Part shown: piece after piece, positions 1 to 64,000 of the stretch
Layout: the number at the start of each line of letters is the position of its first letter
Position numbering within the stretch: position 1 is the first letter of the stretch
NCBI GenBank assembly: GCA_045632345.1
Contig: JAZQWM010000082.1
Location: 26,220-90,219, forward strand
Direction: 5' to 3'
Source of the DNA: Eubacteriales bacterium
GTDB taxonomy: Bacteria > Bacillota > Clostridia > Oscillospirales > CAG-272
DNA length: 64,000 bases
Notes under the pieces: model-generated
The model's input: the letters and a program-made list of their open reading frames with translations, nothing else
The model's database searches: none
What the model was told of the DNA's origin: nothing
Position numbers and translations under genes: made by a program

Positions 1-231
1 GTTGCTCTTGGCGTTAAGGTTGGTGAATTTATTGCCGAGAATGTTACTGACACTATGCTTGAAAACATGGGCAGTGAGGAAAACGTGAGCAGCGAAACAG
101 ACAATGCCGAGGTAAACCAAAGCGGCGGTATTGTGTTTGACAAAATTTATGCGGGAGTTCAAATTGAAGGTAACGGAACAAATCCTTTTTTTCTCCGCTA
201 CCGAATCCTACAACCCGGGCATAAATTATGA
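1..231 (+). CDS. partial ORF (frame +1) entering from upstream; probable upstream part of the LRR surface-protein gene, offset by one base at the T7 run 186-192
   Basis: Frame +1 is open from base 1 to TGA 229-231. Removing one T from the run joins ...GNGTNPFF to SATESYNPG... of the 131-1285 frame. The TTG at 131 has no convincing RBS. Confidence 0.5.
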   Translation, partial: VALGVKVGEFIAENVTDTMLENMGSEENVSSETDNAEVNQSGGIVFDKIYAGVQIEGNGTNPFFLRYRILQPGHKL

Positions 232-1285
232 GGTTGGCACAAATGAGCCTATTGAGCTTACCAAGATTGAAAGTATTCAAATCCCATATACAGTAACTCA
301 AATCGGCGAAGAAGCATTTTACGGCTGTGAGGACCTTGCAACTATAAATGCACACGCTTCTCTTTCCGCTATTGGCAAAGACGCGTTTAAGGAAACTGCT
401 TACTATAACAACCCACAAAACTGGGAGGGCGGTCAAGTATTATACCTTGGCAACTACCTTTTAACCGTATCAAGCAACTACACAGGCGAATTTACAGTTA
501 AAGAGGGTACGACAATGGTTGCCGACCAAGCATTCTATCAATGCTCATATATTACAACTGTAAATATGGCAGATACCGTTAAAACAGTTGGCAGCTACGC
601 TTTCTATGGCTGCACAAATCTTACAACCTACAATTTCTCAACCTCAAACACAATTACCTATGCAAACGGCGCATTTGACGGCTGTGTAAGCTTTAAATAT
701 GAAATTTTCTCACCTGACGGAACACTTGTAAATCCTGATGCAAAAGAGGAAGAAACAAGAAATCCAGCTGAATTTGACAAGGTTACAAGCGCGCAATTTT
801 ATGCTATAAAGGAAAATAAGTTCACAAATTACATCGCTGAAACAACGAATAATCAGGATAACTACAAGGAAATGATTTATGTTGATTCAACAAATCGTTT
901 CTACAATTTAATTCAAGATGATAGCATTATAAAGGAAATATGCGCTGATGATTTTGGCACATATATGTATGTAGGCAATAAGCTACATCCAACTATCGCT
1001 GAAATTCCTGATAAAATGGAAATTTTAAGTGAGCTTGAATATGAGCATTTAGAAATTTATGATGCAAAAGCAAAAACATACGCTTACCTTATTGGCGAAG
1101 GTGAAGCAAACAGAATTGAGCTTGGCTTTAAGGATGGCGACAAGCTCGTTTATTTAAAGATTATAATTGATGGCGAGGAAATCACAACATATTTCTACGA
1201 TTTTGGCACAACAAGCATGCCAAACATAGACAAATCTAACCTTGATGATAGCATCACAGTTGATGCAAACGGAAATCCTATTTAA
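131..1285 (+). CDS. BspA-type leucine-rich-repeat cell-surface protein (C-terminal part)
   Basis: Repeated I(P/G)xxVxxIGxxAFxGCxxL units (IGEEAFYGCEDL, VGSYAFYGCTNL, ANGAFDGCVSF) typical of BspA/TpLRR-like LRRs. Confidence 0.7.
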   Translation: MCLTKFMREFKLKVTEQILFFSATESYNPGINYEVGTNEPIELTKIESIQIPYTVTQIGEEAFYGCEDLATINAHASLSAIGKDAFKETAYYNNPQNWEGGQVLYLGNYLLTVSSNYTGEFTVKEGTTMVADQAFYQCSYITTVNMADTVKTVGSYAFYGCTNLTTYNFSTSNTITYANGAFDGCVSFKYEIFSPDGTLVNPDAKEEETRNPAEFDKVTSAQFYAIKENKFTNYIAETTNNQDNYKEMIYVDSTNRFYNLIQDDSIIKEICADDFGTYMYVGNKLHPTIAEIPDKMEILSELEYEHLEIYDAKAKTYAYLIGEGEANRIELGFKDGDKLVYLKIIIDGEEITTYFYDFGTTSMPNIDKSNLDDSITVDANGNPI

Positions 1286-1334
1286 GGAATTCAAACAAAA
1301 TCATTATTTTAAAACAACAATACATAAACACAAA

Positions 1335-1364
1335 ATAGCGAATATGCGTTTGCATATTCGCTAT
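1335..1364 (+). terminator. perfect 13-bp hairpin downstream of the LRR gene
   Basis: atagcgaatatgc-gttt-gcatattcgctat followed by a short T-rich tail. Confidence 0.5.
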
Positions 1365-1380
1365 TTCATATAACAAAAGG

Positions 1381-1412
1381 AGCCAAAGCGCATGTCACCC
1401 TACGCTTTGGCT
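1381..1412 (-). terminator. hairpin downstream of the HNH gene (minus strand)
   Basis: agccaaagcg...cgctttggct 10-bp stem. The minus-strand reading is followed by ccttttgtt. Confidence 0.45.
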
Positions 1413-1445
1413 TTTAGAAATTCAAATTAGATACGATTAATACCG

Positions 1446-2783
1446 TTATTTCTTTTCTAAGTTTTCTTTTACTTTTGTCCAATAATAGTCGTATTCATAC
1501 ACATAACATCCTACGCTATCAGTGCTTATTTTTTGGCTTTCGTTACGATTCTTTTTTGCATCAGTGTTAATTCTTACAAGCTCATTGATTAAAAGCTTAT
1601 CCTTTACATAATAGCCATATCCATTATGCTTATTTTGCGCTTTATAACACTTTAACTCATCAACTTGTGTGTGAGCCTCGCAAAAAATTGTATAACCACC
1701 AATGATTTTTTTGCGAAGGAAATAATACTTCAAATAACTGTTTAATAGCATACAGTCATCTAGCTGCTCTTGAGTCGTAGCATTTGTGGCAAGCCTGATG
1801 CCTGACACTCTTACGGTCATCTTGTAGTTTGAGTAGTAATAATCCTCATATTCCACAGATACGGAGTGTTCTCCAAAAAGCTCCTTGATAAAATCAACAA
1901 TAGCGGCATTTTGTGGTCTTTCAATTTCAATTGTAACTGATCCCCATAAATCCTTTTTATAGCTTTCATAGCATTTTATTCCGGCTGTGGTATCAAAGAA
2001 ATTTATTCCGCGATCTTCACCGCTTTGGTTAGCGGTATCACTAGTTTCGGAGTTGGTTGCGGTGTTTTTCACAACCGCCTTTTCTTTTATCTCGTGATGG
2101 TCGCCAACCTTTACAATTTCAAATTGCTTTCCATTAGCGATAAAAATAGGATAATTATCCGATTTTTCTTTTTCTGTAAGAAGATGAGCGCAAATAAGGT
2201 TGCTTTCTACAGTCTTTCCACCGTGCTTTTTAGGCAAAATGTGAGTAACGGTCCATCCATACTCGCTGCCTGACTGACCATACGCTTGCTTGTCAATTCT
2301 TCTTCCAGAAAAATCCTTTACAACCAAATCCTTGCCGTAGTGCTTTTTCCAAATAGCCATGGCTGTTTTGGTAGTAAGCTCTAAGGTAGGCTCATTGATT
2401 TTAGTCGTATCGCTCTTTGCTGTGTCTTGATTTTTTACAGTTGGTTGATTTTTAACGGTTGGTTTTTCTCTGATTTCATAATGGTTTTCAACCTTTATGA
2501 TTTCAAATTGCTTTTTGTTTGCGGTAAATACAGGATATTTATCCGCCTTTTCATCATTTGTTAGAATATGAGTACAGATAAGGTTGCTCTCGGTATCCTT
2601 TCCACCTCTGCTTTTTGGCAAAATGTGGTCAAGATTCCATCCGAACTCGCTTCCTCGTTGATCGTATGCACCCTTTTCCATTTCTCTACCTGCAAAGTCC
2701 TTTACTCTTGTTGCTTTGCCGTAGCGCTGCTTCCATAGGCGCATTGCGTTTTCTCTGTTAATATCCATTCGTTTTTCTTTCAT
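1446..2783 (-). CDS. tandem double-HNH nuclease-domain protein with an uncharacterised ~200-aa C-terminal domain
   Basis: Two ~110-aa internal repeats each carry an HNH-like motif (GWNLDHILPKSRGGKDTESNLICTHILTNDEK; GWTVTHILPKKHGGKTVESNLICAHLLTEKEK). AAGGAG RBS lies 8 nt upstream of the ATG. Confidence 0.7.
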   Translation of the reverse strand: MKEKRMDINRENAMRLWKQRYGKATRVKDFAGREMEKGAYDQRGSEFGWNLDHILPKSRGGKDTESNLICTHILTNDEKADKYPVFTANKKQFEIIKVENHYEIREKPTVKNQPTVKNQDTAKSDTTKINEPTLELTTKTAMAIWKKHYGKDLVVKDFSGRRIDKQAYGQSGSEYGWTVTHILPKKHGGKTVESNLICAHLLTEKEKSDNYPIFIANGKQFEIVKVGDHHEIKEKAVVKNTATNSETSDTANQSGEDRGINFFDTTAGIKCYESYKKDLWGSVTIEIERPQNAAIVDFIKELFGEHSVSVEYEDYYYSNYKMTVRVSGIRLATNATTQEQLDDCMLLNSYLKYYFLRKKIIGGYTIFCEAHTQVDELKCYKAQNKHNGYGYYVKDKLLINELVRINTDAKKNRNESQKISTDSVGCYVYEYDYYWTKVKENLEKK

Positions 2784-2874
2784 ATAAACTATCTCCTTTA
2801 AATTAAAAATTAAATTGTCTGGGAAATAATCTATATCTAAATGAACCTCCTTTGCAGTCCATTACAAATGCATT

Positions 2875-2953
2875 GACCGACCGTTAGGGTGACCTAATGC
2901 TGTAAGCCTCAAGGGGCAATCCTCATAACAGCGTTCCAGAAGATTTGTCAGTC
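2875..2953 (-). promoter_or_regulatory. unclassified GC-rich structured 5' leader (candidate three-way junction) of the HNH gene
   Basis: Minus-strand pairings: GACUGAC/GUCGGUC (2947-2953 with 2875-2881), GCUGU/ACAGC (2928-2932 with 2899-2903), UUAGG-UCAC-CCUAA (2884-2897). GC content is clearly above the flanks. Confidence 0.3.
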
Positions 2954-2998
2954 GCCTTTAATTAAAAAAGGGGGTAGATTCGTTGTAACTGCATATTT

Positions 2999-3027
2999 AA
3001 TATAACACAATTAAAATAAAAAATCAA
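2999..3027 (-). promoter_or_regulatory. putative sigma-A promoter for the HNH leader
   Basis: Minus strand reads TTGATT-17 nt-TATATT. Confidence 0.4.
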
Positions 3028-3086
3028 GGTTAAATTATGTTTTTTAAACCTTTTATAATTTGCAACTTAGTGTAAAAAACGCCTAT

Positions 3087-3752
3087 TCAGGCTTTTTTCT
3101 TTTCTATTATTCCGTAAGCTATAAAACCAACACAGAAAAGCGTTATCACAGAGCCGATTAAAATACCGCATCTTGCAAAAAATTCAAGGGGTAGTATTAA
3201 AATAATGCCATCGGTGTATGGGTCAAAATAGAAATTTTCCTTGCCCGGAAAGAAAATTCTATGGAAAATTGTAAATGCAATTTCAAAGTCTATTGAGCAT
3301 AGACCAATTATAAGAGCAAAGAAAGCTAGCGCGCTGACTCCACACGTAAACGTGAAATTATAGCCACAGGGACGGCAAATTGTGATTTTTTTCTTTTTGT
3401 GCAATATAAAAATCGTAACAACAACCACTAGCGAAATAAAAAACGCGGCAAGATTTAAATTAAAGAGATTTTTGCAATCCTTGAAATGACTTTTTCCGCT
3501 TTCGCTATACTGAAAAACGCCTGTTGAAAACTCTCTATTTGGCATTGTTAGATAATCTAAAAGTAAATCATATGCTTCCTTAATTTCCTCTTTTGTGTGC
3601 CATGTGTCCGCCTCTACGCCTAAATTATTAATTTGCATATAGTAAAACGGGCGAAAATATATAGGTAGCCCTATGGAAAATGTAATAACTAAAATTATCA
3701 AAAATACGCTTAAAATTGCTGTTAAAAGCTTGTTTAACGCAGTTTTTCTCAT
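3087..3752 (-). CDS. TIGR01906-like integral membrane protein
   Basis: N-terminal TM helix, soluble middle, C-terminal multi-TM region. The overall pattern resembles the TIGR01906/DUF1461 family. AGGGAG RBS. Confidence 0.55.
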   Translation of the reverse strand: MRKTALNKLLTAILSVFLIILVITFSIGLPIYFRPFYYMQINNLGVEADTWHTKEEIKEAYDLLLDYLTMPNREFSTGVFQYSESGKSHFKDCKNLFNLNLAAFFISLVVVVTIFILHKKKKITICRPCGYNFTFTCGVSALAFFALIIGLCSIDFEIAFTIFHRIFFPGKENFYFDPYTDGIILILPLEFFARCGILIGSVITLFCVGFIAYGIIEKKKA

Positions 3753-3997
3753 AGCATGCTCCCTTCATATTTTATATTCAATATTATAATGTAGCCGCCT
3801 GCGTTTGTCAAGAGGCACGCATTTTTTACCGCTTACGCCAAAAATTAACCGCTTGTGCCAAAGGTATTGCATTTTGCTTCTATTATAGTAAAATAAAATT
3901 GTAAAGAATTTTTAATCTAATCTTGCTGATAGCTTACTGCTGGCGGCTAAGATAAAAAGGAGAGAAAAATGAAAAGATTATTTCTATTTTATTAGTA

Positions 3998-6109
3998 TTG
4001 TTAATGCTTGCTTCTGTTTCATCATTGCTTATTAGCTGCAAGACTAAAATTGACAGCGGAAAAGAGGAGGCAAAGCTGCTTTTAGCAAATGAAAGACTTG
4101 ATGAAAAGGTGCTTGCGAAAATTGATTTAGGCATGGACGGAACACAGGTTGCCAACCTAAATTCAGGCACACCGTTAAAGCTATCAAGCGATAGCCAATA
4201 TATGCGCTTATCAGACACCTTTGGCGTTCATTACACTTGGACGGAGTTTGAGCAGCATTCACACTCAATGGTTGAGTTTACACAGTTTATGAAATCCATT
4301 GAGCATCACGTTGAGGGGGCTGCAAGCGACATTGAAAGAATGAAAAATAGCATTGGCGTTACTGACAAGTGGGTTGATAGCGGCATAATTTCAAATGAGG
4401 AGCTTATGCTTCGCGTTTACGAAAACATGGATATGCTTTTAGTGAAGCAGCTTGAGCATAACGCTCTTGATATTTGCATACGCTACACAAACGAAAGCGC
4501 CAAGGACGTGTACGAAATTTACAGCTACTACAAATACACCGACGGCTCAACTGCAAGAATGAAGCTTGTTTATATTCCTGGCGAAAGGTACGAATGGTCA
4601 AGCCAGCATTCAACAGGCTTTGGCGATTACTTTATTGCGGAAAACAGCCGCGGATATTGGATAGCCACAAGATACGGCTTTAATGAAATGAACGCTAGCT
4701 TTACTCCGCTTATTATCAAGGACGGTCTTGGATACGGCGGATACGTTGATATAAACGCACCTTTCCACGACAGAGACGAATCAAGCATTGTAATCGGTGC
4801 GTACTCTGTTTTTGACCCTATAAATAACCGTGAGCTATTCCGTGTATATAAGACAGATTCAATGGCGGACATTGAGGTGTACTTCACAGCGATTAAGAGT
4901 GGATTTGTGTCCGTTTCAACCGACGATGCTTCATACGATGCAGAGGATAAAGTATATCAAACTGCTGTCCTTAATAAATTGGTTACGAAAAACGGTGAAT
5001 ATATAGCAGACGATTCAGATACCAGCTTAGGCAATTTTACGTTTAGCGGTGGCTACGTTCAGCACTACTACGGCGATAATTTTGACTACGGCAATATTAG
5101 ATTTACAATAAATTATGAGGACGGCAAGGACTTAAACGATTACGTTTTAGGCTTTGACGATTACTTAAAGTCATTAGGTCTTGAGCTTTACTGCAACATG
5201 GAAACGGTAAAGAAATCTCTTTACCACGGAGAGCTGTACTGTCAAGAATTTGACACCGCTTTTGAATGGAACGGGATTAAAATGTCAAGCTTTGAAAACG
5301 CGCTAAAAGCAAAGCAGATATTCCTTGACGCTACGGAAACAGCTCTTGGCTACTACGAAGAGGTTAAAGACTATCCAAAAACCAACACAAAGCAAAAGCT
5401 TTCAAGTGATGCCGATTTTGCAGATATTGATAATATCGTAATGGGCGAAAATACGTATTCAAACGGTGTTATTTCCGTTTCAAACGTTGGAATTTCCATA
5501 ACAGACACCGCCCTTTTTGAAAACGGACTTGAATACGTATTAAAGCTCGGTCTTGCTCTTTGTGATGAAAGCGGTAATCCGATTAGTGTTAACACGGTTG
5601 CCTTAAAGAGCGAAAATGAAAGCCCAATTTCATACACAGATGGCGACATAATGCTTACCGCAAGCGGAAATTACGTTGTGCCGAAAAATCTTGCAGAGGG
5701 CGATTACGTTTTAGTTGTGTATGCTGCCGACACAGACGGAATACGCGTGAGCAAAATGGAAAAGCTTGCATTTGTGCCAATAGATGAGGGCAAGCTCGAT
5801 TCAAGTGCTATGGATATTGAAATTTCAAGGATAAACGACAATTTCCATGCAACGTACACTATTAAAAATACACGCTACATTGAGTTGGCTGCCACAAAGG
5901 ACACATACTCCTATGAGGAAGTAAGACGTGTAATTATGCAAGAGGTTTTAGCATACGGCTATCCTGACAGCACTGCGGTATTGGAATATGAAAACGGAAG
6001 TGCGGTCGAGAAAAACGCTTCCCTTGGCAAAGGTACTTACCGAATGGTTGCATATTTCCCAACAAGCGATGGCATTGCACAAAGCTATGTGTATCTAACA
6101 ATAAAATGA
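3998..6109 (+). CDS. lipoprotein of unknown function (probable true start ATG 3969, out of frame by one base)
   Basis: Lipobox LLISC at the ORF N-terminus. ATG 3969 has a strong AGGAG RBS but hits TAG after 8 codons. One extra T in the T4 run 3987-3990 would give MKRLFLFLLVLLMLASVSSLLISC. Confidence 0.75.
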   Translation: MLMLASVSSLLISCKTKIDSGKEEAKLLLANERLDEKVLAKIDLGMDGTQVANLNSGTPLKLSSDSQYMRLSDTFGVHYTWTEFEQHSHSMVEFTQFMKSIEHHVEGAASDIERMKNSIGVTDKWVDSGIISNEELMLRVYENMDMLLVKQLEHNALDICIRYTNESAKDVYEIYSYYKYTDGSTARMKLVYIPGERYEWSSQHSTGFGDYFIAENSRGYWIATRYGFNEMNASFTPLIIKDGLGYGGYVDINAPFHDRDESSIVIGAYSVFDPINNRELFRVYKTDSMADIEVYFTAIKSGFVSVSTDDASYDAEDKVYQTAVLNKLVTKNGEYIADDSDTSLGNFTFSGGYVQHYYGDNFDYGNIRFTINYEDGKDLNDYVLGFDDYLKSLGLELYCNMETVKKSLYHGELYCQEFDTAFEWNGIKMSSFENALKAKQIFLDATETALGYYEEVKDYPKTNTKQKLSSDADFADIDNIVMGENTYSNGVISVSNVGISITDTALFENGLEYVLKLGLALCDESGNPISVNTVALKSENESPISYTDGDIMLTASGNYVVPKNLAEGDYVLVVYAADTDGIRVSKMEKLAFVPIDEGKLDSSAMDIEISRINDNFHATYTIKNTRYIELAATKDTYSYEEVRRVIMQEVLAYGYPDSTAVLEYENGSAVEKNASLGKGTYRMVAYFPTSDGIAQSYVYLTIK

Positions 6110-6110
6110 T

Positions 6111-6139
6111 AAAAAGCTCCACCAAGTGTGGAGCTTTTA
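6111..6139 (+). terminator. rho-independent terminator of the lipoprotein gene
   Basis: agctccac-caagt-gtggagct followed by TTTT. Confidence 0.8.
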
Positions 6140-6174
6140 CTATTTTAGCGGTTGGTGGCTGGTGGCTGAGTATG

Positions 6175-6280
6175 TCTGCTTCGCAGAGCGATATAACCGA
6201 ATACATTCGGTAGCGATATGCTTTCGCCAAACGAAAGCACGATATTCCGCCTAAGGCGGAGCGATATGCACCTTCGGTGC
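6175..6280. repeat. mini-hairpin array A1 (five hairpins joined by GCGATAT-type linkers)
   Basis: tctgcttcgcaga-GCGATAT-aaccgaatacattcggt-aGCGATAT-gctttcgccaaacgaaagc-aCGATAT-tccgcctaaggcgga-GCGATAT-gcaccttcggtgc. Colinear with 15538-15666. Confidence 0.9.
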
Positions 6281-6364
6281 GTGCTGACCACTGACATAGC
6301 CTCCCTTGTGTAAAGGGAGGGGGACCACGAAGGTGGTGGAAGGATTGTCCTTTCACTGACAACT

Positions 6365-6396
6365 AAAAAAATCCACGGATTGCTCCGTGGATTTTT
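6365..6396 (-). terminator. bidirectional rho-independent terminator (serves the minus-strand gene ending at 6400)
   Basis: A-run, tccacgga-ttgc-tccgtgga, T-run. The hairpin core cacggattgctccgtg recurs at 15427-15456. Confidence 0.85.
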
Positions 6397-6399
6397 GTA

Positions 6400-8733
6400 T
6401 TATTTCTTAATCTTGTACGTTACGTGTACTGCGTTACCGCCTGTTAAGAGAATCATCTCAACTGCTGTCTTTGAGAAGTCGCCAGCCTTAACGATAAGTG
6501 GCTTATTAAGTGTTCCTCTTGCAAGAACCTTAACCGTCTTTGCTCTCTTATCAATAAGCTTCTTTTCCTTCATTGAAGCAAGGTTAACAATATCGTGAGC
6601 CTCGAATGCATCAGATAACGTATCAACGTTAACGATCGCTTTCTTTGTATCCTTAGCGCTAACGTACTCAACGCCTTCCTCTACGTGAACGTCGATATGT
6701 TGTTCCTCAGCGATTTGGTCTGCATCCTCTGCGCTGATTTCTTCAACGATAACCTCGTGCTCCTCGTAAACCTCTTCGATTACTTCTTCTTCGATTACTT
6801 CTTCGATAATTTCAACAGGAGCTTCCTCGATAACTTCCTCGGCCACCTCTGGGGCTACCTCTGGGGCTACCTCTTCGATAATTTCAACAGGAACTTCCTC
6901 AGCTACCTCTTCTACCACCTCAGGAACAGCCTCTTCAACTACTTCCTCGTTAGGTACTTCAGCAACTAATGCTTCTTCCTCAGTTACCTCTTCAACCGGC
7001 TTTGTTGATTTAACTATGATTGCATCATCAGGAATTAAGAGCTTAATTAAGCCACGCTCGATAAGTGGAGCATTTTCCTCATATGGATACATTGCAATAT
7101 AGTCAACTTCCTTAGCCTTTGGTTTTGTTTCAATTTCAAACTTAGCCATTACGATGTCAACAAGCTCCTTAGCCTTTCTAAGACCTAAGCCGCTCTTAAC
7201 CTTAACAAGCATTGGAACGTCTGCGAAGATTTTTGCATCGATTGCTTCGTGGTGATACTTGGACTTGTCAAATTCGTTAGGATCAAGGTTGCAGTAGAGA
7301 CAAATTGTCTTACCTCTTAGCTTCATCTTGAAGAGCTGATCTCTACCTCTGTTGTAGCTATCAAACTTCCAGCTAATTCTTGACTTAACGCCCTTGAATG
7401 ATAAAATGTAATTCTTTAATTCATTGTAATAACCCTTAACTGTGTCATCACTTTGAATGATGTTAGCAGTAATGCTACGGCTGAGCTTAATGTCAAGCTT
7501 GTTGCCGTCCTTATCAAAGTATGTAGGAACAACTACTGTGTTAGCTTCATCGGAAACCTCAACTACCTCCGGAGCTGGCTCCTCAGCCACTTCCTCGATA
7601 ATCTCAACAGGAGCTTCCTCGACAACCTCTTCAATAACCTCAACAGGTACTTCCTCAACTACTTCCTCAACTACTTCCTCAACCACCTCTGGGGCTACCT
7701 CTTCAGCTGCAGGGATTGGTTCTTCAACAACCTCAACAACCTCTTCAATAGCTTCCTCAGCAGTCTTTTCGGATTCTTCCTCAGCTACCTCTTCGATAAT
7801 TTCAACAGGAACTTCAGGGGCTACTTCCTCGGCTACCTCTTCGATAATTTCAACAGGTACTTCTTCAACAACCTCTGGGGCTACCTCTTCAACAACATCT
7901 TCAACTACCTTCTCAACAGGAGCCTCTGCTTCGAGAACGCCGCGTGAGAATAATTGAATTGTAAAGATAGATTCAGCGCCACTCTTATCAAGAATGATTT
8001 CGCCGTCCTTCTTAAAGCCCCAGCCTAAGAAGTTGTCATACTGCTCGTTTTCTTCAGGTAAAGAAAGCTTTAAGTAGTGTGATTCCTTATAGATATTTTT
8101 GTTAGCTACGCTGTCTGTAAAGAGAAGGTCAACGATAGCCTCGCTATTTGTTGGTACACCCGCTTGGCTAACTGGGCTTTCTTCAAATATTGGATAAAGA
8201 TTAATTACAAATGTTGCTTCAACGTCTTCCTTGGTGAGAATTGGCGCTTCATCAGGTGCAAAGCCCCAGCCATCAATTTCAACACCGTCGATTTGCTCAT
8301 CAGGAAGCTTTGTGTTAAGAACGAAGAATTCCTTCTTAACTGCTATATCCTCATCAGCGTCCATGTAATTAAACTCGATAGAAACTGCACTATTTGTTTC
8401 AACGTCCTCCCAAATTGTGTAAAGAGTTGTTGAACGAACTAAACAAAAAACAGAGTTTTCAATAGGCTTGGATTTACCAAGAACCTTTGACCAACCGATA
8501 AGCTTCTTGCCACTCTTTGCAGAGCCGTGGAGCTTAACCTTTTTGAAAAGCGGATGCTTTTCTGTGTGGATAACTACGTCGCCTTCTGTATCCACGTAAG
8601 TAATTGTTGGGCGAACTGTTAAAAGAACGATGCCCATTGTAAGAGCAATAACGGCAACAACGGCGAATAACCATGGGTTAACGTCGAAGATTGAAAGTGT
8701 TACTGCTTGGTTTAACAAACAAGTAAAATTCAT
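6400..8733 (-). CDS. membrane-anchored protein with InlB-B-like repeats, two acidic E/V/P low-complexity regions and a uL15-like C-terminal domain
   Basis: GGAGG RBS 7 nt before ATG 8733 (the track start 8787 is less likely). N-terminal TM helix. GW...TLYxIW-type repeats. C-terminus KVLARGTLNKPLIVKAGDFSKTAVEMILLTGGNAV resembles the ribosomal protein L15 C-terminus. Confidence 0.75.
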   Translation of the reverse strand: MNFTCLLNQAVTLSIFDVNPWLFAVVAVIALTMGIVLLTVRPTITYVDTEGDVVIHTEKHPLFKKVKLHGSAKSGKKLIGWSKVLGKSKPIENSVFCLVRSTTLYTIWEDVETNSAVSIEFNYMDADEDIAVKKEFFVLNTKLPDEQIDGVEIDGWGFAPDEAPILTKEDVEATFVINLYPIFEESPVSQAGVPTNSEAIVDLLFTDSVANKNIYKESHYLKLSLPEENEQYDNFLGWGFKKDGEIILDKSGAESIFTIQLFSRGVLEAEAPVEKVVEDVVEEVAPEVVEEVPVEIIEEVAEEVAPEVPVEIIEEVAEEESEKTAEEAIEEVVEVVEEPIPAAEEVAPEVVEEVVEEVVEEVPVEVIEEVVEEAPVEIIEEVAEEPAPEVVEVSDEANTVVVPTYFDKDGNKLDIKLSRSITANIIQSDDTVKGYYNELKNYILSFKGVKSRISWKFDSYNRGRDQLFKMKLRGKTICLYCNLDPNEFDKSKYHHEAIDAKIFADVPMLVKVKSGLGLRKAKELVDIVMAKFEIETKPKAKEVDYIAMYPYEENAPLIERGLIKLLIPDDAIIVKSTKPVEEVTEEEALVAEVPNEEVVEEAVPEVVEEVAEEVPVEIIEEVAPEVAPEVAEEVIEEAPVEIIEEVIEEEVIEEVYEEHEVIVEEISAEDADQIAEEQHIDVHVEEGVEYVSAKDTKKAIVNVDTLSDAFEAHDIVNLASMKEKKLIDKRAKTVKVLARGTLNKPLIVKAGDFSKTAVEMILLTGGNAVHVTYKIKK
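6700..7000. repeat. in-frame degenerate tandem repeats encoding (E-E-V-x) acidic tract 1
   Basis: Repeated gaagaagt/ctcttcgataatttcaacagg units. They generate spurious antisense ORFs. Confidence 0.8.
7550..7940. repeat. in-frame degenerate tandem repeats encoding acidic tract 2
   Basis: Same unit family as 6700-7000 (ctcttcgataatttcaacagg occurs in both tracts). Confidence 0.8.
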
Positions 8734-8920
8734 AAAAAACCTCCAAAAAATATTCGATACGTACTGTTCGTTGTTATAATTATACAATAATATTATTTAT
8801 TTGTCAACAAATAATTATTAAAATCAGTAAAGTTTTTTGTGAAATTTAGACACTCTGTCCACCGTTTTTTCATTTTGGAGCGTCTTGATTAACAAAAATA
8901 ACGTCAAACTAAATTTACTA

Positions 8921-8949
8921 TTGATTTTTGTCGCGTTTTATTGTATAAT
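8921..8949 (+). promoter_or_regulatory. putative promoter of glyA
   Basis: TTGATT-17 nt-TATAAT. Confidence 0.55.
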
Positions 8950-9040
8950 ATTTGCATTATGTACGAGCGTGCAAAAGCGTTAAGTGCGCGCCAAATTATT
9001 AAGTTTTAAATTATGCTTTATATTTTAGGGGGGAATACTT

Positions 9041-10285
9041 ATGGTATCCGAAATCATCAAAAAATTAACAGAATGCGACAAAGAGGTTGGTGAAGCAGTT
9101 AACAGCGAGCTTAAAAGACAAAAAAGAGGTCTTGAGCTTATCGCATCAGAAAACTTAGTTTCCGAAGCAGTTATGATTGCTATGGGCACACCACTTACAA
9201 ACAAATACGCTGAGGGTTATCCTGCAAAGCGTTACTACGGCGGATGTGAGTGCGTTGACGTAGTTGAAAATATCGCTATTGAAAGAGTTTGCAAGCTTTT
9301 CGGCGCAAATTATGCAAACGTTCAACCACACAGCGGCGCGCAAGCTAATACAGCAGTTTACTTTGCTTTAATTAAGCCGGGCGATACAGTAATGGGCATG
9401 AACCTCGCTCACGGCGGACACTTAACACACGGTAGCCCTGTAAATATTTCAGGTAACTACTACAATTTCGTTCCATACGGCGTAAACGACGACGGATTTA
9501 TCGACTACGATGAAATGGAAAGACTTGCTAAGGAAAACAATCCTAAGCTTATTGTAGCAGGTGCTTCTGCTTACCCAAGAACTATTGATTTTGAAAGAAT
9601 TTCAAAGATTGCAAAAGAGGTTGGCGCATACTTCATGGTAGATATGGCTCACATTGCAGGTCTTGTTGCAGCAGGAGAGCATCCATCTCCTGTTCCATAT
9701 GCAGACGTAGTTACAACTACAACGCATAAAACACTCCGCGGTCCACGTGGCGGTCTTATTCTCTGCAACGATGAGGAAATTGCCAAGAAGATTAACAAGG
9801 CTATTTTCCCAGGCACACAGGGTGGCCCTCTTATGCACACAATCGCAGCTAAGGCTGTATGCTTCGGCGAAGCTTTAAGCGATGAATTTAAAGCATATCA
9901 AGCGCAAATCGTAAAGAACGCAAACGCTCTTGCCAAGACACTTCTTGAGGAAGGCTTTGACCTTGTATCCGGTGGTACTGACAACCACTTAATGCTTCTT
10001 GACCTTCGTCCATTCAAGATTACAGGTAAGGAGCTTGAAAAGAGACTTGACGAGGTTTATATCACAGTAAATAAAAACGCTATCCCTAACGACCCAGAAA
10101 AGCCATTTGTAACATCAGGCGTTAGAATCGGTACTCCTGCCGTTACATCTCGCGGTCTTAAAGAAGAGGATATGGTAACTATCGGTAAGCTTATCAAGCT
10201 TTGTGCAACAGAGTTTGAAGAAAAGGCTGATTACATCAGAGCCGAGGTTACAAAAATCTGCGAAAAGTATCCAATATACGAATAA
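9041..10285 (+). CDS. glyA: serine hydroxymethyltransferase
   Basis: Full-length match by eye to SHMT, including the [17 protein letters not shown]-lysine motif. Confidence 0.97.
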
Positions 10286-10289
10286 TCAA

Positions 10290-10348
10290 GTTCGCTTCGC
10301 TCACAGGGGATAGGATATAGGAGATAGGGGCTCGCTTCGCTCACAGGG
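10290..10348. repeat. composite repeat: 18-mer / GWYAG heptad tract / 18-mer
   Basis: gttcgcttcgctcacagg (10290-10307), ggggataggatataggagatagggg (10306-10330, GATAG/TATAG/GATAG spaced 7 nt), ggctcgcttcgctcacaggg (10329-10348). Confidence 0.9.
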
Positions 10349-10637
10349 AAAATTACACATTGCTTAACAACGAACAAATTATTTCACAACCTGCAAAGCA
10401 AGCCACATTATGTTTTGCGTCTGCGGAATGTATCTTTACCACGCGCAATGCATATTGAAAATAAAAATTTTGATAAGTTTTTCTATAAATTTTGCATTGA
10501 ATATCAAGCAAATTGAAAAAATATTAAAAAATATTGATTTTTCTATTGATTTTTTGAAAGCTTTATGCTATAATACCATTCGCTTATGATTTTGAACACA
10601 TAACTGTTTACATAATAAAACTTACGGAGGATTAATT

Positions 10638-11039
10638 ATGAATATTTTTCTCGGCATACTATTATTACTTTCCGCATTATTCTTAATTGTTGCGGTATTA
10701 CTTCAAAACGGTAAATCAAAGGGTACAGGCGTTGTTACAGGCGGCGCAGAGACCTTCTTTGGCAAAAACAAGGGCAAGGCTATTGACAAGAGGCTTTCAA
10801 TGTTAACTACAATCGTTGCTATTGTTTTCGTTCTCTTAGTTATCATTGTATTCGTATCACAAGACTATGAAGACATTTTCGGCAAGGTTGACAGCGTTAC
10901 TACAACAGGCTCAGGCTCTGGCACAGGTACAGGCTCAGGCGATTTAGTTGTTGATACAGCAACAGGCTCTAACGATTTAGTTTTTGATACTGTAACAGGT
11001 AGCAACGACTTAACAAACGACATTCAGCCAAGAGACTAA
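10638..11039 (+). CDS. secG: preprotein translocase subunit SecG with a repeat-containing C-terminal extension
   Basis: N-terminal ~75 aa match the SecG pattern (LLQxGKSxG...). The conserved Firmicutes secG-rnr order is present. Confidence 0.85.
   Translation: MNIFLGILLLLSALFLIVAVLLQNGKSKGTGVVTGGAETFFGKNKGKAIDKRLSMLTTIVAIVFVLLVIIVFVSQDYEDIFGKVDSVTTTGSGSGTGTGSGDLVVDTATGSNDLVFDTVTGSNDLTNDIQPRD
10941..11014. repeat. 33-nt in-frame tandem repeat (about 2.3 copies) in the secG 3' extension
   Basis: gatttagttgttgatacagcaacaggctctaac / gatttagtttttgatactgtaacaggtagcaac, encoding DLV(V/F)DTxTGSN. Confidence 0.85.
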
Positions 11040-11049
11040 TTAAAAGATT

Positions 11050-11087
11050 TTACCGCTTTTGTTAATGCAAGAGCGGTATTTTTTTAT
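11050..11087 (+). terminator. terminator-like hairpin + T-run after secG
   Basis: taccgc...gcggta stem followed by TTTTTTT. Confidence 0.6.
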
Positions 11088-11116
11088 CCTTATTAAGCTA
11101 TATAGAAAGGAACAAA

Positions 11117-13417
11117 ATGAAAACGAAGATTAAAGATATTATTCTTTCCGTTATATATAGAGATAGCTATATTCCTCTGCTCCCTGCGGATATGTACTGT
11201 GAGGTAGCTCCAAGCCGTGAGTTTACTGAGGAAGAATTTTGGCGTACTCTATATGATATGGAAAACAATTTTGAAATTGCTCTTACTAAAAAGGGCAAGC
11301 TGATTAAAGCCGATGACGTTGGTATTTTCACAGGAACGTTCAGCGCTTCTCCACGCGGAGATTTCGGTTTTGTTGTTACAAGTAAGGGAGACTTTTTTAT
11401 ACCCCCTAAATTTACAAAAAACGCGTTAAATGGCGACACAGTAGCCATAAAAAAGATTGAAATGTCCTCAAAGTTTTACGGCAAGGGCAATGAGGCTGAG
11501 ATAATCGCAATCACTAAGCGCTCCCTTGATACGTTTATCGGCACGTTTAAAATAGTAGTTAAAAACGGCAACCGTTCAATAGCCAGAGTTACTCCGGATA
11601 ATGATAAAATCAAATTAGATATTACCGTTCACGCTAAGCATTTTAATGGCGCTACCGATAATGACAAGGTGCTTTGCAAAATTACGTCATTCCCTGTTAG
11701 TGAGCTTGCGACTGCAAAATGCCAAGTAATTGAGGTTTTAGGCAAATCTGACTCAAAGGAAGCTAACTACAAATCCGTTTTACTTGAAAACGGAATTATA
11801 ACCGAGTTTAGCGATGACGTTTTAGCTGAGGCAGAAAAAGTTGCAGCTGAGCCTCTTTCATTAAAAGGCAGAGCTGATTTAAGAAACGAAACCATATTCA
11901 CAATAGACGGTGCAGACGCTAAGGATCTTGACGATGCTATTTCCGTTAAGAAAACCGCGGACGGATATATTTTAGGCGTACACATTGCCGACGTTTCCCA
12001 CTACGTGCGTGAGGGAAGCAAGATTGATACTGAGGCTATCAACCGTGGCACAAGCGTTTACTTTACCAATAAGGTTGTGCCTATGCTGCCAAAGGCGTTG
12101 TCTAACGGAATTTGCTCACTAAACGGCGGCGTTGACAGATATGCGCTTTCCTGCATTATCACTCTTGATAATAACGGTAACATTCTTTACACAGAATTAA
12201 AGAACAGCGTTATAAATTCCAAGGTGCGTGGCGTTTATTCTGAGCTTAACGATATTCTTGAAAACAAGGAAAACAGCGAATTTTACTCAAAATACGCACA
12301 CGTCATGGGAGATTTTGACACCATGATGGAGCTTTATGAGGTATTAAAGCAAAAGAGTATTAGCAAGGGAGCTATGGAGCTTGAAAGCGAGGAAAGCAAG
12401 ATAATTTTAGATGAAAACGGTCATCCTGTGGAAATTATCAAGCGTGAAAGAGGCACTACCGAAAGACTTATTGAGCAGTTTATGCTCTGTGCTAACGAAG
12501 CGGTTGCTACCTATTTATATAGTGCATCTATTCCGTGTGTTTACCGTGTGCATGATGAGCCTGACACGGAAAAGATTTCCGCGTTTGCAACCTTTGCAAG
12601 AAATTTAGGCGTTGACGTTTCCTCACTTAATCCAAAAAACAAGATAACGTCAATGCAGCTTTCCAAGGTGCTTGAAAGCTCACAAAAAACAGGGCACTTC
12701 TCCATTGTGTCAAACGTGCTTTTACGCTCACTTATGAAGGCTAAATATTCAAGCGTGCCATCTGCCCATTTCGGTCTTGCTACCGATTTATATTGCCATT
12801 TCACTTCCCCAATAAGAAGATATCCCGACTTAACGGTGCATAGAATTATCAAAGCGTTGCTTGATGGCAAGATTGATGAAAAAACCTTCGAAAAATACGA
12901 TAATTTCGCAGCTCTTTCCGCTCAGCTTTCAACTGAAAATGAAATTAAGGCGGTGTCTGCCGAAAGAGATATTGACGATCTATATAAGTCAATTTACATG
13001 GCTGACAGAATCGGCGAGGAGTATGACGCTATTATTTGCTCCGTTACAGGATTTGGCTTCTTTGCAAGAACGGAAAACCTTTGCGACGGTCTTGTGCCTA
13101 TTGAATCTCTTGGTCAAGGCTTTATGTTTGACAAGGAAAACCTTATTTTGCAAAGAGGAAAAACAACCTTCCGCTTAGGTCAAAGAGTTAGAGTCAGGGT
13201 TGAATACAGCGACGTATCATTAAGACGCGTAACCTTTACGCTTCTTGCGTATGAGGAAATTGACGCTCCGAAAATTGATATAAGCAAGGCGAAAAAGACA
13301 ACGTCCGTGTCAAAGCCCGCGTCAAAAAAGCATTCACACCCCAAAAACAAAAGAACAGACAGAAACGGTAAGAAAACACTTACAAAATCACTTCGCAAGA
13401 AAAGACATAGAAAATAA
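11117..13417 (+). CDS. rnr: ribonuclease R
   Basis: RNB catalytic motif (IDGADAKDLDDAISV), S1-like C-terminal region and basic tail. Confidence 0.95.
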   Translation: MKTKIKDIILSVIYRDSYIPLLPADMYCEVAPSREFTEEEFWRTLYDMENNFEIALTKKGKLIKADDVGIFTGTFSASPRGDFGFVVTSKGDFFIPPKFTKNALNGDTVAIKKIEMSSKFYGKGNEAEIIAITKRSLDTFIGTFKIVVKNGNRSIARVTPDNDKIKLDITVHAKHFNGATDNDKVLCKITSFPVSELATAKCQVIEVLGKSDSKEANYKSVLLENGIITEFSDDVLAEAEKVAAEPLSLKGRADLRNETIFTIDGADAKDLDDAISVKKTADGYILGVHIADVSHYVREGSKIDTEAINRGTSVYFTNKVVPMLPKALSNGICSLNGGVDRYALSCIITLDNNGNILYTELKNSVINSKVRGVYSELNDILENKENSEFYSKYAHVMGDFDTMMELYEVLKQKSISKGAMELESEESKIILDENGHPVEIIKRERGTTERLIEQFMLCANEAVATYLYSASIPCVYRVHDEPDTEKISAFATFARNLGVDVSSLNPKNKITSMQLSKVLESSQKTGHFSIVSNVLLRSLMKAKYSSVPSAHFGLATDLYCHFTSPIRRYPDLTVHRIIKALLDGKIDEKTFEKYDNFAALSAQLSTENEIKAVSAERDIDDLYKSIYMADRIGEEYDAIICSVTGFGFFARTENLCDGLVPIESLGQGFMFDKENLILQRGKTTFRLGQRVRVRVEYSDVSLRRVTFTLLAYEEIDAPKIDISKAKKTTSVSKPASKKHSHPKNKRTDRNGKKTLTKSLRKKRHRK

Positions 13418-13429
13418 AGGGGTATTACT

Positions 13430-13777
13430 ATGGAAAAGAAATTATTAGTTAAAGACAGCGATAATAAGCTTATTCACAAATTTTCCGAAGCATTAAAAAA
13501 TCAAGGAATTACCGAGGGAGCTGACTGCTATTATATTGATGAAGCATTTCGTTTTCCATTTTTTAAAATTCCAAAAGCGTACAAAAAGGAAAACGAAAAT
13601 GACCCTGATGTGCATTTTGCATTTGTAGATATTGATGACAATCCGCCATTTTTAGAAAAGGAAGAATACTCTGTTCATGCAAATTATCATCATGAGCATA
13701 TTGCAAATGCTGATAATGCTGCTGAGCTTGTTAAAAAGCTGATAACAGGCCAGGTGGTTGAGGTTGCTCTCGTTTAA
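13430..13777 (+). CDS. hypothetical protein
   Basis: ORF with AAGGGG RBS. No recognisable domain. Confidence 0.6.
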   Translation: MEKKLLVKDSDNKLIHKFSEALKNQGITEGADCYYIDEAFRFPFFKIPKAYKKENENDPDVHFAFVDIDDNPPFLEKEEYSVHANYHHEHIANADNAAELVKKLITGQVVEVALV

Positions 13778-13800
13778 AGAATGGAAAAGCAAGCGTATTT

Positions 13801-14037
13801 ATGGAAAATACAGGGGACCCACAAAAGAATGTTGATAAATTTATGCAGGACTATACGGTAATTATGGAAAAGCTAAATGATGCAAAGCAAGGCGGACATT
13901 TCCACACAATCCATCAGCATTCATACCCTTACTACCTTTATTATGAGCTTGGTAATCAGCAGATGTTTGAGGGCTATAACGCTTATGCAGTATCCTCTGT
14001 ACTTGCAGAGCATCCGGAATTTTATATTTTAGGCTAG
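13801..14037 (+). CDS. hypothetical protein (possibly the frameshifted continuation of 13430-13777)
   Basis: No RBS of its own. Its frame is open back to 13762 and overlaps the upstream stop. Confidence 0.45.
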   Translation: MENTGDPQKNVDKFMQDYTVIMEKLNDAKQGGHFHTIHQHSYPYYLYYELGNQQMFEGYNAYAVSSVLAEHPEFYILG

Positions 14038-14064
14038 AAAGAGAGTTTTTACTCTCTTTTTTAT
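14037..14064 (+). terminator. rho-independent terminator
   Basis: gagagt-tttt-actctc followed by TTTTTT. Confidence 0.75.
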
Positions 14065-14138
14065 TTAACAAAATTTGTAATTGAAAAATCCTTGATTATA
14101 TGATACAATTTAATTAAATAAGGAAATGAGGTTAAATT

Positions 14139-15266
14139 ATGATATACAATAATTTTAAAGGACTACAAATTTCAGCTCTTGGCTTTGGCACAATGCGACT
14201 TCCAACCATTGACGGAAAATACGACCAAATTGACCAAGAAAAGGTAAATGAAATGTTTGACTACGCTATTGAAAACGGCGTAAACTACTTTGATACTGCA
14301 TGGGGATACCATAACGGAATGAGCGAAATTGCCGTTGGCAAGGCGCTTAAAAGATATGACCGCAGTAAATTTTATCTTGCCACAAAGTTCCCCGGCTATG
14401 ACGTAAGCAATATGGGAAAGGTAGAAGAAATTTTTGAAAAGCAGCTTGAAAAATGCCAGGTGGAGTATTTTGATTTTTATTTAGTACATAACGTATGTGA
14501 AGCAAATATTGAATACTACCTTGATGAAAGCTACGGCACTGTTGACTACCTTTTAAAGCAAAAGGAAAATGGCAGAATTAAGCACCTTGGCTTCTCTACC
14601 CATGCAAATTTTGACAATTTCATGCGATATATGGATAAGTATGGCAAATATATGGAGTTTTGCCAAATTCAATTAAATTATCTTGACTACGAGTTCCAAG
14701 AAGCGAATAAAAAATTAGATTACTTAAAGGAGCAAAACATTCCCGTTATCGTAATGGAGCCTATCCGCGGTGGACGTCTTGCAAACCTTAGCGAAAATGA
14801 ACAAAGTGAGATTAACAAAATCCGTGAGGGCATAAAAGCACCTGAGTTTGCATTTAGATTTATTCAGTCCTTTGATGAGGTGCTTGTAACACTTTCAGGT
14901 ATGTCTAATTTTGAGCAAGCCAAGGAAAATATTGTAACCTTTAGCGAAAATAAAAAGCTAAATCAAGAGGAATTTAAAAAAGTCCTTGACCTTGGCAAGA
15001 AAATGACAACCTGTGTACCTTGCACATCCTGTCGCTACTGCACAGAGTATTGCCCACAAGGTCTTGATATTCCAAAGCTCCTTAACCTTTATAACGAGCA
15101 GGTGTTCTCAGGCGGTGGCTTTATTGTGTCCATGAACTTAAATTCAATGAGCGAAAACGAACGCCCAAGCGCGTGTATTTCCTGCGGCGCTTGTCAATCT
15201 GTCTGCCCACAGGGAATTAAAATCCCTGAGATTTTAGCAGACTTTGTTGAAAGAAGGAAGAAGTAA
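14139..15266 (+). CDS. aldo/keto reductase with C-terminal 4Fe-4S ferredoxin-type domain
   Basis: AKR N-terminal pattern (GFGTMRLP...DTAxGY) plus two CxxCxxCxxxCP clusters at the C-terminus. Confidence 0.9.
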   Translation: MIYNNFKGLQISALGFGTMRLPTIDGKYDQIDQEKVNEMFDYAIENGVNYFDTAWGYHNGMSEIAVGKALKRYDRSKFYLATKFPGYDVSNMGKVEEIFEKQLEKCQVEYFDFYLVHNVCEANIEYYLDESYGTVDYLLKQKENGRIKHLGFSTHANFDNFMRYMDKYGKYMEFCQIQLNYLDYEFQEANKKLDYLKEQNIPVIVMEPIRGGRLANLSENEQSEINKIREGIKAPEFAFRFIQSFDEVLVTLSGMSNFEQAKENIVTFSENKKLNQEEFKKVLDLGKKMTTCVPCTSCRYCTEYCPQGLDIPKLLNLYNEQVFSGGGFIVSMNLNSMSENERPSACISCGACQSVCPQGIKIPEILADFVERRKK

Positions 15267-15267
15267 A

Positions 15268-15317
15268 GGTTCGCTACGCGAACAGCAGTCAGCGGTTAGC
15301 CGTCAGCGGATAGCGAG
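15268..15317. repeat. 18-mer variant hairpin + GWYAG heptad tract directly after the AKR stop
   Basis: ggttcgctacgcgaac (perfect hairpin variant of the 18-mer), then GTCAG/GTTAG/GTCAG/GATAG at exact 7-nt spacing (15288-15313). Confidence 0.85.
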
Positions 15318-15426
15318 ATTTCAAAACGATTTGAAAAAATCAAGCGGTCAGCAAGCAGTGCCACGCCCCCGTCCCCTGTCACCGCTAAATTGATGAAAAG
15401 TTTTCAGTATAACATATTGTTTTAAT

Positions 15427-15456
15427 AAAAAATCACGGATTGCTCCGTGATTTTTT
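15427..15456. terminator. bidirectional rho-independent terminator
   Basis: A-run, atcacgga-ttgc-tccgtgat, T-run. Same core as 6365-6396. Confidence 0.85.
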
Positions 15457-15537
15457 GTTGGAATTATTGCCCACAAATTACGATTTGTCGCATTAAAATC
15501 AAAAAACTAATTTTGCTGACTGCAGGCGGTTAACACA

Positions 15538-15666
15538 TCTGCTTCGCAGAGCGATATGTCGTGCAATGCACGCGCGATATAACCGAATAACTTCGGTAGC
15601 GATATGCTTTCCCTAGGCGAAAGCTCGATATTCCGCCAAAGGCGGAGCGATATGCACCTTCGGTGC
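15538..15666. repeat. mini-hairpin array A2 (six hairpins, GCGATAT linkers)
   Basis: tctgcttcgcaga-GCGATAT-gtcgtgcaatgcacgc-GCGATAT-aaccgaataacttcggt-aGCGATAT-gctttccctaggcgaaagc-tCGATAT-tccgccaaaggcgga-GCGATAT-gcaccttcggtgc. Confidence 0.9.
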
Positions 15667-15700
15667 GTGCTGACGGCTAACAGCTAACAGCTAACGGCTA
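15667..15700. repeat. heptad tract (gctgacg gctaaca gctaaca gctaacg gcta) overlapping the GH78 stop codon
   Basis: CTRAC core every 7 nt on the plus strand, which reads GTTAG on the GH78 coding strand. Confidence 0.85.
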
Positions 15701-17830
15701 AAAAATATATTTTCCTGCTGAAACGTTGTGTGTTACGCCGTCAATTATAATCGTGCTTTCAACAGGTGTTTCGATTTCGTAGCGGATTTTGTTGTCAACG
15801 TGGTACCATTTTGAGGACACAACGCCTTGCTTTGTTTCAATTTTTGCGGACAGGTGGCTAAGCTTGTCCGTTGGCTTTGGTGCGATTAAGATTTTTTTAA
15901 AGCCGGGCGCAAGTGGCTTAATGCCACAGGCTTCCTCGTAAATCCAATCGGCAACGCTACCATAGGCGTAGTGGTTAAAGGAATTCATATCCTTTGACCA
16001 GAAATCGCCCTGCTCGTTTTTGCCGTCCCAATGCTCCCAAATTGTAGTTGCGCCTTGGTTAACAGAGTAGAGCCATGAAGGGAAATCCTCTTGTAAAAGT
16101 AGGTTATATGCAGTTTCTGTGTAGCCATTTTGAGATAACGCGTGGAGTAAAAACGGAGTGCCAACAAATCCTGTTTTTAGCTTGTTGCCGTTTTTCACAA
16201 TCATGGTATTTAGCTGCTTTGCTACCTTTTCCTTGTCGGTTGCTATATCAAAATAAAGTGCCAATGCACACTCTGTTTGAGTTTTGTATTTTTTAAAGGT
16301 TTTTCTAATTCTACTAAGTATTCTTTCTTGTAGGTGGCGGTATTTTTTACTGCTTCTGCCTAAAATTTCGCACACATCCCCCACTATTTTAACAGAATTG
16401 TAGTAAAATACAGAGCCGATAAAGTCATCATTTGATGAGCCTTTATAATCTCCTGCAGGAGCGTCAAGTCCTAGCCAGTCGCCAAATTGCCAGCATCCGT
16501 ACCATAAATATCTTCTTGTGGTGTGAGTGCGAATGTAGTCAAGGTATCTAACCATTGTTTTAAGTTGATTTTTAAGGAAATCAACGTTACCATAGGTCAT
16601 ATACATTGTGTATGGAATAATAGTTGAGCTATCTCCCCATACTGCTCCGCTTTCCTCACTTGTTGACCAGTCCCAGCATACGGTTTGAGGGATAATGTTT
16701 GGAATGTTGCCCTGTTTACCTTGGTCAAGGCGCATATCCGTTAGCCATTTAGTAAAGAATTTTTCTACGTCAAAATTATATGATGCAGTTCTGCAAAAGA
16801 CGGTGGCATCTCCTGTCCAGCCCTGTCTTTCATCTCTTTGAGGACAATCGGTAGGCACGTCAAGGAAGTTGCCCTTCTGTCCCCAAATTATATTTGAAAA
16901 TAGTTGGTTAAGCTTTGGATTTGAGCTTTCAATATAGCCTGTTCTCTTTATATCGGAGTGAACAACGATAGCCTTGATATTTTCCTTTGTAATTTCAGTC
17001 GGGAAGCTATCAACGCGCATATATCTAAATCCCCAAAACGCTAGCTTTGGTTTATAGGTATTTACGCCCTCATGACAAATATACTCAAATCTTGCCTTGG
17101 CATCACGGTAATTTTCGTTATAGAAGTTGCCGTATTTATCAAGGACCTCACAAACGGTAAATTCTACCTTATCGCCTTTTTGGGCGTTTACGGTAAACTC
17201 AAAATATCCTGTTAAATTTTGACCGAAATCCACGATTGTATCGCCGTTTGGAGCTTTAAATATAGACACAGGTCTAATATTTTCCTGCTCTACGATTTTT
17301 TCGCCCTGTTGCTTTACGATAATTTCTTTAGTGTGGTCAAGTATAGATACAGGCACTAAGGTGTTTTCAAAATTGCTATCGTAAATTTCCCCATCGTAAA
17401 GCTCTGCAAAGCGTAATTTGTCCTTGCGCCCTTGCCAGCTATTATCTGTTACAATCGTTTCCTTAGCTCCGTCCTTATATAAAATTTCAATTTGGCAAAT
17501 TAAAGCTTTTGGCACATCGTTTGCTACAACGAAGTTGATTTTGCCGTTATACCAGCCATCTCCCACTAAAATTTCAAGGGAGTTTTCCTTTTGGAGCATG
17601 CTTATAATATCATACTCCTGATACTGCACTCTTTTTCTTGAGGTAAAGCCGGGGGCTAAAATAAAATTCCCAACTCTTACTCCATTTAACTCAGGATAGT
17701 AACAGCCTAAGGAAGTAACAAACAGCGTTGCTTTTTTTACTTCCTTATTTATATTAAATTTCTTAACGAAGCATGATGGCTCATATAAAATATTATTTGG
17801 ATGTGTTATCCATTTTGCATTTTCAAACAT
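15698..17830 (-). CDS. alpha-L-rhamnosidase (GH78 family)
   Basis: GH78 signature region DVPTDCPQRDERQGWTGDA. Start overlaps the upstream stop (TAATG). Confidence 0.9.
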   Translation of the reverse strand: MFENAKWITHPNNILYEPSCFVKKFNINKEVKKATLFVTSLGCYYPELNGVRVGNFILAPGFTSRKRVQYQEYDIISMLQKENSLEILVGDGWYNGKINFVVANDVPKALICQIEILYKDGAKETIVTDNSWQGRKDKLRFAELYDGEIYDSNFENTLVPVSILDHTKEIIVKQQGEKIVEQENIRPVSIFKAPNGDTIVDFGQNLTGYFEFTVNAQKGDKVEFTVCEVLDKYGNFYNENYRDAKARFEYICHEGVNTYKPKLAFWGFRYMRVDSFPTEITKENIKAIVVHSDIKRTGYIESSNPKLNQLFSNIIWGQKGNFLDVPTDCPQRDERQGWTGDATVFCRTASYNFDVEKFFTKWLTDMRLDQGKQGNIPNIIPQTVCWDWSTSEESGAVWGDSSTIIPYTMYMTYGNVDFLKNQLKTMVRYLDYIRTHTTRRYLWYGCWQFGDWLGLDAPAGDYKGSSNDDFIGSVFYYNSVKIVGDVCEILGRSSKKYRHLQERILSRIRKTFKKYKTQTECALALYFDIATDKEKVAKQLNTMIVKNGNKLKTGFVGTPFLLHALSQNGYTETAYNLLLQEDFPSWLYSVNQGATTIWEHWDGKNEQGDFWSKDMNSFNHYAYGSVADWIYEEACGIKPLAPGFKKILIAPKPTDKLSHLSAKIETKQGVVSSKWYHVDNKIRYEIETPVESTIIIDGVTHNVSAGKYIF

Positions 17831-18792
17831 TAGAATTTAATCTCCTTCATTAGCTTAATAAGATTATTAGCTATCATAATTGAGCCGTAGGTGCTTGGAT
17901 GTACGCCGTCGCTTAGCGTTACGTAGTCGTTTGGCATCATGTCCTTGCCGTCTGCTACATATGTGTTTTCGTATTTTAATGCTTCGCGCTTTATTACTGC
18001 TCTGCACCACTCAAATCTTTCCTCATTTAAGTCGCGTGTTCTGAAAAGCGGAGTCATAACAAGCTTTTTAACGCTTGGATAGATTTCGTTTAGTCTTTTA
18101 AAGTAGTCGCTTACTGCTTTTTCGTAATCGTAGTCATCTCTTTTTTCGTAGAAGTTAGTGCCAAGAGCTACTAAAATTCTATCAGGCTCAATTCCCTCAA
18201 CATTCATAAGATGTCCTGCCTCAAAGCGATATCCACCAATGCCCTGGTCAATAATATGGTACTTATATTCTCTATTTAAAATATTGATATAGGAAATGCT
18301 TGCAAACTCAGGTCCTGCTCCTTGAGTAATTGAGTCTCCATAAGCTAAAAGTGTTTTCTTGGTATTTTTAACTGTTTTGTAGTTACCGTCTATTGTGAAA
18401 TTCTTGATTTTAAATATGCTTTCATTTGGGAAGTAAATTGACACGTGCTTTTCGCCCGAAGGAAGTGTAAAATGCACGCTTCCCTTTAAATTTTCCTCTA
18501 TTTTATAGACACATAATAGCGTATTATCAATATAAAGGTCAACTGTGTTGGCTCTTGGGTGTGAGCATGATGCTATATAATCAAATGAAATATTTTCGCT
18601 ATCCGTTTTAAATTCAAGTCTGACTCCGCCTGTATATCTTGACCAGTTACGCCAGCCCCTATCAAAGGTATCTTGATTTATAAAATCTCTTTGGTTTTTG
18701 CCAAAGCGTGAAAATAATATATATCCGTTTTCCTTGGTGTAGCCAATTACACCTCTTGCAAATTTCATTAAAGTCTTTTCAGTAAGCTTCAT
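17830..18792 (-). CDS. SGNH/GDSL hydrolase (carbohydrate esterase-like) with N-terminal beta-sandwich domain
   Basis: GDSITQG block I and DGVHP block V motifs. GAGGTGG RBS favours ATG 18792 over the track start 18804. Confidence 0.85.
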   Translation of the reverse strand: MKLTEKTLMKFARGVIGYTKENGYILFSRFGKNQRDFINQDTFDRGWRNWSRYTGGVRLEFKTDSENISFDYIASCSHPRANTVDLYIDNTLLCVYKIEENLKGSVHFTLPSGEKHVSIYFPNESIFKIKNFTIDGNYKTVKNTKKTLLAYGDSITQGAGPEFASISYINILNREYKYHIIDQGIGGYRFEAGHLMNVEGIEPDRILVALGTNFYEKRDDYDYEKAVSDYFKRLNEIYPSVKKLVMTPLFRTRDLNEERFEWCRAVIKREALKYENTYVADGKDMMPNDYVTLSDGVHPSTYGSIMIANNLIKLMKEIKF

Positions 18793-18819
18793 AATCCACC
18801 TCATAATTGTGATAATTAA

Positions 18820-18848
18820 ATTTTACAATATATAAGCTGATATGTCAA
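18820..18848 (-). promoter_or_regulatory. putative promoter of the SGNH-GH78 operon
   Basis: Minus strand reads TTGACA-17 nt-TAAAAT. Confidence 0.65.
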
Positions 18849-18900
18849 TAGCAATATAGCCTTACAGCCATAAACGTTATTAAATCAACAACTAATCTAG

Positions 18901-18959
18901 CTACCCGCTAACGGCTGGCGTTGCCCTGCTGACCACTGACCACTGACCACTGACCACTC
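18901..18959. repeat. heptad tract, nine units in register, ending in perfect (ACTGACC)x4
   Basis: ctacc..ctaac..ctggc..tgccc..ctgac x4, core positions 18901, 08, 15, 22, 29, 36, 43, 50, 57. Confidence 0.95.
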
Positions 18960-18992
18960 AAAAAAAAGCACGGCTACATAGGTAGCCGTGCT
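18960..18992 (-). terminator. rho-independent terminator (minus strand)
   Basis: agcacggctac-atag-gtagccgtgct with an 8-nt A-run on the plus strand (T-run on minus). Confidence 0.85.
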
Positions 18993-18997
18993 TTACG

Positions 18998-20482
18998 TTA
19001 TTTCGCTGCTTTCATTGAGTGGTTGTAGCCGTAGATTTTGATATCTCCATTGTCATCAGGCTCAAGCTGATACATAGTATCTCTTGTGTTGGCAATAAGA
19101 CGGTAGAAATCGTCGCTTGCTGAGCAGATTGCAGAAAGGAGCAAGGAGCGGCCGGACTGCGCCTCGGACTCCTTATCGTCAAGAGCGCCAATTAAAAGGT
19201 ATAGAACGCCCATAGATTTCATCTTGCGCTTTACAAAACTTACCGCTTGCTGCTCAATCTCGCGGCAATCGTGCATCTTGGCAGTCTTTTCCTTATCTGA
19301 CACAAGGTGCATAAGACTACGGAGAGCGGAAAGCTTGGTTTGGCACTTGTTAAGCTCCTCTATGATTTGCTTTCTATATCTGTAATCGTTATCCTTGATT
19401 TCGCATTCAAGCTCAGGTAAAAGCTGTGAAAGTGTAGTCATTTCGTCGCCCTTACGGCGTGGGGACTTGTGGATTTCTGTCTTGATTGCATTTACAACCT
19501 TTTGCATTGAGGTCTTAACCGTATCGTCATACTTAGCGCCGGATGTGCTATCGGACTTCTTTGAATACTTAAAGAACTGTGGCTTATTAAGCTTGTTGCC
19601 GTTTGCGTCCTTGGTGGACTTATTACGGATAGCTTTAAGGATATCGCCGGACTTTACGCCGTAATCGCGCTTTGCTCTGTCAATTTCCATACCTGAAAGC
19701 ACCGCGAGCTTGCAGATTTCAAGGTATAAATCCTTATCGTCCTCTCCCTTTGAGAGCTTGTCCCAATAGATACTGTTAAGGAACTGGGAAAGGTTTACAA
19801 TTTTGCCTATCTTGTTGTCGGAAATATCGTTATTCATTTGATAGATAGGAAGATTCTTGGACTTGGATTCAGCGCCGCAGTATGGCACAAGGAACTTGTT
19901 ATAGCTCTTCTTAGCTTCCATATAGCATCTAAGCTCAGGGTCGTACTTAAAATAGCCCTCTAAAATTGATTCCTCACATGGACATTCTACCTTCTTGTAC
20001 TCGTAGGTATCCTCGCCAATTTTATATTCGTCCTTGCTCTTATATGGAACAACAATAGCAATTAGCTTGCCGTCTCTTATACAAACGTTGTCAACTAAGT
20101 CAGTTGCAAAGTCAATACGGTATCATGCGCGTAAATAAACGTAGCCTGTGTGGGACTTCTTTTTGTTGAATTCAAGTAAATCCTTGTCAAAGGTAACGTT
20201 GATAACTGAAAGAGTTGCGCCTGATTCATCGTTGCCAACTGCATAGGTGCCAATCTCAAACTTGCCGTTTATCTTTCTTTGTGCTTTAGCCTTTTCGTAC
20301 TCTTCCTTAAGAGCCTGAACCTCAAGACTGTTATATAGAAATGAATTGAAGCGCTTTAAGTCAAGCTCTCCATCCTCATTGTTAACCTTAAAGGAGCTGC
20401 CTGCTAATTCGAGCTCTACTAGCTCCTTAGCGTCGATTGTTAAAATTCTGTACTTTGGGATTTTCATTTTCTTTACTCTCAT
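18998..20482 (-). pseudogene. 495-codon reading frame interrupted by a single in-frame TGA (20123-20125); unknown function, mobile-element-like
   Basis: Codon-by-codon check shows that track ORFs 20123-20482 and 18998-19921, plus the 67 codons between them, share one frame with no other stop. AGGAG RBS sits before ATG 20482, and there is none before ATG 19921. Confidence 0.7.
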
Positions 20483-20536
20483 ACTTTCTCCTAAGATATT
20501 GTAATTATAGCATTAAATTTTAGGTATTGCAACAGA

Positions 20537-20833
20537 TTATGCTGCGCGTCTTTTCTTGGCGGTCTTGTGTAAAATCGTAAGACCGTACTCTTGTTCAATG
20601 TAGCGAATGTAGGATGGGAGCTTGTCAAAAACCTTTAAGATTGATTTGTTTCTGTTTGCTAGTGAGTGGTTGAATGGTTTGTCAAGGGAAACGCCGTTTT
20701 TGTAAAATTCGTAAACGTCCTTGGCAAATGACTGTGAAAACAAATAATGACTTTCTCTGCCTGCTTCAACGTAAAAGCTGAGTCTGCGGTTTAAATTTCT
20801 GTCTGTGGTTTCTTTGCAAAATACTCTTGTCAT
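20537..20833 (-). CDS. hypothetical small basic protein
   Basis: ORF with GAGGAAA RBS. An inverted repeat ctctatat...atatagag (20907-20931) lies in its upstream region. Confidence 0.6.
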   Translation of the reverse strand: MTRVFCKETTDRNLNRRLSFYVEAGRESHYLFSQSFAKDVYEFYKNGVSLDKPFNHSLANRNKSILKVFDKLPSYIRYIEQEYGLTILHKTAKKRRAA

Positions 20834-21002
20834 TTTCTTTTCCTCACTGTAATTTTTTGTTGATTTTTGTTGTCCGCACCCTGCGGGATATCATTACTAC
20901 TGTTAGGCTCTATATTATAATATTATATAGAGATACCCCATCTGTAAAAAAATTAGCATTTTTTGTATGCATTTGTAAGCGCTGCCATTTTTGTGCTTCT
21001 GA

Positions 21003-21037
21003 CAAAACAAAAAGGACCTAGTCAAGAGACTAGATCC
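21003..21037 (-). terminator. rho-independent terminator of the YfcC-family gene
   Basis: On the minus strand, ggatctagt...actaggtcc followed by TTTTTGTTTTG. Confidence 0.75.
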
Positions 21038-21051
21038 AATTATGTATTTAA

Positions 21052-22488
21052 TTAGTAATTTATTGCCACGGCGAAGAATAGTACGCCAAGACTCATTGCA
21101 AGAAGCGCTATCTGTAGCTTCCAAGTCCATTTTACCCACTTGGAGTAGGACACGTTGGAAATTGATAATGCAATAAGCAATATCGGGTTTGTTGGTAAAA
21201 TAACGTCGGTAAAGCCGTCTGCCATACAATATGCTAGGATTACCAATGACGGAGATAAGCCAAGCGCTGTTGTAATAGGCATAACTATTGGCATTACTAA
21301 AAAGATTTTAGCAGATGCTGAGCCGATAAACACTTGAAGTATTAAAATCAGCACATAAATCAATATTACTGCAATAAACGGATTTTTGCCGTTTAAAATG
21401 TTAATGGCGTAATGCATTATTGTGTCAATAATTCCGCTTTCCGTCATTACAAGCTTAACGGATGAAGCAAAGCCGATTAAAACAACCGCCGGAAGCATTG
21501 ACTGCGCGCCCTTTAATAAATGTGCGAACACGCTTTTTTTATCCTCGCTTACCATAAGTCCGCAAATAATACCGCCCACTAAAAAGCTTACTGCTAAAAT
21601 TGGGATTGCATATTCGGAAATGGCTCTTACAAACGCGATTGAAAGAAGCACTATTGCTTGGAAAATGAAGAATACCGAGTAAACTCTGAATTTTTTGCCT
21701 GCGCTCGCGTCCTCGCTTTGTAAATCTAGCTGAAGATTTTCCTTTTTAATAAGGTCAACCTCATAGCTTGGGGATAATTCGGGCTTTTTCTTAATTCTTC
21801 TTGAGTGAACTAGTAAGAATGCGCATAGCATTAAGTAAGTAATTACAAAGAATACTATTCTTAACCAAACGCCTCTTGACGTAGGCACGCCTGCAATTTG
21901 TGAAGCAAGACCTACGGAAAACGGGTTCGTAATAGCTGATGCAAATCCGAAGCAAGCGGCAGCTAGGCATGCGCCTAAGCCTATCATTGTATCCATGCCT
22001 AAGGAAAGCATAAACAGAATTACAATAGGGAGAAGCGTTGCAAGCTCCTCAAACATACCGAAGAAGCTGCCAAAGAGCATAAACACCAGTATGGTTATCA
22101 TGACAACAGCCTCGTTTCTTCCGCGAAGCTTACTCATGATTTTGCTAATGAACATTTTTATTCCGCCTGTTTTATCAAGCAGATTAAATACGCCGCTCAT
22201 AATAAGCAAAAATACGCTTATCATTATAATAGTTACAGCGTCCTCTGATGCAAACACGCGTACGGGAGCAGTTAAGATACGCCAAATGTCGATACCGTCA
22301 ACGTTGCCCTCAACGTATGTGCCAACTATAATATTTCCGTTTTCGTCCCTTGAAAACTCGCCCTGTGGAATAAAATAGGACAGCGCCCCGCAAATAATAA
22401 TCACGGCTGAAAGAACTATTAAAACCGTTATAAAGGACTTAGCTTCAATGGTTGAAAATGATTTTTGTTTGTCTTTTGTTTTTTTCAT
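21052..22488 (-). CDS. YfcC-family (DcuC-like) membrane transporter
   Basis: Multi-TM protein with the NPFSVGLASQIAGVP motif, resembling E. coli YfcC. Confidence 0.75.
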   Translation of the reverse strand: MKKTKDKQKSFSTIEAKSFITVLIVLSAVIIICGALSYFIPQGEFSRDENGNIIVGTYVEGNVDGIDIWRILTAPVRVFASEDAVTIIMISVFLLIMSGVFNLLDKTGGIKMFISKIMSKLRGRNEAVVMITILVFMLFGSFFGMFEELATLLPIVILFMLSLGMDTMIGLGACLAAACFGFASAITNPFSVGLASQIAGVPTSRGVWLRIVFFVITYLMLCAFLLVHSRRIKKKPELSPSYEVDLIKKENLQLDLQSEDASAGKKFRVYSVFFIFQAIVLLSIAFVRAISEYAIPILAVSFLVGGIICGLMVSEDKKSVFAHLLKGAQSMLPAVVLIGFASSVKLVMTESGIIDTIMHYAINILNGKNPFIAVILIYVLILILQVFIGSASAKIFLVMPIVMPITTALGLSPSLVILAYCMADGFTDVILPTNPILLIALSISNVSYSKWVKWTWKLQIALLAMSLGVLFFAVAINY

Positions 22489-22502
22489 ATATTACCCGAT
22501 TT

Positions 22503-24449
22503 TCACGCTTCAATTAAGCTATTTTCGTGTATGGAGTCGTATAAAAGCTTTGAGGTTATATACCATTCAACGCAGCTTCTCTTTTCCTCTGGAACGAAGT
22601 AATAAAGCTCGCTGCCGTAATATACCTCAAAATCCTCGCCTGCTGCAAAAAGAAGTCTATAAACCTTGCTAAGTGGGAATTGAATTTCAAATTCGTTTCC
22701 GTCCTTAGTGCCTGTGTAGGTAAGCCCGTCCTTATTTAATACGCACGTGCCATTTCCGCTATGGTGAAGCAGCGTACTGCCGTCAAATGACGGAAGCTTC
22801 AGCTCTACCTTGGATTTTATACAATAATCGACGTTTTTCGCAGTTGCCTCGTTAATATCCTCAGCAATCTTGTCGCATTGGTATTTATACCAATCAGCAA
22901 AGGTTTTAAAGTATTGGTTGTCCTCAAACTCGTATCTGTCATTTAAGGTTAATGATAAATCGCAGCTTTCACAAAATACTCTGCGTTTTTTAGTGCGAAT
23001 AGTATGTACTCCGCCGCATTTCGGGCATCTTACTAAGATGTTTTCAAGTCCCTCGGCAAGAGCTTTTGACTTATATTTAACCTCGGGATGAGCTTTTAAC
23101 CATTCAAAATCGTTATAGTACATGCGTTTTTCAACAGCATCCTTGATTTCAGTAACGGTCATTTCCTCAACCTGCTCCTTGGTTAAAAGGATGTCGATTT
23201 CCGCCTCGATATAGGACTTACGTCTTAAACCGTTACCCCACTTTGGACAAGCGAAATAGTCTCCGCTGATTTTTACCGCATAAATCGGCACGCCTGCTTT
23301 TTTAAGGAACGAGTACGTTCCGTCCTGAATATCCTCAAACTCTCCGATAGTGGAAAGCCTTGCCTCAGGCATCATAGCAAGCACGTCGCCGTTTTTTAGT
23401 ACTCTTAAGCAGTTCTTTGCGCTATCAAGGTCAGAGGTAAACATGCTCTTAGGGAAGCAGCCGCCTTTACGCATGATTTTAGCGTAAAGCTTTTTATAGA
23501 AATAAAGTCTTGCTACGATAAAGTTCGGTCTCTTTTTACGGATTAATGCTCCTGCAAAGAAGAAATCGTAAAATGAGCCGTGATTGCTTAATACGATTGA
23601 CGGATTGTCAATTTCTCTGCCAACCTTGTTTGTATATTTAACCTTAACGCCCTTTATGAACAGTATGATTTTTGATACGATATACGCAGTATCAATAACA
23701 AACGGCGAGCATTTTTGCACAATGGTTTTTGATGAATATTTAGTATCAAGAGCCTTGTTGATTTTTGCAAAAATGACTTCTCTTTTAAGCATTAAAATTG
23801 TAAGAAGCACAATCAGCAACAGGCAAACCGCAATAGAAATAATCCAGCTAACCGTTATTGCAATATGTCCAAGACCAACGCCGATACAAATTGAAGGTAA
23901 TGCGCCGATAACCGTAAGCGCCATATATCTAGGGAGCTTTACCTTTACGCTGGCGGCAAGGAAGCAAATCATACCGTAAGGTATGGCAGGTAAGAAATAT
24001 AGTGCAAATACTGCCAATACAATTTGCTTTGAGCTTGATGCTTTATCAAAATCAAGATGAATGTTTTTTACAAAATAGTGATGTATTCTGTTGCCGTAAA
24101 GCTTATACATTACGAAAATAAATAAATTTCCTAATATAACGCCTATGGTACAGCATAAAACGCCAATTGGGAAACCAAACGCAATTCCCGCAATAACCTG
24201 CACAGGCTCTGCCGGAAGAAACGGTAATACAACCTGAAGCATAGCTAAAATCGTTATGGTTACGTAGCCCTTAATACCGAATTTACTGAGCTTTTCGCGA
24301 AGCTCATCGTTATCCAAATTTTCATCTGCAAAGATGCTTCTAAGAATGTCTAAATTGTCTCCGGAAAAGAGAAAGACCATTAAAAGAACAAATATGATAA
24401 ATACGCCAAACAGGATAAGTATCTTATTTCTCCTTGCTTTATTTTTCAT
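22503..24449 (-). CDS. fusion protein: TVP38/TMEM64 (VTT/DedA-like) membrane domain + PlsC-type acyltransferase + C-terminal zinc-ribbon domain
   Basis: VTT-like LPFLPAEPVQVIAGIAFG, acyltransferase NHGSFYD (HX4D) motif, and CPKCGG...CESC. Confidence 0.75.
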   Translation of the reverse strand: MKNKARRNKILILFGVFIIFVLLMVFLFSGDNLDILRSIFADENLDNDELREKLSKFGIKGYVTITILAMLQVVLPFLPAEPVQVIAGIAFGFPIGVLCCTIGVILGNLFIFVMYKLYGNRIHHYFVKNIHLDFDKASSSKQIVLAVFALYFLPAIPYGMICFLAASVKVKLPRYMALTVIGALPSICIGVGLGHIAITVSWIISIAVCLLLIVLLTILMLKREVIFAKINKALDTKYSSKTIVQKCSPFVIDTAYIVSKIILFIKGVKVKYTNKVGREIDNPSIVLSNHGSFYDFFFAGALIRKKRPNFIVARLYFYKKLYAKIMRKGGCFPKSMFTSDLDSAKNCLRVLKNGDVLAMMPEARLSTIGEFEDIQDGTYSFLKKAGVPIYAVKISGDYFACPKWGNGLRRKSYIEAEIDILLTKEQVEEMTVTEIKDAVEKRMYYNDFEWLKAHPEVKYKSKALAEGLENILVRCPKCGGVHTIRTKKRRVFCESCDLSLTLNDRYEFEDNQYFKTFADWYKYQCDKIAEDINEATAKNVDYCIKSKVELKLPSFDGSTLLHHSGNGTCVLNKDGLTYTGTKDGNEFEIQFPLSKVYRLLFAAGEDFEVYYGSELYYFVPEEKRSCVEWYITSKLLYDSIHENSLIEA

Positions 24450-24755
24450 TATATATCTCTCACTTAGTAATTAAAATTATAGTTTAACGCACACGCGCTC
24501 GCACATATTATAACATATTAGGCATATTTTATCAAGAGGAAAATTATCTTGAAGGACTTAACCCCTGTCGGAATAATTTGCCATATTATGAAATTTTAGG
24601 ATTTTTTAGCTTTTTCAGCATGAAATTATTGGCTTTTTAAAGCTTAAAGCTATGGGGTTTTTCCATTTTACTTTTACGCGCCGTAGCAAATAATTATTGA
24701 CATTGCATAATAAAAATGTTATTATATACTTGTATTATTATGTAGTGAGGTATTT

Positions 24756-27266
24756 ATGAAAAAATTTACTCTATTAATTTTAGCGATTGTATGTGTTTTA
24801 GCATCAGTATTGCTTGTGTCATGTGGTAATACAAGCTCCGATACAACACAAACAAGATGCAAGCACGAATTTAAGGCTCCTGTTGTATTAAAAGAGCCAA
24901 GCTGCGCTGAGGACGGTTATGAATTTACAGAATGCCGTCTTTGTAACTATGGTACCGTAGAGGTTATCTATTCAACAAACGGCGGCCATAAGGTTGAGAA
25001 AATTCCTGCAGTTGAAGCAGACTGCTTTAACGAGGGTCTTTCCGAGGGCGAAAAATGCTCACTTTGTGGCGAAATCCTTAAGGGTCAGCTTCCAACAGGC
25101 TTAGTTTCACACGCTTATGCTGACGGAATTTGTATGATTTGCGGCTCTAACGCCAACAGCGACGGTATTGAATACGTTCTTAACTATGACAAAACATATT
25201 CAGTTAAGTCAATCGGTACCTGTAAGAGCGAAAACATCGTTATTCCTAGCGAATACGAGGGTGCAGCAGTTACTGCTATCTTAGACGGCGCATTCAAAAA
25301 CTGTAAGAACCTTAAATCAGTTGAGATTCCATCATCTGTAACAAAAATCGGTCAAGGTGCATTTGCAGGCTGTGCTAAGCTTGAAAAGCTCGTTCTTCCA
25401 TTTGTGGGCGGCAAGCTTAATATAGACGGCGTAGCTTCAAAATCTACACTTTTCGGCTACATCTTTGGCGAAGAAAAGGCTGACGGCTGCTACGGTGTAA
25501 AGCAATACATAACAAAGAGCGAGGGCTACACGGTATATATCCCTAACTCACTTAAAATTGTAAGAATTGACAACGCTTCATCCTTACCATATGGTACGTT
25601 CTACGGTGTAAAATCACTTACAAGCCTTGAAATCGGCGGTGATTTTTCTGTAATCGGCAACAGAGCCTTCTATGGCTGTACCTCTCTTGCGGAGCTATAT
25701 TTACCTGAATCAATTATGGAAATTGAGGGCTATGCATTTGGCAACTGCTCCGCATTAAAGACTGCTCCTGATATGTCCTTAGTTGAATCTCTTGGCGAAT
25801 ATGCATTCTATAACTGCTCATCACTTGAATCAATCGAGCTTGCAAGAGGCATTTACACTATCGGCACATATACGTTCTATAAATGCTCTGCTTTAACTGA
25901 GGTTTCATTACCAGACAGTATTCGCAAGATTGAGTCCTACGCTTTTGCTGCTTGCTCAAAGCTTGCTTCTATTACTCTTGGCGATAACGTAATTTCAATC
26001 GGCGAGGGTGCATTTACAAAGTGTACTGCTCTTACAAGCATTAATATTCCTGCTTCAGTTGAAACGTTAGAGGATAGCGTATTCAGCGGTTGTACTGCTC
26101 TTACGTCAGTTTCACTCAGCAGCGGAATTAAGGAGCTTGGCGATAGCTTATTCTATGGTTGCTCAGGCTTACAAACAATCGTAATTCCTGCAAGCGTAAC
26201 TGAGTTCGGTCAAGATATGTTTATTGGCTGTACTTCACTTAACGACCTTCAAATTGATGAAAACAACCCTGCATACTCATTTGAGGACGGCGTTTTATAT
26301 TCAAAGGACAAAAAGACACTTATTCTCTATATGCCAGGCAGAGAGGGTATCGTATTTGAAATTCCTTCAAACGTAGAAAAGATTGAAGCGTATGCATTCT
26401 ACGGCAACGAAACAATCAAGGAATTAACGGTTGGTAACAGCGTTAAGGAAATTGGCGAATACGCTTTTGCAAAATCAATGATTACAACTCTTGTATTCAA
26501 TGCAGATATGGACACAGTTCCTGCAAGAGCATTTAACAACTGCGAAAAGCTTGTATCAATCACTCTTGGCGAATCTATTGAGAAAATCGGCGATTATGCA
26601 TTCTATGGCGCAGGCTTCGAGGAAATCGTTTTACCTGAAAGCATAAAGGAAATCGGTAAATATTCATTTGCTAAAAACATAAACCTTAAATCTTTAACAA
26701 TCCCATCGAATGTAAAAACATTAGGCGAAGCATCATTCTATGCTTGTACTTCACTTGAAGAATTAGCTTTTGAAATCGGAGTACAAAAGATTGGTAAACA
26801 CGCATTTAACGGTTGTACAGGCTTAAAGAGTGTAGATTTAGGAGAGGGAGTGTCTGCGATTGAGGGTCAAGCATTCAGTGGTTGTACCGCACTTACAGAA
26901 ATTAATATCCCATCAAACGTTAAAACCTTAGGCGACGGTGTGTTTAACGCATGTACTGCACTTGAAAGCGTAACGTTTGGTGACGGAGTGCAAACAATTG
27001 GTAAGCAAGCATTCTACGGTTGCACAGGCTTAAAGAGTATCGTAATCGGCTCAGGCATAACCTCAATCGGTAGCTCTGCATTCAGCGGTTGTACAGCTTT
27101 AATGGAAATCTATATTCCCATTTCAGTAACTTCAATCGGCGATGGCGCATTCAATAAATGCCCAGAAACAGGCGAGATCAGATGTGAGGCTTCCGAAAAG
27201 CCATCAGGCTGGAGCGACAAGTGGAACTACTCCAAGCTTGGTGTTACTTGGGGCGTAATTGACTAA
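24756..27266 (+). CDS. BspA-type leucine-rich-repeat surface lipoprotein
   Basis: Lipobox LLVSCGN and more than 20 LRR units of the IGxxAFxGCxxLxxIxIP type. Confidence 0.9.
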   Translation: MKKFTLLILAIVCVLASVLLVSCGNTSSDTTQTRCKHEFKAPVVLKEPSCAEDGYEFTECRLCNYGTVEVIYSTNGGHKVEKIPAVEADCFNEGLSEGEKCSLCGEILKGQLPTGLVSHAYADGICMICGSNANSDGIEYVLNYDKTYSVKSIGTCKSENIVIPSEYEGAAVTAILDGAFKNCKNLKSVEIPSSVTKIGQGAFAGCAKLEKLVLPFVGGKLNIDGVASKSTLFGYIFGEEKADGCYGVKQYITKSEGYTVYIPNSLKIVRIDNASSLPYGTFYGVKSLTSLEIGGDFSVIGNRAFYGCTSLAELYLPESIMEIEGYAFGNCSALKTAPDMSLVESLGEYAFYNCSSLESIELARGIYTIGTYTFYKCSALTEVSLPDSIRKIESYAFAACSKLASITLGDNVISIGEGAFTKCTALTSINIPASVETLEDSVFSGCTALTSVSLSSGIKELGDSLFYGCSGLQTIVIPASVTEFGQDMFIGCTSLNDLQIDENNPAYSFEDGVLYSKDKKTLILYMPGREGIVFEIPSNVEKIEAYAFYGNETIKELTVGNSVKEIGEYAFAKSMITTLVFNADMDTVPARAFNNCEKLVSITLGESIEKIGDYAFYGAGFEEIVLPESIKEIGKYSFAKNINLKSLTIPSNVKTLGEASFYACTSLEELAFEIGVQKIGKHAFNGCTGLKSVDLGEGVSAIEGQAFSGCTALTEINIPSNVKTLGDGVFNACTALESVTFGDGVQTIGKQAFYGCTGLKSIVIGSGITSIGSSAFSGCTALMEIYIPISVTSIGDGAFNKCPETGEIRCEASEKPSGWSDKWNYSKLGVTWGVID

Positions 27267-27276
27267 TAAAGCATAA

Positions 27277-27303
27277 AAGGACTTACCTTCGTAAGTCCTT
27301 TTT
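27277..27303 (+). terminator. rho-independent terminator
   Basis: aaggacttac-cttc-gtaagtcctt followed by TTT. Confidence 0.75.
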
Positions 27304-27332
27304 AAATTAAGAAAGCAAGCTCTTTTTAATTT

Positions 27333-27357
27333 AAAAACCCCACGTCTGTGGGGTTTT
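27333..27357 (-). terminator. bidirectional terminator serving the ACT-domain gene
   Basis: AAAAA-ccccac-gtct-gtgggg-TTTT. Confidence 0.8.
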
Positions 27358-27362
27358 ATTAA

Positions 27363-27794
27363 TTATAGCTTTGCAATATCGCTATCAGTAATAAGTCTGA
27401 GTCCTGCATTTTGCAAAATTGCTTCTGCCTCTTCGTTTTCCTCAACTCTTAATACCACGTAAGCATGTCTTTCTGTACGAGCCATGAAAGCGTACATATA
27501 TTCAATATTGATGCTTGCTTCGTCAAGCGCTTTAAGTGCTGAGGTTAGCTTGCCAGGCTGGTCTCCTATTTTTACGCCAACTACGTTGATTGTTTTAATA
27601 AGGTAGCCAGCCGCTAAAAGAACCTCTTCAGCCTTTTTAGTATCGTTTACGATAAGTCTTAAAATACCGAACGCCTCTGTTTCTGCAATAGATAACGCTC
27701 TTAAATTGATATTGTTGTTTGCAAGGATTTCAGTTACTGAAGCAACTGTTCCCTTTTCATTTTGTACGAATACTGTTACTTGCTTAATTGCCAT
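27363..27794 (-). CDS. ACT domain-containing protein
   Basis: Two ACT-like halves. This is the typical partner gene downstream of PaaK-family ligases. Confidence 0.8.
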   Translation of the reverse strand: MAIKQVTVFVQNEKGTVASVTEILANNNINLRALSIAETEAFGILRLIVNDTKKAEEVLLAAGYLIKTINVVGVKIGDQPGKLTSALKALDEASINIEYMYAFMARTERHAYVVLRVEENEEAEAILQNAGLRLITDSDIAKL

Positions 27795-27807
27795 TTTAAT
27801 ATCCCCC

Positions 27808-29115
27808 TTACACTAATTTACGCTTGTCAATAACGCGAACTGCCTTGCCTTCGCTTCTTGCGATTGTCTTTGGAGCAACTAAATGTACCTTTGGATTTAT
27901 GCCAAGCATTGCTTTCATAGCTTCGCTAAGTGATTTTTCCATAGAAATAATCTCGCCAACCTTATCGGTAAATTGCTCTGGTGCAAGCTCTACGTTAACC
28001 TCAAAGGTATCTGTATTGTTTACACGGTCAACTACGATTTGGTAGTTTGGCTGATAGCCCTCGTTTAAGAGAACTGTTTCAATTTGGCTTGGGAATACGT
28101 TTACGCCACGGATAATAAGCATATCATCAGTTCTGCCCATAGGCTTAGCCATTTTAACTAACGTACGACCACAGGAGCATTTTTCTCTTGAAAGAACACA
28201 AATATCGCGTGTGCGGTAACGAAGAAGCGGGAACGCTTCCTTATCAAGTGATGTGAAAACAAGCTCTCCCTTTTCTCCCTCAGGTAAAACCTCTCCTGTA
28301 TCAGGGTTGATAATTTCCGCATAGAAGTGGTCCTCATTTATGTGCATGCCTGTTTGCTCACAGCATTCAAATGCTACGCCAGGGCCAGACGTTTCTGTAA
28401 GACCGTAAATATCGTACGCCTTAATACCAAGTGTTGCTTCGATATTCTTTCTCATTTCCTCAGTCCAAGGCTCAGCACCGAAAATGCCCGCCTTTAAAGG
28501 AATATCCTCAGGCTTATAACCCTGCTCCTTTAAGGATTCGCCAATATATGCAGCGTATGATGGTGTGCAGCAAATAATTGATGCGTTTAAGTCCATCATA
28601 AATTGAATTTGTCTATCTGTGCTGCCTGATGACATAGGAAGTGTAAGACAGCCTACCTTATGAGAGCCACCGTTAAGACCTGCGCCACCTGTAAATAGAC
28701 CGTAGCCGTAAGCTACTTGGCACACATCCTTTTTGCTTCCGCCTGCTGCCACAATAGCTCTTGCACAGCAATCCTCCCATAAATCAATATCGTTTTGAGT
28801 GTAGAACGCCACAACTCTACGGCCTGTTGTACCTGATGTTGAGTGAATTCTTACACATTCATCAAGAGGCTTTGCTAAAAGACCGTATGGGTATGCATCT
28901 CTTAAATCAGCCTTTGAAAGGAAAGGAAGCTTATATAAATCATCAATTCCCTTAATATCCTCAGGCTTAACGCCTTTTTCGTCCATTAAATTACGGTAAT
29001 ACTCTACGTTTTCGTAAACGTGCTTTACCTGCTTAACAAGCTTTTCTGATTGGAGCTTTTTCATGTCCTCTCTGGACATGGTTTCAATTTCTCTTTGGTA
29101 ATAGTTTTTTTCCAT
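27808..29115 (-). CDS. phenylacetate--CoA ligase family protein (PaaK / F390 synthetase-like adenylating enzyme)
   Basis: Length and motifs (SSGTTGRxV, YGLTE, C-terminal GKAxRVIDxR) match the PaaK family. Confidence 0.88.
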   Translation of the reverse strand: MEKNYYQREIETMSREDMKKLQSEKLVKQVKHVYENVEYYRNLMDEKGVKPEDIKGIDDLYKLPFLSKADLRDAYPYGLLAKPLDECVRIHSTSGTTGRRVVAFYTQNDIDLWEDCCARAIVAAGGSKKDVCQVAYGYGLFTGGAGLNGGSHKVGCLTLPMSSGSTDRQIQFMMDLNASIICCTPSYAAYIGESLKEQGYKPEDIPLKAGIFGAEPWTEEMRKNIEATLGIKAYDIYGLTETSGPGVAFECCEQTGMHINEDHFYAEIINPDTGEVLPEGEKGELVFTSLDKEAFPLLRYRTRDICVLSREKCSCGRTLVKMAKPMGRTDDMLIIRGVNVFPSQIETVLLNEGYQPNYQIVVDRVNNTDTFEVNVELAPEQFTDKVGEIISMEKSLSEAMKAMLGINPKVHLVAPKTIARSEGKAVRVIDKRKLV

Positions 29116-29164
29116 TTCTTTTCATCCCTTCTTGCTTTAAGCATATGTTAGTATGCTTTATATT

Positions 29165-29479
29165 TTCTTTTCTCATGTAGAAAACAAAACGCCCTCTGCA
29201 TTCCGAAAAGAATACAGAGGACGAGAAACTATCCCGTGGTACCACCTCAGTTCGCCACCGTCTCACAACGGCAGCCTTTTCAGGTACTAACATACCTTAG
29301 TTCTATGACGGGAACACCCGTTGCATCCTACTAGGGAAACCCCATTCAGCGCACAGCTAACAGAATGAATTCGTGAAGGATAACTCCCTTGCCTCGCACC
29401 AAACGGCAATTCTCTGAACGGGTTATTCCAGCCTACTACTTTCTGCTCATCGCATTTACATGAATAATTTTTCATTCAT
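29165..29479 (-). promoter_or_regulatory. T-box riboswitch leader, specifier UUC (Phe), with intrinsic terminator
   Basis: On the minus strand: stem I GCGAUGAGCAGAAAGUAGUA, AGAGA box, distal GGUGCGA loop, specifier loop ACGAA-UUC-A (29369-29367), T-box core GAGGUGGUACCACGGG (29247-29232), terminator cctctgtattc-ttttcg-gaatgcagagg + U-run (about 29220-29178). Confidence 0.85.
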
Positions 29480-29485
29480 GCACAT

Positions 29486-29514
29486 ATTTTATCACTTTAT
29501 TTTTATAAAGTCAA
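29486..29514 (-). promoter_or_regulatory. putative promoter of the T-box leader
   Basis: Minus strand reads TTGACT-17 nt-TAAAAT. Confidence 0.65.
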
Positions 29515-29531
29515 TAGTTTTTTTGAATTTT

Positions 29532-31088
29532 TTATTCAACGTCATCAAGAGCAAAAATTTCTTCCACTCTTGCTTCGTTGTTCTCCTTATTTTTAGTAAG
29601 CACGCTTACTAAAGGAACAACAATCAAGGAAACTGCCATAGCGCATACGCCCATTTCAGGAGATTTGGAAACTGCGTTACTGAAGCTTGAACTCAGTGAA
29701 ATTACCAAGGTTGCTATGCTAACGGTAGCAAAGCCTGCGATAATTCCGGCAAATGCGCCAATTTTTGTGATTTTCTTTGAGAAAAGACCCCAAATGTAAG
29801 GACCGATAAAGCAGCCTGATATAATGCCCCATGAAAATGACATAAGGCTTACGATAATTGGAATATTTTGTGTTGCAAAGATAAATGAGCATGCAACGAA
29901 CACTAAGCAAAGAATACGCGTAAGCATCATTTGCTTGCCCTGCTCCATTTTCTTTTTGCTTACTGCAGGAATTAAATCTACCGCAACGGCTGAGGCTGAG
30001 GTTAAAACAACCGCCTCAAGAGTTGACATTGATGCTGAAAGCAAGAGAATCATAATTACAGCAAGAAGAATTACGCCAAGCGTTCCGCCGCTTAGCACCT
30101 CTAAAAGAAGCGTAGGAATTACCGCGTCAATTCCGCCCTCTGGGAGAGTACCGCCTAAAACCAATCTTGACGTACTGCCAATCAGGTATGCGCCGCAGCC
30201 GATTACTAAGCAGAATATTGTGGAAACGACGGTCCCTCTCTTAATAGCCGCCTTATCCTTTACGGCGTAGAACTTGCCTATCATCTGTGGAAGACCCCAA
30301 GTGCCGAAGCTTGTGAGCATAATATTTACACAGAGGAACTTAAATGCAGAGCCGCCGAAAATGCTGGTAAGCTGCGCGCCTGTTACAGGATTTGGGTCGT
30401 TTGGAAGTGATTCAAAGCCTTTGAGATTTTCAATTAAGCCTGAAATACCGCCAACTGAGCCGTGAGATAGCGTAGCAAAAACTAAGCAAATTACACCGAC
30501 AATCATAATAATGCCCTGTACCATATCGCTATACGTTGTTGCAACGTATCCGCCTGCCACTAAGTATATAGCCGTTAAGCAAGCGATTATAAGCATCCAT
30601 ACCCAAGTTTCAACTCCCGGAAAAACTGCGTTAAAGAGTGAGCCAAGACCCTTATAAACTGCCGCAGAGTATGGCACTAGAAATACGAAAATTATTGCTG
30701 CTGCAACGATTTTCATTGATTTTGAGTTATATCTTTTTTCAAAGAAATCGGACATGGTTTTAGCATCAAGCTTTTTTGTCATTTTTCTTGTTCTGTTTGC
30801 AAACAAGAGCCAAGATAAAAGACAGCCTAAAATAGCGTTGCCTATGCCTATCCAAATTGCGCCTATTCCTATATTCCAGCCGTGCTGTCCTGCGTATCCT
30901 ACGAAAACTACTGCTGAAAAGTACGTAGTTCCGTATGAAAATGCCGTTACCCAGCCGCCTACGTTTCTGCCTCCCATAAGGAAGCCGTCAAGTGTTTTTG
31001 ATTTGCCGTAGCTTATACAACCAATAAGCGCCATTGCTATTCCGTACACGCATAGCGCAACTATTGTGTAAAGTTGTGTCTTCTCCAT
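29532..31088 (-). CDS. sodium:solute symporter (SSS) family transporter
   Basis: 13-14 predicted TM helices and an SSS-type N-terminal pattern (GGRNVGGWVTAFSYGTTYFSA). GGAGG RBS. Confidence 0.85.
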   Translation of the reverse strand: MEKTQLYTIVALCVYGIAMALIGCISYGKSKTLDGFLMGGRNVGGWVTAFSYGTTYFSAVVFVGYAGQHGWNIGIGAIWIGIGNAILGCLLSWLLFANRTRKMTKKLDAKTMSDFFEKRYNSKSMKIVAAAIIFVFLVPYSAAVYKGLGSLFNAVFPGVETWVWMLIIACLTAIYLVAGGYVATTYSDMVQGIIMIVGVICLVFATLSHGSVGGISGLIENLKGFESLPNDPNPVTGAQLTSIFGGSAFKFLCVNIMLTSFGTWGLPQMIGKFYAVKDKAAIKRGTVVSTIFCLVIGCGAYLIGSTSRLVLGGTLPEGGIDAVIPTLLLEVLSGGTLGVILLAVIMILLLSASMSTLEAVVLTSASAVAVDLIPAVSKKKMEQGKQMMLTRILCLVFVACSFIFATQNIPIIVSLMSFSWGIISGCFIGPYIWGLFSKKITKIGAFAGIIAGFATVSIATLVISLSSSFSNAVSKSPEMGVCAMAVSLIVVPLVSVLTKNKENNEARVEEIFALDDVE

Positions 31089-31218
31089 TTGTCCTCCAAC
31101 TGTCTTTTTTTATAAAAGACTTGCTTTTCGCCTGAAAACATTGTATAATACTTTCAAGCATTAGTCAAGCGAATAGTTTTGATGTTTGCTATCGAAATTT
31201 TCGATAATAGGAGAAAAT

Positions 31219-32109
31219 ATGGAATTAAGAAATTTAATAACCTTTATACACGTGGCAGAGCTTGGCAGCTTTACAAAGGCGGCTGAGCAGCTTGGCTACT
31301 CTCAATCTACCATATCCTTTCAAATTAAACAGCTTGAGGATGAGCTGGGCTGTCTTTTATTTGAAAGAATAAATCATACAATCGCGCTTACCCAAAGAGG
31401 TCATGAGCTTGTTTCCTACGCTCATAAGGTAAGAGCCACCATTGACGAATTTAAGGAAAGTTTAGCTAACGAAAACGAATGTAACGGAAATATACATATA
31501 GTTTTGCCGGACTCCGTTTGTGAGGAGCTTATCCACAATTACTACATTGATTTTTATAATAAGTATCCCTTAATATCCGTTAAATTCACAACGGCAGATA
31601 CCTCGGTAATGTTTGATATGCTTGACCATAACGAAGCGGATATTATAATTACCCTTGACTCTCACGCGTATCAAAGGGACTATATAATTGATAAGGAAGA
31701 AAGGCTTCCTGTTCATTTTGTTACAAATGCGTCCTCTCCTCTTGCAAAAAGAAAAAATTTATCTATAAACGATATAATAAACGAGCCGTTTATTTTAACG
31801 GAGTTTGGACAAGGATACAGACGCGTTTTTGACAGAGAGCTTGCAAAAAGATCATTATCAATTACCCCCGCCCTTGAAATTGGTCGAACTGATATTATTA
31901 CCTCACTTTTAACAAAAAGTAATATGATTTCATTCCTGCCTGACTTTGTTACAAAATCCTACGTGGAAAGCGGTCAGCTTTGCTATCTTGACGTGGTTGA
32001 TATGAAAATTGACGTTTGGAAGCAGCTTATCTACCATAAAAACAAATGGCTTTCAAAGAGTCTTAAAACGTTTATTGAATTTATTGAAGAAACGGAGTTC
32101 CACGGTTAA
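31219..32109 (+). CDS. LysR-family transcriptional regulator
   Basis: N-terminal wHTH (MELRNLITFIHVAELGSFTKAAEQLGYSQSTISFQIKQLE). AGGAG RBS favours ATG 31219. Divergent from the symporter gene. Confidence 0.9.
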   Translation: MELRNLITFIHVAELGSFTKAAEQLGYSQSTISFQIKQLEDELGCLLFERINHTIALTQRGHELVSYAHKVRATIDEFKESLANENECNGNIHIVLPDSVCEELIHNYYIDFYNKYPLISVKFTTADTSVMFDMLDHNEADIIITLDSHAYQRDYIIDKEERLPVHFVTNASSPLAKRKNLSINDIINEPFILTEFGQGYRRVFDRELAKRSLSITPALEIGRTDIITSLLTKSNMISFLPDFVTKSYVESGQLCYLDVVDMKIDVWKQLIYHKNKWLSKSLKTFIEFIEETEFHG

Positions 32110-32187
32110 GATTTCGTAAATCAACGTTATTGACATTATATAAAGTAAGTGATAAAATATAAATATACTACTTAATGAGGTGATATT

Positions 32188-33036
32188 ATGTACAAAATCG
32201 GTTTATCCACAACAGGCGAAAAAATCAATGAGGAAACAATTAAGGAATACGCTGACAGCGGAATTGAATATATTGAAATTTCCACAAGCAAGGAAGCTAC
32301 TGACGAAATAAACTATGAGGATTTAAAGAAATGGACAGACAAATACGGAGTTAAAATCTGGTCATTCCATTTACCCTTTTATCCATTTAGTGTAATTGAT
32401 ATTTCAAGCGAAGCCTTAGCGGAGTTTTCCATATCATATTTAAGCGACATCATAAGAAAGGCTACGTCTATCGGCGTTGATAAGTTTATTATCCATGCAA
32501 GCGGAGAGCCTATTGACGAAAGCCAAAGAAAAGCACGTATGGAAACTGCGAAAAAGAGTCTTTATACACTCTGTGAGATTGCAAAGGAAAACGGAGCTAT
32601 AATCTGCGTTGAGGATTTACCAAGAACATGTCTTGGCAGATGCGCCGACGATATTTTAGAGCTTTTAACCTCACACCCGGATATTAAGGCGTGCTTTGAT
32701 ACCAACCACCTTTTAGGAGAGGACAATATTGAGTTTATCCGTAAGGTTGGCGATAAAATCGTAACGCTACACGTATCCGACTATGATTTTATAAATGAAC
32801 GCCATTGGTTGCCTGGAGAAGGTAAAAACGATTGGCAAGGAATTTTACAAGCCCTTAAGGATATAAATTATTCAGGCATTTGGCTATACGAAATCAACCG
32901 CGAATGCCCAAAAACTATTATTCGCCCACGCCGCATTGAATTTGAGGAATTTATCAAAAATGCCCACGAGGTGTTTGAAAATAAGGAAATCACAATTTTC
33001 TCTACTCCAAAGCCAAACCTTGGTTATTGGGACTAG
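32188..33036 (+). CDS. sugar phosphate isomerase/epimerase (xylose isomerase-like TIM barrel)
   Basis: Size and motif pattern (IEIS..., HASG, VEDLP, FDTNH, LHVSD, WLYE) fit the AP endonuclease 2 / xylose isomerase-like fold. Confidence 0.75.
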   Translation: MYKIGLSTTGEKINEETIKEYADSGIEYIEISTSKEATDEINYEDLKKWTDKYGVKIWSFHLPFYPFSVIDISSEALAEFSISYLSDIIRKATSIGVDKFIIHASGEPIDESQRKARMETAKKSLYTLCEIAKENGAIICVEDLPRTCLGRCADDILELLTSHPDIKACFDTNHLLGEDNIEFIRKVGDKIVTLHVSDYDFINERHWLPGEGKNDWQGILQALKDINYSGIWLYEINRECPKTIIRPRRIEFEEFIKNAHEVFENKEITIFSTPKPNLGYWD

Positions 33037-33057
33037 TAAACACGGATACGTGTTTAC
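33036..33057 (+). terminator. hairpin overlapping the stop codon (weak terminator, no clear T-run)
   Basis: gtaaacacg-gata-cgtgtttac. Confidence 0.4.
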
Positions 33058-33058
33058 T

Positions 33059-33161
33059 AGCTAAATTTGCGTTGCACGCAAGCTAAATTTGGTCGCGATA
33101 TGCTTTCGCCAAGCGAAAGCGTGATATGCACCTTCGGTGCGCGCTAACCGCTGACAGCTGC
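33059..33161. repeat. mini-hairpin array A3 + CTRWC heptad tract
   Basis: aGCTAAATTT-gcgttgcacgc-aaGCTAAATTT-ggtc-GCGATAT-gctttcgccaagcgaaagc-gTGATAT-gcaccttcggtgc-gcgctaaccgctgacagctgc. The last two hairpins are shared with A1 and A2. Confidence 0.9.
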
Positions 33162-33185
33162 AAACAACTGAAAGGAGTGAACCCC

Positions 33186-33908
33186 ATGTACTACATACAC
33201 GGCTCAGAGGACAGCACTGACAAGGATATAATTTTCGTTTTTGATACACTGCCGTCCTTTCAGGAATGTAAGAGGTTTTGCGACGGACGCGGAATTGAAA
33301 ACGGAAATATTGTTGTAATTAAGGACGGCGTTATTGCTTCCGCATATAAAGGAAGCATTGACGAAGTAAACAACGGACTTTTCCATACCTACAAGCTACA
33401 TGAGCAAAAGTTCCCTTTAATTATTGAAAAAAGCGTTGAGCGCGACGTGATTTTAAAGGACATTAAGGTTGTAAGAAAAATTCTTTCTACCTTTACAAGA
33501 ACTCAGTTTCGTGCAACCGTAAAGGAAGCTCTGCGTGGTAGCTGGGATATGAAGGTTTCCCTTTTGAAAAATCTTGACTATTACGCTATTGATTTTGATA
33601 ACGTGCAAAAGTCCACTAAAGCCGATTTATTAAAGTCATTTGCCTTTCAGTTAGGACAGGCAATGGCGCTACATGAGGGGGTTGAGCTTTACACTAAACG
33701 CGAAATTGGCAGCTACTTCCCTGAGCTAAACGATTATTTACAAAGAAAAGAAGCAAGCGCTGATACTATAATTAAGTTTATAAAACGCTACGCTTCACTT
33801 CTTGAAGCTATTCCTACAACGTCAAACGGAAGCTCTGTATATTTCGGCGCGCCGTTCAATAGACGATACGATATAAGCAAGGAAGAATTTATTTCAGCTA
33901 AAGATTAA
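33186..33908 (+). CDS. hypothetical protein
   Basis: AAAGGAG RBS 8 nt before ATG 33186. The track's 20-codon N-terminal extension only translates the repeat. Confidence 0.7.
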   Translation: MYYIHGSEDSTDKDIIFVFDTLPSFQECKRFCDGRGIENGNIVVIKDGVIASAYKGSIDEVNNGLFHTYKLHEQKFPLIIEKSVERDVILKDIKVVRKILSTFTRTQFRATVKEALRGSWDMKVSLLKNLDYYAIDFDNVQKSTKADLLKSFAFQLGQAMALHEGVELYTKREIGSYFPELNDYLQRKEASADTIIKFIKRYASLLEAIPTTSNGSSVYFGAPFNRRYDISKEEFISAKD

Positions 33909-33913
33909 AAAGA

Positions 33914-33941
33914 AAAGACTTGATTTTCAAAATCAAGTCTT
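33914..33941. terminator. bidirectional terminator between convergent genes (overlaps the rSAM stop)
   Basis: aaagacttgatttt-caa-aatcaagtcttt flanked by A- and T-runs. Confidence 0.75.
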
Positions 33942-34769
33942 TTTTATAAACCTTTGAGCATATCCGCATTTTTTGCATAGCTCCTCAGATGCTTTGCCTA
34001 CCTTAAAGCATTCCACCATTATTTTGGCTCTTTCTGAAAGAAGGATTTTTTCTAGGTCATCGCTGAATATATTACCTAAATTTATTACTCCGTCGCTGTC
34101 AAGACAGCAAGGCACTACCGTGCCATCAGAGAGTATGCCGAATTGGTCCTTAAGCCCGTAGCAGAAAAATTTGTTGCCCTTGATTTCTCCCTCTATATCG
34201 GGCCATTCAAATCTTTCGCCCCACTCTAAAAAGAGCTTTGGGCGTATTTTAATGCCACGGCTGTTTTCTTGCCACTCTCCGTCTATATTTTTCCTTAAAA
34301 TATCAAGGGATGTGTCGTTTATTCCACCGTCGCACCCTTTATTCCATAATCTAAAAACCACAATAACGCCATTATCAGATGCTTCCTTTGCAAACTCAGA
34401 TAGCTCAGTTACGTATCTTTCGTGGTCCCTTTCGCTTCCGTTTTCAAAGCTATGCAATGAAATATTTACCTTATGTAGTCCGCTTTCTAAAAGCTCCTTG
34501 CCTCTTTTTTTAAGCAGCGTGCCGTTTGTGGTTATAATGGACTTATATCCCCTCTCCCCCGCCATTTTCAAAAATTCGGGTAAGTCATTGTGTGTAAGGG
34601 GCTCCCCCATTAAGTGATAATAAATATACTCCGTATATCCTTGAAGCTTTTCAAGTATCAAGGCAAATTCGTCCTTGCTCATTTTCTTAAGCGGTCTTTT
34701 ATGCCCATGACAAAAGGAGCAACTCATATTACAAGCGTTGGTTATTTCCACGTAAACCTTATTATACAT
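33933..34769 (-). CDS. radical SAM protein with SPASM-like C-terminal Cys cluster
   Basis: CxxxCxxC motif (NACNMSCSFC) near the N-terminus and C-terminal Cys-rich region (CCLDSDG...CKKCGY). Confidence 0.85.
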   Translation of the reverse strand: MYNKVYVEITNACNMSCSFCHGHKRPLKKMSKDEFALILEKLQGYTEYIYYHLMGEPLTHNDLPEFLKMAGERGYKSIITTNGTLLKKRGKELLESGLHKVNISLHSFENGSERDHERYVTELSEFAKEASDNGVIVVFRLWNKGCDGGINDTSLDILRKNIDGEWQENSRGIKIRPKLFLEWGERFEWPDIEGEIKGNKFFCYGLKDQFGILSDGTVVPCCLDSDGVINLGNIFSDDLEKILLSERAKIMVECFKVGKASEELCKKCGYAQRFIKKT

Positions 34770-34800
34770 AGGCTCTCCTTAAAGCAAAATTCATACTATT

Positions 34801-34829
34801 ATTTTATCACACAAGCAAATAAAAGTCAA
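34801..34829 (-). promoter_or_regulatory. putative promoter of the radical SAM gene
   Basis: Minus strand reads TTGACT-17 nt-TAAAAT with an upstream TG. Confidence 0.6.
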
Positions 34830-34860
34830 TTTGTCAAAGGTGTTGTAACAAAAAACGAAT

Positions 34861-35307
34861 TTATGCCCCATAATCTTCTAATAAGTCAATAAATCGGCTT
34901 CTATATTCTGCTTGTTTGCCCATATCATCTTGCCAACATGCAGTTGCCCAATGATATAAATCCTCATTTTCAACTTTGATATGCGGATTCGCACCATTTT
35001 CTAAGAGAAGCTTAACAATGTCCAAGCGAATTTCATTTTCTTCTGGATCGTCTTCGGAGTACTGTAAATTCCATAAAACATTTTCTGTTCCGTTGTCGTA
35101 CACCAAGTTGGGATCTGCGCCGTTTTTTAAAAGTAATTTTACCATTTCATAATTTGCGTATGTTGTCGCATAATCAAGCAATGTTGTGTTGTACCCATAT
35201 CTTAAAGTAACAAACTCTTGGTTAATATCGATTTGTTTCATCATTTGATCAGCTTTCTCTTTATCAAAATCTTTTATTAAACACATTTTTTCAAGCTCGT
35301 GTATCAT
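34861..35307 (-). CDS. ankyrin-repeat protein
   Basis: ANK motifs (LLKNGADPN, LLENGANPH). Confidence 0.8.
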   Translation of the reverse strand: MIHELEKMCLIKDFDKEKADQMMKQIDINQEFVTLRYGYNTTLLDYATTYANYEMVKLLLKNGADPNLVYDNGTENVLWNLQYSEDDPEENEIRLDIVKLLLENGANPHIKVENEDLYHWATACWQDDMGKQAEYRSRFIDLLEDYGA

Positions 35308-35385
35308 TTTGCTTCTCCTTTCTGTTTATATTATGTAACGCAAACTGTTGTCAAAAGTGTTGTCGCACAAAATTGCAATATGTAC

Positions 35386-35422
35386 AAAAAGTGGCTTGGA
35401 ATAAGGCTTCCAAGCCACTTTT
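35386..35422 (-). terminator. bidirectional rho-independent terminator ending the guaA 3' UTR
   Basis: AAAAA-gtggcttgg-(10 nt)-ccaagccac-TTTT. Confidence 0.75.
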
Positions 35423-35520
35423 AAACCTTATTTATTCCTTGTTTTTTAATGTTCGGCAAAGAAAAACTATGTCTTTGGCATATTCTTTTGCTTTGTTTCT
35501 CAAAACGCTATCTGACATAT

Positions 35521-35755
35521 CAAAACCTCAGAGTTTTGGTTTTATAGTTATGAGTTTGGCTCTGCCAAACGTTATGATGTGCTACCGCACAGTTATGATT
35601 TTGCCTACGGCAAAAGTTATGATATGATTGCCTAGCTAACTTCAAGCGTGGCTCCGCCACTCATAACTGCGAGCGTCGCGAGCATCATAACTACGCTAAG
35701 CGTATCATAGCTTGCCGTTAGGCAATCATAGTTGATTTTCGCGTTACGAAAATCA
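35521..35755. repeat. mini-hairpin array A4 with GTTATGAT linkers that switch to the complementary ATCATAAC/ATCATAG linkers midway
   Basis: Ten hairpins (e.g. gtttggc-tct-gccaaac, gtgc-tacc-gcac, ttttgcc-tac-ggcaaaa, gtggc-tcc-gccac, acgc-taa-gcgt, ttgcc-gtta-ggcaa, tgattttcg-cgtta-cgaaaatca). The last hairpin contains the guaA stop codon. Confidence 0.85.
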
Positions 35756-36757
35756 CTCCCACTCAATAGTGCCAACAGGCTTTGGTGTAAGGTCGTAGAG
35801 AACTCTATTGATGCCCTCAACCTCTGCCGTGATTCTATCTGTGATTTTGTGAAGAACCTTATATGGAATTTCTTCGATTGTTGCTGTAATTGCCTTCTTT
35901 GTGTTTACGGCACGGATAATTGCAGGCCATCCCTCATATCTTGCATCGTCCTTAACGCCTACGCTCTTGATGTCAGGAATTACAACGAAGTATTGCCATA
36001 CCTTCTTATTAAGACCGCACTTGTCAAACTCCTCACGAAGAATTGCATCAGCCTCACGGAGTGCGTGAAGTCTGTCTCTTGTGATAGCGCCTAAGCAACG
36101 AACGCCAAGACCTGGTCCTGGGAATGGCTGACGGTAAACCATAGAATGTGGTAAGCCAAGAGCTTCGCCAACAACTCTAACCTCATCTTTATATAAGAGC
36201 TTAAGTGGCTCAACAAGCTCAAATTTAAGGTCATCAGGAAGTCCGCCAACGTTGTGGTGGGATTTAACTGCCTTTTTGCCCTCTCCTTGCTCAATGCTCT
36301 CTAAAATGTCAGGATAAATTGTGCCTTGCGCTAAATATTCAACGCCTTCAAGCTTTCTAGCCTCTTCAGCAAAAACCTCAATAAATTCCTTACCGATAAT
36401 CTTTCTCTTGCTTTCTGGGTCGCTAACACCTGCTAAAAGGTTAAGGAAACGGTCTGTTGCGTCAATGTAGATAAGATTTTCGCCAAGCATTTTGCCAAAA
36501 ACCTCACAAACGCCTTCGCTTTCGTTCTTTCTCATTAAACCATGGTTTACATGTACGCAATATAATTGCTTGCCGATAGCCTTGCTTAAAAGCGCCGCTA
36601 AAACTGATGAGTCAACACCACCTGAAAGAGCCAAGAGAACCCTCTTATCTCCAACCTGGTTCTTGATTTCCTCAATTTGTTGAGCGATAAATGCTTCTGC
36701 TAATTTTTTTGTTTTGATTTCCTTCATTGTTTGTGGTCTTACTGCTTGTTGTGCCAT
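35753..36757 (-). CDS. guaA: GMP synthase ATP-pyrophosphatase/dimerisation subunit only (no glutamine amidotransferase domain)
   Basis: PP-loop LALSGGVDSSV and the canonical C-terminus ...GTIEWE. At 334 aa it lacks the ~190-aa GATase domain of single-chain bacterial GuaA. Confidence 0.9.
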   Translation of the reverse strand: MAQQAVRPQTMKEIKTKKLAEAFIAQQIEEIKNQVGDKRVLLALSGGVDSSVLAALLSKAIGKQLYCVHVNHGLMRKNESEGVCEVFGKMLGENLIYIDATDRFLNLLAGVSDPESKRKIIGKEFIEVFAEEARKLEGVEYLAQGTIYPDILESIEQGEGKKAVKSHHNVGGLPDDLKFELVEPLKLLYKDEVRVVGEALGLPHSMVYRQPFPGPGLGVRCLGAITRDRLHALREADAILREEFDKCGLNKKVWQYFVVIPDIKSVGVKDDARYEGWPAIIRAVNTKKAITATIEEIPYKVLHKITDRITAEVEGINRVLYDLTPKPVGTIEWE

Positions 36758-36812
36758 GATTTATCCTCCTTGTGGCTATGCCACGGTTAAATTAAGCTAT
36801 TTTTATAAATGT

Positions 36813-36841
36813 ATTTTAGCACAAGATTTTATCAATATCAA
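36813..36841 (-). promoter_or_regulatory. putative promoter of guaA
   Basis: Minus strand reads TTGATA-17 nt-TAAAAT. Confidence 0.6.
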
Positions 36842-36927
36842 CAAATTTTTTTAAGTTTTTTGCGATTTTTTCTTATATACAAAAACTTATTTATTTTTTC
36901 TTAAAAAAATGTGCAAATTTATCAAAT

Positions 36928-36958
36928 CAAAAAAAGTAGGAGTGTGTACCACTCCCGC
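36928..36958 (-). terminator. rho-independent terminator
   Basis: On the minus strand, ggagtg-gtaca-cactcc followed by TACTTTTTTTG. Confidence 0.75.
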
Positions 36959-36962
36959 TTCC

Positions 36963-37550
36963 TTATGCTATAACCTTGATTTCAACATGCTCAGCATGCT
37001 CCTTTACCTTTTTGGCAAATGCTACTGCGCTTACAAAATCGCTTGGTCTTATGGTAATTTCCGCTTTTAAATCTTCCTTTTCGTCTATAACCACGCCGCT
37101 GAACAGTGAGGTATTATCCGTTGCGAATACCACAAGCTTTTTAGACACCCAAATACATTTTATATCCTCATAATTTATTCTGTATTCCTTGCCGTAGTGA
37201 TAGCATACAAGCTTTTCGTCAATGAACGTATAAAATGAGCATTCTCCCCCTACCGTTACGCAGTTTTCAAGATACGTTTGGCTTGATTTTCCTCTATACA
37301 TAGCAACGATAACGCCTAGCTTTTCTAGATAGCTTACAAGCTCAAGGACTAAGCTCATATCCTTTTTCTTAAAGCTTACGTAGGTATCGTTTACGTTGAT
37401 ATATCCCTTTGACAAAAATCCCGGCTTTTTAATGAACACGCTTTCAATTTTGCCAAACGTAAACCTGTTTGCTTCGTACGTTCTTGTGATTAGTCCATCT
37501 GCACCAAGCTCAATGGAGCTGCCTGTTTAAAATTCAAATTTTTTACTCAT
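36963..37550 (-). pseudogene. hypothetical protein gene with an in-frame TAA at codon 8 (37527-37529)
   Basis: ATG 37550 has an AAGAGG RBS. The frame reads MSKKFEF*TGSSIELGADGLITRTYEANRFTFGKIES and runs straight into track ORF 36963-37439, which starts on a GTG with no RBS. Confidence 0.65.
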
Positions 37551-37627
37551 ATAGCTTACCTCTTAAAAATAATTAGGTTGTCTTAATAATATCATAAATT
37601 ATTAAGCACAGCCTTTGTTTTTTCCAA

Positions 37628-37657
37628 ATAAAAAGGCACCGTGTCTCCGATGCCTCT
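37628..37657 (-). terminator. terminator-like hairpin + T-run downstream of the esterase gene
   Basis: On the minus strand, aggcatcgg...ccggtgcct-like stem followed by TTTTTATTT. Confidence 0.5.
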
Positions 37658-37676
37658 TATCATTTATACCGTTATC

Positions 37677-38543
37677 TTAACGGCTTTTATATTCCTTTAA
37701 AATTTCGCCTGCTACGTAATCGTTTACTCTGCCCTGGTAGTGGATTAAGTCCCAACGGAAAATGTTACAGTCCCACGCGTATTCGTCATAAAGCGGGCAA
37801 GTCCTTACATCGTAAACTGACGCGTTTTTCATTTCCTTAGCAAGAATATCAAAGGTGTCATTGATATAATGCATGCTCTCAAGACGGCTTCCGCCGTCCT
37901 CTTTATCACGGTTAGCAAATACCTTATTAAATGGGAAGCGGTGGAATACTACGGGCGCATCACAACCGATAGCAGAGCGAATACCACCGAAGATTTCAAG
38001 ATACGTATCCTTTAAAAACGTCTCTAATTTAGACACAGGGTAGTCTGTTTCCTGCTCTCCTCCACGCCAATGTATGCCTACATAGTCAGGCTCTAGCTCA
38101 TTTGCTTCCATGTACTTTTTAAAGAGTGTTAGCACGTGAATAGCAAGAGGATACATGGAAATATCACAATCTCCAAGCTTACCTCTTATCATTTTTGGCG
38201 CACGCTTAGGGTCCCACATACCTGTAACCCCCTGTGAGCCAATAGCTATATGAATAATATAAAGGTCAGGTAATTCTACGCCGCTATCAATATCATTTTG
38301 CCAATGCTTAGCAAGGCAGTTTGCTATGGAATATGTGTTATCCTGTGTCTCTGCAAGATTCATACCGTAGCTTGTATAACCTGTAAACTTTAATTTTTCT
38401 GTATCGTATGATTGGTTAGGCTCTCTATTTAAGCCCCATACATTTTTAAGAGGCACTTTAATAATATCCTCTTCACTCATAGGCATAGCGTGGCCAACTG
38501 CATTTGATTGACCGAATAACATAAAAATAGCAATTTTTTTCAT
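37677..38543 (-). CDS. sialate O-acetylesterase-like (DUF303/SGNH-type) carbohydrate esterase
   Basis: N-terminal GQSNAVGH motif. The true start is probably ATG 38543 (MKKIAIFMLFGQSN), preceded by the shared leader TGACTGAAAGGAACGAA. The track's 26 extra codons translate repeat DNA. Confidence 0.7.
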   Translation of the reverse strand: MKKIAIFMLFGQSNAVGHAMPMSEEDIIKVPLKNVWGLNREPNQSYDTEKLKFTGYTSYGMNLAETQDNTYSIANCLAKHWQNDIDSGVELPDLYIIHIAIGSQGVTGMWDPKRAPKMIRGKLGDCDISMYPLAIHVLTLFKKYMEANELEPDYVGIHWRGGEQETDYPVSKLETFLKDTYLEIFGGIRSAIGCDAPVVFHRFPFNKVFANRDKEDGGSRLESMHYINDTFDILAKEMKNASVYDVRTCPLYDEYAWDCNIFRWDLIHYQGRVNDYVAGEILKEYKSR

Positions 38544-38574
38544 TTCGTTCCTTTCAGTCACTTCATTCAAGGAG

Positions 38575-39112
38575 TCAGGGGACAGGGGTTCGCTTCGCTC
38601 ACAGGGATAGTTAGTAAACAATTTTTTATAACTAATCCACAGCTATCTCGCATTTTTCCAAATCACCTGAATAAATCCTACCTTTAAAGTGCATTTAATC
38701 ATTTAGACTTAATTTTTTCACTATTGCATTTATTAGTTTAGCTACTTCTTTACAACCTTGCATAACAGTATCTACTGTTTCTTCTTTTTCAAAATAGCCA
38801 AGCATTTTACAAATTTCTAACTGTGTTTCAAGTTCTGCTCTTGACGCATTTGCGATAAATAAAAACTGTATGTATTCCTTTGTGCTTCTTCGCTCGTATC
38901 CTTCTGCAATGTTGGAAGGAATAGAAATAACGCTTCTTCTCATTTGATCTGCTAAAGCAAACCTCTCATTGTTTGGTAATTGATTTATAAGCCCATATGT
39001 ATCTTTTACCAAATCCATTGCTTTTTGCCAAACCACTAAATCTCTATAATCTCTCATAAACTAATCCCCCTGTGAGCAAGGCGAACCCCTGTCTCCTGTC
39101 CCTTGTCCCCTG
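38575..39112 (-). mobile_element. inverted-repeat-bounded cassette carrying a four-helix-bundle gene (IVS-like / MITE-like element)
   Basis: Left arm is tcaggggacaggggttcgcttcgctcacaggg (38575-38606). The reverse complement of the right arm (39066-39112) is caggggacaagggacaggagacaggggttcgccttgctcacaggggg. The core of about 25 nt matches with 2 mismatches. Confidence 0.65.
38695..39057 (-). CDS. four-helix-bundle protein (23S rRNA intervening-sequence protein family, Avd-like)
   Basis: MRDYRDLVVWQKAMDLV...ISIPSNIAEGYERRSTKEYIQFL...ELETQLEI matches the family signature closely. Its RBS (AGGGGG) lies inside the cassette arm. Confidence 0.9.
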   Translation of the reverse strand: MRDYRDLVVWQKAMDLVKDTYGLINQLPNNERFALADQMRRSVISIPSNIAEGYERRSTKEYIQFLFIANASRAELETQLEICKMLGYFEKEETVDTVMQGCKEVAKLINAIVKKLSLND

Positions 39113-39277
39113 TTATACTATTTCATAAGAAAACATTTCGTACTTCAAATGTGTGCCAATATCAACGCCCTCAGGCAATAATGCCATTGCGATAAATATT
39201 TCGTTTTCTGTGTTTTCCTCAAGTATGTAGGCGTATTCGCCCTCAATTTTTGTAACTACATAGTATTTTGTTTCCAT
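39113..39277 (-). CDS. small protein, DUF3006-like (54 aa; not in the ORF track)
   Basis: AGGGAG RBS. METKYYVVTKIEGEYAYILEE...LLPEGVDIGTHL resembles the DUF3006 pattern. Confidence 0.55.
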   Translation of the reverse strand: METKYYVVTKIEGEYAYILEENTENEIFIAMALLPEGVDIGTHLKYEMFSYEIV

Positions 39278-39298
39278 AATTTCTCCCTTTAGTACGAT

Positions 39299-39454
39299 TT
39301 ATAGCATACCGCTATTTGTAATACAAATTATAAAACCGATTATAGCCAGTCCTATCGCTATTCCAGCCACGATAAGTAATGCTTTTTCTCGTTTTTTAGA
39401 TTTTTGATATTGCTCGTTTTCCTCTGGTACTTCCTTAAATAGAAGCTCGCTCAT
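39299..39454 (-). CDS. small single-TM membrane protein (51 aa; not in the ORF track)
   Basis: Its ATG overlaps the upstream TGA (ATGA coupling). Hydrophobic segment LLIVAGIAIGLAIIGFIICI. Confidence 0.5.
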   Translation of the reverse strand: MSELLFKEVPEENEQYQKSKKREKALLIVAGIAIGLAIIGFIICITNSGML

Positions 39455-40050
39455 TTTTTCGATTTTCCCTTCTTGCATTTTTTGAAAATCGCTATAATAC
39501 CTAACATGATTAATATAGGTAAAATAAGCACAACTCCACCGATAAGCATAGCAAGGTCGCCATCTATGTCGGTTAAATTAAACAATGATAAAACACCACA
39601 GCCGATAGAAAAAAACACCAATGACAACACAATTTCCAAAAGTCCTTCTGAAATTTCGCCGTTTATGATTGATTTTATGTTTGCAAAATATTCTCCGCTT
39701 CGCATATCCTTTCTATCGGTTTTGTGGTTGGATAATGCTTTTTTGGTGTATGCTTTTTTATGGTCCTTAAAGAATATTCTTTCATCTCTTTCAAGCTTAA
39801 ATCTGCCTTGAAAATATCTTAATGAGTATCCGTAGTTGTAGCCATTTAAGTAAAAATAAAATGTTGCTTTTTCACATTCCTTGTGCATTAGCACAGATGC
39901 TTCAAAGGAATAAGTGCCTGCATAAAGAGTAATAAGTCTTTTCTTTTCCTGCTCCCTTAAAAACTCAAATACCTCTTTTGATGTAGAACGAAAAACGGCG
40001 TTATCAAAATCCTTTTCAAATTTTTCTCTTGCCATTACCCTTTCATCCAT
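39451..40050 (-). CDS. hypothetical protein with C-terminal TM helices
   Basis: AGAGGTG RBS favours ATG 40050 over the track GTG 40059. Confidence 0.65.
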   Translation of the reverse strand: MDERVMAREKFEKDFDNAVFRSTSKEVFEFLREQEKKRLITLYAGTYSFEASVLMHKECEKATFYFYLNGYNYGYSLRYFQGRFKLERDERIFFKDHKKAYTKKALSNHKTDRKDMRSGEYFANIKSIINGEISEGLLEIVLSLVFFSIGCGVLSLFNLTDIDGDLAMLIGGVVLILPILIMLGIIAIFKKCKKGKSKK

Positions 40051-40172
40051 ATTTTTCACCTCTTTATCTTATTGTAGCACAAAATAAGATGAAAATAAAT
40101 ATCAAAAAGTGCAAAATAGAAGTGTTTATTTTGCATTTTTTGCAAAATAGATATGTCTTTTTTTGCATTTAA

Positions 40173-40916
40173 TTATGAAATGAATTTTGATTTATAATTT
40201 TCAAAAAGAGAGGATATATCGTTTTCGCAAACTACAATATCAACATCATCAAGGGTGGCAAGGTCGCTAATGCAGGGCTCTCCGATTTTATGAGAGTCAA
40301 GGAGCAAAACAACCTTTTTTGACCTTGACATCATAGATTTGCGAATGATGTTTTCCTGTATGGAATTGTCGGTTAAGTGTCCGTTAATCGTTAAATTTGA
40401 CACAGAGAAAAAGCAAATATCCGCATTAAATGACTTTACAAAATTTTCTGCATAGCTACCAACTAAAGCATAAGCATTTGTGGCAAGCTCTCCACCGCAA
40501 ACGAAAACCTTTGCATCGGTTTCTGCAAGCAGGACAGGTGCTTTTGCGTTATTGGTAATAATTACAAGTGATTTTTTTGCTCCTATAATTCTTAAAAGCG
40601 GCAACACGGTAGATGAGCCATCTATCATAACAGTATCGCCATCGTTTATAAGATGCAAGCATTTTTGAGCAATTGCGATTTTAGCATCAACATTCTCTCT
40701 TTCACGAAAATCCTGTGGTAAATTCACTCCCGGCTCACTTCTGTAAATTGCTCCACCGTGAGTTCTTATAAGCTTTTTTGCATTATGTAATTTTGTTAAA
40801 TCGCGGCGCATAGTTGCTTCACTTACAAATAGCACCTTGCATAAATCCTCAACGCTTGCTTCCTTATGCTCCTTTAAATATTCAAGTATAGCAAGCTCTC
40901 TTTCCTTAAAAGCCAT
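40173..40916 (-). CDS. DeoR/GlpR-family transcriptional regulator
   Basis: N-terminal DeoR HTH (RELAILEYLKEHKEASVEDLCKVLFVSEATMRRDL) and C-terminal sugar-phosphate-binding domain. Confidence 0.9.
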   Translation of the reverse strand: MAFKERELAILEYLKEHKEASVEDLCKVLFVSEATMRRDLTKLHNAKKLIRTHGGAIYRSEPGVNLPQDFRERENVDAKIAIAQKCLHLINDGDTVMIDGSSTVLPLLRIIGAKKSLVIITNNAKAPVLLAETDAKVFVCGGELATNAYALVGSYAENFVKSFNADICFFSVSNLTINGHLTDNSIQENIIRKSMMSRSKKVVLLLDSHKIGEPCISDLATLDDVDIVVCENDISSLFENYKSKFIS

Positions 40917-41091
40917 TTTTCTATTCCTTTCATTGATTGTTGATTGTCTAAGAGTGATTGAATAATCATATTTTTGCTTGGTATAATCATAAATTGCACA
41001 TATTTTTCAATAAAATAATATGATATTGACAAAAACGGTCAAAAGTATTATAACATAAGTATAATATATAATCAAGTACAAGGAGAAAAAG

Positions 41092-44000
41092 ATGAGAAAC
41101 AAATTAAGAAAAGCGGTTGCGCTATTTTTGGCGGTGCTAATGCTTTTACCTTTAGTGCTTACTTGTGTTAGTGCAAGTAGTGGCGTTTACGATCCAACGT
41201 CAGAGGAAACGAAAAAGCTTGGCGCTACCTTTGATAGCAAAACTACGGCAAAAATGGAAAAGATTTTGCCATCTCTTCCTTACACCTATGAGGCGGAAAT
41301 TCAAATTAACAATTCTGCCCGTGGCGGTGTAATTTTAGGCAACTATTCCGGTAAGGGCTACTCTATTAGCTTTGAAATCGATACTAACGGTAACCCTCGT
41401 ATTTATGCGGCGTATGGAAACGATAACACAAGCACTACTTTTAAAAACGTTAGCGTTTTATCAACTGAGCTTGTTAGATTAACTATTACCGTTGATAAAG
41501 AAAAAAATATGGCACATTGCTACATTAACGGTGATTTAAAGCAATCATTACCATTCAGCTTTGAAAAAATTGGAAACACCATTCCAACCGGCAAGTGTTT
41601 AATGGTAGGCGGTGACCACCGTAATAACAATACCGTGCCTTTCCTTGGTCAAATTAAGAGTGTTTACGCATATAGTGATATGCGTACCGCTGATGAAGTA
41701 GCTAAAGGTACAGATTTAAACGATGATAACCTTTTAGTGGCTTATGAATTTATGCAATCAGGCGGTAAAAACCTTTCAAAATATGAAGGCTATGACCTTG
41801 TTACAACTGATTGGAAGCTTGATATTGCAGGCGAAAACGCGTTAACGTTTTCCGCCAACAATACTTATCAAGTAATTAAACCATTTGAAGAGCCGGGCTT
41901 AACCTATGAAGCGTTAGTTTACTTCCCACAAAGCTCCGACAACTCAAGAGGTGGCGTTGTGCTTGGTAACTACGAAACCGGTACAAACAAATGTATCAAC
42001 TTTGAGTTTAAAGAAAACGGCAACCCAAGACTTTATTTTGAGCTTGGCGGATACAGTAACGCAAGAGACTTCCACTTTAAAGAAATTGACGTAAGACAAA
42101 GCAGATTTGTTTTCGTTACAATTACAGTTGACCCAGCAAAGGGCGAGGGCAAATGCTATATTGACGGTGAGCTTGCACAAACCATAACGTTAAACCCATT
42201 TACAATCTCAGAAGTAGCTTATGAAAAAGCAATGTACCTTGGTAGAGATATAAGAACTACCGACGGTTACCCATTTAAGGGTGCTATTAAAAATCTTGCG
42301 GTATATAGCAACATTCGTACAGCTTCCGAAATTAAAGCGGATATGAACGAATTTAACGAAAATGACAACAACGTTATTGCAATGTACGAGTTTAACACCG
42401 ACACCGGTAGAAGAGATATAAGCGGTAACGGTTATCATATTTGTTATAACGGTGAAACAAAGCCTAATGATGACTTCAATCCTGACGTGCCTGAAAATCC
42501 TGACACACCGGATGAACCCGATACACCGGTTGATCCCGACACTCCAGATGAGCCTGACACACCAGATGAGCCAGACACACCTATCGAATTTGACGGCTTA
42601 ACCTTTACCTCAAATGATTTTGCTATTGTTGGTAAGACGTTCCCATTAGACAGCGAAGGACTTACCTTCGAGGCGGTTATTCAGCTTTCAAAGGACGTTA
42701 CAAATCGTGGCGGTATTATTTTAGGTAACTATAAGGATACTAATCACTTTGTAAACTTTGAAATTGTCAAAAACGGTGTTCCAAGACTTTGTATAACAAG
42801 CTATGGTAGCGTTGGCACAAGACACGATTTTCAATTCACAGGCGTTGACGTAAGAGGGGATAAGCCTGTGCATTTAGCCATCACTCTTGATAAAACAACA
42901 GGCCATGCGATTTGCTATATTAACGGTGAATTTGCAGGAAAGATAGAATCAAAAAAAGAAATTGCTCTTAACCCAGGCGTTAACGATTACTATATGATTA
43001 TCGGTAACGACCTACGAACAAACGACTTCCAAAACTTCAAGGGCGTTATCGGCTCTGTGGCAGTTTATACCGACGTAAGAAATGAAAACGAAATCAGATT
43101 AGACGCAAAAGGAATTAATCTTGAAAGCGATAACCTTGAAATGTACTTTAATTTAGCAGGCTTAGAAACTGGCGATAATATCGCCGACTTAAGCGGCAAC
43201 GGTTACGATGCTAAATATGGCACAAGAGTACAAGCGGAAAAATCTAACTGGATTTACAAGGATGAGGTTAAGGATTACCTTTACTCCTTTGCAGTTGTGG
43301 GCGATACTCAAATTATCGCAAACAGATACGGCAGCAGCTTTGGTAAGATTTACGATTGGATTTTAAATAACCAAGTATCTAAAAAGATTGCATACGTATT
43401 CGGTCTTGGCGACATTACCGACGGAAATAGCGCAAACGAATGGGCGCTTGCTAAAGAGCATATTTTAAATAAGCTTACAGGCATTATCCCTTACTCAGTT
43501 GTAAGAGGTAACCACGACGGCAAGACTCAAATTAATAACGTTTTCGCAACAGAAGAATATATGAGCCAATTTGACGGCTTCTACGCTGAAAACGATATTA
43601 CAAACTCATATAGATTCTTTGAAATTGCAGACACTAAGTATCTCTTTATCACACTTGACTACGGCGCAAATGATGATATTCTTAACTGGGCAGGGGAAAT
43701 TATTAAAGCAAACCCAGACAGAAAGGTAATTATCACAACCCACGCATACCTATATAGAGACGGTACAACTCTTGACCAAAAAGATGTTTGCCCACCTGCA
43801 ACAACAGGCGGCTCAAACAACGGCGACCATATGTGGGATAAGCTTATCTCAAAATATGAAAATATCTACCTTGTTATGTCAGGACACGACCCATATGCAA
43901 ACGTTGTTGTAACACAAACAGAAGGCGTAAACGGTAACATTGTAACTCAGATTTTAACTGACCATCAAGGCGTTGATACATCAACACCAACAGGTATGGT

Positions 44001-44667
44001 AACAATGCTTTATATAAAAGCAGACGGAAGCATTGAGGTTGAAACCTACTCAACAATTCAAGAAGCATACTACAAGGAAAACAACCAATTTGTAATTGAG
44101 GAAACTGAGCATAGCTATACTGAAAACGTATCATACGCTTATGCAAACGGCTACCTACAAAATGGTGTATTTAGTGCAACCTGTGAGCATTGCGGCAAAG
44201 TGGTTACAAAGGAAATTGCTCCTATAATCGTATTCCACGGATACTCAATAAAAGAGGATAATACCGCGATGTGTGTGGATTATTCGGTAAATTACACCTT
44301 ACTAAACGCTTATGAAAGCGCAAACGGTAAGAGCGTAATTTTAGGTGTTGTTGCATGCGGATATGATAACCTAGTAAACAAGGACGGCAAGCCAATAAAT
44401 GCAGATGGAAGCGTGGCAAGCGTAACTAGCGGAAGAGTTGTAAATAACGTAATTGAAAGCGAATGTACATCCGTTTCACTCATTATGCGCACATCAGACT
44501 GGTCAAAATATGCTGACCTTAACACAATTCTTTGCATGTATATAATTGACGAAAATGGTGTAAGCTACGTTTGCAATGAGGAAATCACAACAGCAAGCGC
44601 AATTTCCGTAACCTATAACGCTATTTTAAACAATCAAAGCAATGAAGGAGGTAATGATAATGAATAA
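41092..44667 (+). CDS. secreted multidomain protein: three LamG/concanavalin-like modules, Pro/Asp/Thr linker, calcineurin-like metallophosphoesterase domain, C-terminal domain
   Basis: Signal peptide; thrice-repeated RGG(V/I)(I/V)LGNY...F(E)(I/F)xxNGxPR(I/L) modules; phosphoesterase motifs (VVGDTQ, GLGDITDG, VRGNHDG). Confidence 0.8.
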   Translation: MRNKLRKAVALFLAVLMLLPLVLTCVSASSGVYDPTSEETKKLGATFDSKTTAKMEKILPSLPYTYEAEIQINNSARGGVILGNYSGKGYSISFEIDTNGNPRIYAAYGNDNTSTTFKNVSVLSTELVRLTITVDKEKNMAHCYINGDLKQSLPFSFEKIGNTIPTGKCLMVGGDHRNNNTVPFLGQIKSVYAYSDMRTADEVAKGTDLNDDNLLVAYEFMQSGGKNLSKYEGYDLVTTDWKLDIAGENALTFSANNTYQVIKPFEEPGLTYEALVYFPQSSDNSRGGVVLGNYETGTNKCINFEFKENGNPRLYFELGGYSNARDFHFKEIDVRQSRFVFVTITVDPAKGEGKCYIDGELAQTITLNPFTISEVAYEKAMYLGRDIRTTDGYPFKGAIKNLAVYSNIRTASEIKADMNEFNENDNNVIAMYEFNTDTGRRDISGNGYHICYNGETKPNDDFNPDVPENPDTPDEPDTPVDPDTPDEPDTPDEPDTPIEFDGLTFTSNDFAIVGKTFPLDSEGLTFEAVIQLSKDVTNRGGIILGNYKDTNHFVNFEIVKNGVPRLCITSYGSVGTRHDFQFTGVDVRGDKPVHLAITLDKTTGHAICYINGEFAGKIESKKEIALNPGVNDYYMIIGNDLRTNDFQNFKGVIGSVAVYTDVRNENEIRLDAKGINLESDNLEMYFNLAGLETGDNIADLSGNGYDAKYGTRVQAEKSNWIYKDEVKDYLYSFAVVGDTQIIANRYGSSFGKIYDWILNNQVSKKIAYVFGLGDITDGNSANEWALAKEHILNKLTGIIPYSVVRGNHDGKTQINNVFATEEYMSQFDGFYAENDITNSYRFFEIADTKYLFITLDYGANDDILNWAGEIIKANPDRKVIITTHAYLYRDGTTLDQKDVCPPATTGGSNNGDHMWDKLISKYENIYLVMSGHDPYANVVVTQTEGVNGNIVTQILTDHQGVDTSTPTGMVTMLYIKADGSIEVETYSTIQEAYYKENNQFVIEETEHSYTENVSYAYANGYLQNGVFSATCEHCGKVVTKEIAPIIVFHGYSIKEDNTAMCVDYSVNYTLLNAYESANGKSVILGVVACGYDNLVNKDGKPINADGSVASVTSGRVVNNVIESECTSVSLIMRTSDWSKYADLNTILCMYIIDENGVSYVCNEEITTASAISVTYNAILNNQSNEGGNDNE
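42481..42583. repeat. in-frame short tandem repeats encoding the PDTPDEPDTP linker
   Basis: cctgacacaccggatgaa / cccgatacaccggttgat / cccgacactccagatgag... degenerate 18-nt units. Confidence 0.8.
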
Positions 44668-44806
44668 ATATATTAAACCGGAATATGATATTTCAATGCT
44701 TCAAGCAAATGACGTTATCACAACCTCAGGCTTTGAGATAAACGAAGATAACGAAAACGATAAGGTTGATTACGTAATCAATCCAGGTAGCATTTTCGGA
44801 TTCTAA
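44660..44806 (+). CDS. small ORF (48 aa; not in the ORF track) overlapping the stop of the LamG gene
   Basis: GGAGG lies 9 nt before ATG 44660. The ORF ends 10 nt before a strong terminator. Peptide: MNKYIKPEYDISMLQANDVITTSGFEINEDNENDKVDYVINPGSIFGF. Confidence 0.5.
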   Translation: MNKYIKPEYDISMLQANDVITTSGFEINEDNENDKVDYVINPGSIFGF

Positions 44807-44816
44807 AATAAAAAAT

Positions 44817-44850
44817 TAGCTCTGCAAGTAATTTGCAGAGCTACTTTTTT
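44817..44850 (+). terminator. rho-independent terminator
   Basis: tagctctgcaa-gtaat-ttgcagagcta followed by CTTTTTT. Confidence 0.9.
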
Positions 44851-44870
44851 GATAATATTAAATATTTTCA

Positions 44871-44899
44871 TTGAAATATAGAATTTTATGTGCTATAAT
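44871..44899 (+). promoter_or_regulatory. putative promoter of pheST (extended -10)
   Basis: TTGAAA-17 nt-TATAAT with TG at -15/-14. Only about 40 nt remain before the pheS RBS, so there is no room for a T-box. Confidence 0.7.
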
Positions 44900-44939
44900 A
44901 CTATGTAAAATATTTTCTTTATAATATAAGGAGTTTAAA

Positions 44940-45977
44940 ATGAAGGAAAAATTAGAAGCGTTGCTTCGCGAAGGCTCTGAAAAAATTCAAGCAGCTAAGA
45001 CAGAAGCAGAATTACAGCAAATAAAAGGCGCATACCTTGGTAAACAAGGCTCTGTTACTGAGCTTATGAAGGAAATGCCTAAAATTGACCCTGCACTCCG
45101 TCCTGAAATGGGCAAGGCTGTAAACAATGTTAAAAATCTTTTAAGTGAGCAAATCGAAGGAAAGCGCGAGGAAATCAAGCTTAAGGCTGACGCTATTCCT
45201 GAGGATTTTGACTATACTCTTCCAGGCATTAAGCCAATGATTGGCGGTTTACATCCAATTACACAAATGTGCTACGACTTAAACGATGCATTCCGTTCAA
45301 TGGGCTTTGAGGTTTTCCACGGTCCTGAAATCACAAGCGAATATTACGCTTTTGATAACCTTAACTTCCCACCAAACCACCCTGCAAGAGAAAGCATGGA
45401 TACGTACTGGCTTGAAGGACACGATTCAGGCAAAGCAAGCGAAAAGCTTTGCTTAAGACCACACTTAACAGGCGGAAGCGTACGCTATATGCAAACACAT
45501 AAGCCACCATACCGCTTTGTATATCCAGGTAGAGTATATAGAAACGAAACTACTGACGCAAGACACGAAAGAGCGTTCTTCCAATACGAAGCGCTTATCG
45601 TTGATAAGGACTTTACATATACAGCAGGAAAGGTAATGATTAAGAGCATTCTTTCCAAGGTATTCGGACAAGACGTTCCTGTAAGAATGAGAGCGGGCTT
45701 CTTCCCATTCGTTGAGCCAGGCTTTGAAATTGATATGGGCTGTCTCGTTTGTGGCGGTAAGGGTTGTAGCGTATGTAAGCACGTTGGTTGGATTGAAATC
45801 ATGCCGGGCGGCACACCACATCCAAACGTACTTCGTTCAGCAGGTCTTGACCCTGATGAATACACAGGCTTCTACGTAAACATCGGTCTTGACCGTCTTG
45901 TTATGATGCGTTACGGCGTTGACGACGTTCGTTTATTCCATAGCACAGACCTTCGTTTCTTGAACCAGTTCAAGTAA
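44940..45977 (+). CDS. pheS: phenylalanine--tRNA ligase alpha subunit
   Basis: Class II aaRS motifs and overall PheS pattern (HPARESMDT..., FPFVEPGFEID...GWIEIMPGG). Confidence 0.97.
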   Translation: MKEKLEALLREGSEKIQAAKTEAELQQIKGAYLGKQGSVTELMKEMPKIDPALRPEMGKAVNNVKNLLSEQIEGKREEIKLKADAIPEDFDYTLPGIKPMIGGLHPITQMCYDLNDAFRSMGFEVFHGPEITSEYYAFDNLNFPPNHPARESMDTYWLEGHDSGKASEKLCLRPHLTGGSVRYMQTHKPPYRFVYPGRVYRNETTDARHERAFFQYEALIVDKDFTYTAGKVMIKSILSKVFGQDVPVRMRAGFFPFVEPGFEIDMGCLVCGGKGCSVCKHVGWIEIMPGGTPHPNVLRSAGLDPDEYTGFYVNIGLDRLVMMRYGVDDVRLFHSTDLRFLNQFK

Positions 45978-45985
45978 ACGTAAAA

Positions 45986-46170
45986 GGGGATAGGGTATAG
46001 GGGCTCATTGCATTCGCAGGGGTTCGCTATGCTCACAGGAGAAATTAGTTCGAACGAAAATAACGAAGAAAAGAAATAAGCACTTTCAAGTGGCGTGGAT
46101 AATATAAAATGTCAAAGGATAATGCGATAGAGTAATTACCCTATCCCCTATCCCCTGACCCCTGTCCCCT
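45986..46170 (+). mobile_element. gene-less inverted-repeat element in the pheS-pheT spacer (same family as 38575-39112)
   Basis: Left arm ggggatagggtatagggg (45986-46003) plus 18-mer ggttcgctatgctcacagg (46021-46039). Right arm ccctatcccctatcccctgacccctgtcccct (46139-46170). The arms pair at 16 of 17 positions. Confidence 0.65.
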
Positions 46171-46174
46171 TGAG

Positions 46175-46193
46175 TGACTGAAAGGAACGAAAT
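46175..46193 (+). promoter_or_regulatory. shared RBS leader TGACTGAAAGGAACGAA(AT) immediately 5' of the pheT ATG
   Basis: The 17-nt string is identical to the reverse complement of 38544-38560, upstream of the esterase ATG. A related ACTGAAAGGAGTGAAC lies at 33167-33182. Confidence 0.8.
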
Positions 46194-48638
46194 ATGAAGT
46201 TATCATTAAACTGGATTAAAGATTACGTTAAAATTCCTGACAATATGGATTTATCAAAGCTCGCTTACGACCTTACTATGTCAACAGTTGAGGTTGAGGG
46301 CGCGCACGAGCTTAAAAAGGACTTTGAAAACGTTGTTGTAGGCGTTATTAAAGAGGTTTTACCTCATCCAAATGCGGACAAATTAAGAATTTGCAAGGTA
46401 GATATTGGCGGAGGCGATATTAAGGATATCGTTTGCGGTGGTAGCAACCTTGAAAACGATATGAAGGTAGTAGTTGCTCTTCCCGGCTCATGGGTTAAAT
46501 GGCACGGAGAGGGCGAGCCTGTTGAAATTAAAGCCGGCAAGCTTCGTGGTGTTATGAGCTACGGTATGATTTGCGCAAGCGTTGAATTATGCCTTGGCGA
46601 CTTATTCCCATCAAACGATGACCACGGAATTATGGATGTTTCCTACCTTGATTGCGAGGCTGGTACACCTATTGCAGATGCACTTGGCTTTAACGATATT
46701 ATTCTTGAAATTGACAACAAGTCAATGACTAACCGTCCTGACCTTTGGGGTCATTACGGTATTGCAAGAGAAATTGCATCAATTTACGATTTAGAGCTTG
46801 TTGAGTTTGAAAAGTATGAGCCAACAGCTACTGAAAAGTATGACGTTAGAATTCTTGACGAAATCGGTTGCCCAAGATATATTGGCGCAAAGATTGAGGG
46901 CCTTGGCATTAAGCCTTCTCCATTTGAAATGCAATCAAGAATCTGGCGTGTTGGCATGCGTCCAATTAACGCACTTGTTGACGTTACCAACTACGTTATG
47001 CTTGCGTTAGGTCAACCAACTCACGTGTTTGATTCTAACCACATTATTGACCATATTGAAGTAAGACGCGCAAACGATGGCGAAAAGCTTACTCTTTTAA
47101 ACGGCAAGGAGCTTGAGCTTAAGACCGACGATCTTGTAATTGCTGACAGCGAGGGTGCTGTTGCACTTGCAGGTGTTATGGGTGGCTCTAAGGATTCCGT
47201 TTTACCTGAAACAAACAGCGTAATTTTAGAGGTTGCTAACTTTGACTCCCGTTCTATCCGCCGTACCGCTTTAAGATACGATAACAGAACAGAGGCTTCC
47301 TCAAGATATGAAAAGGCAGTTGACCCTGAAAGATGCGATCTTGCAGTATCAATGGCTATGAAGCTGTTTAGTGAGCTTTATCCAGATATGAAGGTTGTAG
47401 CTTATGAGGACAAATATCCAAACAAGCTTATTAAGAAAGAAATTGACGTTGACTTTGAATGGCTTGATAAGCGTCTTGGCATGAGAATTCCACAGGAAAT
47501 CGTATCAAGAAAGCTTGGCATTATGGGCTATGAGGTTACGTTTACCGATAAGGGTATGCACATTGTTGTTCCATCATGGCGTTCAACAGGCGACGTATCC
47601 ATTAAGGCTGACATCATGGAGGAGGTAGCAAGAATTTACGGCTACGAAAACTTCCAGCCAACTCCTATTACAACTTCATTTGACGGCGCTATCAATCAGC
47701 TTGATATGGACCTAACAAGAAGAGTTAAGGAGTATCTTGCATTCCGTTGCAACATGCAAGAAATCTTTACTTACCCATGGATGACAGATAACTACGTTAA
47801 TGCAATTTTACCAAATCTTCATGAGACACTTGCATTATCAACTCCACCGTCTCCAACTGAGAAATATCTCCGTTCAACACTTCTTCCAAACATCTGTAAG
47901 GCAGTAGTTAAGAACGAGCATTACTTTGAGGAATTTGCAATTTTTGAGGAAACTCAAATCTTTAAGGATACAAATTACACTTCTCCATACGATGAAAAGG
48001 AAAAGCTCCCATACCAAAGAAAGCACCTTGGCTGTGCATTTGTTGGTAGAAACGATAATATCGGCAATCTTTTCCGTCAGGCTAAGGGCGTAATTGAAGC
48101 AATGCCAAGATATACTCACATGGAAGCATTCACGTTTAAGCGTGAGGAAAAGCCATATTGGGCAGATGAAACCGTATGGGTAAACGTTTACCTTGATGAA
48201 ACAAAGATCGGCGATATTGCACTTCTTTCAAAGAAGGCTTCACTTGCTTGTGGTATGAAGGTAGCTTCCGCTATCTTAGTTGAGCTTGACATGGACGCAT
48301 TTAAGCCACTTAAGTCAAGAACAAACCGCTACGAAAGATTACCTGAGTTCCCAATGAATGACTATGACTTCTCATTCTTAGTTGACTCAATGGTTAAGTG
48401 GGACGATATCTACACAGCAGTTATGGAAAAGGTATCTGATACAACACTTCTTCGTAACGTTAAGTTCGTTGATGAATATAAGGGCAAGCAAATTCCAGAG
48501 GGCAAGAAATCCGTTACAATCCGTCTTGTTATCGGCTCAAACGAAAAGACTCTAACAGGACAAGAGATTGAGGAAGAAGCAAACAGAGTTGCTAAACGCC
48601 TTGCAAAGAAAATCGGCGCTGAAGTTAGATTTAAGTAA
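46194..48638 (+). CDS. pheT: phenylalanine--tRNA ligase beta subunit
   Basis: tRNA-binding N-terminal domain, B3/4 and B5 domains, and FDX-ACB C-terminus are recognisable. Follows pheS. Confidence 0.97.
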   Translation: MKLSLNWIKDYVKIPDNMDLSKLAYDLTMSTVEVEGAHELKKDFENVVVGVIKEVLPHPNADKLRICKVDIGGGDIKDIVCGGSNLENDMKVVVALPGSWVKWHGEGEPVEIKAGKLRGVMSYGMICASVELCLGDLFPSNDDHGIMDVSYLDCEAGTPIADALGFNDIILEIDNKSMTNRPDLWGHYGIAREIASIYDLELVEFEKYEPTATEKYDVRILDEIGCPRYIGAKIEGLGIKPSPFEMQSRIWRVGMRPINALVDVTNYVMLALGQPTHVFDSNHIIDHIEVRRANDGEKLTLLNGKELELKTDDLVIADSEGAVALAGVMGGSKDSVLPETNSVILEVANFDSRSIRRTALRYDNRTEASSRYEKAVDPERCDLAVSMAMKLFSELYPDMKVVAYEDKYPNKLIKKEIDVDFEWLDKRLGMRIPQEIVSRKLGIMGYEVTFTDKGMHIVVPSWRSTGDVSIKADIMEEVARIYGYENFQPTPITTSFDGAINQLDMDLTRRVKEYLAFRCNMQEIFTYPWMTDNYVNAILPNLHETLALSTPPSPTEKYLRSTLLPNICKAVVKNEHYFEEFAIFEETQIFKDTNYTSPYDEKEKLPYQRKHLGCAFVGRNDNIGNLFRQAKGVIEAMPRYTHMEAFTFKREEKPYWADETVWVNVYLDETKIGDIALLSKKASLACGMKVASAILVELDMDAFKPLKSRTNRYERLPEFPMNDYDFSFLVDSMVKWDDIYTAVMEKVSDTTLLRNVKFVDEYKGKQIPEGKKSVTIRLVIGSNEKTLTGQEIEEEANRVAKRLAKKIGAEVRFK

Positions 48639-48642
48639 CACA

Positions 48643-48670
48643 AAAAATCCGCTTGAAAAAGCGGATTTTT
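48643..48670 (+). terminator. rho-independent terminator of pheST
   Basis: aaaaaatccgc-ttgaaaaa-gcggattttt. Confidence 0.9.
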
Positions 48671-48683
48671 GTTATTTAAATTA

Positions 48684-48723
48684 GGCTCGCTTCGCTCACA
48701 GCCGTCAGCCGTCAGCGGTTAGC
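48684..48723. repeat. 18-mer + GWYAG heptad tract
   Basis: ggctcgcttcgctcacag, then ccgtcag ccgtcag cggttag c. Confidence 0.9.
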
Positions 48724-48765
48724 AAGTTTTGCTCAATGCATATTTTGACCATATAATTCATTGTG

Positions 48766-48795
48766 TAGCTACTAACCACTAGCCACTTACCACTA
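48766..48795. repeat. heptad tract (tagctac taaccac tagccac ttaccac ta)
   Basis: 7-nt periodicity. It reads as the GWYAG type on the minus strand, downstream of the minus-strand gene. Confidence 0.8.
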
Positions 48796-48823
48796 AAAAA
48801 GCAACCGAAATCGGTTGCTTTTG
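48795..48823 (-). terminator. rho-independent terminator (minus strand)
   Basis: AAAAAA-gcaaccga-aa-tcggttgc-TTTTG (bidirectional form). Confidence 0.85.
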
Positions 48824-48826
48824 TTA

Positions 48827-50788
48827 TCATTTCTCTACTACGAAAATTGGGTTTTCGCTTACGTTTACGGTTACAACGCCGTTTTCGTTTTCAAGGTCGG
48901 ATTGCTTACCTGCATATGCTTCGTTTACAAATTGAACAAGCTTAAAGTCGCCGTTTCCTACATTTAATTTATAGTCAGGAACCTTTGTGCCGTCTGATGT
49001 CTTGCACCATACTGCATACTTAGCTTTGCCCTCATTTGTTACGTACTTATAAAGCATTACGTTTTCGTTGCCTGAATCAAGAACTGAGTCAAAGTAGCAA
49101 TTCTTAAGCATTTCCTTTAAGGTATATACGTAATAGAAGGAATCCTTCTTATTACCTTGAATTACGTTTGTTGGGTCGATTTCGATTGGGAATCTGATAA
49201 GACCGCTTGAGCCATACTTACCAACTGCTGTTTCCTCAGGACCACAGTCTCTTGACATATACATAGCCGCCTTTTCAATACCGATTGATGAAAGAAGCAA
49301 GTATTCACGAACGAGCCACATAGCTTGAACCTGTCTGCCTGTGTATTCTCCATAAGCGTGAGCAGAGGTTGAAGTCTTAAAGCTTTGGTTAGTATCCCAA
49401 CCGAACTCTGTAAGCCAAATTTCCATATCCGGATAGTATCTATCGCGGAAATCACGGATTGTGTCAAACGCCTTGTCGATATTGCCCTCTTCCGGAGAAA
49501 CGCCTACCCAAATAGCTTGACCTTGGTCGCCACGGTCATCAAGGTTAACGTTACCGTATTTTGCTGCTACGCCGTCTGCATCAAGCTTCTTACCACAGTA
49601 GCAGTGAGCATTGATTACGTCAAACGGGAGCTTTCCGTCCTTACGGTTGTACTTGCACCAGAATTGCATTGCACGAAGTCTGCCATAATGCAAGCCTGCG
49701 CCGCCTGACATTGACATCATAAAGTTAGGGTCAGCCTGCTTAACGCCTACGTTCTTATACTTACCCTCGTGTCCGTCATAGCACATACTTAAAAATGCTG
49801 CATGCTCAAACGGTGTGTAGTATGGAATTCTGCCAAGCCATGTTCCGTCTGGCTCATTAAGTGGCTCGAGAGCCTTCATAACGCCAAGACCGATTTTCTT
49901 TTCTTGACCCTCAGCAACTTGAATTAAATCCGGGTCAATATCCTTATTGCTACCGTATCTTGCAACGATTTGCCAAAGCATTGCTGCATAGCTGTAATAG
50001 TTATATGGGTCTGTTGAGTCGCAAACCTGGTCCTTAGGGTCTCTCTTTGAGTGCGTTGAATAGGTTGGTACACATTCGATGCCCCATTTAGCAAGCTTTG
50101 TGTAGTATTCGTCAAAGTCCCAAGGTCCTGCAAATGATGGGCTCATTGCAAGCTTTGTGTTTTCTCTGTCCGGAACACATGACCATGTCCATGGGTGGTA
50201 CTCACGGATATAGTTAACTGCTCTTAATACGTCGTTACCATCGTTGATAAATGCGTTCATACCAACGAAATGCTCAAGAGACTTCTTCTTATGCTCTTTT
50301 CTTTCAGGAATTTCTTCAACTACATCCTCAACCTTATAGCCGTAAACGATAATTTCGCTTGGAGCTTGGTTGTTATTGAAGCTAAAGTTGATATATCTTG
50401 TCTTATAGTTAGTTTCAAATCCTGTCCACTTTCTTACCTCTGGAGCAAGCTCCTCATTATACTCCCAAGTAAATGGAGTACCCATCTTAACTCTAACCTT
50501 ACGAACGCCGTAGTCAGCCTTATCCTTTTCAGGCTTATGTTCGTCATAGTTATTGAAGATGTACATATTTGTAATTTGGTAAATGCCGTCAAGCTCAACA
50601 GTAAATGACATATCTGTTTGACCGATCCACCAGTGGTCGTGTCTATGGTGAATTTGTGGAATTTGTCCCTCTATACCGTATAGTGGGTCGCCATCATTAT
50701 CAAATTCGCAGAAGAGGTTTTCAACTCTTTCAATACCCATATCATTGATAATCATTTCTGGGGTAATTCTAATCTTTTGTGGTTTCAT
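48827..50788 (-). CDS. putative glycoside hydrolase: N-terminal discoidin-like domain + clan GH-A-like TIM barrel (cytoplasmic paralog)
   Basis: WLTEFGWDTN nucleophile-type motif. Paralogous along its whole length to 50813-52786. No signal peptide. Confidence 0.55.
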   Translation of the reverse strand: MKPQKIRITPEMIINDMGIERVENLFCEFDNDGDPLYGIEGQIPQIHHRHDHWWIGQTDMSFTVELDGIYQITNMYIFNNYDEHKPEKDKADYGVRKVRVKMGTPFTWEYNEELAPEVRKWTGFETNYKTRYINFSFNNNQAPSEIIVYGYKVEDVVEEIPERKEHKKKSLEHFVGMNAFINDGNDVLRAVNYIREYHPWTWSCVPDRENTKLAMSPSFAGPWDFDEYYTKLAKWGIECVPTYSTHSKRDPKDQVCDSTDPYNYYSYAAMLWQIVARYGSNKDIDPDLIQVAEGQEKKIGLGVMKALEPLNEPDGTWLGRIPYYTPFEHAAFLSMCYDGHEGKYKNVGVKQADPNFMMSMSGGAGLHYGRLRAMQFWCKYNRKDGKLPFDVINAHCYCGKKLDADGVAAKYGNVNLDDRGDQGQAIWVGVSPEEGNIDKAFDTIRDFRDRYYPDMEIWLTEFGWDTNQSFKTSTSAHAYGEYTGRQVQAMWLVREYLLLSSIGIEKAAMYMSRDCGPEETAVGKYGSSGLIRFPIEIDPTNVIQGNKKDSFYYVYTLKEMLKNCYFDSVLDSGNENVMLYKYVTNEGKAKYAVWCKTSDGTKVPDYKLNVGNGDFKLVQFVNEAYAGKQSDLENENGVVTVNVSENPIFVVEK

Positions 50789-50812
50789 TTTTCTTTTCTC
50801 CTTGGGGTTTAA

Positions 50813-52786
50813 TTATTCACAAAATACAAGTACAGGGCGTTCGCTAACGTCAACTGTTACTGTTTTATTTTCAACGGAAACGTTTGTTTTTACGCCTTCT
50901 GTTGTGCCGTATTCAAACTCAACCATGTAAGCGCTATCTCCGTCAATATTTAATTTAAAGTTATCTACCTCTACGCTATCCATTGTTGGGCACCATACAG
51001 CGTAGCAGGATTTGCCCTTACCGTTTTCAAAGCGGTAAATCCATACATCCTCATTGCCTGAATCAATAATTTCAGTAAAATACATATCGCCCATTGTGTT
51101 TCTTAATGTGTAGATGTAGTAGTAGGAGTCCTTATACTCCCCATCTCTTGCGATTACTCCACTTGTACCGTACTTACCTGTTGAGGTTTCATCATCTCCT
51201 AGGTCTGAGCACATATACATTGCGCAACGGTCAACGCCGATTGATGCAAACATAAAGTAAGCGCGTACAAGCCACATAGCTTGAAGCTCTCTTGCAGAGA
51301 ATTCTCCATATGGGTGGCAAGCATTTTCTGTTACGTAGCTGGTGTTTGTATCCCAACCGAACTCAGTTATCCAAACCTCGATTTCGGGATAATACTTATC
51401 TCTGAACTCAACTAGCTTTTTAAGCTCGCCTGTAATATTTCCAATCTCTGGAGCTACGCCGTAGCTTATGGTGTAGCCGTTATAGGTTTCTGTCTTACGG
51501 CAGTAGGTATGAACGTTGAACGCGTCCATAGCCACCTTGCCATCTGCACGGTTAAATTTCATCCAATGCACCATTGCTTTTACATATCGTGTGCCAACGC
51601 CTGCAAGACCTGCCATTGCCATTTTTAGATTAGGGTCAGCGTTTTTAACCCCTACGCCGCTGCCTGATGGAGCTGTAACTGTATTGCAATGTCCATCATA
51701 AGCGGTTGATGTAAGAGCTGCCATTTCATAAGGGTTAAAGCCGTCGTTGCCCTCGCCGTTTGGCTCGTTGCCTGCTTCAACCCACTTAATTAAATCAAGG
51801 TTGATTTTCTTAGGAGCGCGGCTATTTAAAAGCACTACAACGTCAGGCGTATTCATTGGGTTATTGCCGTATCTTGCGCCGATTTGGAATAGAAGCTCGC
51901 CATACATAGCGTATGCCTCAGGCAAGCGTGAGTCAATTCCCTCAATTTTAACCTCGCCTGTAAACATAAAGCAAGGTACGGGCTCAACGTTAAACTTCTT
52001 TAAATTAGCGTATGTACCGTCGTAAGCGTTTGCAAAGAATGAAGCAAACTGTGTGCCAGGGCGTGGATACTTTGCGTATTCGTAGAACCATGCCCAGTTA
52101 ATATAATCACGGAAGTAAGGCGCGCACGTTACACGGTTAACGTTGTTCTTATAGTCCTCTGTGTTACCGTTCATGCCTAAAAGGTACTCAAAGGTTTTGT
52201 TTTGGCGCTTTTCCGTATTTACAGGGTCAGCGTCTCCTGTTTGGTAGCCGTAAATTAAAACCTCACTTGGCGCTCTACCGTTTTGGAACGTAATATCAAG
52301 ATATCTTGTTTCTTGATTTACTTCAATTTTATTCCATTTCTTTACGCCGTTTTCAAAATTTATTTCGTTTTCGTAAGCAAACGGCGTGCCTGTTTCGATT
52401 TTAAGACCTGAGCCGTCGGTTTCAAAGTACACATACACGTACTGAACCATGTAAGGAGCAAAAAGGTCAACTGTAAAATCAAAATAGCCCTCCTTGTCAA
52501 CGTCGTCAATAGATCCGTTTGCATCGTAATCATATGCGCCTAAGGCAGTTTTTGCGTCTCCGCCCAGGTCACAGGACGGGTCGAGCGTATCCTGCTCATC
52601 GAACATCTTGCTAAAATCCTTTAATGATGAGCCGACAATGGTCATATTTTCGTAGTCAATTTTAATTAAGCGAGTGCTTTTGTCCACACCACAGGATACG
52701 AAAATTATTGACATCATAGCTATACATAATGCAACTAATGTAAGCCTTATGAATTTATTTAACTTATTTTTTGTAATCAATTTCAA
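50813..52786 (-). CDS. putative glycoside hydrolase lipoprotein, paralog of 48827-50788
   Basis: Lipobox IFVSCG, WITEFGWDTN motif, TTG start with GGAGG RBS. Confidence 0.55.
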   Translation of the reverse strand: MKLITKNKLNKFIRLTLVALCIAMMSIIFVSCGVDKSTRLIKIDYENMTIVGSSLKDFSKMFDEQDTLDPSCDLGGDAKTALGAYDYDANGSIDDVDKEGYFDFTVDLFAPYMVQYVYVYFETDGSGLKIETGTPFAYENEINFENGVKKWNKIEVNQETRYLDITFQNGRAPSEVLIYGYQTGDADPVNTEKRQNKTFEYLLGMNGNTEDYKNNVNRVTCAPYFRDYINWAWFYEYAKYPRPGTQFASFFANAYDGTYANLKKFNVEPVPCFMFTGEVKIEGIDSRLPEAYAMYGELLFQIGARYGNNPMNTPDVVVLLNSRAPKKINLDLIKWVEAGNEPNGEGNDGFNPYEMAALTSTAYDGHCNTVTAPSGSGVGVKNADPNLKMAMAGLAGVGTRYVKAMVHWMKFNRADGKVAMDAFNVHTYCRKTETYNGYTISYGVAPEIGNITGELKKLVEFRDKYYPEIEVWITEFGWDTNTSYVTENACHPYGEFSARELQAMWLVRAYFMFASIGVDRCAMYMCSDLGDDETSTGKYGTSGVIARDGEYKDSYYYIYTLRNTMGDMYFTEIIDSGNEDVWIYRFENGKGKSCYAVWCPTMDSVEVDNFKLNIDGDSAYMVEFEYGTTEGVKTNVSVENKTVTVDVSERPVLVFCE

Positions 52787-53022
52787 GCTAATTAAACCTC
52801 CTTCTTGTGCGTGCGTACACGCTTATTTATAATATACTACAATATTATCAAAAAGTCAATAAAATAAAGGTTTTTAATTGTTAAAAAAATACAAAAAAAG
52901 CAAATTATATTTGTAACAAAATTGTTAAAGGTATTGACTATTTTCAACATTAATGATATACTTAATAAGCATTTTTAATAAATTAACACTTAATTAACAA
53001 ATAATTCATAAAAAGGTGAAAT

Positions 53023-54276
53023 ATGGAAATATTTATTATAATAAGCAAGATTTTGTGCGTAATTTTTTTAGCTTTCTATGCATATCAATTTTTCTATATA
53101 GCAGTTCCGTTTTTTATAAAGGACAAGCCATATAAAGAAGCAAAAAATAACCGTATAGGAGTTCTTGTATCTGCAAGAAATGAGGAAGCGGTAATCGGAA
53201 ATCTTATACGAAGCATAAATAATCAAAGCTACAATAAAGAGCTAGTTACAATTTTTGTGATAGCCGATAACTGTACCGATAACACAGCTGGAATTTCAAG
53301 AGAGCTTGGAGCGGTTGTTTATGAAAGATTTAATAAGGAAAAGATAGGTAAGGGCTATGCACTTGAGCTTCTTTATGAAAATATAGTAAAGGATTATGGC
53401 GATAGCTATTTTGATGCATTTATAGTTTTGGATGCTGACAATGTTTTGGATAAAAAATACATTGAGGAAATGAATAAGGCTTTCTCAAGTGGCTATGATG
53501 TTCTGACAAGCTACCGTAATTCTAAAAATTATGGGGATAACTGGATAAGCGCAGGCTATGGACTATGGTTTTTAAGGGAAAGCAAGTATTTAAATCATTC
53601 AAGAATGCTTTTGAATACCTCTTGTGCTGTATCAGGCACAGGCTTTATGTTCTCGTCAAGCGTTATAAGGGAGGTAGGTGGCTGGAAATTCTTCCTTCTT
53701 ACAGAGGATATTGAATTTACCATTTACAATGTTACAAGGGGACATAAAATCGGCTATGCCTCAAAAGCTGAGCTATATGACGAGCAGCCAACAAAATTTT
53801 CTCAATCCTGGAATCAACGCTTGCGTTGGTCCAAGGGATATTTACAGGTATGGGGAAAATACGGCACTTTGCTTACAAAGCATTTGTTCTCCAAGGATTT
53901 TAGCTCATGCTACGATATGATAATGACAATTCTGCCCGCATTAATTATAAGTATTCTTACCTGTCTTAATATAGCTGTCGGATACATTTACGGTCTTGCT
54001 TGCAATATTGATTTATCTGCATTCACAAAAGCGTCACTGCTTACTGTGGCAGGAATGTATTTGACGCTGTGGATAATAGGGCTTATTACTACACTAACGG
54101 AATGGAATAAAATACATACAAGTGCTTTTAAGAAAATATTTTATACATTTACATTCCCATTTTTTATGTTTACCTATATTCCAATATCCTTTGTGGCACT
54201 GTTTAAAAAGGTAAAATGGACACCGATTACACATGACAAGTCGGTTTCACTTGATGAAATAACAAAAGAACACTAA
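53023..54276 (+). CDS. membrane GT2 processive glycosyltransferase (IcaA/cellulose-synthase-like)
   Basis: N-terminal TM helix, GT-A core (VLVSARNEE..., DADN), QRLRWSKG (QxxRW) motif, C-terminal TM helices. Confidence 0.85.
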   Translation: MEIFIIISKILCVIFLAFYAYQFFYIAVPFFIKDKPYKEAKNNRIGVLVSARNEEAVIGNLIRSINNQSYNKELVTIFVIADNCTDNTAGISRELGAVVYERFNKEKIGKGYALELLYENIVKDYGDSYFDAFIVLDADNVLDKKYIEEMNKAFSSGYDVLTSYRNSKNYGDNWISAGYGLWFLRESKYLNHSRMLLNTSCAVSGTGFMFSSSVIREVGGWKFFLLTEDIEFTIYNVTRGHKIGYASKAELYDEQPTKFSQSWNQRLRWSKGYLQVWGKYGTLLTKHLFSKDFSSCYDMIMTILPALIISILTCLNIAVGYIYGLACNIDLSAFTKASLLTVAGMYLTLWIIGLITTLTEWNKIHTSAFKKIFYTFTFPFFMFTYIPISFVALFKKVKWTPITHDKSVSLDEITKEH

Positions 54277-54292
54277 AATAGTGTTCTTTTTT
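54268..54292 (+). terminator. rho-independent terminator overlapping the stop codon
   Basis: gaacact-aaaat-agtgttc followed by TTTTTT. Confidence 0.8.
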
Positions 54293-54293
54293 G

Positions 54294-54322
54294 TTGACAA
54301 ATAAACAATTTCATAGTAAAAT
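54294..54322 (+). promoter_or_regulatory. putative promoter of the second GT2 gene
   Basis: TTGACA-17 nt-TAAAAT. Confidence 0.7.
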
Positions 54323-54338
54323 TATATCATAAGTAAAA

Positions 54339-54410
54339 CTAACAATCACTAATCTATCCCGCTGACCGCTATCGGCTAACCGCTGACAGCTGTGAGCGAC
54401 CGAAGGGAGC
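54339..54410. repeat. CTRWC heptad tract + 18-mer variant forming the 5' UTR and RBS of the GT2 gene
   Basis: ctaac..ctatc..ctgac..ctatc..ctaac..ctgac..ctgtg (69-73, 76-80, 83-87 and 90-94 in exact 7-nt register), then ctgtgagcgaccgaagggagc supplying AGGGAG 8 nt before the ATG. Confidence 0.85.
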
Positions 54411-54417
54411 TAACCTA

Positions 54418-55647
54418 ATGAAACTTTCAGTTATTATCTGTGTATATAACACAGAAAAGCAGTATTTCGAGGAATGCTTAAAATCAATTAGAAAATCAAC
54501 TCTTAAGGATTACGAAATACTTGTTATTGACGACGGCTCAACTACTGACTATTCGGACGTTATTGAGAAATATGAGCCAAGATACGTAAAAACAGAAAAC
54601 AGAGGTCTTTTTGCCGCAAGACTTTTTGCTTTAACTATTGCTAAGGGCGATTACGTAACGTTTGTTGACAGCGACGATTCCGTTACCTTCAACTACCATC
54701 AGCCTATGGTTAATGCGGCTATCAATCTTGATGCTGACGTTGTTATAAACGACTGGGCATTCCACACGGAAAGAACAAGATATTTCTGTGTAAACGACCC
54801 GCTTATCCGTGAAGATATTACCTTAAACGGCGATGAGTGCTTAAAGGAGTTTGCCGCACAGGAGGGACGCGCTCACTCATACTTTGTTCATTGGAATAAG
54901 GTTACAAAAAGAAGCGTACTCTTAAAGGCGAAGGCAGAGCTTGAGTCCACCCACATTATTATGCATAAGCATACGTATTCTGAGGACGCTATTATAAACT
55001 TCTTTGTGTTCAGAAACGCTAAAAAGGTTACAAATATCCACACAGGTTACTATTTTTACAGAATTCATGAGGATCAAAGCGTAAACGCTTCAAACAGGGA
55101 CAAGCTTATTTCTCAAATTGATGATATGGCAAGATCCTTTAATATTATGCTTGTAAATATCAGTAAGAATATGTACGCAAAGGAAATCAAGTACAGTATT
55201 CTTAAGTGGCGTGAGCTAATGTCAAGAACACATTACTCCTACGCTAAGGCTGGCAAGCATTCTGACCTTTACGATTACATTAAAGAAGCATACGAGGTTG
55301 ACACGCTTTCTAAGTCAACTACTAAGGACGGCGAGCTTTATGCAAAAACTCAGCTTTTAGGCGATAATTTCCTTGAAATTGATAAATGCCTACGCAACAT
55401 CTACTTTACAAAAGCAAACGTTACCGTAATGTACGATAAGAGCGACCTTTACGTTGTCCGCACAATGCGATACATTGAAAGAATGAAGCGAGGCGAAACG
55501 GAAACAGAGCAAAAAACCCTCTTTGTTCCAACCAAGGTAGTAAGCGCAAAAAATCGCTTCTTACATAACCATCTTGTGTACAACATAGGGCTACGCCTTT
55601 TCAAAAAGGGCTCAAAAATCCGCGCGTTTTTAAAGAGTAAATTCTAA
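54418..55647 (+). CDS. GT2 family glycosyltransferase (soluble) with C-terminal domain of unknown function
   Basis: KLSVIICVYNTEKQYFEECLKSI...YEILVIDDGSTD and DSDD motifs. Confidence 0.85.
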   Translation: MKLSVIICVYNTEKQYFEECLKSIRKSTLKDYEILVIDDGSTTDYSDVIEKYEPRYVKTENRGLFAARLFALTIAKGDYVTFVDSDDSVTFNYHQPMVNAAINLDADVVINDWAFHTERTRYFCVNDPLIREDITLNGDECLKEFAAQEGRAHSYFVHWNKVTKRSVLLKAKAELESTHIIMHKHTYSEDAIINFFVFRNAKKVTNIHTGYYFYRIHEDQSVNASNRDKLISQIDDMARSFNIMLVNISKNMYAKEIKYSILKWRELMSRTHYSYAKAGKHSDLYDYIKEAYEVDTLSKSTTKDGELYAKTQLLGDNFLEIDKCLRNIYFTKANVTVMYDKSDLYVVRTMRYIERMKRGETETEQKTLFVPTKVVSAKNRFLHNHLVYNIGLRLFKKGSKIRAFLKSKF

Positions 55648-55654
55648 TAAAAAA

Positions 55655-55685
55655 GACACATCCTAAAGGGGTGTGTCATTTTTTT
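55655..55685 (+). terminator. rho-independent terminator
   Basis: gacacatcc...gggtgtgtc followed by ATTTTTTT. Confidence 0.8.
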
Positions 55686-55864
55686 AGCCGCCAGCCGTTA
55701 GCAGTCAGCCCGCACCGAAGGTGCATATCGCTACGAAGCAGTGCTTCGTTTTATCGCTGAATTACGGAGTAATTTTATATTGCTCGCCGTAGGCGTATCT
55801 CGCTCTGCAAAGCAACGCTTTGCAATTTACCTGTTGCGAAGCAACAATTTACCGCTGGCGGCTA
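55685..55864. repeat. mini-hairpin array A5 (inverted orientation) enclosed by an 11-bp inverted repeat
   Basis: TAGCCGCCAGC (55685-55695) ... gcaccgaaggtgc-ATATCGC-acgaagcagtgcttcgt-tTTATCGC-...-gccgtaggc-...-tgcaaagcaacgctttgca-ATTTACC-tgttgcgaagcaaca-ATTTACCgc ... GCTGGCGGCTA (55854-55864). Confidence 0.85.
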
Positions 55865-55893
55865 AAAAATCCACACCTCTCGGTGTGGATTTT
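55864..55893 (-). terminator. rho-independent terminator (minus strand)
   Basis: AAAAAA-tccacacc-tctc-ggtgtgga-TTTT. Confidence 0.85.
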
Positions 55894-55896
55894 GTA

Positions 55897-56538
55897 TTAT
55901 AGCTTTGAGAAGCCGTGGCAGTTTACGAGGCCGTCGATTTTGTCGCCATTTTTGCAAAGTGGGCAATTATGGGATTCGTAGGTTGCGTAGCCGTCAAGGT
56001 CCTTAGGGTCAAATACGGATTCAACCTTATAGCCCATATATTCATCAATGGTTGCGAAGATTGAGCATACGCCTGCTACTCTGCCTCCGTAGTATTTTAC
56101 AGCGTCAATAGCTGCGCCTACCGTTCTGCCTGTGGCAACGGATGCGGCAAGAACTAAAACGTTTTTACCCTTGATTGTATTTACTAGATTATCTCTGAAA
56201 ATAAGCTGACTTCCGCTTGTTTGCTCCGGAGTTGTTACGTAAATAGTTTGATGAGCATTGATGCTTGCATATCCGCCCTTTGTAAGCTCAACTGCAAGGC
56301 AAGTGCCAACTACCTCCATTCCGTCAAGACATAAAATTGTGTCAACTATTGTGTTTGACTCGTAATAATTTACAAGCTCGCTTGCTACCGCCTGAGCCTC
56401 GGAAAGACGTGATTTTTGCATTGAAACGTCAATGTAATAGTTACTATGGCTATTGCTTGTAGCAAAGTGTCCCTTTAAAACTCTAAGATATAAATTCTTG
56501 TTTTTTGTTAAAACCTTAATCGCGTTTTTTTCTAACAT
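55897..56538 (-). CDS. phosphoribosyltransferase-like (OPRT-fold) protein with degenerate PRPP loop and C-terminal Cys motif
   Basis: GHFATSNSHSNYYID resembles the OPRT N-terminal motif. VLVLAASVATGRT replaces the usual acidic VLxVDDVxTTG. CPLC...CH at the C-terminus. The start could be ATG 56538 or 56565. Confidence 0.55.
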   Translation of the reverse strand: MLEKNAIKVLTKNKNLYLRVLKGHFATSNSHSNYYIDVSMQKSRLSEAQAVASELVNYYESNTIVDTILCLDGMEVVGTCLAVELTKGGYASINAHQTIYVTTPEQTSGSQLIFRDNLVNTIKGKNVLVLAASVATGRTVGAAIDAVKYYGGRVAGVCSIFATIDEYMGYKVESVFDPKDLDGYATYESHNCPLCKNGDKIDGLVNCHGFSKL

Positions 56539-56601
56539 GGTAAAAAACCCCTTTTTCTTTATCATATCATAAGTTTTTTACGGTGTCAACAAAAAAATTT
56601 A

Positions 56602-57105
56602 TCAGTTATCCTCTTCTAAACGGTAGATTTTTGCGCTATATGGCTTTATTATTTTAATTTTTCCGGTTTGGACAATTAGGAGATAGTATGTATCTCCCTC
56701 TGATGCATATGGCATTGTGTTAGGGGTATAGGTAACGAACTTTCCGCATCTTCTAAAGTGGAAAACGTCCTTTAGAGAATCTCTTCGGGAAAGCCAATTT
56801 AATTTATCTCTTTCGATTTTTTCAAGGGTGTCAGTTACTATACCAAAATATTCATGCTTTACGATATGCTTATAATGAAAATATCCGCCATAAAAGAGCG
56901 CACAAGGGAACAAGGTTATAACCCAAACCAGTATTGGCCAAAAGGATTTTTCGCCTATTACTATTGCTAAAAATTGTGGAAAAGCTCCTAATAAAAGTCC
57001 TACGATAAGAAAAACATTGGCGGTATGAAGTAAATCCTTTGTTTGTTTTTCAAGCTCTCTTTTGGCGCTTTCAAGATTTATTACTTCTCTTTCATCGGTT
57101 TTCAT
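56602..57105 (-). CDS. hypothetical membrane protein
   Basis: Two central TM helices. AGAGGTG RBS. Confidence 0.6.
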   Translation of the reverse strand: MKTDEREVINLESAKRELEKQTKDLLHTANVFLIVGLLLGAFPQFLAIVIGEKSFWPILVWVITLFPCALFYGGYFHYKHIVKHEYFGIVTDTLEKIERDKLNWLSRRDSLKDVFHFRRCGKFVTYTPNTMPYASEGDTYYLLIVQTGKIKIIKPYSAKIYRLEEDN

Positions 57106-57228
57106 AAAATCACCTCTTTACCATATTTTATCATAGAAAAATGCTTATGTCAATTGACATTAATGTCTATTTATGGTATCATTATTCTAACATGTGTCGC
57201 GGATGACACAAATAAAAAGGAGTTAATT

Positions 57229-59118
57229 ATGCATCCATTATATTCATATTTTAACAGCGATTTTTTATCCTGCACGTTTGAAAAAGCCAAGGGCAGGCTT
57301 GCTTGGTTTGGCGTTGAGTCAGGCGGTAGAGACAGAGACAAGCACGCAAGCTACAATCTTTTGCTTCCGGGCTACGGCGGTGTTTTTGGCGCATTTAAGA
57401 AAGCAAAGCCAAATAAAAATGATATTACCGACACCTGTGCATATTTTGAAAACGATAAGGGCGCAAGTGCAAAATATATTTTCTCAAATGAGAAAACTCT
57501 TGATATTGAATTAAACAAGGTTATTAAAAGCGATATTTTCTCAGTAAAATTTGCAATTAAGACTGCTCCGCCTACAATTTGGACATCTAAGAAGCCAAAG
57601 AAGCTAAAGAGCAGAAACCCTTTAGTGCTTTATAAGACAGAGTATTCTCTTCCTTTAATTATTCACTTCCCTGACTTTGGTACAGTTGAAATTACCGCTT
57701 CAAGTGATGACGTTTACTGCATTGAGGACCTTGAGCAATCAAAGGACTTTACAGGTCTTGACCTTGGCTATATGAATCACGGTTATAGCCATAACAGAAT
57801 GCACGGTCTTCACTATGGTAGCTCATTTTTAACATTTAAGTCAAGGAATGACATTGAGAGCGTTAACCTTAAATTCAGAGTTATGGAGGAAATTTATCCT
57901 GACTTAAAAGAGGATGGCGAAAAATATAATGGCTTAAAGCGTAACTGGTTAAATGCATTTGCGCTTAACAGAGAGCTTTTTGACATGTCCGACAACATCT
58001 ATTTCCACGGCACGGGACATCTTGCAATACATATGAAGTCCGATATGCTTCAAATCGTTAAGAAAAATGAGCCACTTTTCAAGACTATTCGTAAGACATA
58101 CGAAAAGCAGATTGAAAGAACATTTAAGACCTGTCAAGCATATGACGGAGAGGTAAGCGTTTCATTCTTTAATAGAAAGAAGGAGCATAACTACGGCTGC
58201 TCTGTTGACTCAACTCCAGGAGCAATTATTGGTCTTACCGGTATTTCAAATTGGAATTTACCATTTGCAAAGAAATTAGTGCCATATGCTATTAAGGCGG
58301 CAGACTTTATTTTAGCACAAGATACTGATAATGACGGTATTTTTGAGGTTAAGTTTGCAGGCGACTACATCGGTCAAGCAGGTGAATACGGCTGGCAGGG
58401 CAACTGGTGGGACAACTTCGCTTTTGGACACAAGGATATTTACTTTAACTACCTTTGCCACAGAGCCTTAAGAGAGCTATCTAAGCTTCTTCGCAGAATT
58501 GGAATGGACGACCAAGCCGAAAAATACGAAGCGCAGCTTAAATTATTTGATAAGAATTTCTTTGATACATTCTATAATCCCGAAACTGAGCTTATGGCAG
58601 GATGGATTAGCCGTAACGGCAAGGTACACGATTACGGATTTACCTTTGCCGTATCAATGGGTATTAACGAAGGACTTATTCCAAAGGACATTGGCAAGAA
58701 AATGATTAAAAAGCTTCTTTCCATTATGGATAAGGAAGGCTACGGCGACCTTCGCTTTGGTATTCCCGGCAACGTAATGCCTATTGGCGAGACAGATACA
58801 ATCAACTGGCCTTGCATGACTGACTGGGGCAGATACGAAAACGGCGGTCTTAACGGTATGAATGGCTTTCACTTCTTAACCGCTATGTACAATGTGGGAA
58901 TGACAGAGGAAGCGGACAAAATCCTCTTTGCAATTATAGACACCTACGAAAAGGATATGACACACACAGGTCTTATGCCGGGCTATTGCCAAAGCATTGA
59001 CTGGAGAACCCCTAAGGGCGTACCATGTGGCTATAATTATCTTGCAGATAACTATTATTTCTTAATGTCCACCTATGCAGGTAAGTTCAAAATGAAGCAC
59101 CCTGCGGTAAATAGATAA
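57229..59118 (+). CDS. putative (alpha/alpha)6-barrel glycoside-hydrolase-like protein
   Basis: AAGGAG RBS before ATG 57229 (the track start 57043 overlaps the opposite-strand gene). The C-terminal half has six-hairpin-glycosidase-like motifs (WWDNFAFGHKD...YFNYL). Confidence 0.5.
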   Translation: MHPLYSYFNSDFLSCTFEKAKGRLAWFGVESGGRDRDKHASYNLLLPGYGGVFGAFKKAKPNKNDITDTCAYFENDKGASAKYIFSNEKTLDIELNKVIKSDIFSVKFAIKTAPPTIWTSKKPKKLKSRNPLVLYKTEYSLPLIIHFPDFGTVEITASSDDVYCIEDLEQSKDFTGLDLGYMNHGYSHNRMHGLHYGSSFLTFKSRNDIESVNLKFRVMEEIYPDLKEDGEKYNGLKRNWLNAFALNRELFDMSDNIYFHGTGHLAIHMKSDMLQIVKKNEPLFKTIRKTYEKQIERTFKTCQAYDGEVSVSFFNRKKEHNYGCSVDSTPGAIIGLTGISNWNLPFAKKLVPYAIKAADFILAQDTDNDGIFEVKFAGDYIGQAGEYGWQGNWWDNFAFGHKDIYFNYLCHRALRELSKLLRRIGMDDQAEKYEAQLKLFDKNFFDTFYNPETELMAGWISRNGKVHDYGFTFAVSMGINEGLIPKDIGKKMIKKLLSIMDKEGYGDLRFGIPGNVMPIGETDTINWPCMTDWGRYENGGLNGMNGFHFLTAMYNVGMTEEADKILFAIIDTYEKDMTHTGLMPGYCQSIDWRTPKGVPCGYNYLADNYYFLMSTYAGKFKMKHPAVNR

Positions 59119-59119
59119 T

Positions 59120-59151
59120 AAAAAAGCACTTCGGTTGAAGTGCTTTTTGTT
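59120..59151. terminator. bidirectional rho-independent terminator; 32-nt exact repeat of 62051-62082
   Basis: aaaaaagcacttcggttgaagtgctttttgtt. Confidence 0.9.
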
Positions 59152-59161
59152 TTAGCTTATT

Positions 59162-61978
59162 TTAGTCCTCATAATTTCTATATGCAGTCGACCATTCGGC
59201 AAGCTTGCTTTCGGCCTGTGTTCTGCCTTCCGCATATGCATATATAAAGTAGTTTGAGTTGCCCACGATTGATGACGCTTGAATTGATGAGGTTACAAGA
59301 CCGTTACCGTCTCCGGCATATTGACCGTACGTATATCCAAGGTCGTACATAAGGTTAGGGAATATTTCCTTTTCAAGAATTTCCATGCTCTTATCACTGT
59401 AATTACTGCTAAGATTATCCCCAATGGTTTCAAGATATGCAGGCGTTACGTAATCTCTTGCGGTTTCTGAAAGAATTGTAATCATGCATTCAGAAAGCAC
59501 TCTATCGTCTGTTGCTCTTGGAATACATGCAACCGTTGCTTGAGTTGCAAAAGGCACGTAATATCTATCCTGTTCTGTTGAGAGCTTAGGGAACGGTAAT
59601 ATACTATACCCTACATCATTACCCATGGTAAATACCTTTTGAAGAATTTCGTTATAGAATAAAAGTCTATCCTCTGCAAAAGCTTGACCCACGCTTGACC
59701 AGCTACCCCAGCTTGTTCTTATGGAGCTTGGGTTATTTTGAGCATAAAGCATTTTTGAAATAATTGTGTTAACGTTTTCGTTTTGAATTGTTAGAGCAAA
59801 AACCTCATTACCCATAGCGTTTTTTGTTTTTCCTACCTGATACGTGCCGAAATATTGGTAGTATATAACAAGATTAGTTGTACCAAGACCGTACATATCA
59901 TTGTCAGTATATGCGCTATTACCGTCAAGATTTTTGCTAACACTGCCTGCTAAATCATACAGCGTATCAATAGTCCACGTACCGTCAAGCGCAGCAGCGT
60001 AAAGATTTGGAAATGCACTTCCAAACTCTTCTTTCGCCATATCTTCATTGAAGTATAAAACGTAAGCTGTTTGCTCATCAAGAAAGCTGATATCTCCGCC
60101 TACAAAGAAGGTGTGTCCTGCAAGAGTATATTGCTCAACGGAGTCCTTATTAAAGTAGTCCTCATTAAAATCAATGTAATTACTTCCGTTCATATCGTAA
60201 ACTGTTTCGTTTGTAAGTAGTGTCATTGTTTCAAAGGTATGTGGCAGTGCGACGTGAATAACCTCTTCGCCAATCATTCCTTTATTCATAGCCGCATTCA
60301 CAAGTCTATTATTCATACTTGCGCCACCGCAGCTCACCCAGTTTACTCTAACGCCGTATTGGTCATAAATTGCTTCGTTTCTTTCCATAACACCATTGTT
60401 GATAATGTAACCAAAGCCGTTTGCACTAAGATCCCAGTCTTCAACACAAAGCTCAACCTGCGCCCAAGGAGCTCCTGCCTCACCGTTAGTCCATGTGGTA
60501 GCTAAAACGTTGACGGTTTTGCCCTCATATTGCTTCATTGTAGAGGAAACAATCTCCTTAACGCTTGCCTCTATCCATTGAGCGTAAAGAATGTACGTTT
60601 CATTAGCTCCCATTGTATATGTAGCGCCGTTTTTATATTCAATCTCTCCGTTAACAGTAGTTGACCAGCCTGCAAAAACGTATCCGTTCTTTTGGTATGA
60701 AACGGTTGGCAGATACCTAGATTGGTCTGTTGCTATCGTTATATCGTCCATTGAGCCGCTTGTATGTCCGTTGCCAACAAATTTAAGTGTGTTTTTGTTA
60801 GCTTCCCATACGGCGTAAATTGTTATTTCGCTATTTGTACCAACAATGTATTCACTGCCCTCATTATAGCATCTTACTCCGTCAGACCACATGCTAAAGG
60901 TATAGCCGGGCTTTTCAAAGGTGCTATTTGGTAAAATAATAGTTTCGTGAGTTTTGGCGGTTACGTCCTCTAAAGATCCACTTGTTGCGCCGTTTCCGTC
61001 AAATTTTACTGTGTTTTCCTTGGCACCCCATATTGCATAGAGTGTGTACTGACTGTCGGTACCCATTTCGTAGGAATCGCCGCTTACGTATTCAACCTCT
61101 CCGTCAGGTGTGGTTGACCAGCCTATAAATTTATAGCCTGCCTTTACGTATTCGCAGTTAGGTGTAATAATTACTCCGTGGGTGGTTACCTTTATGCTTG
61201 ACATAGTGCCGCCTGTGCTTCCGTTACCGTCAAGGATAAGAGTATTTTCGTTTGCAATCCACTTAGCGTAAAGAGTCATAGGATTAGTTACCGCGTACAT
61301 TGAAAATTGCCACTTGTCGCTACCGTTGTACCAGCCGTCAAAGGTATAGCCTGCTTTTGTAGGCGGTGTTGGCTCTGTGGCTTTACCGTTTATATCAACC
61401 TCTTGTGGTTCAACAACCGTGCCGCCCTCAGATTCAAAGACAACAGTATTTGTTATTCTAACCTCCCATTTTGCAAAAAGGGTAATATTACCTGTTGTGC
61501 CTTTTATTATCTCAGTTACTCTCTCTGTTAAATTTTCATCACTGTACCAGCCCTTAAAGGTGTAGCCAAGCTGAACAGCCTTTGCAAAGGTAAATTCCGT
61601 GTTCACGTCATACACGTCAATATTATTTGTATCGTTTGTACCGCCGTTAAGCACGTACTCAATAGTGTACTTAATAGGCTTTTTAACAACGCTTACAAAA
61701 ATGTTGCCTTGAATATCGGTTAAATCCTTATCCTCCCAAGATAATTCATATCCCGTTACCCTTTTAGGCGTTGGAATGTCCGTTAAGGTTGCGCCCTTTT
61801 CAACGGTTTTTACAACATCGGGATAGCCGTCTCCCTGTGAAAAGGTTACCGTAAAGCTTTCGCTAACAGGCGCATTTGTTTCTGTGTCTGTATCGCCCGC
61901 TGTATCTCCACAGGAGAAAAGCGCAAGGATTACTAATAAAGCCATAGCTAAACAGCACAAAAGTCTTGCTTTTTTCAT
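59162..61978 (-). CDS. surface lipoprotein: ~6 InlB-B-type (Listeria-Bacteroides) repeats + C-terminal solute-binding-protein-like domain
   Basis: Lipobox LFSCGD. Repeated GY(T/K/V)FxGW...(Y/L)YAxW units. The C-terminal ~450 aa resemble extracellular solute-binding lipoproteins. Confidence 0.7.
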   Translation of the reverse strand: MKKARLLCCLAMALLVILALFSCGDTAGDTDTETNAPVSESFTVTFSQGDGYPDVVKTVEKGATLTDIPTPKRVTGYELSWEDKDLTDIQGNIFVSVVKKPIKYTIEYVLNGGTNDTNNIDVYDVNTEFTFAKAVQLGYTFKGWYSDENLTERVTEIIKGTTGNITLFAKWEVRITNTVVFESEGGTVVEPQEVDINGKATEPTPPTKAGYTFDGWYNGSDKWQFSMYAVTNPMTLYAKWIANENTLILDGNGSTGGTMSSIKVTTHGVIITPNCEYVKAGYKFIGWSTTPDGEVEYVSGDSYEMGTDSQYTLYAIWGAKENTVKFDGNGATSGSLEDVTAKTHETIILPNSTFEKPGYTFSMWSDGVRCYNEGSEYIVGTNSEITIYAVWEANKNTLKFVGNGHTSGSMDDITIATDQSRYLPTVSYQKNGYVFAGWSTTVNGEIEYKNGATYTMGANETYILYAQWIEASVKEIVSSTMKQYEGKTVNVLATTWTNGEAGAPWAQVELCVEDWDLSANGFGYIINNGVMERNEAIYDQYGVRVNWVSCGGASMNNRLVNAAMNKGMIGEEVIHVALPHTFETMTLLTNETVYDMNGSNYIDFNEDYFNKDSVEQYTLAGHTFFVGGDISFLDEQTAYVLYFNEDMAKEEFGSAFPNLYAAALDGTWTIDTLYDLAGSVSKNLDGNSAYTDNDMYGLGTTNLVIYYQYFGTYQVGKTKNAMGNEVFALTIQNENVNTIISKMLYAQNNPSSIRTSWGSWSSVGQAFAEDRLLFYNEILQKVFTMGNDVGYSILPFPKLSTEQDRYYVPFATQATVACIPRATDDRVLSECMITILSETARDYVTPAYLETIGDNLSSNYSDKSMEILEKEIFPNLMYDLGYTYGQYAGDGNGLVTSSIQASSIVGNSNYFIYAYAEGRTQAESKLAEWSTAYRNYED

Positions 61979-62050
61979 ATTATCTCTCCTTAATAATATA
62001 GTCTATAATATCATAATAGCACCATTTTTAGATGTTGTCAAGTGAGTACG

Positions 62051-62082
62051 AAAAAAGCACTTCGGTTGAAGTGCTTTTTGTT
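62051..62082. terminator. bidirectional rho-independent terminator; 32-nt exact repeat of 59120-59151
   Basis: aaaaaagcacttcggttgaagtgctttttgtt. Confidence 0.9.
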
Positions 62083-62084
62083 GT

Positions 62085-64000
62085 TTAAAAAGTTACTGTA
62101 AGTGTGCTATATATTGTTTGATTTATCTCAATACCTTCTGCGGTTTTATCAAAGGTGGCGCTTTTGCCGTCAAGCTCTAATTTTTGGCAATTTACCACAA
62201 GGAGTGTGGATAAATCAAGGGGTGCGCCAAGGACATTGAGTGTTAGATTTTTGCCGTTTAAAGACACAGTGCCGTAGGTTTCGCCTACGCTCCAAAGGTA
62301 TGTGCCCTTTTGAATTGGGTTAAAGCCTATTTGCTTTTTAGTCATATCGAAGGTAAAGCCGCTATATGCGTTCATAAGTCCAAAGGACGCCATTGAGCGG
62401 GCATAGTTGCTACCGCATTCGATTTCATTCCACGGGTTACGCTTTTGTCCGTCGTAGCGGTCTCTGATTGCTTTTACCATTTCCTCGCCGTATTCTCTTT
62501 TGCCCTCGTAAATCATAAGCACGGCCAAGGCATACTCAAAGCCCGTCATACATTCCTCGCAGTATGGAATTGGAATTGACGGGGATTTTTCATTACTTGG
62601 ATATGAGCAAATTATAGTACCCGCTTCATCATTTAAAGCAAAGTTACGCCACATATTTATAACGTCGCGCATTGATTTTTTAAAGTTGTTTTGATATAGA
62701 TATTCAAGGGCAATGTCCTTTTTATCCTTATCAAAAATACCATTTAAGCCAATTAGGTTGCTATGAAAGTCGGAGAGCATTTGGTCAATTATACTTCCGT
62801 TTGCTACTTGATATTTAATCTCCTTTGCTTCCTCATTCCAATATCCGCTTGTTTCAGGGTAGCTATCAATTATTTCCTTATTTGTTAAATCAATTTTATG
62901 GTAAAAATGCTGACCGTTAAATAGGTTTTCGTTGGTCCATTTTTTGCCGTTTTCGTATAAAGAGCGATACGTATCGGCTCTTTTTTTGTCTCCTACCGCT
63001 TCTGCAATTTTAGAGCCACAGTCAAGAGCTAAAAGATAAAAGCCTTGAAGCCAAGATGATGGTCCAAACGTTTCCATATCAAGAGTATGGTGCTGTCTAC
63101 CCTCTAAAACGCCGTCCTTATCTAAGTCCCATTTGTCGATGTTGTCAGGCGACCAAGCAAAGTCAAGCATTTTAAAGATTTTGTCGCTATAAGATTTTAG
63201 CCAATCGGTGTTACCTGAGATTTTCCATTCACGGTAGCATTTGATTATTTCGCCGAAGTGTCCGTCAACGCAGGCGCGAAACTCATCTCTTTTTTTGCCA
63301 AGGGGTAAATCTATTCTAAAATCGGTGCTACCTGTGTCTCTTAAACCGTATTTTAGCGTGTTTTCTCTTAGGCTTCTTTCAAGCCTAGGAAATAAAAACG
63401 GCAAGGCGTATGCGTAATTCCATACGTGCTGACAGCTACCGTCGCATGAGCCTTGGGTTTGCATAACACCCTCCCACGCCCATAGTGAGCCGTCCTCATA
63501 TCTTAAAACAGTTGGGGATTTTAAAACGGATAGATTACTGCTTACAGCGTCAATTACGTAAGACGGCAAGGTGCTACCAAAGACAGCATTTTTAAACGCC
63601 AACGTTTTTGTTAGCAGCATATCAAAGTTGTCAAGAGCATACTTTGCGCTTTCGTATGAGGTTTTAAACTGGGTTGCATAGTAGTTTTTCCAAGTGATAT
63701 ATTCGCCGTTTTCGTTTTTGTAATCGTGCCAATAGTTATACATATTAGGTGTATTCCACGCAAGCACGAATTTAATTTGTTTTTTCTCTTTTGCTTTTAG
63801 GTTAAATTTAACCGCTACTGTGCCGTGGTCGTTTTTACCGCTATCCTTATATTCACGCTTTTGGAGTTGGCTTTCCTGCATATTTTTATAGTAGGTGGTA
63901 ACGGAGTCCATCCATCCGCCACGGTACCAATATGCTTGAATGTGGCAATCGCCATCCGTTAGCACGCACATATCGGTATAGCCGATTTCGCTATCGCTTT
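62085..64000 (-). CDS. GH116-family glycoside hydrolase (GBA2-type beta-glucosidase/xylosidase), 5'-partial
   Basis: The frame stays open to the window edge. GSCDGSCQHVWNYAYALPF and RQHHTLDMETFGPSSW regions resemble GH116 catalytic-domain motifs. Confidence 0.75.
   Translation of the reverse strand, partial: SDSEIGYTDMCVLTDGDCHIQAYWYRGGWMDSVTTYYKNMQESQLQKREYKDSGKNDHGTVAVKFNLKAKEKKQIKFVLAWNTPNMYNYWHDYKNENGEYITWKNYYATQFKTSYESAKYALDNFDMLLTKTLAFKNAVFGSTLPSYVIDAVSSNLSVLKSPTVLRYEDGSLWAWEGVMQTQGSCDGSCQHVWNYAYALPFLFPRLERSLRENTLKYGLRDTGSTDFRIDLPLGKKRDEFRACVDGHFGEIIKCYREWKISGNTDWLKSYSDKIFKMLDFAWSPDNIDKWDLDKDGVLEGRQHHTLDMETFGPSSWLQGFYLLALDCGSKIAEAVGDKKRADTYRSLYENGKKWTNENLFNGQHFYHKIDLTNKEIIDSYPETSGYWNEEAKEIKYQVANGSIIDQMLSDFHSNLIGLNGIFDKDKKDIALEYLYQNNFKKSMRDVINMWRNFALNDEAGTIICSYPSNEKSPSIPIPYCEECMTGFEYALAVLMIYEGKREYGEEMVKAIRDRYDGQKRNPWNEIECGSNYARSMASFGLMNAYSGFTFDMTKKQIGFNPIQKGTYLWSVGETYGTVSLNGKNLTLNVLGAPLDLSTLLVVNCQKLELDGKSATFDKTAEGIEINQTIYSTLTVTF

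Follow-up and report, generated by a model that had tools for sequence, protein, structure and literature searches.

A four-helix-bundle protein gene enclosed by inverted heptad repeats in an intergenic spacer of a low-GC Clostridia-type genome

Introduction

Four-helix-bundle (4HB) proteins of the S23p family are among the commonest small bacterial proteins of unknown function. Tandem heptamers are reported to be the most abundant periodic repeat of prokaryotic intergenic regions, and no function is known for them either (10.1101/309039; PMC4692102). In the 64,000-nt stretch of DNA analysed here, called the window below, a gene of this family lies between two protein-coding genes, enclosed by heptad arms that are reverse complements of each other, which raises the question of what kind of element this is. 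An earlier note on the same DNA had proposed a selfish cassette similar to the intervening sequences (IVSs) of 23S rRNA. The 4HB gene is typically enclosed by inverted, lineage-specific heptads, and ORF-less copies have its ends in common, which provides a testable hypothesis for both puzzles and carries the notion of an intervening sequence beyond rRNA into operons of protein-coding genes.

Results

The gene and its neighbours

The 120-aa product of the 4HB gene (Table 1) matches PF05635 in Pfam with an E value of 3e-37 and 127.5 bits (cut-off 33.8), and TIGR02436 with 130.2 bits (cut-off 24), which bears out the family named in the earlier note. Residues R41, S45, N49 and E52-G53 are invariant among 28 aligned 4HB sequences, and the motif RxxxSxxxNxxE(G) of the PF05635 family has been described (PMC3936711). 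The nearest solved structure is XCC0516 (PDB 2GSC, E 4e-22, five chains) and 2RLD is also similar; the protein is presumptively a pentameric four-helix bundle, which is supported only by the similarity to these two entries. The dN/dS ratio of the gene is 0.15–0.25, and judged by this ratio the protein is under purifying selection. No defence-system model of PADLOC fits, and a promoter and terminator scan inside the string of genes gave nothing above chance. The direction of transcription of gene and cassette is that of the minus strand of the window, a correction to the earlier note.

Weak matches were found to the Avd profiles PF22296 (bAvd; E 3.6e-7, 31.1 bits against a cut-off of 40) in Pfam and NF033474 (32.8 bits against 80) in NCBIfam, and PF05635 is the commonest accessory family in surveys of diversity-generating retroelements, DGRs (PMC10053308). 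The gene might thus be the leftover Avd accessory gene of an orphan or decayed DGR, but both scores are below the cut-offs, no reverse-transcriptase (RVT) domain is present among window ORFs of at least 220 aa or in the neighbouring genes, the gene is flanked by inverted heptad arms and not by a template/variable repeat pair, and the same armed architecture is found in 50 of 60 distant loci (see below). On these four grounds a DGR remnant is effectively refuted.

Orthologues of the upstream DUF3006-type gene have the same position in the relatives L001, L003 and L216, and for this protein and for the pheS protein of the window there is no identical protein on record. The downstream gene (start at 38543) has no Pfam match, and the 'esterase' label given to it earlier is therefore unverified. 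Neither an rRNA gene (Rfam) nor a transposase was found in the window.

Table 1. Features of the cassette, its neighbours and other heptad elements in the window
Feature	Position	Strand	Remarks
Downstream gene, 288 aa	37677..38543	-	signal-peptide-like N-terminus; GQSN motif; no Pfam match
Leader TTGAATGAAGTGACTGAAAGGAACGAA	38544..38569	-	Shine-Dalgarno for downstream gene; 20-mer comparison
3' arm heptads, C-rich coding strand	38570..38584	-	one more 7-nt unit in close relative
3' arm, reverse complement of Y module	38585..38606	-	plus-strand reading GGGGTTCGCTTCGCTCACAGGG
3' untranslated stretch	38607..38694	-	final part AAAAATTGTTTACTAAC
4HB protein gene	38695..39057	-	120 aa; PF05635 / TIGR02436; motif RxxxSxxxNIAEG
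Spacer GGATTAGTTT	39058..39067	-	paired within predicted stem
5' arm 22-nt Y module GGGGTTCGCCTTGCTCACAGGG	39068..39089	-	repeat and motif search
5' arm heptad tract CAGGGGA CAAGGGA CAGGAGA CAGGGG	39086..39112	-	G-rich coding strand; pairs with 38570-38588
Upstream gene, 54 aa, weak DUF3006 match	39113..39277	-	stop codon adjoins first heptad
Partial element after glyA stop	10286..10350	+	two direct Y modules with heptads between; without 3' arm
Other-flavour heptad element, GGTTCGCTACGC + CAGCGGT-type heptads ... C-rich tract	15267..15392	+	after aldo-keto reductase gene
ORF-less sister element, pheS-pheT spacer	45978..46193	+	motif, heptad and leader matches
Heptad element, GGCTCGCTTCGCTCAC + AGCCGTC heptads ... 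ACTAACC heptads	48688..48797	+	between convergent genes
Solo 3'-type arm, CCGCTGA heptads + CTGTGAGCGACCGAAGGGAGC	54350..54417	+	ends at glycosyltransferase start codon

Arms, leader and predicted hairpin

A repeat search gives inverted arms at 38576-38606 and 39068-39098 that are 31 nt long, 90% complementary and 461 nt apart, and extra heptad pairing lengthens them to 38570 and 39112, or about 45 bp including the heptads. The 22-nt motif GGGGTTCGCYTYGCTCACAGGG is present at both arms, with 0.00 matches expected from shuffles, and TRF reports a tandem tract with period 7 and four copies at 39086-39113; the number of heptad units per arm is 3–5. The first heptad comes directly after the DUF3006 stop codon, and 26 nt separate the end of the C-rich tract from the following ATG. 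Apart from the inverted arms there are only short direct repeats near the gene, as expected by chance.

The Shine-Dalgarno region of the 4HB gene is made up of spacer GGATTAGTTT and the GGG end of the Y module, with GGGGGA located 8–9 nt upstream of the ATG, and the ORF has a good ribosome-binding site. At the other end, the last bases of the leader GTGACTGAAAGGAACGAAAT are the start codon of the downstream gene. The arms of heptads and motif, the ribosome-binding site supplied by the 5' arm, the ready-made leader behind the 3' arm and the lack of rRNA and reverse transcriptase genes nearby had all been read from the letters before, and are found again here, the two translational features at the level of sequence.

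The minimum free energy of the cassette RNA is -153.6 kcal/mol (z = -5.0 against shuffles), and in the predicted fold the arms form a closing long-range stem that encloses the entire ORF. The arms match no Rfam family at the gathering or the permissive threshold, and a degenerate hammerhead core in the Y module, which had been considered, was dropped for lack of an Rfam match at either threshold.

ORF-less elements and the empty site

At least two ORF-less sister copies and several further heptad tracts are present in the window; the heptad elements of the 64 kb number at least nine. The element between pheS and pheT consists, in this order, of G-rich heptads, X and Y modules, an orphan Shine-Dalgarno sequence (...ATTAGTT), a loop of about 100 nt, C-rich heptads and the leader. 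The sequence ...CACAGGRG(A)ATTAGTT that follows the Y module of the cassette is also found in the ORF-less copy, and AAAAATTGTTTACTAAC from the end of the 4HB 3' untranslated stretch recurs in ORF-less elements of a related MAG; between the pheS-pheT loop and 4HB 3' untranslated regions there are only short and weak matches (z 2.4–3.2). That the ORF-less copy is derived from an ORF-bearing cassette may be supposed, mainly from the shared ends and the orphan Shine-Dalgarno.

The leader is carried by the element, since an identical 20-mer precedes two unrelated genes, at 38542-38561 (minus strand) and at 46174-46193 (plus strand) before pheT. It is conserved in L001, L005, L216 and L217, with the variant GACTGAAAGGA in L010, L081 and L087. 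An empty site for the pheS-pheT copy exists in relative L001, where the spacer is 14 nt long, and the carried leader at pheT occupies the position of the native GGAGG spacer in the relative. For the 4HB locus itself, where the earlier note proposed to look for one, no empty site was found among the relatives recovered. Filled and empty pheS-pheT sites are from different species and the entire spacer differs; no target-site duplication can be seen in the comparison.

A DNA transposon or MITE family is another conceivable reading, the arms being terminal inverted repeats for a transposase encoded elsewhere or for the 4HB protein, and the ORF-less copies being non-autonomous. The arms do have the form of terminal inverted repeats, both ends of the ORF-bearing copy recur in many ORF-less ones, and the empty site exists, but the pheS-pheT junctions lack a visible target-site duplication, the window lacks a transposase, and no catalytic activity is known for the 4HB fold.

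Genome contigs were also scanned for the arm motif. Most of the listed matches are chance occurrences in high-GC genomes and the low-GC MAGs with multiple hits are alone informative; among the matches listed, no 4HB ORF is present in the 8-kb chunks of these MAGs. A heptad element without the gene is therefore the usual case, and a dependence on the gene is unproven. The checks suggested in the earlier note were favourable wherever feasible, and its cassette interpretation is supported, with the amendment that the arms are not private to the 4HB gene but are part of a mosaic repeat family, spread over the genome and for the most part without ORFs.

Close relatives

In close relatives the 4HB gene is located at the same site, with G-rich heptads on its 5' side and C-rich heptads on its 3' side, and in all recovered relatives the cassette is upstream of the same downstream gene. 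The downstream gene is 91–94% identical in L001 and L003 and 56% identical in L005, and the 4HB gene is 78% identical where this neighbour shows only 56%. In the comparison with L216, 8 of 569 nt differ in the cassette and 14 of 165 nt in the flanking gene (p = 3e-5), with one heptad indel of 7 nt. Measured against L001 and L003, the 4HB gene and its flanks have similar synonymous divergences, which would be compatible with a long history of vertical inheritance at the site. Neither a target-site duplication nor a recombinase could be made out.

These elements might also be regulatory hairpins owned by the host, with the heptads as cis-elements for mRNA processing, stability, translational coupling or G-quadruplex control, and with nothing mobile or selfish about them; the 4HB protein would then be a host RNA- or DNA-binding regulator encoded by chance inside one hairpin. 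Such a role agrees with the purifying selection on the protein, the synteny with the downstream gene in several relatives, the flank-like divergence in L001 and L003 and the many heptad elements without a 4HB gene. It does not agree with the L216 cassette being far less diverged than its flank, with the 4HB gene being better conserved than the neighbour in the more distant comparison (78 against 56%), or with the empty site in a close relative.

Distribution of the architecture

Among 60 distant metagenome loci, the inverted repeat in the flanks exceeds the 95th percentile of the cross-locus controls in 50 and the 99th in 36. The survey windows were positioned relative to the conserved motif, and in for example L160 and L212 the arms overlap an over-extended predicted ORF. 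A strong signal with period 7 is found in 49% of the loci and 1.3% of control windows, and periods 5, 6, 8 and 9 show no enrichment. Twenty loci have 20 different heptads, and in 15 of these the heptads on the two sides of the gene are reverse complements of each other with at most one mismatch, compared with 5.5% of cross pairs; the heptads are lineage-specific yet complementary between the arms. Many 4HB loci on viral contigs are also armed, and other copies of the gene thus have arms in close relatives, distant loci, viral contigs and Xanthomonas, which the cassette of the earlier note had implied.

An ordinary small gene that happens to lie between two of many heptad repeats is conceivable, as the density of heptad elements in the window makes flanking by repeats no rarity, but the arms of the cassette are mutually complementary and share the same 22-nt module, and relatives with different heptads keep matched arms. 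Arms are present in 83% of the distant loci where 5% are expected from cross-locus pairs, and coincidence is therefore contradicted; chance flanking was rejected on this count and on the complementarity of the heptads.

The neighbours are co-directional upstream in 56 of 63 loci and downstream in 40 of 51, and the median gap is 62 nt on the upstream side and 70 nt on the downstream side. 4HB cassettes are located in a prephenate dehydrogenase / DAHP synthase operon (CAGTGTT arms), in a YitT / asparaginase operon (GGGTGTA arms, with a strain-variable number of units), between pheS and pheT of a distant high-GC lineage and in a restriction-modification operon, and in Xanthomonas an XCC0516-type gene with flanking GGGAATC repeats, which are published, lies between accB and accC. 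Operons of cas genes are also hosts of 4HB genes (PMC3936711). Regulatory hairpins owned by the host are difficult to reconcile with a family that occurs in unrelated operons across lineages, twice in pheS-pheT and also in rRNA helices, and strain-variable unit numbers are a poor fit to a fixed regulatory element. The location of Xanthomonas heptamers in stable genomic regions and their transcription speak for such hairpins, which we regard as unlikely but do not dismiss.

Mismatches in the arms are G:U in 45 and A:C in 57 cases, i.e. without a bias for G:U over A:C. Selection on RNA pairing of the sense strand is therefore not demonstrated, and maintenance at the DNA level could explain the complementarity. 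The lack of bias is compatible with a transposon or MITE, and 4HB homologues tend towards very short contigs as repeats do; there is on the other hand no strand asymmetry in favour of such an element, and the number of units and the sequence of the arms vary between lineages where the protein is conserved. Together with the lack of a visible target-site duplication at pheS-pheT and of a transposase in the window, this makes it, in our opinion, improbable.

Discussion

Proposed mechanism

We consider it probable that the locus is an IVS-type hairpin cassette in the spacer of an mRNA operon, with the 4HB gene in its loop and with ORF-less derivatives. The arms of the stem are inverted arrays of three to five heptads and a 22-nt module each. 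The cassette has no evident promoter, and transcription should reach it from the operon in which it lies (deoR ... DUF3006 -> 4HB -> downstream gene), a co-transcription which is inferred, as there are no transcript data. In the transcript the arms might pair over about 45 bp, loop out the ORF and bring the upstream stop codon near the downstream start codon, and by analogy with ORF-containing 23S rRNA IVSs the stem would be a likely, though only inferred, substrate of RNase III. The cassette ends in its own Shine-Dalgarno leader, and the downstream gene therefore retains a ribosome-binding site. The insert-looping stem and the carried leader suggest a natural design for operon insertion without polarity; the absence of polarity, like the selfishness of the cassette, is itself an inference. 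Recombination across the repeated arms may swap cassettes between one genome or site and another, a transfer that has only been inferred, and cassettes may decay to ORF-less hairpins, which lie scattered between the genes of this genome. The 4HB protein is functional and would most likely act on the heptad arms, comparable to XCC0516 and Avd in being a pentamer that binds nucleic acid, although this target too is inferred.

A wider reading, offered as a tentative possibility that remains rather doubtful, is that intergenic heptad repeats derive for the most part from a single superfamily of PF05635 4HB hairpin cassettes, as arms or as relics. The pentamer would then recognise, maintain or propagate the heptads of its own lineage, ORF-bearing cassettes would be autonomous and ORF-less heptad hairpins non-autonomous, and the elements could colonise any well-transcribed spacer, in an rRNA helix as well as at a junction of operon genes, since the stem would keep them looped out of the RNA of the host.

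Comparison with known systems

The 23S rRNA IVSs of Leptospira, Coxiella burnetii, Xanthomonas and Brucella encode the same family (S23p / PF05635) in an ORF within an inverted-repeat stem loop. In Coxiella the IVS has a terminal inverted-repeat stem within which RNase III cuts, and two to three tandem heptamers (GACAGAT), strain-variable in number, upstream of the S23p ORF (PMC4990558), and the window cassette, with its four heptads 5' of the ORF, agrees with the IVS-like architecture suggested in the earlier note. Whereas 23S IVSs are located in helix 9, 25 or 45, the window cassette lies between two protein-coding genes of an mRNA operon, adjoins a stop codon and closes with a leader that gives the downstream gene its Shine-Dalgarno sequence. 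In contrast to the window ORF with its good ribosome-binding site and purifying selection, the ORF of Coxiella is reported to be decaying and probably untranslated.

Xanthomonas and Nostoc have intergenic tandem heptamers, the GGGAATC / GGGGA(C/T)T G-quadruplex repeats, and others are the cyanobacterial STRRs and the TAACTGA repeats of Beggiatoaceae. They mostly have about four units, lie between co-directional ORFs, often in convergent pairs, and are transcribed, with unknown function (PMC4692102; PMC4679880). On the coding strand the repeats are G-rich where they follow a stop codon within 50 bp and C-rich where they precede a start codon within 50 bp. In Xanthomonas 70 are found as convergent pairs, transcript starts and stops are commoner at the repeats than in controls, and the repeats are found in regions of increased genomic stability (PMC4692102). 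The window arms meet the criteria for these heptamers in having at least two units, the stop/start placement and a convergent pair. They differ in that paired repeats enclose a 4HB gene, both in the window and at Xanthomonas accB-accC, and in that the window genome is of the low-GC Clostridia type. The heptads of many lineages are not G-rich, and G-quadruplex formation can therefore not be a general principle. The full texts of PMC4692102 and PMC4679880 do not mention four-helix, S23, 23S or intervening sequences, and in the open-access literature we found no paper that links 4HB genes with heptamer repeats, the Coxiella IVS excepted.

The Avd proteins of DGRs have a homologous pentameric 4HB fold and bind nucleic acid and reverse transcriptase; in the window there is no reverse transcriptase among ORFs of at least 220 aa and no template/variable repeat pair around the gene, and the protein scores under the Avd cut-offs. 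The closest solved structure, XCC0516 of Xanthomonas campestris, is a homopentameric toroid, and its close homologues (84–85% identity) in X. arboricola and X. campestris are located between two operon genes with flanking inverted heptads; the window differs from these loci in operon (not accB-accC) and in heptad (not GGGAATC).

MITEs and REP/BIME elements are likewise short, modular, palindromic, intergenic and present in many copies, and ORF-less copies sharing their ends with an ORF-bearing copy are another point of likeness. The window arms are, however, tandem heptads whose number of units varies, in contrast to inverted repeats of fixed form, and neither a target-site duplication nor a transposase or RAYT has been seen; the orientation is strictly that of the flanking genes, and the element brings a Shine-Dalgarno leader with it.

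Organization of the four-helix-bundle cassette

The four-helix-bundle (4HB) gene encodes a protein of 120 aa that matches PF05635 with 127.5 bits (cut-off 33.8) and TIGR02436 with 130.2 bits (cut-off 24). Among solved structures the nearest is the five-chain entry 2GSC (E 4e-22), XCC0516 of Xanthomonas campestris. On the coding strand, i.e. the minus strand of the window, the stop codon that ends a DUF3006-like gene of 54 aa is followed by four G-rich heptads (CAGGGGA CAAGGGA CAGGAGA CAGGGG), a 22-nt module GGGGTTCGCCTTGCTCACAGGG, and GGATTAGTTT leading to the ATG of the 4HB ORF. After the ORF come a 3' untranslated stretch of 88 nt, the module as reverse complement, C-rich heptads and the leader TTGAATGAAGTGACTGAAAGGAACGAA, and then the ATG of a gene for a secreted-looking protein of 288 aa.

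The earlier note had claimed from the sequence alone that the gene is enclosed by inverted arms, and this was confirmed by an inverted-repeat search (arms of 31 nt, 90% complementarity, with further heptad pairing), by the module, for which zero occurrences are expected in shuffled sequence, and by the predicted RNA fold of the 591-nt cassette stretch (MFE -153.6 kcal/mol, z = -5.0), where the two arms form a closing stem of about 45 bp. As the note also held, no rRNA gene is present in the window and no reverse-transcriptase domain in its ORFs of at least 220 aa; its naming of the downstream gene as an esterase has no Pfam support.

Features located in the window and in two contigs with related loci
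Feature	Position (nt)	Strand	Remarks
445-aa ORF	1446-2783	-	N-terminal HNH endonuclease domain; immediately downstream of the sRNA
Rfam Staphylococcus-1 sRNA	2861-2986	-	full-length match, 107.9 bits
795-aa ORF	6400-8787	-	TTG start; sole Pfam match ribosomal protein L15 (residues 718-786)
Long 12-72-nt tandem repeats (TRF)	6773-7918		overlapped by rest of the 795-aa ORF
Module, two direct copies	10287-10348		heptads between; immediately after glyA stop codon
Heptad tract, other flavour	15267-15392
Heptad tract, other flavour	15500-15701
GC-rich hairpin array	15520-15670
Heptad tract, other flavour	18900-18958
158-aa ORF	36963-37439	-	downstream of cassette operon; weak LAGLIDADG_3 match, E 0.003, under curated cut-off
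4HB gene	38695-39057	-
Module	46019-46040		within pheS-pheT spacer
Heptad tract, other flavour	48688-48797
Heptad tract, other flavour	54350-54417
Heptad tract, other flavour	55684-55790
GC-rich hairpin array	55700-55790
4HB homologue, pheS-pheT spacer, contig L160	2416-2928
4HB homologue, pheS-pheT spacer, contig L212	about 390-880

ORF-less copies and other repeats

The 216-nt spacer between pheS and pheT is a complete ORF-less copy of the element: G-rich heptads and two modules precede a Shine-Dalgarno-like GGAGAAATTAGTT without an ORF, and a loop of about 100 nt separates the latter from C-rich heptads. The heptad arms are paired in the predicted fold. The copy is closed by the 20-mer GTGACTGAAAGGAACGAAAT, identical to the one in front of the gene that follows the 4HB cassette. 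The earlier note had suggested looking for empty sites of the 4HB cassette; for this ORF-less copy one was found. In a relative with 95% identical PheS the junction is only TAA-GGAGGAATTTTAAA-ATG, an empty site, and the leader of the element thus occupies the former position of the native ribosome-binding site.

By TRF and inspection, heptad tracts of other flavours (sequence types), including CAGCGGT, GTGGTCA, GCTAACA and ACTAACC, were located in the window, and the density of heptad elements is roughly one per 7 kb. The arms are members of a mosaic repeat family that extends through the genome and mostly lacks ORFs. Arrays of short GC-rich hairpins adjoin heptad tracts at two places in the window and in contig L097, with variable stems, (A)GCGATAT(G) after each hairpin and a period of about 22-25 nt; by their appearance they are a second type of module within this family.

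A motif scan of species-representative genomes gave many copies of the module in a few Clostridia MAGs from gut and rumen (among the matches listed), where it adjoins heptads and often ends in GACTGAAAGGA a few bases 5' of a start codon; among the same matches, no 4HB ORF was present in the 8-kb chunks around these copies. A module GGYTCGCYNYGCTCACAGG stands beside heptad or hexad tracts, among the matches listed, in contigs L034, L023/L028/L042/L064, L055, L008 and L009. The hosts are of unrelated lineages (a Deltaproteobacteria MAG, a 'Faecalibacterium' MAG with GGTAAGA heptads, a Bacteroidales MAG and viral contigs), and the module therefore looks widely shared.

Two further regions of the window were recorded. 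The sRNA and the HNH ORF constitute a pair of structured RNA and protein whose nature is unclear, and the 795-aa ORF is probably either over-extended or a repeat protein on one strand.

Relatives of the 4HB gene

Close homologues (72-95% identical) are located at the same site, 5' of the orthologous 288-aa gene, all with G-rich heptads 5', C-rich heptads 3' and the same leader, and with a variable upstream neighbour. Other homologues have other arms: CAGTGTT/AACACTG between genes for prephenate dehydrogenase and DAHP synthase, and GGGTGTA/TACACCC between a YitT-family gene and asparaginase (loci L126-L129). In the latter the 5' arm unit of about 78 nt (heptads, module and Shine-Dalgarno-like leader) is repeated in tandem, with one, three or at least six copies depending on the sample, one assembly being interrupted by Ns at these units; the 4HB protein is identical in these samples. 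A 66% identical homologue with heptad arms in MAG JBGVPY01 (L253) has an SNF2-type helicase gene on one side and DUF4391, two N6/N4 methyltransferases and a restriction endonuclease on the other, which places it within a defence operon. The pheS-pheT junction, with the ORF-less element in the window, is occupied in L160 and L212 by a 4HB gene whose arms are GCGGAGTTAGC/GCTAACTCCGC; these contigs are from a distant high-GC lineage, with PheS only 34% identical. In Xanthomonas arboricola and X. campestris (L249-L251) the XCC0516-type gene lies between accB and accC, with GGGAATC GGGAGTG GAGAATC GGGAATC on the 5' side and complementary CCCATTC-type heptads on the 3' side; such GGGAATC heptamers have been described as G-quadruplex repeats (PMC4692102).

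An alignment-based scan of metagenome contigs gave 80 4HB loci with 41-54% identity to the query, 60 of them analysable with flanks set relative to the conserved NIAEG motif. The flank-to-flank inverted repeat exceeded the 95th percentile of cross-locus pairings in 50 of the 60 and the 99th in 36. Strong period-7 repetition in at least one flank was seen in 49% of loci versus 1.3% of 372 same-contig control windows, without enrichment of periods 5, 6, 8 or 9. Clear heptads in both flanks were present in 20 loci, each locus with a different heptad, and in 15 of these the upstream and downstream heptads are reverse complements of each other with at most one mismatch (5.5% of cross pairs); the arms thus covary across lineages. 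Arms are mostly of 3-5 units, neighbours are co-directional upstream in 56/63 and downstream in 40/51 loci, and the median gaps (62 nt upstream, 70 nt downstream) are little above arm length. Loci on viral contigs have the same arms. Other copies of the gene thus do carry arms, and the armed design holds generally across the protein family.

Selection and history

In the protein alignment 24 positions are invariant, among them the R..S..NIAEG motif, and dN/dS against relatives is 0.15-0.25, indicating that the ORF is functional and not decaying. Against the closest relative (L216) there are 14 differences in the 165 nt of the flanking DUF3006 gene (dS 0.47) and only 8 in the 569 nt of the whole cassette, from first heptad to leader (4HB dS 0.014; Fisher p = 3e-5). 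Seven of the eight are within the ORF, six of them in one 34-nt stretch, and the 3' arms are set apart by exactly one unit of 7 nt. In L005 the 4HB gene is 78% identical and the downstream gene only 56%, with saturated synonymous sites. In L001 and L003 the synonymous divergence of the 4HB gene is similar to that of its flanks, a pattern compatible with vertical descent. Together these comparisons indicate long residence at the site with episodes of cassette exchange; if exchange proceeded via the repeated arms, the pattern in L216 would be accounted for.

Proposed mechanism

The 4HB gene lies in the loop of a stem built from matched heptad arrays, and the element adjoins the upstream stop codon, brings a Shine-Dalgarno leader and, in many lineages, is located at operon junctions between co-directional genes; its ends recur in ORF-less copies. 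No convincing internal promoter or terminator was found in the gene string, so the cassette is probably transcribed by read-through from the operon promoter. Near-perfect duplexes of about 45 bp are canonical substrates of RNase III, and the enzyme would be expected to cut the stem by analogy with the ORF-containing intervening sequences (IVSs) of 23S rRNA. Those encode the same protein family and are cut within such a stem, in Coxiella with the 5' cut at the first tandem heptamer (PMC4990558). The stem would also draw the upstream stop codon close to the ribosome-binding site of the downstream gene and so limit polarity. Transcript starts and stops are more frequent at Xanthomonas heptamer repeats than in controls (PMC4692102).

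Arm mismatches show no preference for G:U (45) over A:C (57), and selection on sense-strand RNA pairing is therefore not demonstrated; complementarity could be kept by a DNA-level process. The function of the 4HB protein is unknown, and the arms are the obvious candidate target given its association with heptads, its pentameric relatives and the nucleic-acid binding of Avd, the accessory protein of diversity-generating retroelements (DGRs).

Comparison with known systems

A DGR was rejected, as no reverse transcriptase is present in the window's ORFs of at least 220 aa and no template/variable repeats surround the gene, and the Avd models match the 4HB protein only under their cut-offs. By descriptive criteria the cassette qualifies as an intergenic heptamer repeat of the kind described from Xanthomonas and Nostoc (PMC4692102); the full texts of that paper and of the TAACTGA-repeat paper (PMC4679880) do not mention four-helix, S23, 23S or intervening. 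Apart from the Coxiella IVS, no link between 4HB genes and flanking heptad arrays was found in the open-access literature, subscription papers being outside the search. A study of cas loci recorded 23S_rRNA_IVP genes lying between cas genes, e.g. between cmr3 and cmr2 (PMC3936711). The cassette connects two features that are very widespread in bacterial genomes and unexplained, and the connection is directly testable. The IVS-like reading of the earlier note is supported, with two amendments, that the arms are not exclusive to the 4HB gene and that the design extends across its protein family. The cassette works like an ORF-containing rRNA IVS but lacks the defining location in 23S rRNA and is thus a relative and not a member: an IVS-type cassette of mRNA operon spacers that carries its own ribosome-binding leader.

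Follow-up and report, generated by a model that had tools for sequence, protein, structure and literature searches.

A gene-less, 23S rRNA IVS-type cassette in the pheS–pheT spacer of a Clostridia genome and its probable contribution of the pheT ribosome-binding site

In the 64-kb stretch of DNA analysed here (64,000 nucleotides; hereafter, the window), pheS and pheT are separated by a 216-nt spacer, which sequence comparison identifies as an internally deleted, gene-less copy of a cassette that is bounded by heptamer arrays and that, when intact, contains a four-helix-bundle (4HB; '23S rRNA IVS protein') gene. The Shine-Dalgarno sequence of pheT lies within sequence that, on good support, appears to be derived from this element. 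We regard the element as a variant of the known rRNA intervening-sequence (IVS) kind, apparently residing in an mRNA spacer, devoid of its gene and supplying a ribosome-binding site (RBS) to the following gene. An earlier note on this DNA had interpreted the spacer in much the same way, and its interpretation was largely supported by our analysis. Of the two possibilities it had raised, namely that the gene pair tolerates the insertion or exploits it, we favour the former.

Layout of the pheS–pheT spacer

The spacer extends from 45978 to 46193, between the stop codon of pheS (45975-45977) and the ATG of pheT (46194), and its components are listed in Table 1. A G-rich array (GGGGATAGGGTATAGGGG, 45986-46003), which is homologous to the arrays of loci L086 and L087, starts 8 nt past the pheS stop codon, and a C-rich array ends 23 nt before the pheT ATG, in agreement with the description in the earlier note of the two tracts and of the leader that follows the second. 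The note had also described an 18-mer variant behind the G-rich tract. This sequence is present, but it is 19 nt long (GGTTCGCTATGCTCACAGG, 46021-46039); the 19-mer family has five matches in the window (at most 3 mismatches) versus none in 100 shuffled sequences.

The description of the payload as AT-rich and free of genes holds as well: the plus strand of the spacer contains no ORF of at least 40 aa, and the only ATG-initiated ORF comprises 16 codons (46029-46079) and starts at an ATG that is peculiar to this copy of the 19-mer. A tblastn search of the spacer with 4HB proteins yielded no match, and an Rfam search detected nothing in it at gathering thresholds or at E <= 1, so the spacer has no match to a known cis-regulatory RNA (T-box, leader or riboswitch). 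No terminator-like site was found in the spacer, and a candidate promoter at 46096-46123 was rejected, because it matches at only 9 of 12 positions, which is within the expectation from shuffled sequences. Upstream of pheS are a promoter-like site (44871-44899) and a terminator (44817-44843), and another terminator lies past pheT (48643-48670). The 5' untranslated region of pheS is only about 35 nt long and contains no T-box; a T-box leader (97.2 bits) is present elsewhere in the window, at 29214-29459 on the minus strand, upstream of a 435-aa ORF (27808-29115). The window stems from an uncultured Clostridia member of the ruminant gut; the best matches of PheS are found in Oscillospiraceae or 'Eubacteriales' MAGs, and an exact-protein look-up returned no identical record for either the PheS or the 4HB protein of the window.

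Table 1. Features of the pheS–pheT region and of related sequences (window positions unless a contig is named)
Feature	Position	Strand	Basis
pheS, upstream partner, 345 aa	44940-45977	+	TIGR00468, 1.1e-71 (NCBIfam equivalog)
Left flank ACGTAAAA, probably a remnant of the native spacer	45978-45985	+	Junction TAA ACGAAA also in sister lineage L206-L211
5' arm, G-rich heptamer array GGGGATA GGGTATA GGGG	45986-46003	+	TRF, period 7; inverted-repeat arm I1
Sub-repeat CTCATTGCATTCGCAGG and 19-mer GGTTCGCTATGCTCACAGG, conserved inner 5' module	46004-46039	+	Within the segment 91% identical to L086
AGAAATTAGTT, leader relic of the lost 4HB gene	46040-46050	+	Alignment with L086, L082 and cassette A
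AT-rich interior, 3' relic of the 4HB gene (final ~12 codons and stop) and of its 3'UTR	46051-46138	+	Global alignments with four intact cassettes
3' arm, C-rich heptamer array CCCTATC CCCTATC CCCTGAC CCCTGTC CCCT	46139-46170	+	TRF, period 7, 4.6 copies; arms I1-I4
Right-end leader TGAGTGACTGAAAGGAACGAAAT with Shine-Dalgarno AAGGA (46182-46186)	46171-46193	+	Identity to the right end of cassette A
pheT, downstream partner, 814 aa	46194-48638	+	TIGR00472, 6.3e-193 (NCBIfam equivalog)
Cassette A, intact sibling, 7 kb off	38542-39115	-	TIGR02436, 3.4e-38; sequence
Solo family fragment after the glyA stop: 19-mer, GGGGATAGGATATAGGAGATAGGGG, 19-mer	10289-10347	+	
Hypervariable post-pheT site	48685-48796; L206 6705-6950; L207 4464-4586; L209 3717-4050		

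Insertion relative to related species

In all 78 related species in which both pheS and pheT could be located, the two genes are separated by 12-38 nt that include a GGAG-type site, versus 216 nt in the window; the spacer of the two closest species reads GGAGGAATTTTAAA. An equally long, homologous spacer, the finding that would have spoken against the earlier note, is present in none of these 78 species, and neither the 19-mer nor the 15-mer leader sequence had a match in 80 related pheS loci. The proposal that an element had been inserted between pheS and pheT is thus upheld, and the comparison shows the spacer, as judged from its length and content, to be an insertion relative to the 78 species.

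The intact cassette and the decay of the spacer copy

Intact cassettes consist of a G-rich heptamer array, the 19-mer, the 4HB gene, a C-rich heptamer array and a leader with a Shine-Dalgarno sequence, in this order. One of them, cassette A, is located in the same window and contains a GGGGACA-type G-array, the 19-mer, the 4HB gene (38695-39057), an inverted 19-mer, a C-array and the leader AGTGACTGAAAGGAACGAAATG. This leader continues into a gene for an esterase-like protein of 288 aa (37677-38543). The 4HB protein of cassette A (120 aa) matches TIGR02436 (3.4e-38), PF05635 (23S_rRNA_IVP) and PF22296 (bAvd), and the arms of the cassette pair at -70.9 kcal/mol (z = -8.8). The 4HB homologues found in related metagenomes show the same architecture.

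Both ends of the spacer could be aligned with such cassettes. Positions 45985-46050 are 91% identical to the 5' end of the L086 cassette, up to 1 nt short of the 4HB start codon; in the intact cassettes (L086, L082 and cassette A), GGGAGGTTAGTTT is followed by the ATG, which lies 1 nt beyond the position equivalent to 46050. In global alignments with four intact cassettes, positions 46051-46193 correspond to the 3' part of the cassette, from the final ~12 codons of the 4HB gene through its stop codon (the relic TAA at 46077-46079) and 3'UTR to the C-array and leader, with identities of 63-75%. The spacer copy lacks about 108 codons of that gene. Because its ends are homologous to both cassette ends, the spacer equals a cassette minus these codons, and the alignments show it to be a copy of a 4HB cassette, bounded by heptamer arrays, whose gene has been lost through an internal deletion. 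Its assignment in the earlier note to the cassette family seen elsewhere in the window, as a member without a gene, is therefore confirmed. The copy is a mosaic, L086-like at its 5' end and cassette A-like at its 3' end.

Origin of the pheT ribosome-binding site

Each of the 21 nt in front of the pheT ATG is matched at the right end of cassette A, and the 15-mer GTGACTGAAAGGAAC within this stretch also terminates the cassettes of L082, L083 and L087. The leader tracks the cassette type rather than the downstream gene: the same leader precedes esterase genes that are only 54% identical (window versus L083), and L086 has a different leader although its esterase is 94% identical to that of the window. 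The GGAG site of the relatives is absent from the window spacer. The identity of the leader to cassette A, together with its absence from the 80 pheS loci, indicates that AAGGA (46182-46186), which is located 7 nt from the pheT ATG, came with the element. Thus, it is well supported that the pheT Shine-Dalgarno lies in sequence derived from the element, as the earlier note had suggested in stating that the element supplies the RBS of pheT; a site like GAAGGAGA, which appears to be the native one, is missing in the window. A metagenome scan with a 20-mer from the right end detected a single contig, L081, in which arrays are absent, and this match is probably due to chance. The contig is small and unrelated, and its positions 503-525, just past a tRNA gene, match all 23 nt of TGAGTGACTGAAAGGAACGAAAT exactly.

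We consider it fairly probable that the element is a tolerated selfish passenger, whose insertion inside the operon is nearly harmless. pheS, the element and pheT would be transcribed as a single RNA, in which the G-rich and C-rich arms would pair and loop out ~136 nt. By analogy with rRNA IVSs, the resulting stem would be a probable substrate of RNase III, and pheT would be translated from the AAGGA of the element whether or not the RNA is cut. The sense orientation, the lack of a terminator, the foldable interior and the RBS at the 3' end would together make such an insertion nearly harmless.

A second element at the same junction

In a sister lineage represented by six independent contigs (L206-L211), PheS is 98.3% identical in protein and 91.7% identical in nucleotide sequence to that of the window, and the synteny is the same. 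The pheS–pheT spacer of this lineage is 221 nt long, is identical in all six contigs and contains a different gene-less heptamer element. On its 5' side, TAA ACGAAA is followed by GTTCGCTTTGCGAAC (AGCAGTC AGCAGTT AGCAGTT AGCGGCT) and an AT-rich interior; on its 3' side, CGCTGAC CGCTAAC AGCTAGC GGCTAGC is followed by ACGAAGGAGAATTT and the ATG. The arms of the sister element pair at -64.0 kcal/mol (z = -3.7), and its 5' module matches that of a further element of the window (15269-15316). The left junction is common to the two lineages, and the native-looking site GAAGGAGA, which the window lacks, is kept downstream of the sister element. The interiors of the two elements are marginally similar (z = 2.0, a score reached by 29 of 500 shuffles). 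As regards a possible target-site duplication, the element in the window has ACGTAAAA to its left and ACGAAAT to its right, the latter being part of the cassette leader, and the sister element has ACGAA on both sides. Two insertions may have struck this junction independently, or one element may have taken the place of the other; a single ancestral insertion with later replacement of its arms would also fit.

The presence of two elements at one junction could mean that the site benefits from them and that insertion is perhaps not purely selfish. The stem would then serve the host as a processing or coupling device that sets the PheS:PheT ratio or the stability of the mRNA halves, through cleavage by RNase III or through a folded stem that places the pheS stop codon and the pheT RBS ~30 nt apart. 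The near-equal sizes of the two gene-less heptamer elements (216 and 221 nt) in sister lineages and the identity of the 221-nt spacer in six independent assemblies are in line with such a role, and so is the path from stop codon to ATG with the stem formed (7 + 22 nt), which falls inside the native range of 12-38 nt. However, spacers of 12-38 nt suffice in the 78 related species, the interiors of the elements are at best marginally similar, and elements built alike are found in rRNA and at many loci unrelated to this one. We consider exploitation by the host unlikely, and tolerance of a selfish passenger remains the reading that we prefer.

Past the pheT terminator, the sequence varies strongly even between contigs with identical PheS proteins, and heptamer arrays bound this region, too (Table 1). 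At this site, the same 19-mer and CCGTCAG-type arrays surround a different cargo in each contig.

4HB cassettes at other loci

We collected 29 independent 4HB loci from several phyla, including Clostridia metagenome contigs, viral contigs and plasmids (Nostoc, Stanieria, Geminocystis, Picosynechococcus, Gemmatirosa, Azospirillum and Riemerella), and scored arrays with a self-match of at least 12/14 located within 100 nt of the 4HB gene. Period-7 arrays flank the gene in 18 of the 29 loci, versus none with periods 4-6 and 9-10, three with period 8 and two with period 11, and no period-7 array is located inside a 4HB ORF in these 29 loci. The heptamer differs by lineage (GGGGATA, GGGTGTA, TTCAGTG, GGATCTA, AGGGAAC, AAAAGGG or CAACGTT), but the 5' and 3' arrays of a cassette remain complementary to each other: GGGGATA/TATCCCC, GGGTGTA/TACACCC, TTCAGTG/CACTGAA and GGATCTA/TAGATCC, with AGGGAAC/GTTCCCT, AAAAGGG/CCCTTTT and GGTTYAA/TTGAACC as further pairs. 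When each flank was compared with 31 partners, its own counterpart was the best in 15 of 31 cases, versus approximately one expected by chance. As read from these arrays, their complementarity amounts to covariation at the level of the whole arm, and it lends weight to the long-range stem proposed in the earlier note, irrespective of whether the pairing operates in RNA or in DNA. Two further candidates were rejected. That heptamer arrays would ensure a stop codon in each of the three frames is true for GGGGATA but fails for several other families, and a scan of viral contigs with the core of the 19-mer gave 64 matches, none of which adjoins heptamer arrays; L155 contains an unrelated 27-nt tandem repeat.

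At the nine metagenomic insertion sites examined, the genes on either side of the 4HB gene point in its direction, and the site usually lies within an operon, for example, tyrA|4HB|aroF, yitT|4HB|ansA, helicase|4HB|DUF4391-methylase, GDPD|4HB|MFS and trmD|4HB. Co-orientation is also seen in several plasmid loci, such as cas10|4HB|cmr3 (L203). In this Picosynechococcus plasmid, the gene lies between cas10/cmr2 and cmr3. Genes for 23S_rRNA_IVP have been noted inside cas operons (PMC3936711) and reported as 'CRISPR-associated' (PMC3936711, PMC10910872); this association may be due simply to the insertion of cassettes into cas operons or to the misreading of heptamer arrays as CRISPR arrays. One of the 29 loci, L204 (Azospirillum), is a genuine 23S rRNA gene (LSU model, 1107 bits). 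Its helix-45 region contains a 4HB ORF that has AGGACGG/ATGACAG heptamers on one side and heptamers complementary to them, ATCCGTC/CTCTGTC, on the other. At a yitT-like/asparaginase junction (the P0027 cassette, L089-L097), the 5' module, comprising the heptamer array and ~50 nt, is present in one, two, three or at least six tandem copies. The number of copies differs between samples, so that one arm of this cassette varies in copy number at the population level.

No transposase, recombinase or reverse transcriptase was linked to the cassettes, and the 4HB gene is the sole gene of intact ones; hence, the label 'mobile' refers only to their distribution. The lack of a mobility gene would also suit a one-off recombination scar, that is, ectopic recombination or gene conversion from a nearby cassette that involved no element-specific mobility and left no function behind. 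In relatives, a cassette–esterase locus lies directly upstream of pheS, and the order 4HB cassette, esterase, pheS, pheT in L087 indicates that a cassette donor was once adjacent to pheS–pheT; the mosaic nature of the copy points in the same direction. However, a scar does not account for a different heptamer element at the identical junction of the sister lineage, nor for a family found at many unlinked loci in several phyla. Heptamer arrays are also numerous in the window itself, with 7 in 64 kb versus 8 in 832 kb of relatives' sequence, or approximately 10 times as many per kb as in the pheS loci of relatives. We regard this explanation as improbable.

Pairing of the arms

The earlier note had the outer tracts pairing at 16 of 17 positions around a loop of about 135 nt. 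Pairing of this kind was found, with slightly different figures: the best inverted repeat joins 45985-46002 to 46139-46156 with 17 of 18 positions complementary and 136 nt in between. The minimum free energy fold of the spacer closes with these outer G:C arms, at a z of about -2.8 to -2.9 versus shuffled sequences, a value that is modest because both arms are of low complexity. The stem of the decayed copy is short (18-20 bp) and has alternative registers.

In a wobble-pair test, the sense strand was not favoured: of the 29 loci, 15 had the more stable duplex on the antisense side (p = 0.54), and a lean to the antisense strand in a first small sample was gone in this larger set. In view of this absence of bias, the complementarity of the arms could be maintained at the DNA level. 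That the element acts solely as a DNA structure, with a G-quadruplex, i-motif or cruciform affecting transcription, replication or recombination and RNA pairing being irrelevant, is the most doubtful of the alternatives: the minus strand of 46139-46170 has a G4 sequence motif of five G3-4 tracts with 3-nt loops, and GGGAATC / GGGGAYT repeats placed by the same rule form G4 in vitro (PMC4692102), but the heptamers of many families (TTCAGTG, CAACGTT, GGTTTAA and AGCAGTC) are incapable of forming G4, and it is complementarity, not G-richness, that is conserved.

Other repeats in the window

A further heptamer-array-bounded element is located between convergent genes at 15265-15705. In this element, GTTCGCTACGCGAAC and AGCAGTC AGCGGTT AGCCGTC AGCGGAT (15269-15316) pair with GGCTAAC AGCTAAC AGCTAAC (15669-15701) and enclose ~360 nt (fold z = -8.3), and its cargo includes several small hairpins in a row, along with one that resembles a terminator. 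Strings of 5-6 short GC hairpins, in which GCGATAT follows every hairpin (CATATCRC when read from the opposite strand), occur at 15520-15675 on the plus strand and, in the opposite orientation, at 55700-55850, as well as after pheT in L207 and L209; the hairpin order is kept between loci, and heptamer arrays form the bounds. Their sole Rfam match is a sub-threshold one to Gut-1 (23.9 bits). More intergenic heptamer arrays are present at 18929-18958, 54359-54392 and 55683-55710, the array types being a perfect CTGACCA repeated 4.3 times, a CCGCTGA type just upstream of an ORF at 54418 and TTAGCCG/CCAGCCG.

The window also contains a full-length match to the Rfam Staphylococcus-1 RNA (2861-2986, minus strand; 107.9 bits, gathering threshold 87.7) in what is a gut Clostridia genome, in-frame tandem repeats with periods of 12, 36, 48 and 72 nt inside a 795-aa ORF (6400-8787, minus strand) and an 18-nt repeat present 4.4 times (42502-42581) inside a 1191-aa ORF upstream of pheS.

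Relation to known systems

The closest known kind of element is the 23S rRNA IVS with an S23p / 23S_rRNA_IVP ORF (PF05635, TIGR02436), as in helix 45 of Coxiella burnetii and in Leptospira. The Coxiella IVS, which contains GACAGAT heptamers and is closed by a terminal stem of 28 bp, is cleaved by RNase III in vitro with the mapped IVS termini in mid-stem, and has suffered ORF deletions in some strains, including a 176-bp deletion in strain AuQ01 (PMC4990558). The spacer element resembles this kind in its terminal inverted repeats that could form a stem (17 of 18 pairs) and in the tandem heptamers of its arms, which are found in the 5' arm of Coxiella (PMC4990558), in L204 and, in the spacer, at 45985-46003 and 46139-46170. 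Intact cassettes share the 4HB ORF in the loop, whose decay is known from rRNA IVSs, and L204 has the same array–ORF–array layout; by analogy, transcription in the sense orientation together with the host gene would be common to both kinds. In contrast to rRNA IVSs, the spacer copy is located in an mRNA between protein genes rather than in rRNA helix 9, 25 or 45, and no rRNA match was found in the window at Rfam gathering thresholds. It also lacks the loop ORF except for the 3' relic, whereas its sibling retains a PF05635/TIGR02436 ORF (38695-39057), and it carries a Shine-Dalgarno sequence for the downstream gene.

Heptamers of a similar appearance, GGGAATC / GGGGA(C/T)T, were described in Xanthomonas and Nostoc by Rehm et al. 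(2015), who found them to form G4 in vitro and to be located, G-rich, past stop codons and, C-rich, ahead of start codons of co-oriented ORFs (PMC4692102). Xanthomonas genomes contain 70-75 convergent inverted pairs each, typically with approximately four units and a variable number of units; the heptamers were not tied to 4HB genes, IVSs or an insertion origin, and their function was left open (PMC4692102). The spacer likewise has non-coding tandem 7-nt units with G3-4 tracts, and its arrays form a convergent pair within 50 bp of the flanking stop and start codons, the G-array 8 nt past the pheS stop and the C-array 23 nt before pheT. The emphasis of that work is on G4, whereas in our set the non-G families behave alike. 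Cyanobacterial STRR heptamers were reportedly described by Mazel et al. in 1990.

Correia/NEMIS-type MITEs of Neisseria, which are short, gene-less and bounded by inverted repeats, represent a functional analogue. They are co-transcribed in operons, their hairpins are cut by RNase III, and they provide expression signals for the downstream gene; they have TA target duplications, lack heptamer arrays and bear no sequence relationship to the spacer element. The spacer element resembles MITEs in having terminal inverted repeats and an apparent origin by internal deletion from a longer element. It differs from them in that its parent cassette has no transposase and contains only the gene for the 4HB protein. 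We know of no parent element for the Correia elements, whereas the 4HB cassette is available as that of the spacer copy.

The protein of intact cassettes is also a homologue of Avd, the accessory protein of diversity-generating retroelements (NF033474, 6.9e-08; PF22296 bAvd). However, the cassettes have no reverse transcriptase, template repeat or variable repeat nearby, and the pheS–pheT copy contains no gene. A connection of 4HB genes with inverted heptamer arrays or operon cassettes was not found in the full-text literature, the coverage of which is incomplete, so that a prior description is possible.

Implications

Heptamer-array-bounded cassettes, with or without a 4HB gene, may possibly form one phylum-spanning class of mobile 'operon intervening sequences', a proposal that we make tentatively. 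As a further tentative part of it, such elements would integrate in the sense orientation just past stop codons or into rRNA helices, provide an RBS for the next gene and be exchanged at fixed slots. The last property is suggested because the pheS|pheT junction holds two family members and the post-pheT site holds different cargo at identical PheS. If true, this would bring together three poorly explained things, namely 23S rRNA IVSs, the heptamer repeats of cyanobacteria (STRR) and Xanthomonas, and the genes annotated as 'four helix bundle protein', which are abundant. It would also imply a specific mechanism of integration or exchange, possibly one in which an Avd-like 4HB protein cooperates with a recombinase or reverse transcriptase provided in trans. 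In the searchable literature, no mutual link was found between rRNA IVSs, heptamer (STRR / G4) repeats and the common 4HB genes without a function.

Phenylalanyl-tRNA synthetase requires both of its subunits. Two different elements at the pheS–pheT junction indicate that even an essential junction tolerates insertion, and it would accept a foreign element of ~200 nt provided that the element is built for insertion. With the arms and the putative RNase III sites and slot exchange, the role of IVS-type elements and of their protein can be addressed on defined material. The spacer copy appears to illustrate how IVS-type elements may sit in operons without breaking them, namely by carrying an RBS of their own.

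Follow-up and report, generated by a model that had tools for sequence, protein, structure and literature searches.

Ahead of a family-2 glycosyltransferase (GT2) gene lies a tract of degenerate seven-nucleotide repeats, one of 13 such tracts that a first-pass annotation listed in the window (the whole stretch of DNA analysed, 64,000 nt). These tracts were said to obey a strand rule: read on the coding strand of the adjacent gene, they are of the GWYAG type (G-type) after stop codons and of the CTRWC type (C-type) immediately before ribosome-binding sites (RBS). The polarity was taken to argue for an RNA-level or transcription-coupled function, with a HutP- or TRAP-like ring-shaped protein that binds RNA as one candidate and pairing between the two tract types as another. 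The locus raises the question of how general this rule is, and what it says about the nature of the tracts.

All 13 tracts were found at their given coordinates, each with the polarity described when read on the coding strand of its neighbor: those at 3′ ends were G-type in 9/9 cases, and those on the RBS side were C-type in 4/4 (Table 1). TRF and a separate lag-7 scan each recovered the listed tracts; among the lag-7 runs of the window, 10 were wholly intergenic, two extended across an ORF end and one, AT-rich, lay within a gene. The three-unit CTRAC pattern CTRACNNCTRACNNCTRAC matched the window six times, vs. no match in 100 shuffles. Further tracts had been missed by the annotation (3922-3951, 6145-6170, 6281-6295, 6354-6366, 15343-15388, 15515-15534 and 55851-55865), and those among them that sit at the edge of an intergenic region all obeyed the rule (5/5; 3922-3951, 6145-6170, 6281-6295, 6354-6366 and 55851-55865). 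The statement that every tract abutting an RBS is C-type holds when only the nearest ORF end is considered, but fails for tract 39087-39112, which is G-type yet also lies 29 nt 5′ of the next start codon (39057). As for the neighboring genes, Pfam searches of the window identified SHMT (glyA), an aldo-keto reductase (AKR), a GH78 rhamnosidase, PheS, PheT and two GT2 genes, in agreement with the names given to them, and weakly supported DUF3006; the designations “esterase” (37677-38543) and “GH” (48827-50788) had no Pfam match to lean on. A scan of the window with Rfam at gathering score gave no match at any tract or array, its only matches being a Staphylococcus-1 RNA and a T-box leader, both away from the tracts, and an exact-protein look-up of PheS returned no record.

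Table 1. Heptad-bearing regions of the window and the features associated with them (positions count from the first nucleotide of the window).
Feature	Position	Strand	Remarks
C-type tract CTTGCTGATAGCTTACTGCTGGCGGCTAAG	3922-3951	+	Tail AATCTAATCTTG before; SD and ATG (3969) after
Composite between two terminators	6145-6366	+	G-rich arm 6145-6170, GCGATAT array 6176-6280, C-type 6281-6295, further dispersed module 6298-6345, C-type 6354-6366
glyA trailer	10289-10348	+	TTCGCTTCGCTCACAG, GGGGATA-type heptads 10306-10330, second TTCGCTTCGCTCACAG
AKR trailer	15269-15342	+	Hairpin GTTCGC-TAC-GCGAAC, G heptads 15284-15317, tail CGAGATTT
GH78 side	15515-15700	+	Heptad-like flank 15515-15534, GCGATAT array 15539-15666, C-type 15667-15700 (on the − strand G-type, providing the TAG stop codon of GH78)
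Tail AACAACTAATCTAG and C-type tract including (CTGACCA)x4	18885-18959	+	TRF; on the − strand G-type, directly past the terminator of gene 18998-19921(−)
Two-hairpin GCGATAT array and C-type tract 33141-33161	33085-33161	+	24 nt ahead of ATG 33186
Module CTGTGAGCGAAGCGAA and C-type CCCCTGTCCCCTGA	38575-38606	−	31 nt 5′ of ATG 38543
DUF3006 trailer	39066-39112	−	G-type from the stop codon, module GTTCGCCTTGCTCACAG, SD and ATG of 38695-39057; occupies the entire 55-nt spacer
Whole pheS-pheT spacer, lineage-specific insertion	45978-46193	+	216 nt
pheS G-arm, GGGGATA type	45986-46003	+	8 nt past the pheS stop codon
C-arm CCCTATC/CCCTGWC	46139-46170	+	Reverse-complement type of the G-arm; pairs with it in the predicted fold
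RBS module GTGACTGAAAGGAACGAAAT	46174-46193	+	Identical 20-mer at 38542-38561, before gene 37677-38543(−); the shared 20-mer ends at the start codon
Module CTCGCTTCGCTCACAG and G-type tract	48684-48723	+	Past the pheT terminator
C-type arm	48766-48795	+	On the − strand G-type, directly past the terminator of 48827-50788(−)
Predicted sigma-70-like promoter TTGACA-17-TAAAAT	54294-54322	+	11/12 consensus matches
AT-rich tail CTAACAATCACTAATCTATCCC, interior-facing	54339-54360	+	Other copies have homologous AATCAATAATCWAATCTCG tails
Four C-type heptads GCTGACC GCTATCG GCTAACC GCTGACA GCTG (tract core)	54361-54392	+	TRF
ORF-proximal module CTGTGAGCGACCGAAGGGAG and spacer GCTAACCTA	54390-54417	+	SD at 54403-54409
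GT2 intrinsic terminator	55655-55684	+	Trailer tract begins right past the T-run
G-type trailer AGCCGCC AGCCGTT AGCAGTC AGCC	55686-55710	+	TRF
Variable-hairpin array with constant linkers	55712-55850	−	Linkers ATATCGC (reverse orientation), then AATTTACC
Short C-type arm ACCGCTGGCGGCTAA	55851-55865	+	Adjoins the terminator of gene 55897-56565(−)

We examined the rule beyond the window in loci of related genomes, obtained by scanning a genome collection with the hairpin GATATGCACCTTCGGTGC, which precedes four of the tracts. The scan yielded 95 blocks of at most 8 kb each, mostly from MAGs of gut Clostridia, and the window together with 83 Clostridia loci made up a test set of 626 kb, 84% of it coding according to our own ORF caller. 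The sample thus consists of ~0.6 Mb of draft-MAG DNA, with loci chosen through the array anchor. Two syntenic sister species, JAZSHT (SGB_476) and JBGVPY (fecal_MAG_177), share ~88-90% nucleotide identity with the window. Tract type was assigned by counts of GNYAG vs. CTRNC; an assignment by G-minus-C skew was dropped, as it misfiled AGCNGTY tracts. Although 84% of the set is coding, 85 tracts were intergenic and only 17 genic, and with phase-chained motifs the figures were 75 and 7, respectively. With a minimum of three in-phase hits, no farther than 50 nt from an ORF end, 23 G-type and no C-type tracts lay past stop codons, and 13 C-type tracts and one G-type tract lay ahead of starts (Fisher p=3.9e-9, window plus 83 loci). 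A tabulation of orientation against gene ends, which the first-pass annotation had proposed, was likewise non-random over the 626 kb: assigned to the nearer ORF, 46/56 tracts followed the rule by GNYAG/CTRNC classes (46:10, p=1.2e-6) and 42/54 by phase-chained motifs (42:12). Most exceptions, on inspection, were explained by small uncalled ORFs or were inner tracts of multi-tract regions. Where both types shared an intergenic region, the order of the arms was GC or GGC in 10 regions and CG in none. The tail motif was also tried as an orientation marker and dropped (10:8); it sits in the middle of the spacer, so that its distances are uninformative.

Read on the + strand, G-type tracts occupy the left edge and C-type tracts the right edge of intergenic regions in all four classes of flanking gene orientation. 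The rule is therefore that the G-type strand leads, 5′ to 3′, out of the nearest ORF regardless of the direction in which that ORF is read, an inside-out architecture that is independent of gene orientation. Since such a rule is invariant under reverse complementation, polarity alone cannot argue for transcription coupling. The annotation was thus right that the polarity is real and strong, and the pairing it considered is possible, but its step from polarity to an RNA-level or transcription-coupled function does not follow, and neither, as detailed below, does a HutP-like protein. Beyond transcription-coupled polarity, which this symmetry argument rules out, replication-oriented motifs of the KOPS type were ruled out by the presence of both orientations within single intergenic regions, stop-codon insulation leaves the polarity unexplained, as both strands have stops in all frames, and selection against SD-like sequences in leaders cannot account for the 23:0 ratio at 3′ ends.

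What the tracts belong to emerged from 34 tract-bearing intergenic regions of the sister species, in which the heptads form one module of an oriented unit of about 80-100 nt. The unit begins with a hairpin, continues with AG and the heptads, and ends in a tail rich in A and T, CGAGATTTGATTATTGATT. In the hairpin position stands GTTCGC-NNN-GCGAAC or its variant TTCGCTTCGCTCACAG (seven copies in the window vs. 0.45 expected), or else a terminator or a local palindrome that incorporates the ORF end. The heptads follow the formula AG(NSGWY AG)n, with the consensus A-G-(C>T>G)-(G>C>A)-G-(T>>A,C)-Y, and exactly four in-phase motif hits were counted in 47/75 tracts (range 3-6). The hairpin end faces the ORF and the tail points to the intergenic interior, with units standing singly or as inverted pairs whose tails face each other; hairpin-array anchors with heptads behind them pointed to the nearer ORF in 17/19 cases. 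This hairpin-outward, tail-inward build makes intergenic regions read G-arm to C-arm on either strand.

The unit is closely joined to the genes it faces. Ahead of genes it merges into the ribosome-binding site, with the SD within or just past its hairpin, and the RBS-context motif GCGACYGAAAGGAG was present in 8/18 tract-bearing leaders vs. 6/559 other leaders (p=4e-10). At 3′ ends, the stop codon is often the first TAG of the tract, as in GH78. Moreover, perfect palindromes (7 bp or longer) that take in the last codons and the stop codon of the gene were found at 7/31 tract-followed ORF ends vs. 29/525 others (p=0.002), the heptads beginning 0-2 nt past them, and the palindrome at glyA, ACGAATAATCGC-AA-GCGATTATTCGT, occurs in no genome but the one with an AGTGGTC tract there. 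These palindromes suggest either hairpin-targeted insertion or copying of the ORF end by fold-back or template switching.

At the GT2 locus, the predicted promoter lies upstream of the tract, which places the tract within the 5′ UTR of the GT2 gene (54418-55647). Phase-chained motifs form a chain of four hits at 54362-54387, followed by CTGTGAGCGACCGAAGGGAG, a 9-nt spacer and the ATG at 54418; the module at 54390-54417 has relatives in TTCGCTTCGCTCACAG, read as its reverse complement, and in the GCGACYGAAAGGAG leaders found elsewhere. By BLAST against the window and the loci, the leader (54334-54415) shares ~80-87% identity over 55-106 nt with other copies, which comprise leaders of unrelated genes (two in locus L126 and one in L123), a trailer in reversed orientation (L153) and a unit facing a 3′ end (L196). 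Judged by these alignments, a single type of ~80-nt unit stands ahead of some genes as a leader and, reversed, behind others as a trailer. Downstream of the gene, the array at 55712-55850 sits between two heptad arms.

At the pheS-pheT junction, the spacer between the two genes measures 11-36 nt in 79 relatives and holds an SD and its spacing only, with no tract, so both arms in the window are derived, and the spacer represents an insertion of ~200 nt into a formerly coupled operon junction. The interior of the insertion had no second copy in the window and loci searched by BLAST, and a check for target-site duplications found none that was clear at pheS-pheT, while AGCGG direct repeats bound a 38-nt indel that distinguishes the AKR trailer from its ortholog (L154). 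At glyA, the trailer is of the GGGGATA type in the window and in JAZSHT (L201), and of the AGTGGTC type, with entirely different modules, in JBGVPY (L147). Neither the presence of a tract nor its heptad subfamily is thus conserved at orthologous genes, at ~88% nucleotide identity, a turnover that argues against gene-specific regulatory roles. Chains numbered 10.9 per 100 kb in the window; the two sister species, whose loci are biased, had 39-43, and 382 kb of other Clostridia loci had 0.3 per 100 kb; PheS-related contigs of 80 metagenomic relatives (415 kb) contained none. The repeat family is confined to the lineage of the window and the two sister species.

With moderate confidence, we assign the tracts, as heptad arms, to a family of intergenic mosaic repeats that is specific to one lineage and resembles REPINs and BIMEs or MITEs. 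Homologous copies are dispersed, lie in both orientations to genes, are restricted to one lineage, have inserted into an operon spacer and differ by indels between heptads. The copies found by BLAST are small (<300 nt) and extragenic; inverted doublets are evident from the arm order (GC/GGC vs. CG, 10:0) and from the complementary pheS-pheT arms; and orthologous sites are polymorphic for insertions, namely the pheS-pheT spacer and the glyA trailer. REP, BIME and REPIN elements of Proteobacteria lie outside genes as mosaics in which small palindromes are joined by conserved linkers, with inverted doublets that look the same on both strands; they are typically located at 3′ ends and within operons, form lineage-specific families and are presumably mobilised in a single-strand-specific manner; the REPIN concept itself is reportedly that of Bertels and Rainey. 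The family described here is like them in being an extragenic palindrome mosaic with inverted doublets, 3′-end and operon sites and lineage restriction. It differs in that REPs have conserved stems and no heptad arrays, whereas here the hairpins vary and the linkers are constant, and in that neither a RAYT nor any other transposase was found among the 46 window ORFs scanned; nor was an autonomous copy identified.

Under this repeat-family reading, units would have spread by a copy/insertion process, by one-strand slippage and template switching, or by both, and would have been kept only where their ORF-facing end served a need of the gene, be it for a stop codon, an SD or a 3′ hairpin. In transcripts, a leader would then offer a platform of G-poor CUR repeats ahead of its hairpin or SD, and a trailer would place YAG repeats beside hairpins; any regulatory effect, such as 3′-end protection or ribosome standby, is probably secondary. 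Two observations ask for more than this. Lone tracts follow the rule 22:6, which would not be expected if symmetric elements inserted purely at random, and the enrichment of palindromes at ORF ends calls for an extra mechanism, be it fold-back, template switching or hairpin targeting.

Heptameric intergenic repeats of odd polarity have been known since the STRRs of cyanobacteria, and the closest precedents for our tracts are of this kind. Rehm et al. (2015; PMC4692102) described GGGNATC heptamers, with GGGAATC in Xanthomonas and GGGGA(C/T)T of the STRR type in Nostoc, that obey the same positional rule: the G-rich strand lies nearest its 5′ neighboring ORF regardless of the orientation of that ORF. 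Four units were the preferred length in those repeats too, and no function was found for them. The tracts studied here share with these repeats the intergenic tandem heptamers, the rule, the four-unit preference, the inverted pairs, and the variation in length and sequence between close relatives. They differ in phylum (gut Clostridia), in their degenerate AG-N-S-G-W-Y unit, which is mostly incapable of forming G-quadruplexes (G4; 3/75 capable), in being part of a larger unit whose hairpin faces the ORF and whose tail is AT-rich, in being joined to hairpin arrays, and in that some leaders carry an SD. The TAACTGA heptamers of Beggiatoaceae, Cyanobacteria and Bacteroidetes, which point toward start codons in 147/170 sets (MacGregor 2015; PMC4679880), are similar in their CTRA core a few nucleotides before the ATG, in adjoining genes of unrelated function and in their patchy phylogenetic distribution. 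Those repeats, however, often replace a canonical RBS and are rare at 3′ ends (PMC4679880), whereas the tracts studied here have an SD behind them and are just as common, in reverse orientation, past stop codons.

The polar heptamer phenomenon is herewith extended to gut Clostridia, where the heptads are one module of a hairpin-bearing unit able to supply stop codons, 3′ hairpins and ribosome-binding sites, and where at least one pair of arms arose by insertion at a formerly translationally coupled operon junction. This architecture, its modularity and its insertion origin may guide work on the older heptamer systems. A literature search for the exact heptad strings returned no relevant paper. 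Separately, the generic heptad pattern was compared with viral contigs, and among the matches listed were unrelated coding repeats.

A different reading, which we consider possible but rather unlikely, is that the tracts are RNA-level punctuation whose polarity is kept by selection on transcripts. On its way into an ORF, a polymerase, whether sense from upstream or antisense from downstream, first meets a G-poor, C-rich CUR repeat, whose transcript could be a platform for Rho loading or ribosome standby; a transcript that runs out of an ORF has a hairpin with YAG repeats, which could aid 3′-end stabilisation or termination; and leaders and trailers could pair in cis or in trans. The predicted placement of the GT2 tract in a 5′ UTR behind a strong promoter fits this proposal, as does the SD inside or just past the hairpin of leader units, and the trailers of GH78 and AKR precede a terminator and so are transcribed; translational control has also been proposed for the TAACTGA repeats (MacGregor 2015; PMC4679880). 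Other trailers speak against it. In the window, six of them directly follow the T-run of an intrinsic terminator (at 6145, 6366, 18959, 48795, 55686 and 55865), and at a seventh (48702) the terminator is followed by ~30 nt and a hairpin module before the tract. Trailers past terminators are largely outside the primary transcript, yet all seven obey the rule. The same transcript-level selection is at odds with the loss and replacement of tracts at orthologs and with the absence of the family from all more distant relatives sampled.

In RNA folding, the MFE structure of the pheS-pheT spacer joined its two arms (z=-2.6), which lends plausibility, for this spacer, to the idea of the annotation that the two tract types pair with each other. 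Pairing between any G arm and any C arm amounted to about -1.3 kcal/mol per nt. Within-region specificity was absent, however, as the arms of ten pairs were no more complementary to each other than to arms of other regions (permutation p=0.76). The GT2 leader did not fold better than shuffled sequence (z=-1.5), and ORF-proximal hairpins were no stabler on the sense than on the antisense strand (ddG -0.66, n.s., in trailers and 0.01 in leaders). Counts of G·U followed the G-type strand in leaders and trailers alike, which probably reflects base composition. In favor of an RNA state, isolated transition mismatches in the GCGATAT arrays, scored on the linker-forward strand, were A·C in 13 cases vs. 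G·T in 2 (p=0.007); they read as G·U/G·T on the strand on which the adjoining heptads are G-type. This asymmetry hints at a strand-specific single-stranded state (RNA or ssDNA), which the mosaic-repeat model does not require, or at a strand-specific mutation bias.

We attach little probability to a further possibility, a dedicated strand-specific process that lays units at ORF boundaries, a genome-wide network of trailer-leader pairing, or both. Such a process may build a palindrome on the last or first nucleotides of the ORF and then add YAG heptads on the strand running 5′ to 3′ away from it, which may amount to a telomere-like polarity at both ends of the gene; in the network, G-type trailers, as 3′-UTR-derived RNAs, may titrate C-type leaders beside ribosome-binding sites. 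If true, either would explain the obedience of lone tracts, the four-unit length in tracts without G4, and the strand-asymmetric mismatches.

HutP sites consist of three NAG motifs at 4-nt spacing and TRAP sites of 9-11 (G/U)AG triplets 2-3 nt apart, and both are single, gene-specific leader elements that control a terminator. That G-type tracts are site arrays for a ring-shaped RNA-binding protein of this kind, reading YAG every 7 nt, seems to us very improbable. The G-type strand does read YAG every 7 nt, i.e., with the NAG-N4 spacing of HutP sites, as the annotation observed, and the prevalence of four hits (47/75) would suit a binder of fixed size; the likeness to TRAP, on the other hand, is lost, since the triplets are 4 nt apart and mostly four in number (3-6). 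The tracts are dispersed, bidirectional and often located past terminators. Leaders, which are C-type 13:1, present the complementary strand of the same repeat family, which has no YAG, and a protein reading YAG in trailers could not read the complementary CUR in leaders, which argues against such a protein as the organising principle. Tracts adjoin ~3-5% of ORF ends, and the genes concerned are without functional coherence. Neither HutP (PF09021) nor TRAP had a match among the 46 ORFs scanned in the 64-kb window. The strand rule, having already been published for other bacteria and belonging to the arms of a repeat family, is no evidence for a HutP-like RNA switch.

It is just as improbable that the four-unit preference is explained by non-B DNA or RNA structures of the sort proposed for GGGNATC repeats, in which the G strand would form a G4 and the C strand an i-motif: four-unit GGGAATC and GGGGA(C/T)T repeats that follow the same rule form G4 in vitro (Rehm et al. 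2015; PMC4692102), and here too GGGGATA-type tracts are present (10306-10330, 45986-46003 and six in locus L137) and four in-phase hits are the mode, but at least four GGG runs occur in only 3/75 tracts, and the dominant AGTGGTC, AGCGGTT and AGCCGTT, which cannot form a canonical G4, show the same rule and the same length mode. As units unable to form a G4 show the rule and the four-unit preference alike, the explanation hitherto favored for polar heptamers, the G-quadruplex, is removed. On the practical side, units of this kind break up MAG assemblies and distort the calling of gene starts in the uncultured gut species studied here.

Some of the G-type heptad tracts (YAG every 7 nt) adjoin perfect palindromes at the ends of ORFs, in which the left arm is formed by the gene's own final codons and stop codon, with the heptads following directly. 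Such palindromes were enriched five-fold where the ORF end bears a tract. Also found beside the heptads is a further dispersed module, AGCCTCCCTTGTGTAAAGGGAGGGGGACCACGAAGGTGGTGGAAGG, in which G-rich hairpins are paired with C-rich ones; in the sister species, which are syntenic with the window, it was found repeatedly adjoining heptad tracts.

Hairpin arrays in the window, for which no Rfam match was found, join dissimilar small hairpins by a constant linker of 7-8 nt (GCGATAT; AATTTACC; or GTTATGAT and its complement TCATAACT). Mismatches within the arrays differ by strand (13 A.C versus 2 G.T), and the same GCGATAT arrays are carried by many gut Clostridia MAGs that are free of heptads.

Features in the window and in related loci (L-numbers)
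Feature	Location	Strand	Remarks
Palindromes on ORF ends	L147 5911 region; L176 4452, 6093; L123 3707; L129 6846; L189 1070; L197 3472		L147: glyA 3' end
Dispersed module	window 6298-6345; L181 989-1087; also L154, L147, L201
Hairpin arrays	window 6176-6280, 15539-15666, 33085-33140, 55712-55850; also 35540-35720
23S rRNA intervening-sequence protein gene	window 38695-39057	-	bAvd-like four-helix bundle
Eight-codon ORF MKRLFLFY*	window 3969-3995	+	good Shine-Dalgarno (SD) sequence
Small Cys-rich ORF	L133 2300-2470		SCIFF-like peptide; unannotated; own terminator
Staphylococcus-1 RNA	window 2861-2986	-	Rfam, 107.9 bits
445-aa ORF, HNH nuclease domain	window 1446-2783	-
T-box leader	window 29214-29459	-	97.2 bits
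795-aa ORF	window 6400-8787	-

Among the genes touching heptad tracts, the SCIFF-like ORF lies within a 497-nt "intergenic" region and has a G-type tract at its 3' side, in line with the rule that the G-type strand runs 5' to 3' away from the nearest ORF end. The intervening-sequence protein gene is flanked by a heptad unit on either side, the 5' one constituting the whole 55-nt spacer and adjoining the gene's SD. The eight-codon ORF has a C-type (complementary-strand) tract upstream (3922-3951) and, just downstream, a long ORF (3998-6109) that lacks an ATG start. The arrangement could reflect a frameshift or a start called at the wrong place, or the short ORF could encode a leader peptide.

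Elsewhere in the window, the Staphylococcus-1 RNA lies immediately upstream of the HNH ORF, and the two may constitute an RNA-nuclease pair. The T-box leader precedes two genes, one AMP-binding (phenylacetate-CoA-ligase-like; 27808-29115) and one with an ACT domain (27363-27794), an unusual T-box cargo. The sole Pfam match of the 795-aa ORF is a ribosomal L15 domain (residues 718-786), and the rest overlaps tandem repeats of 12-72 nt (6773-7918).
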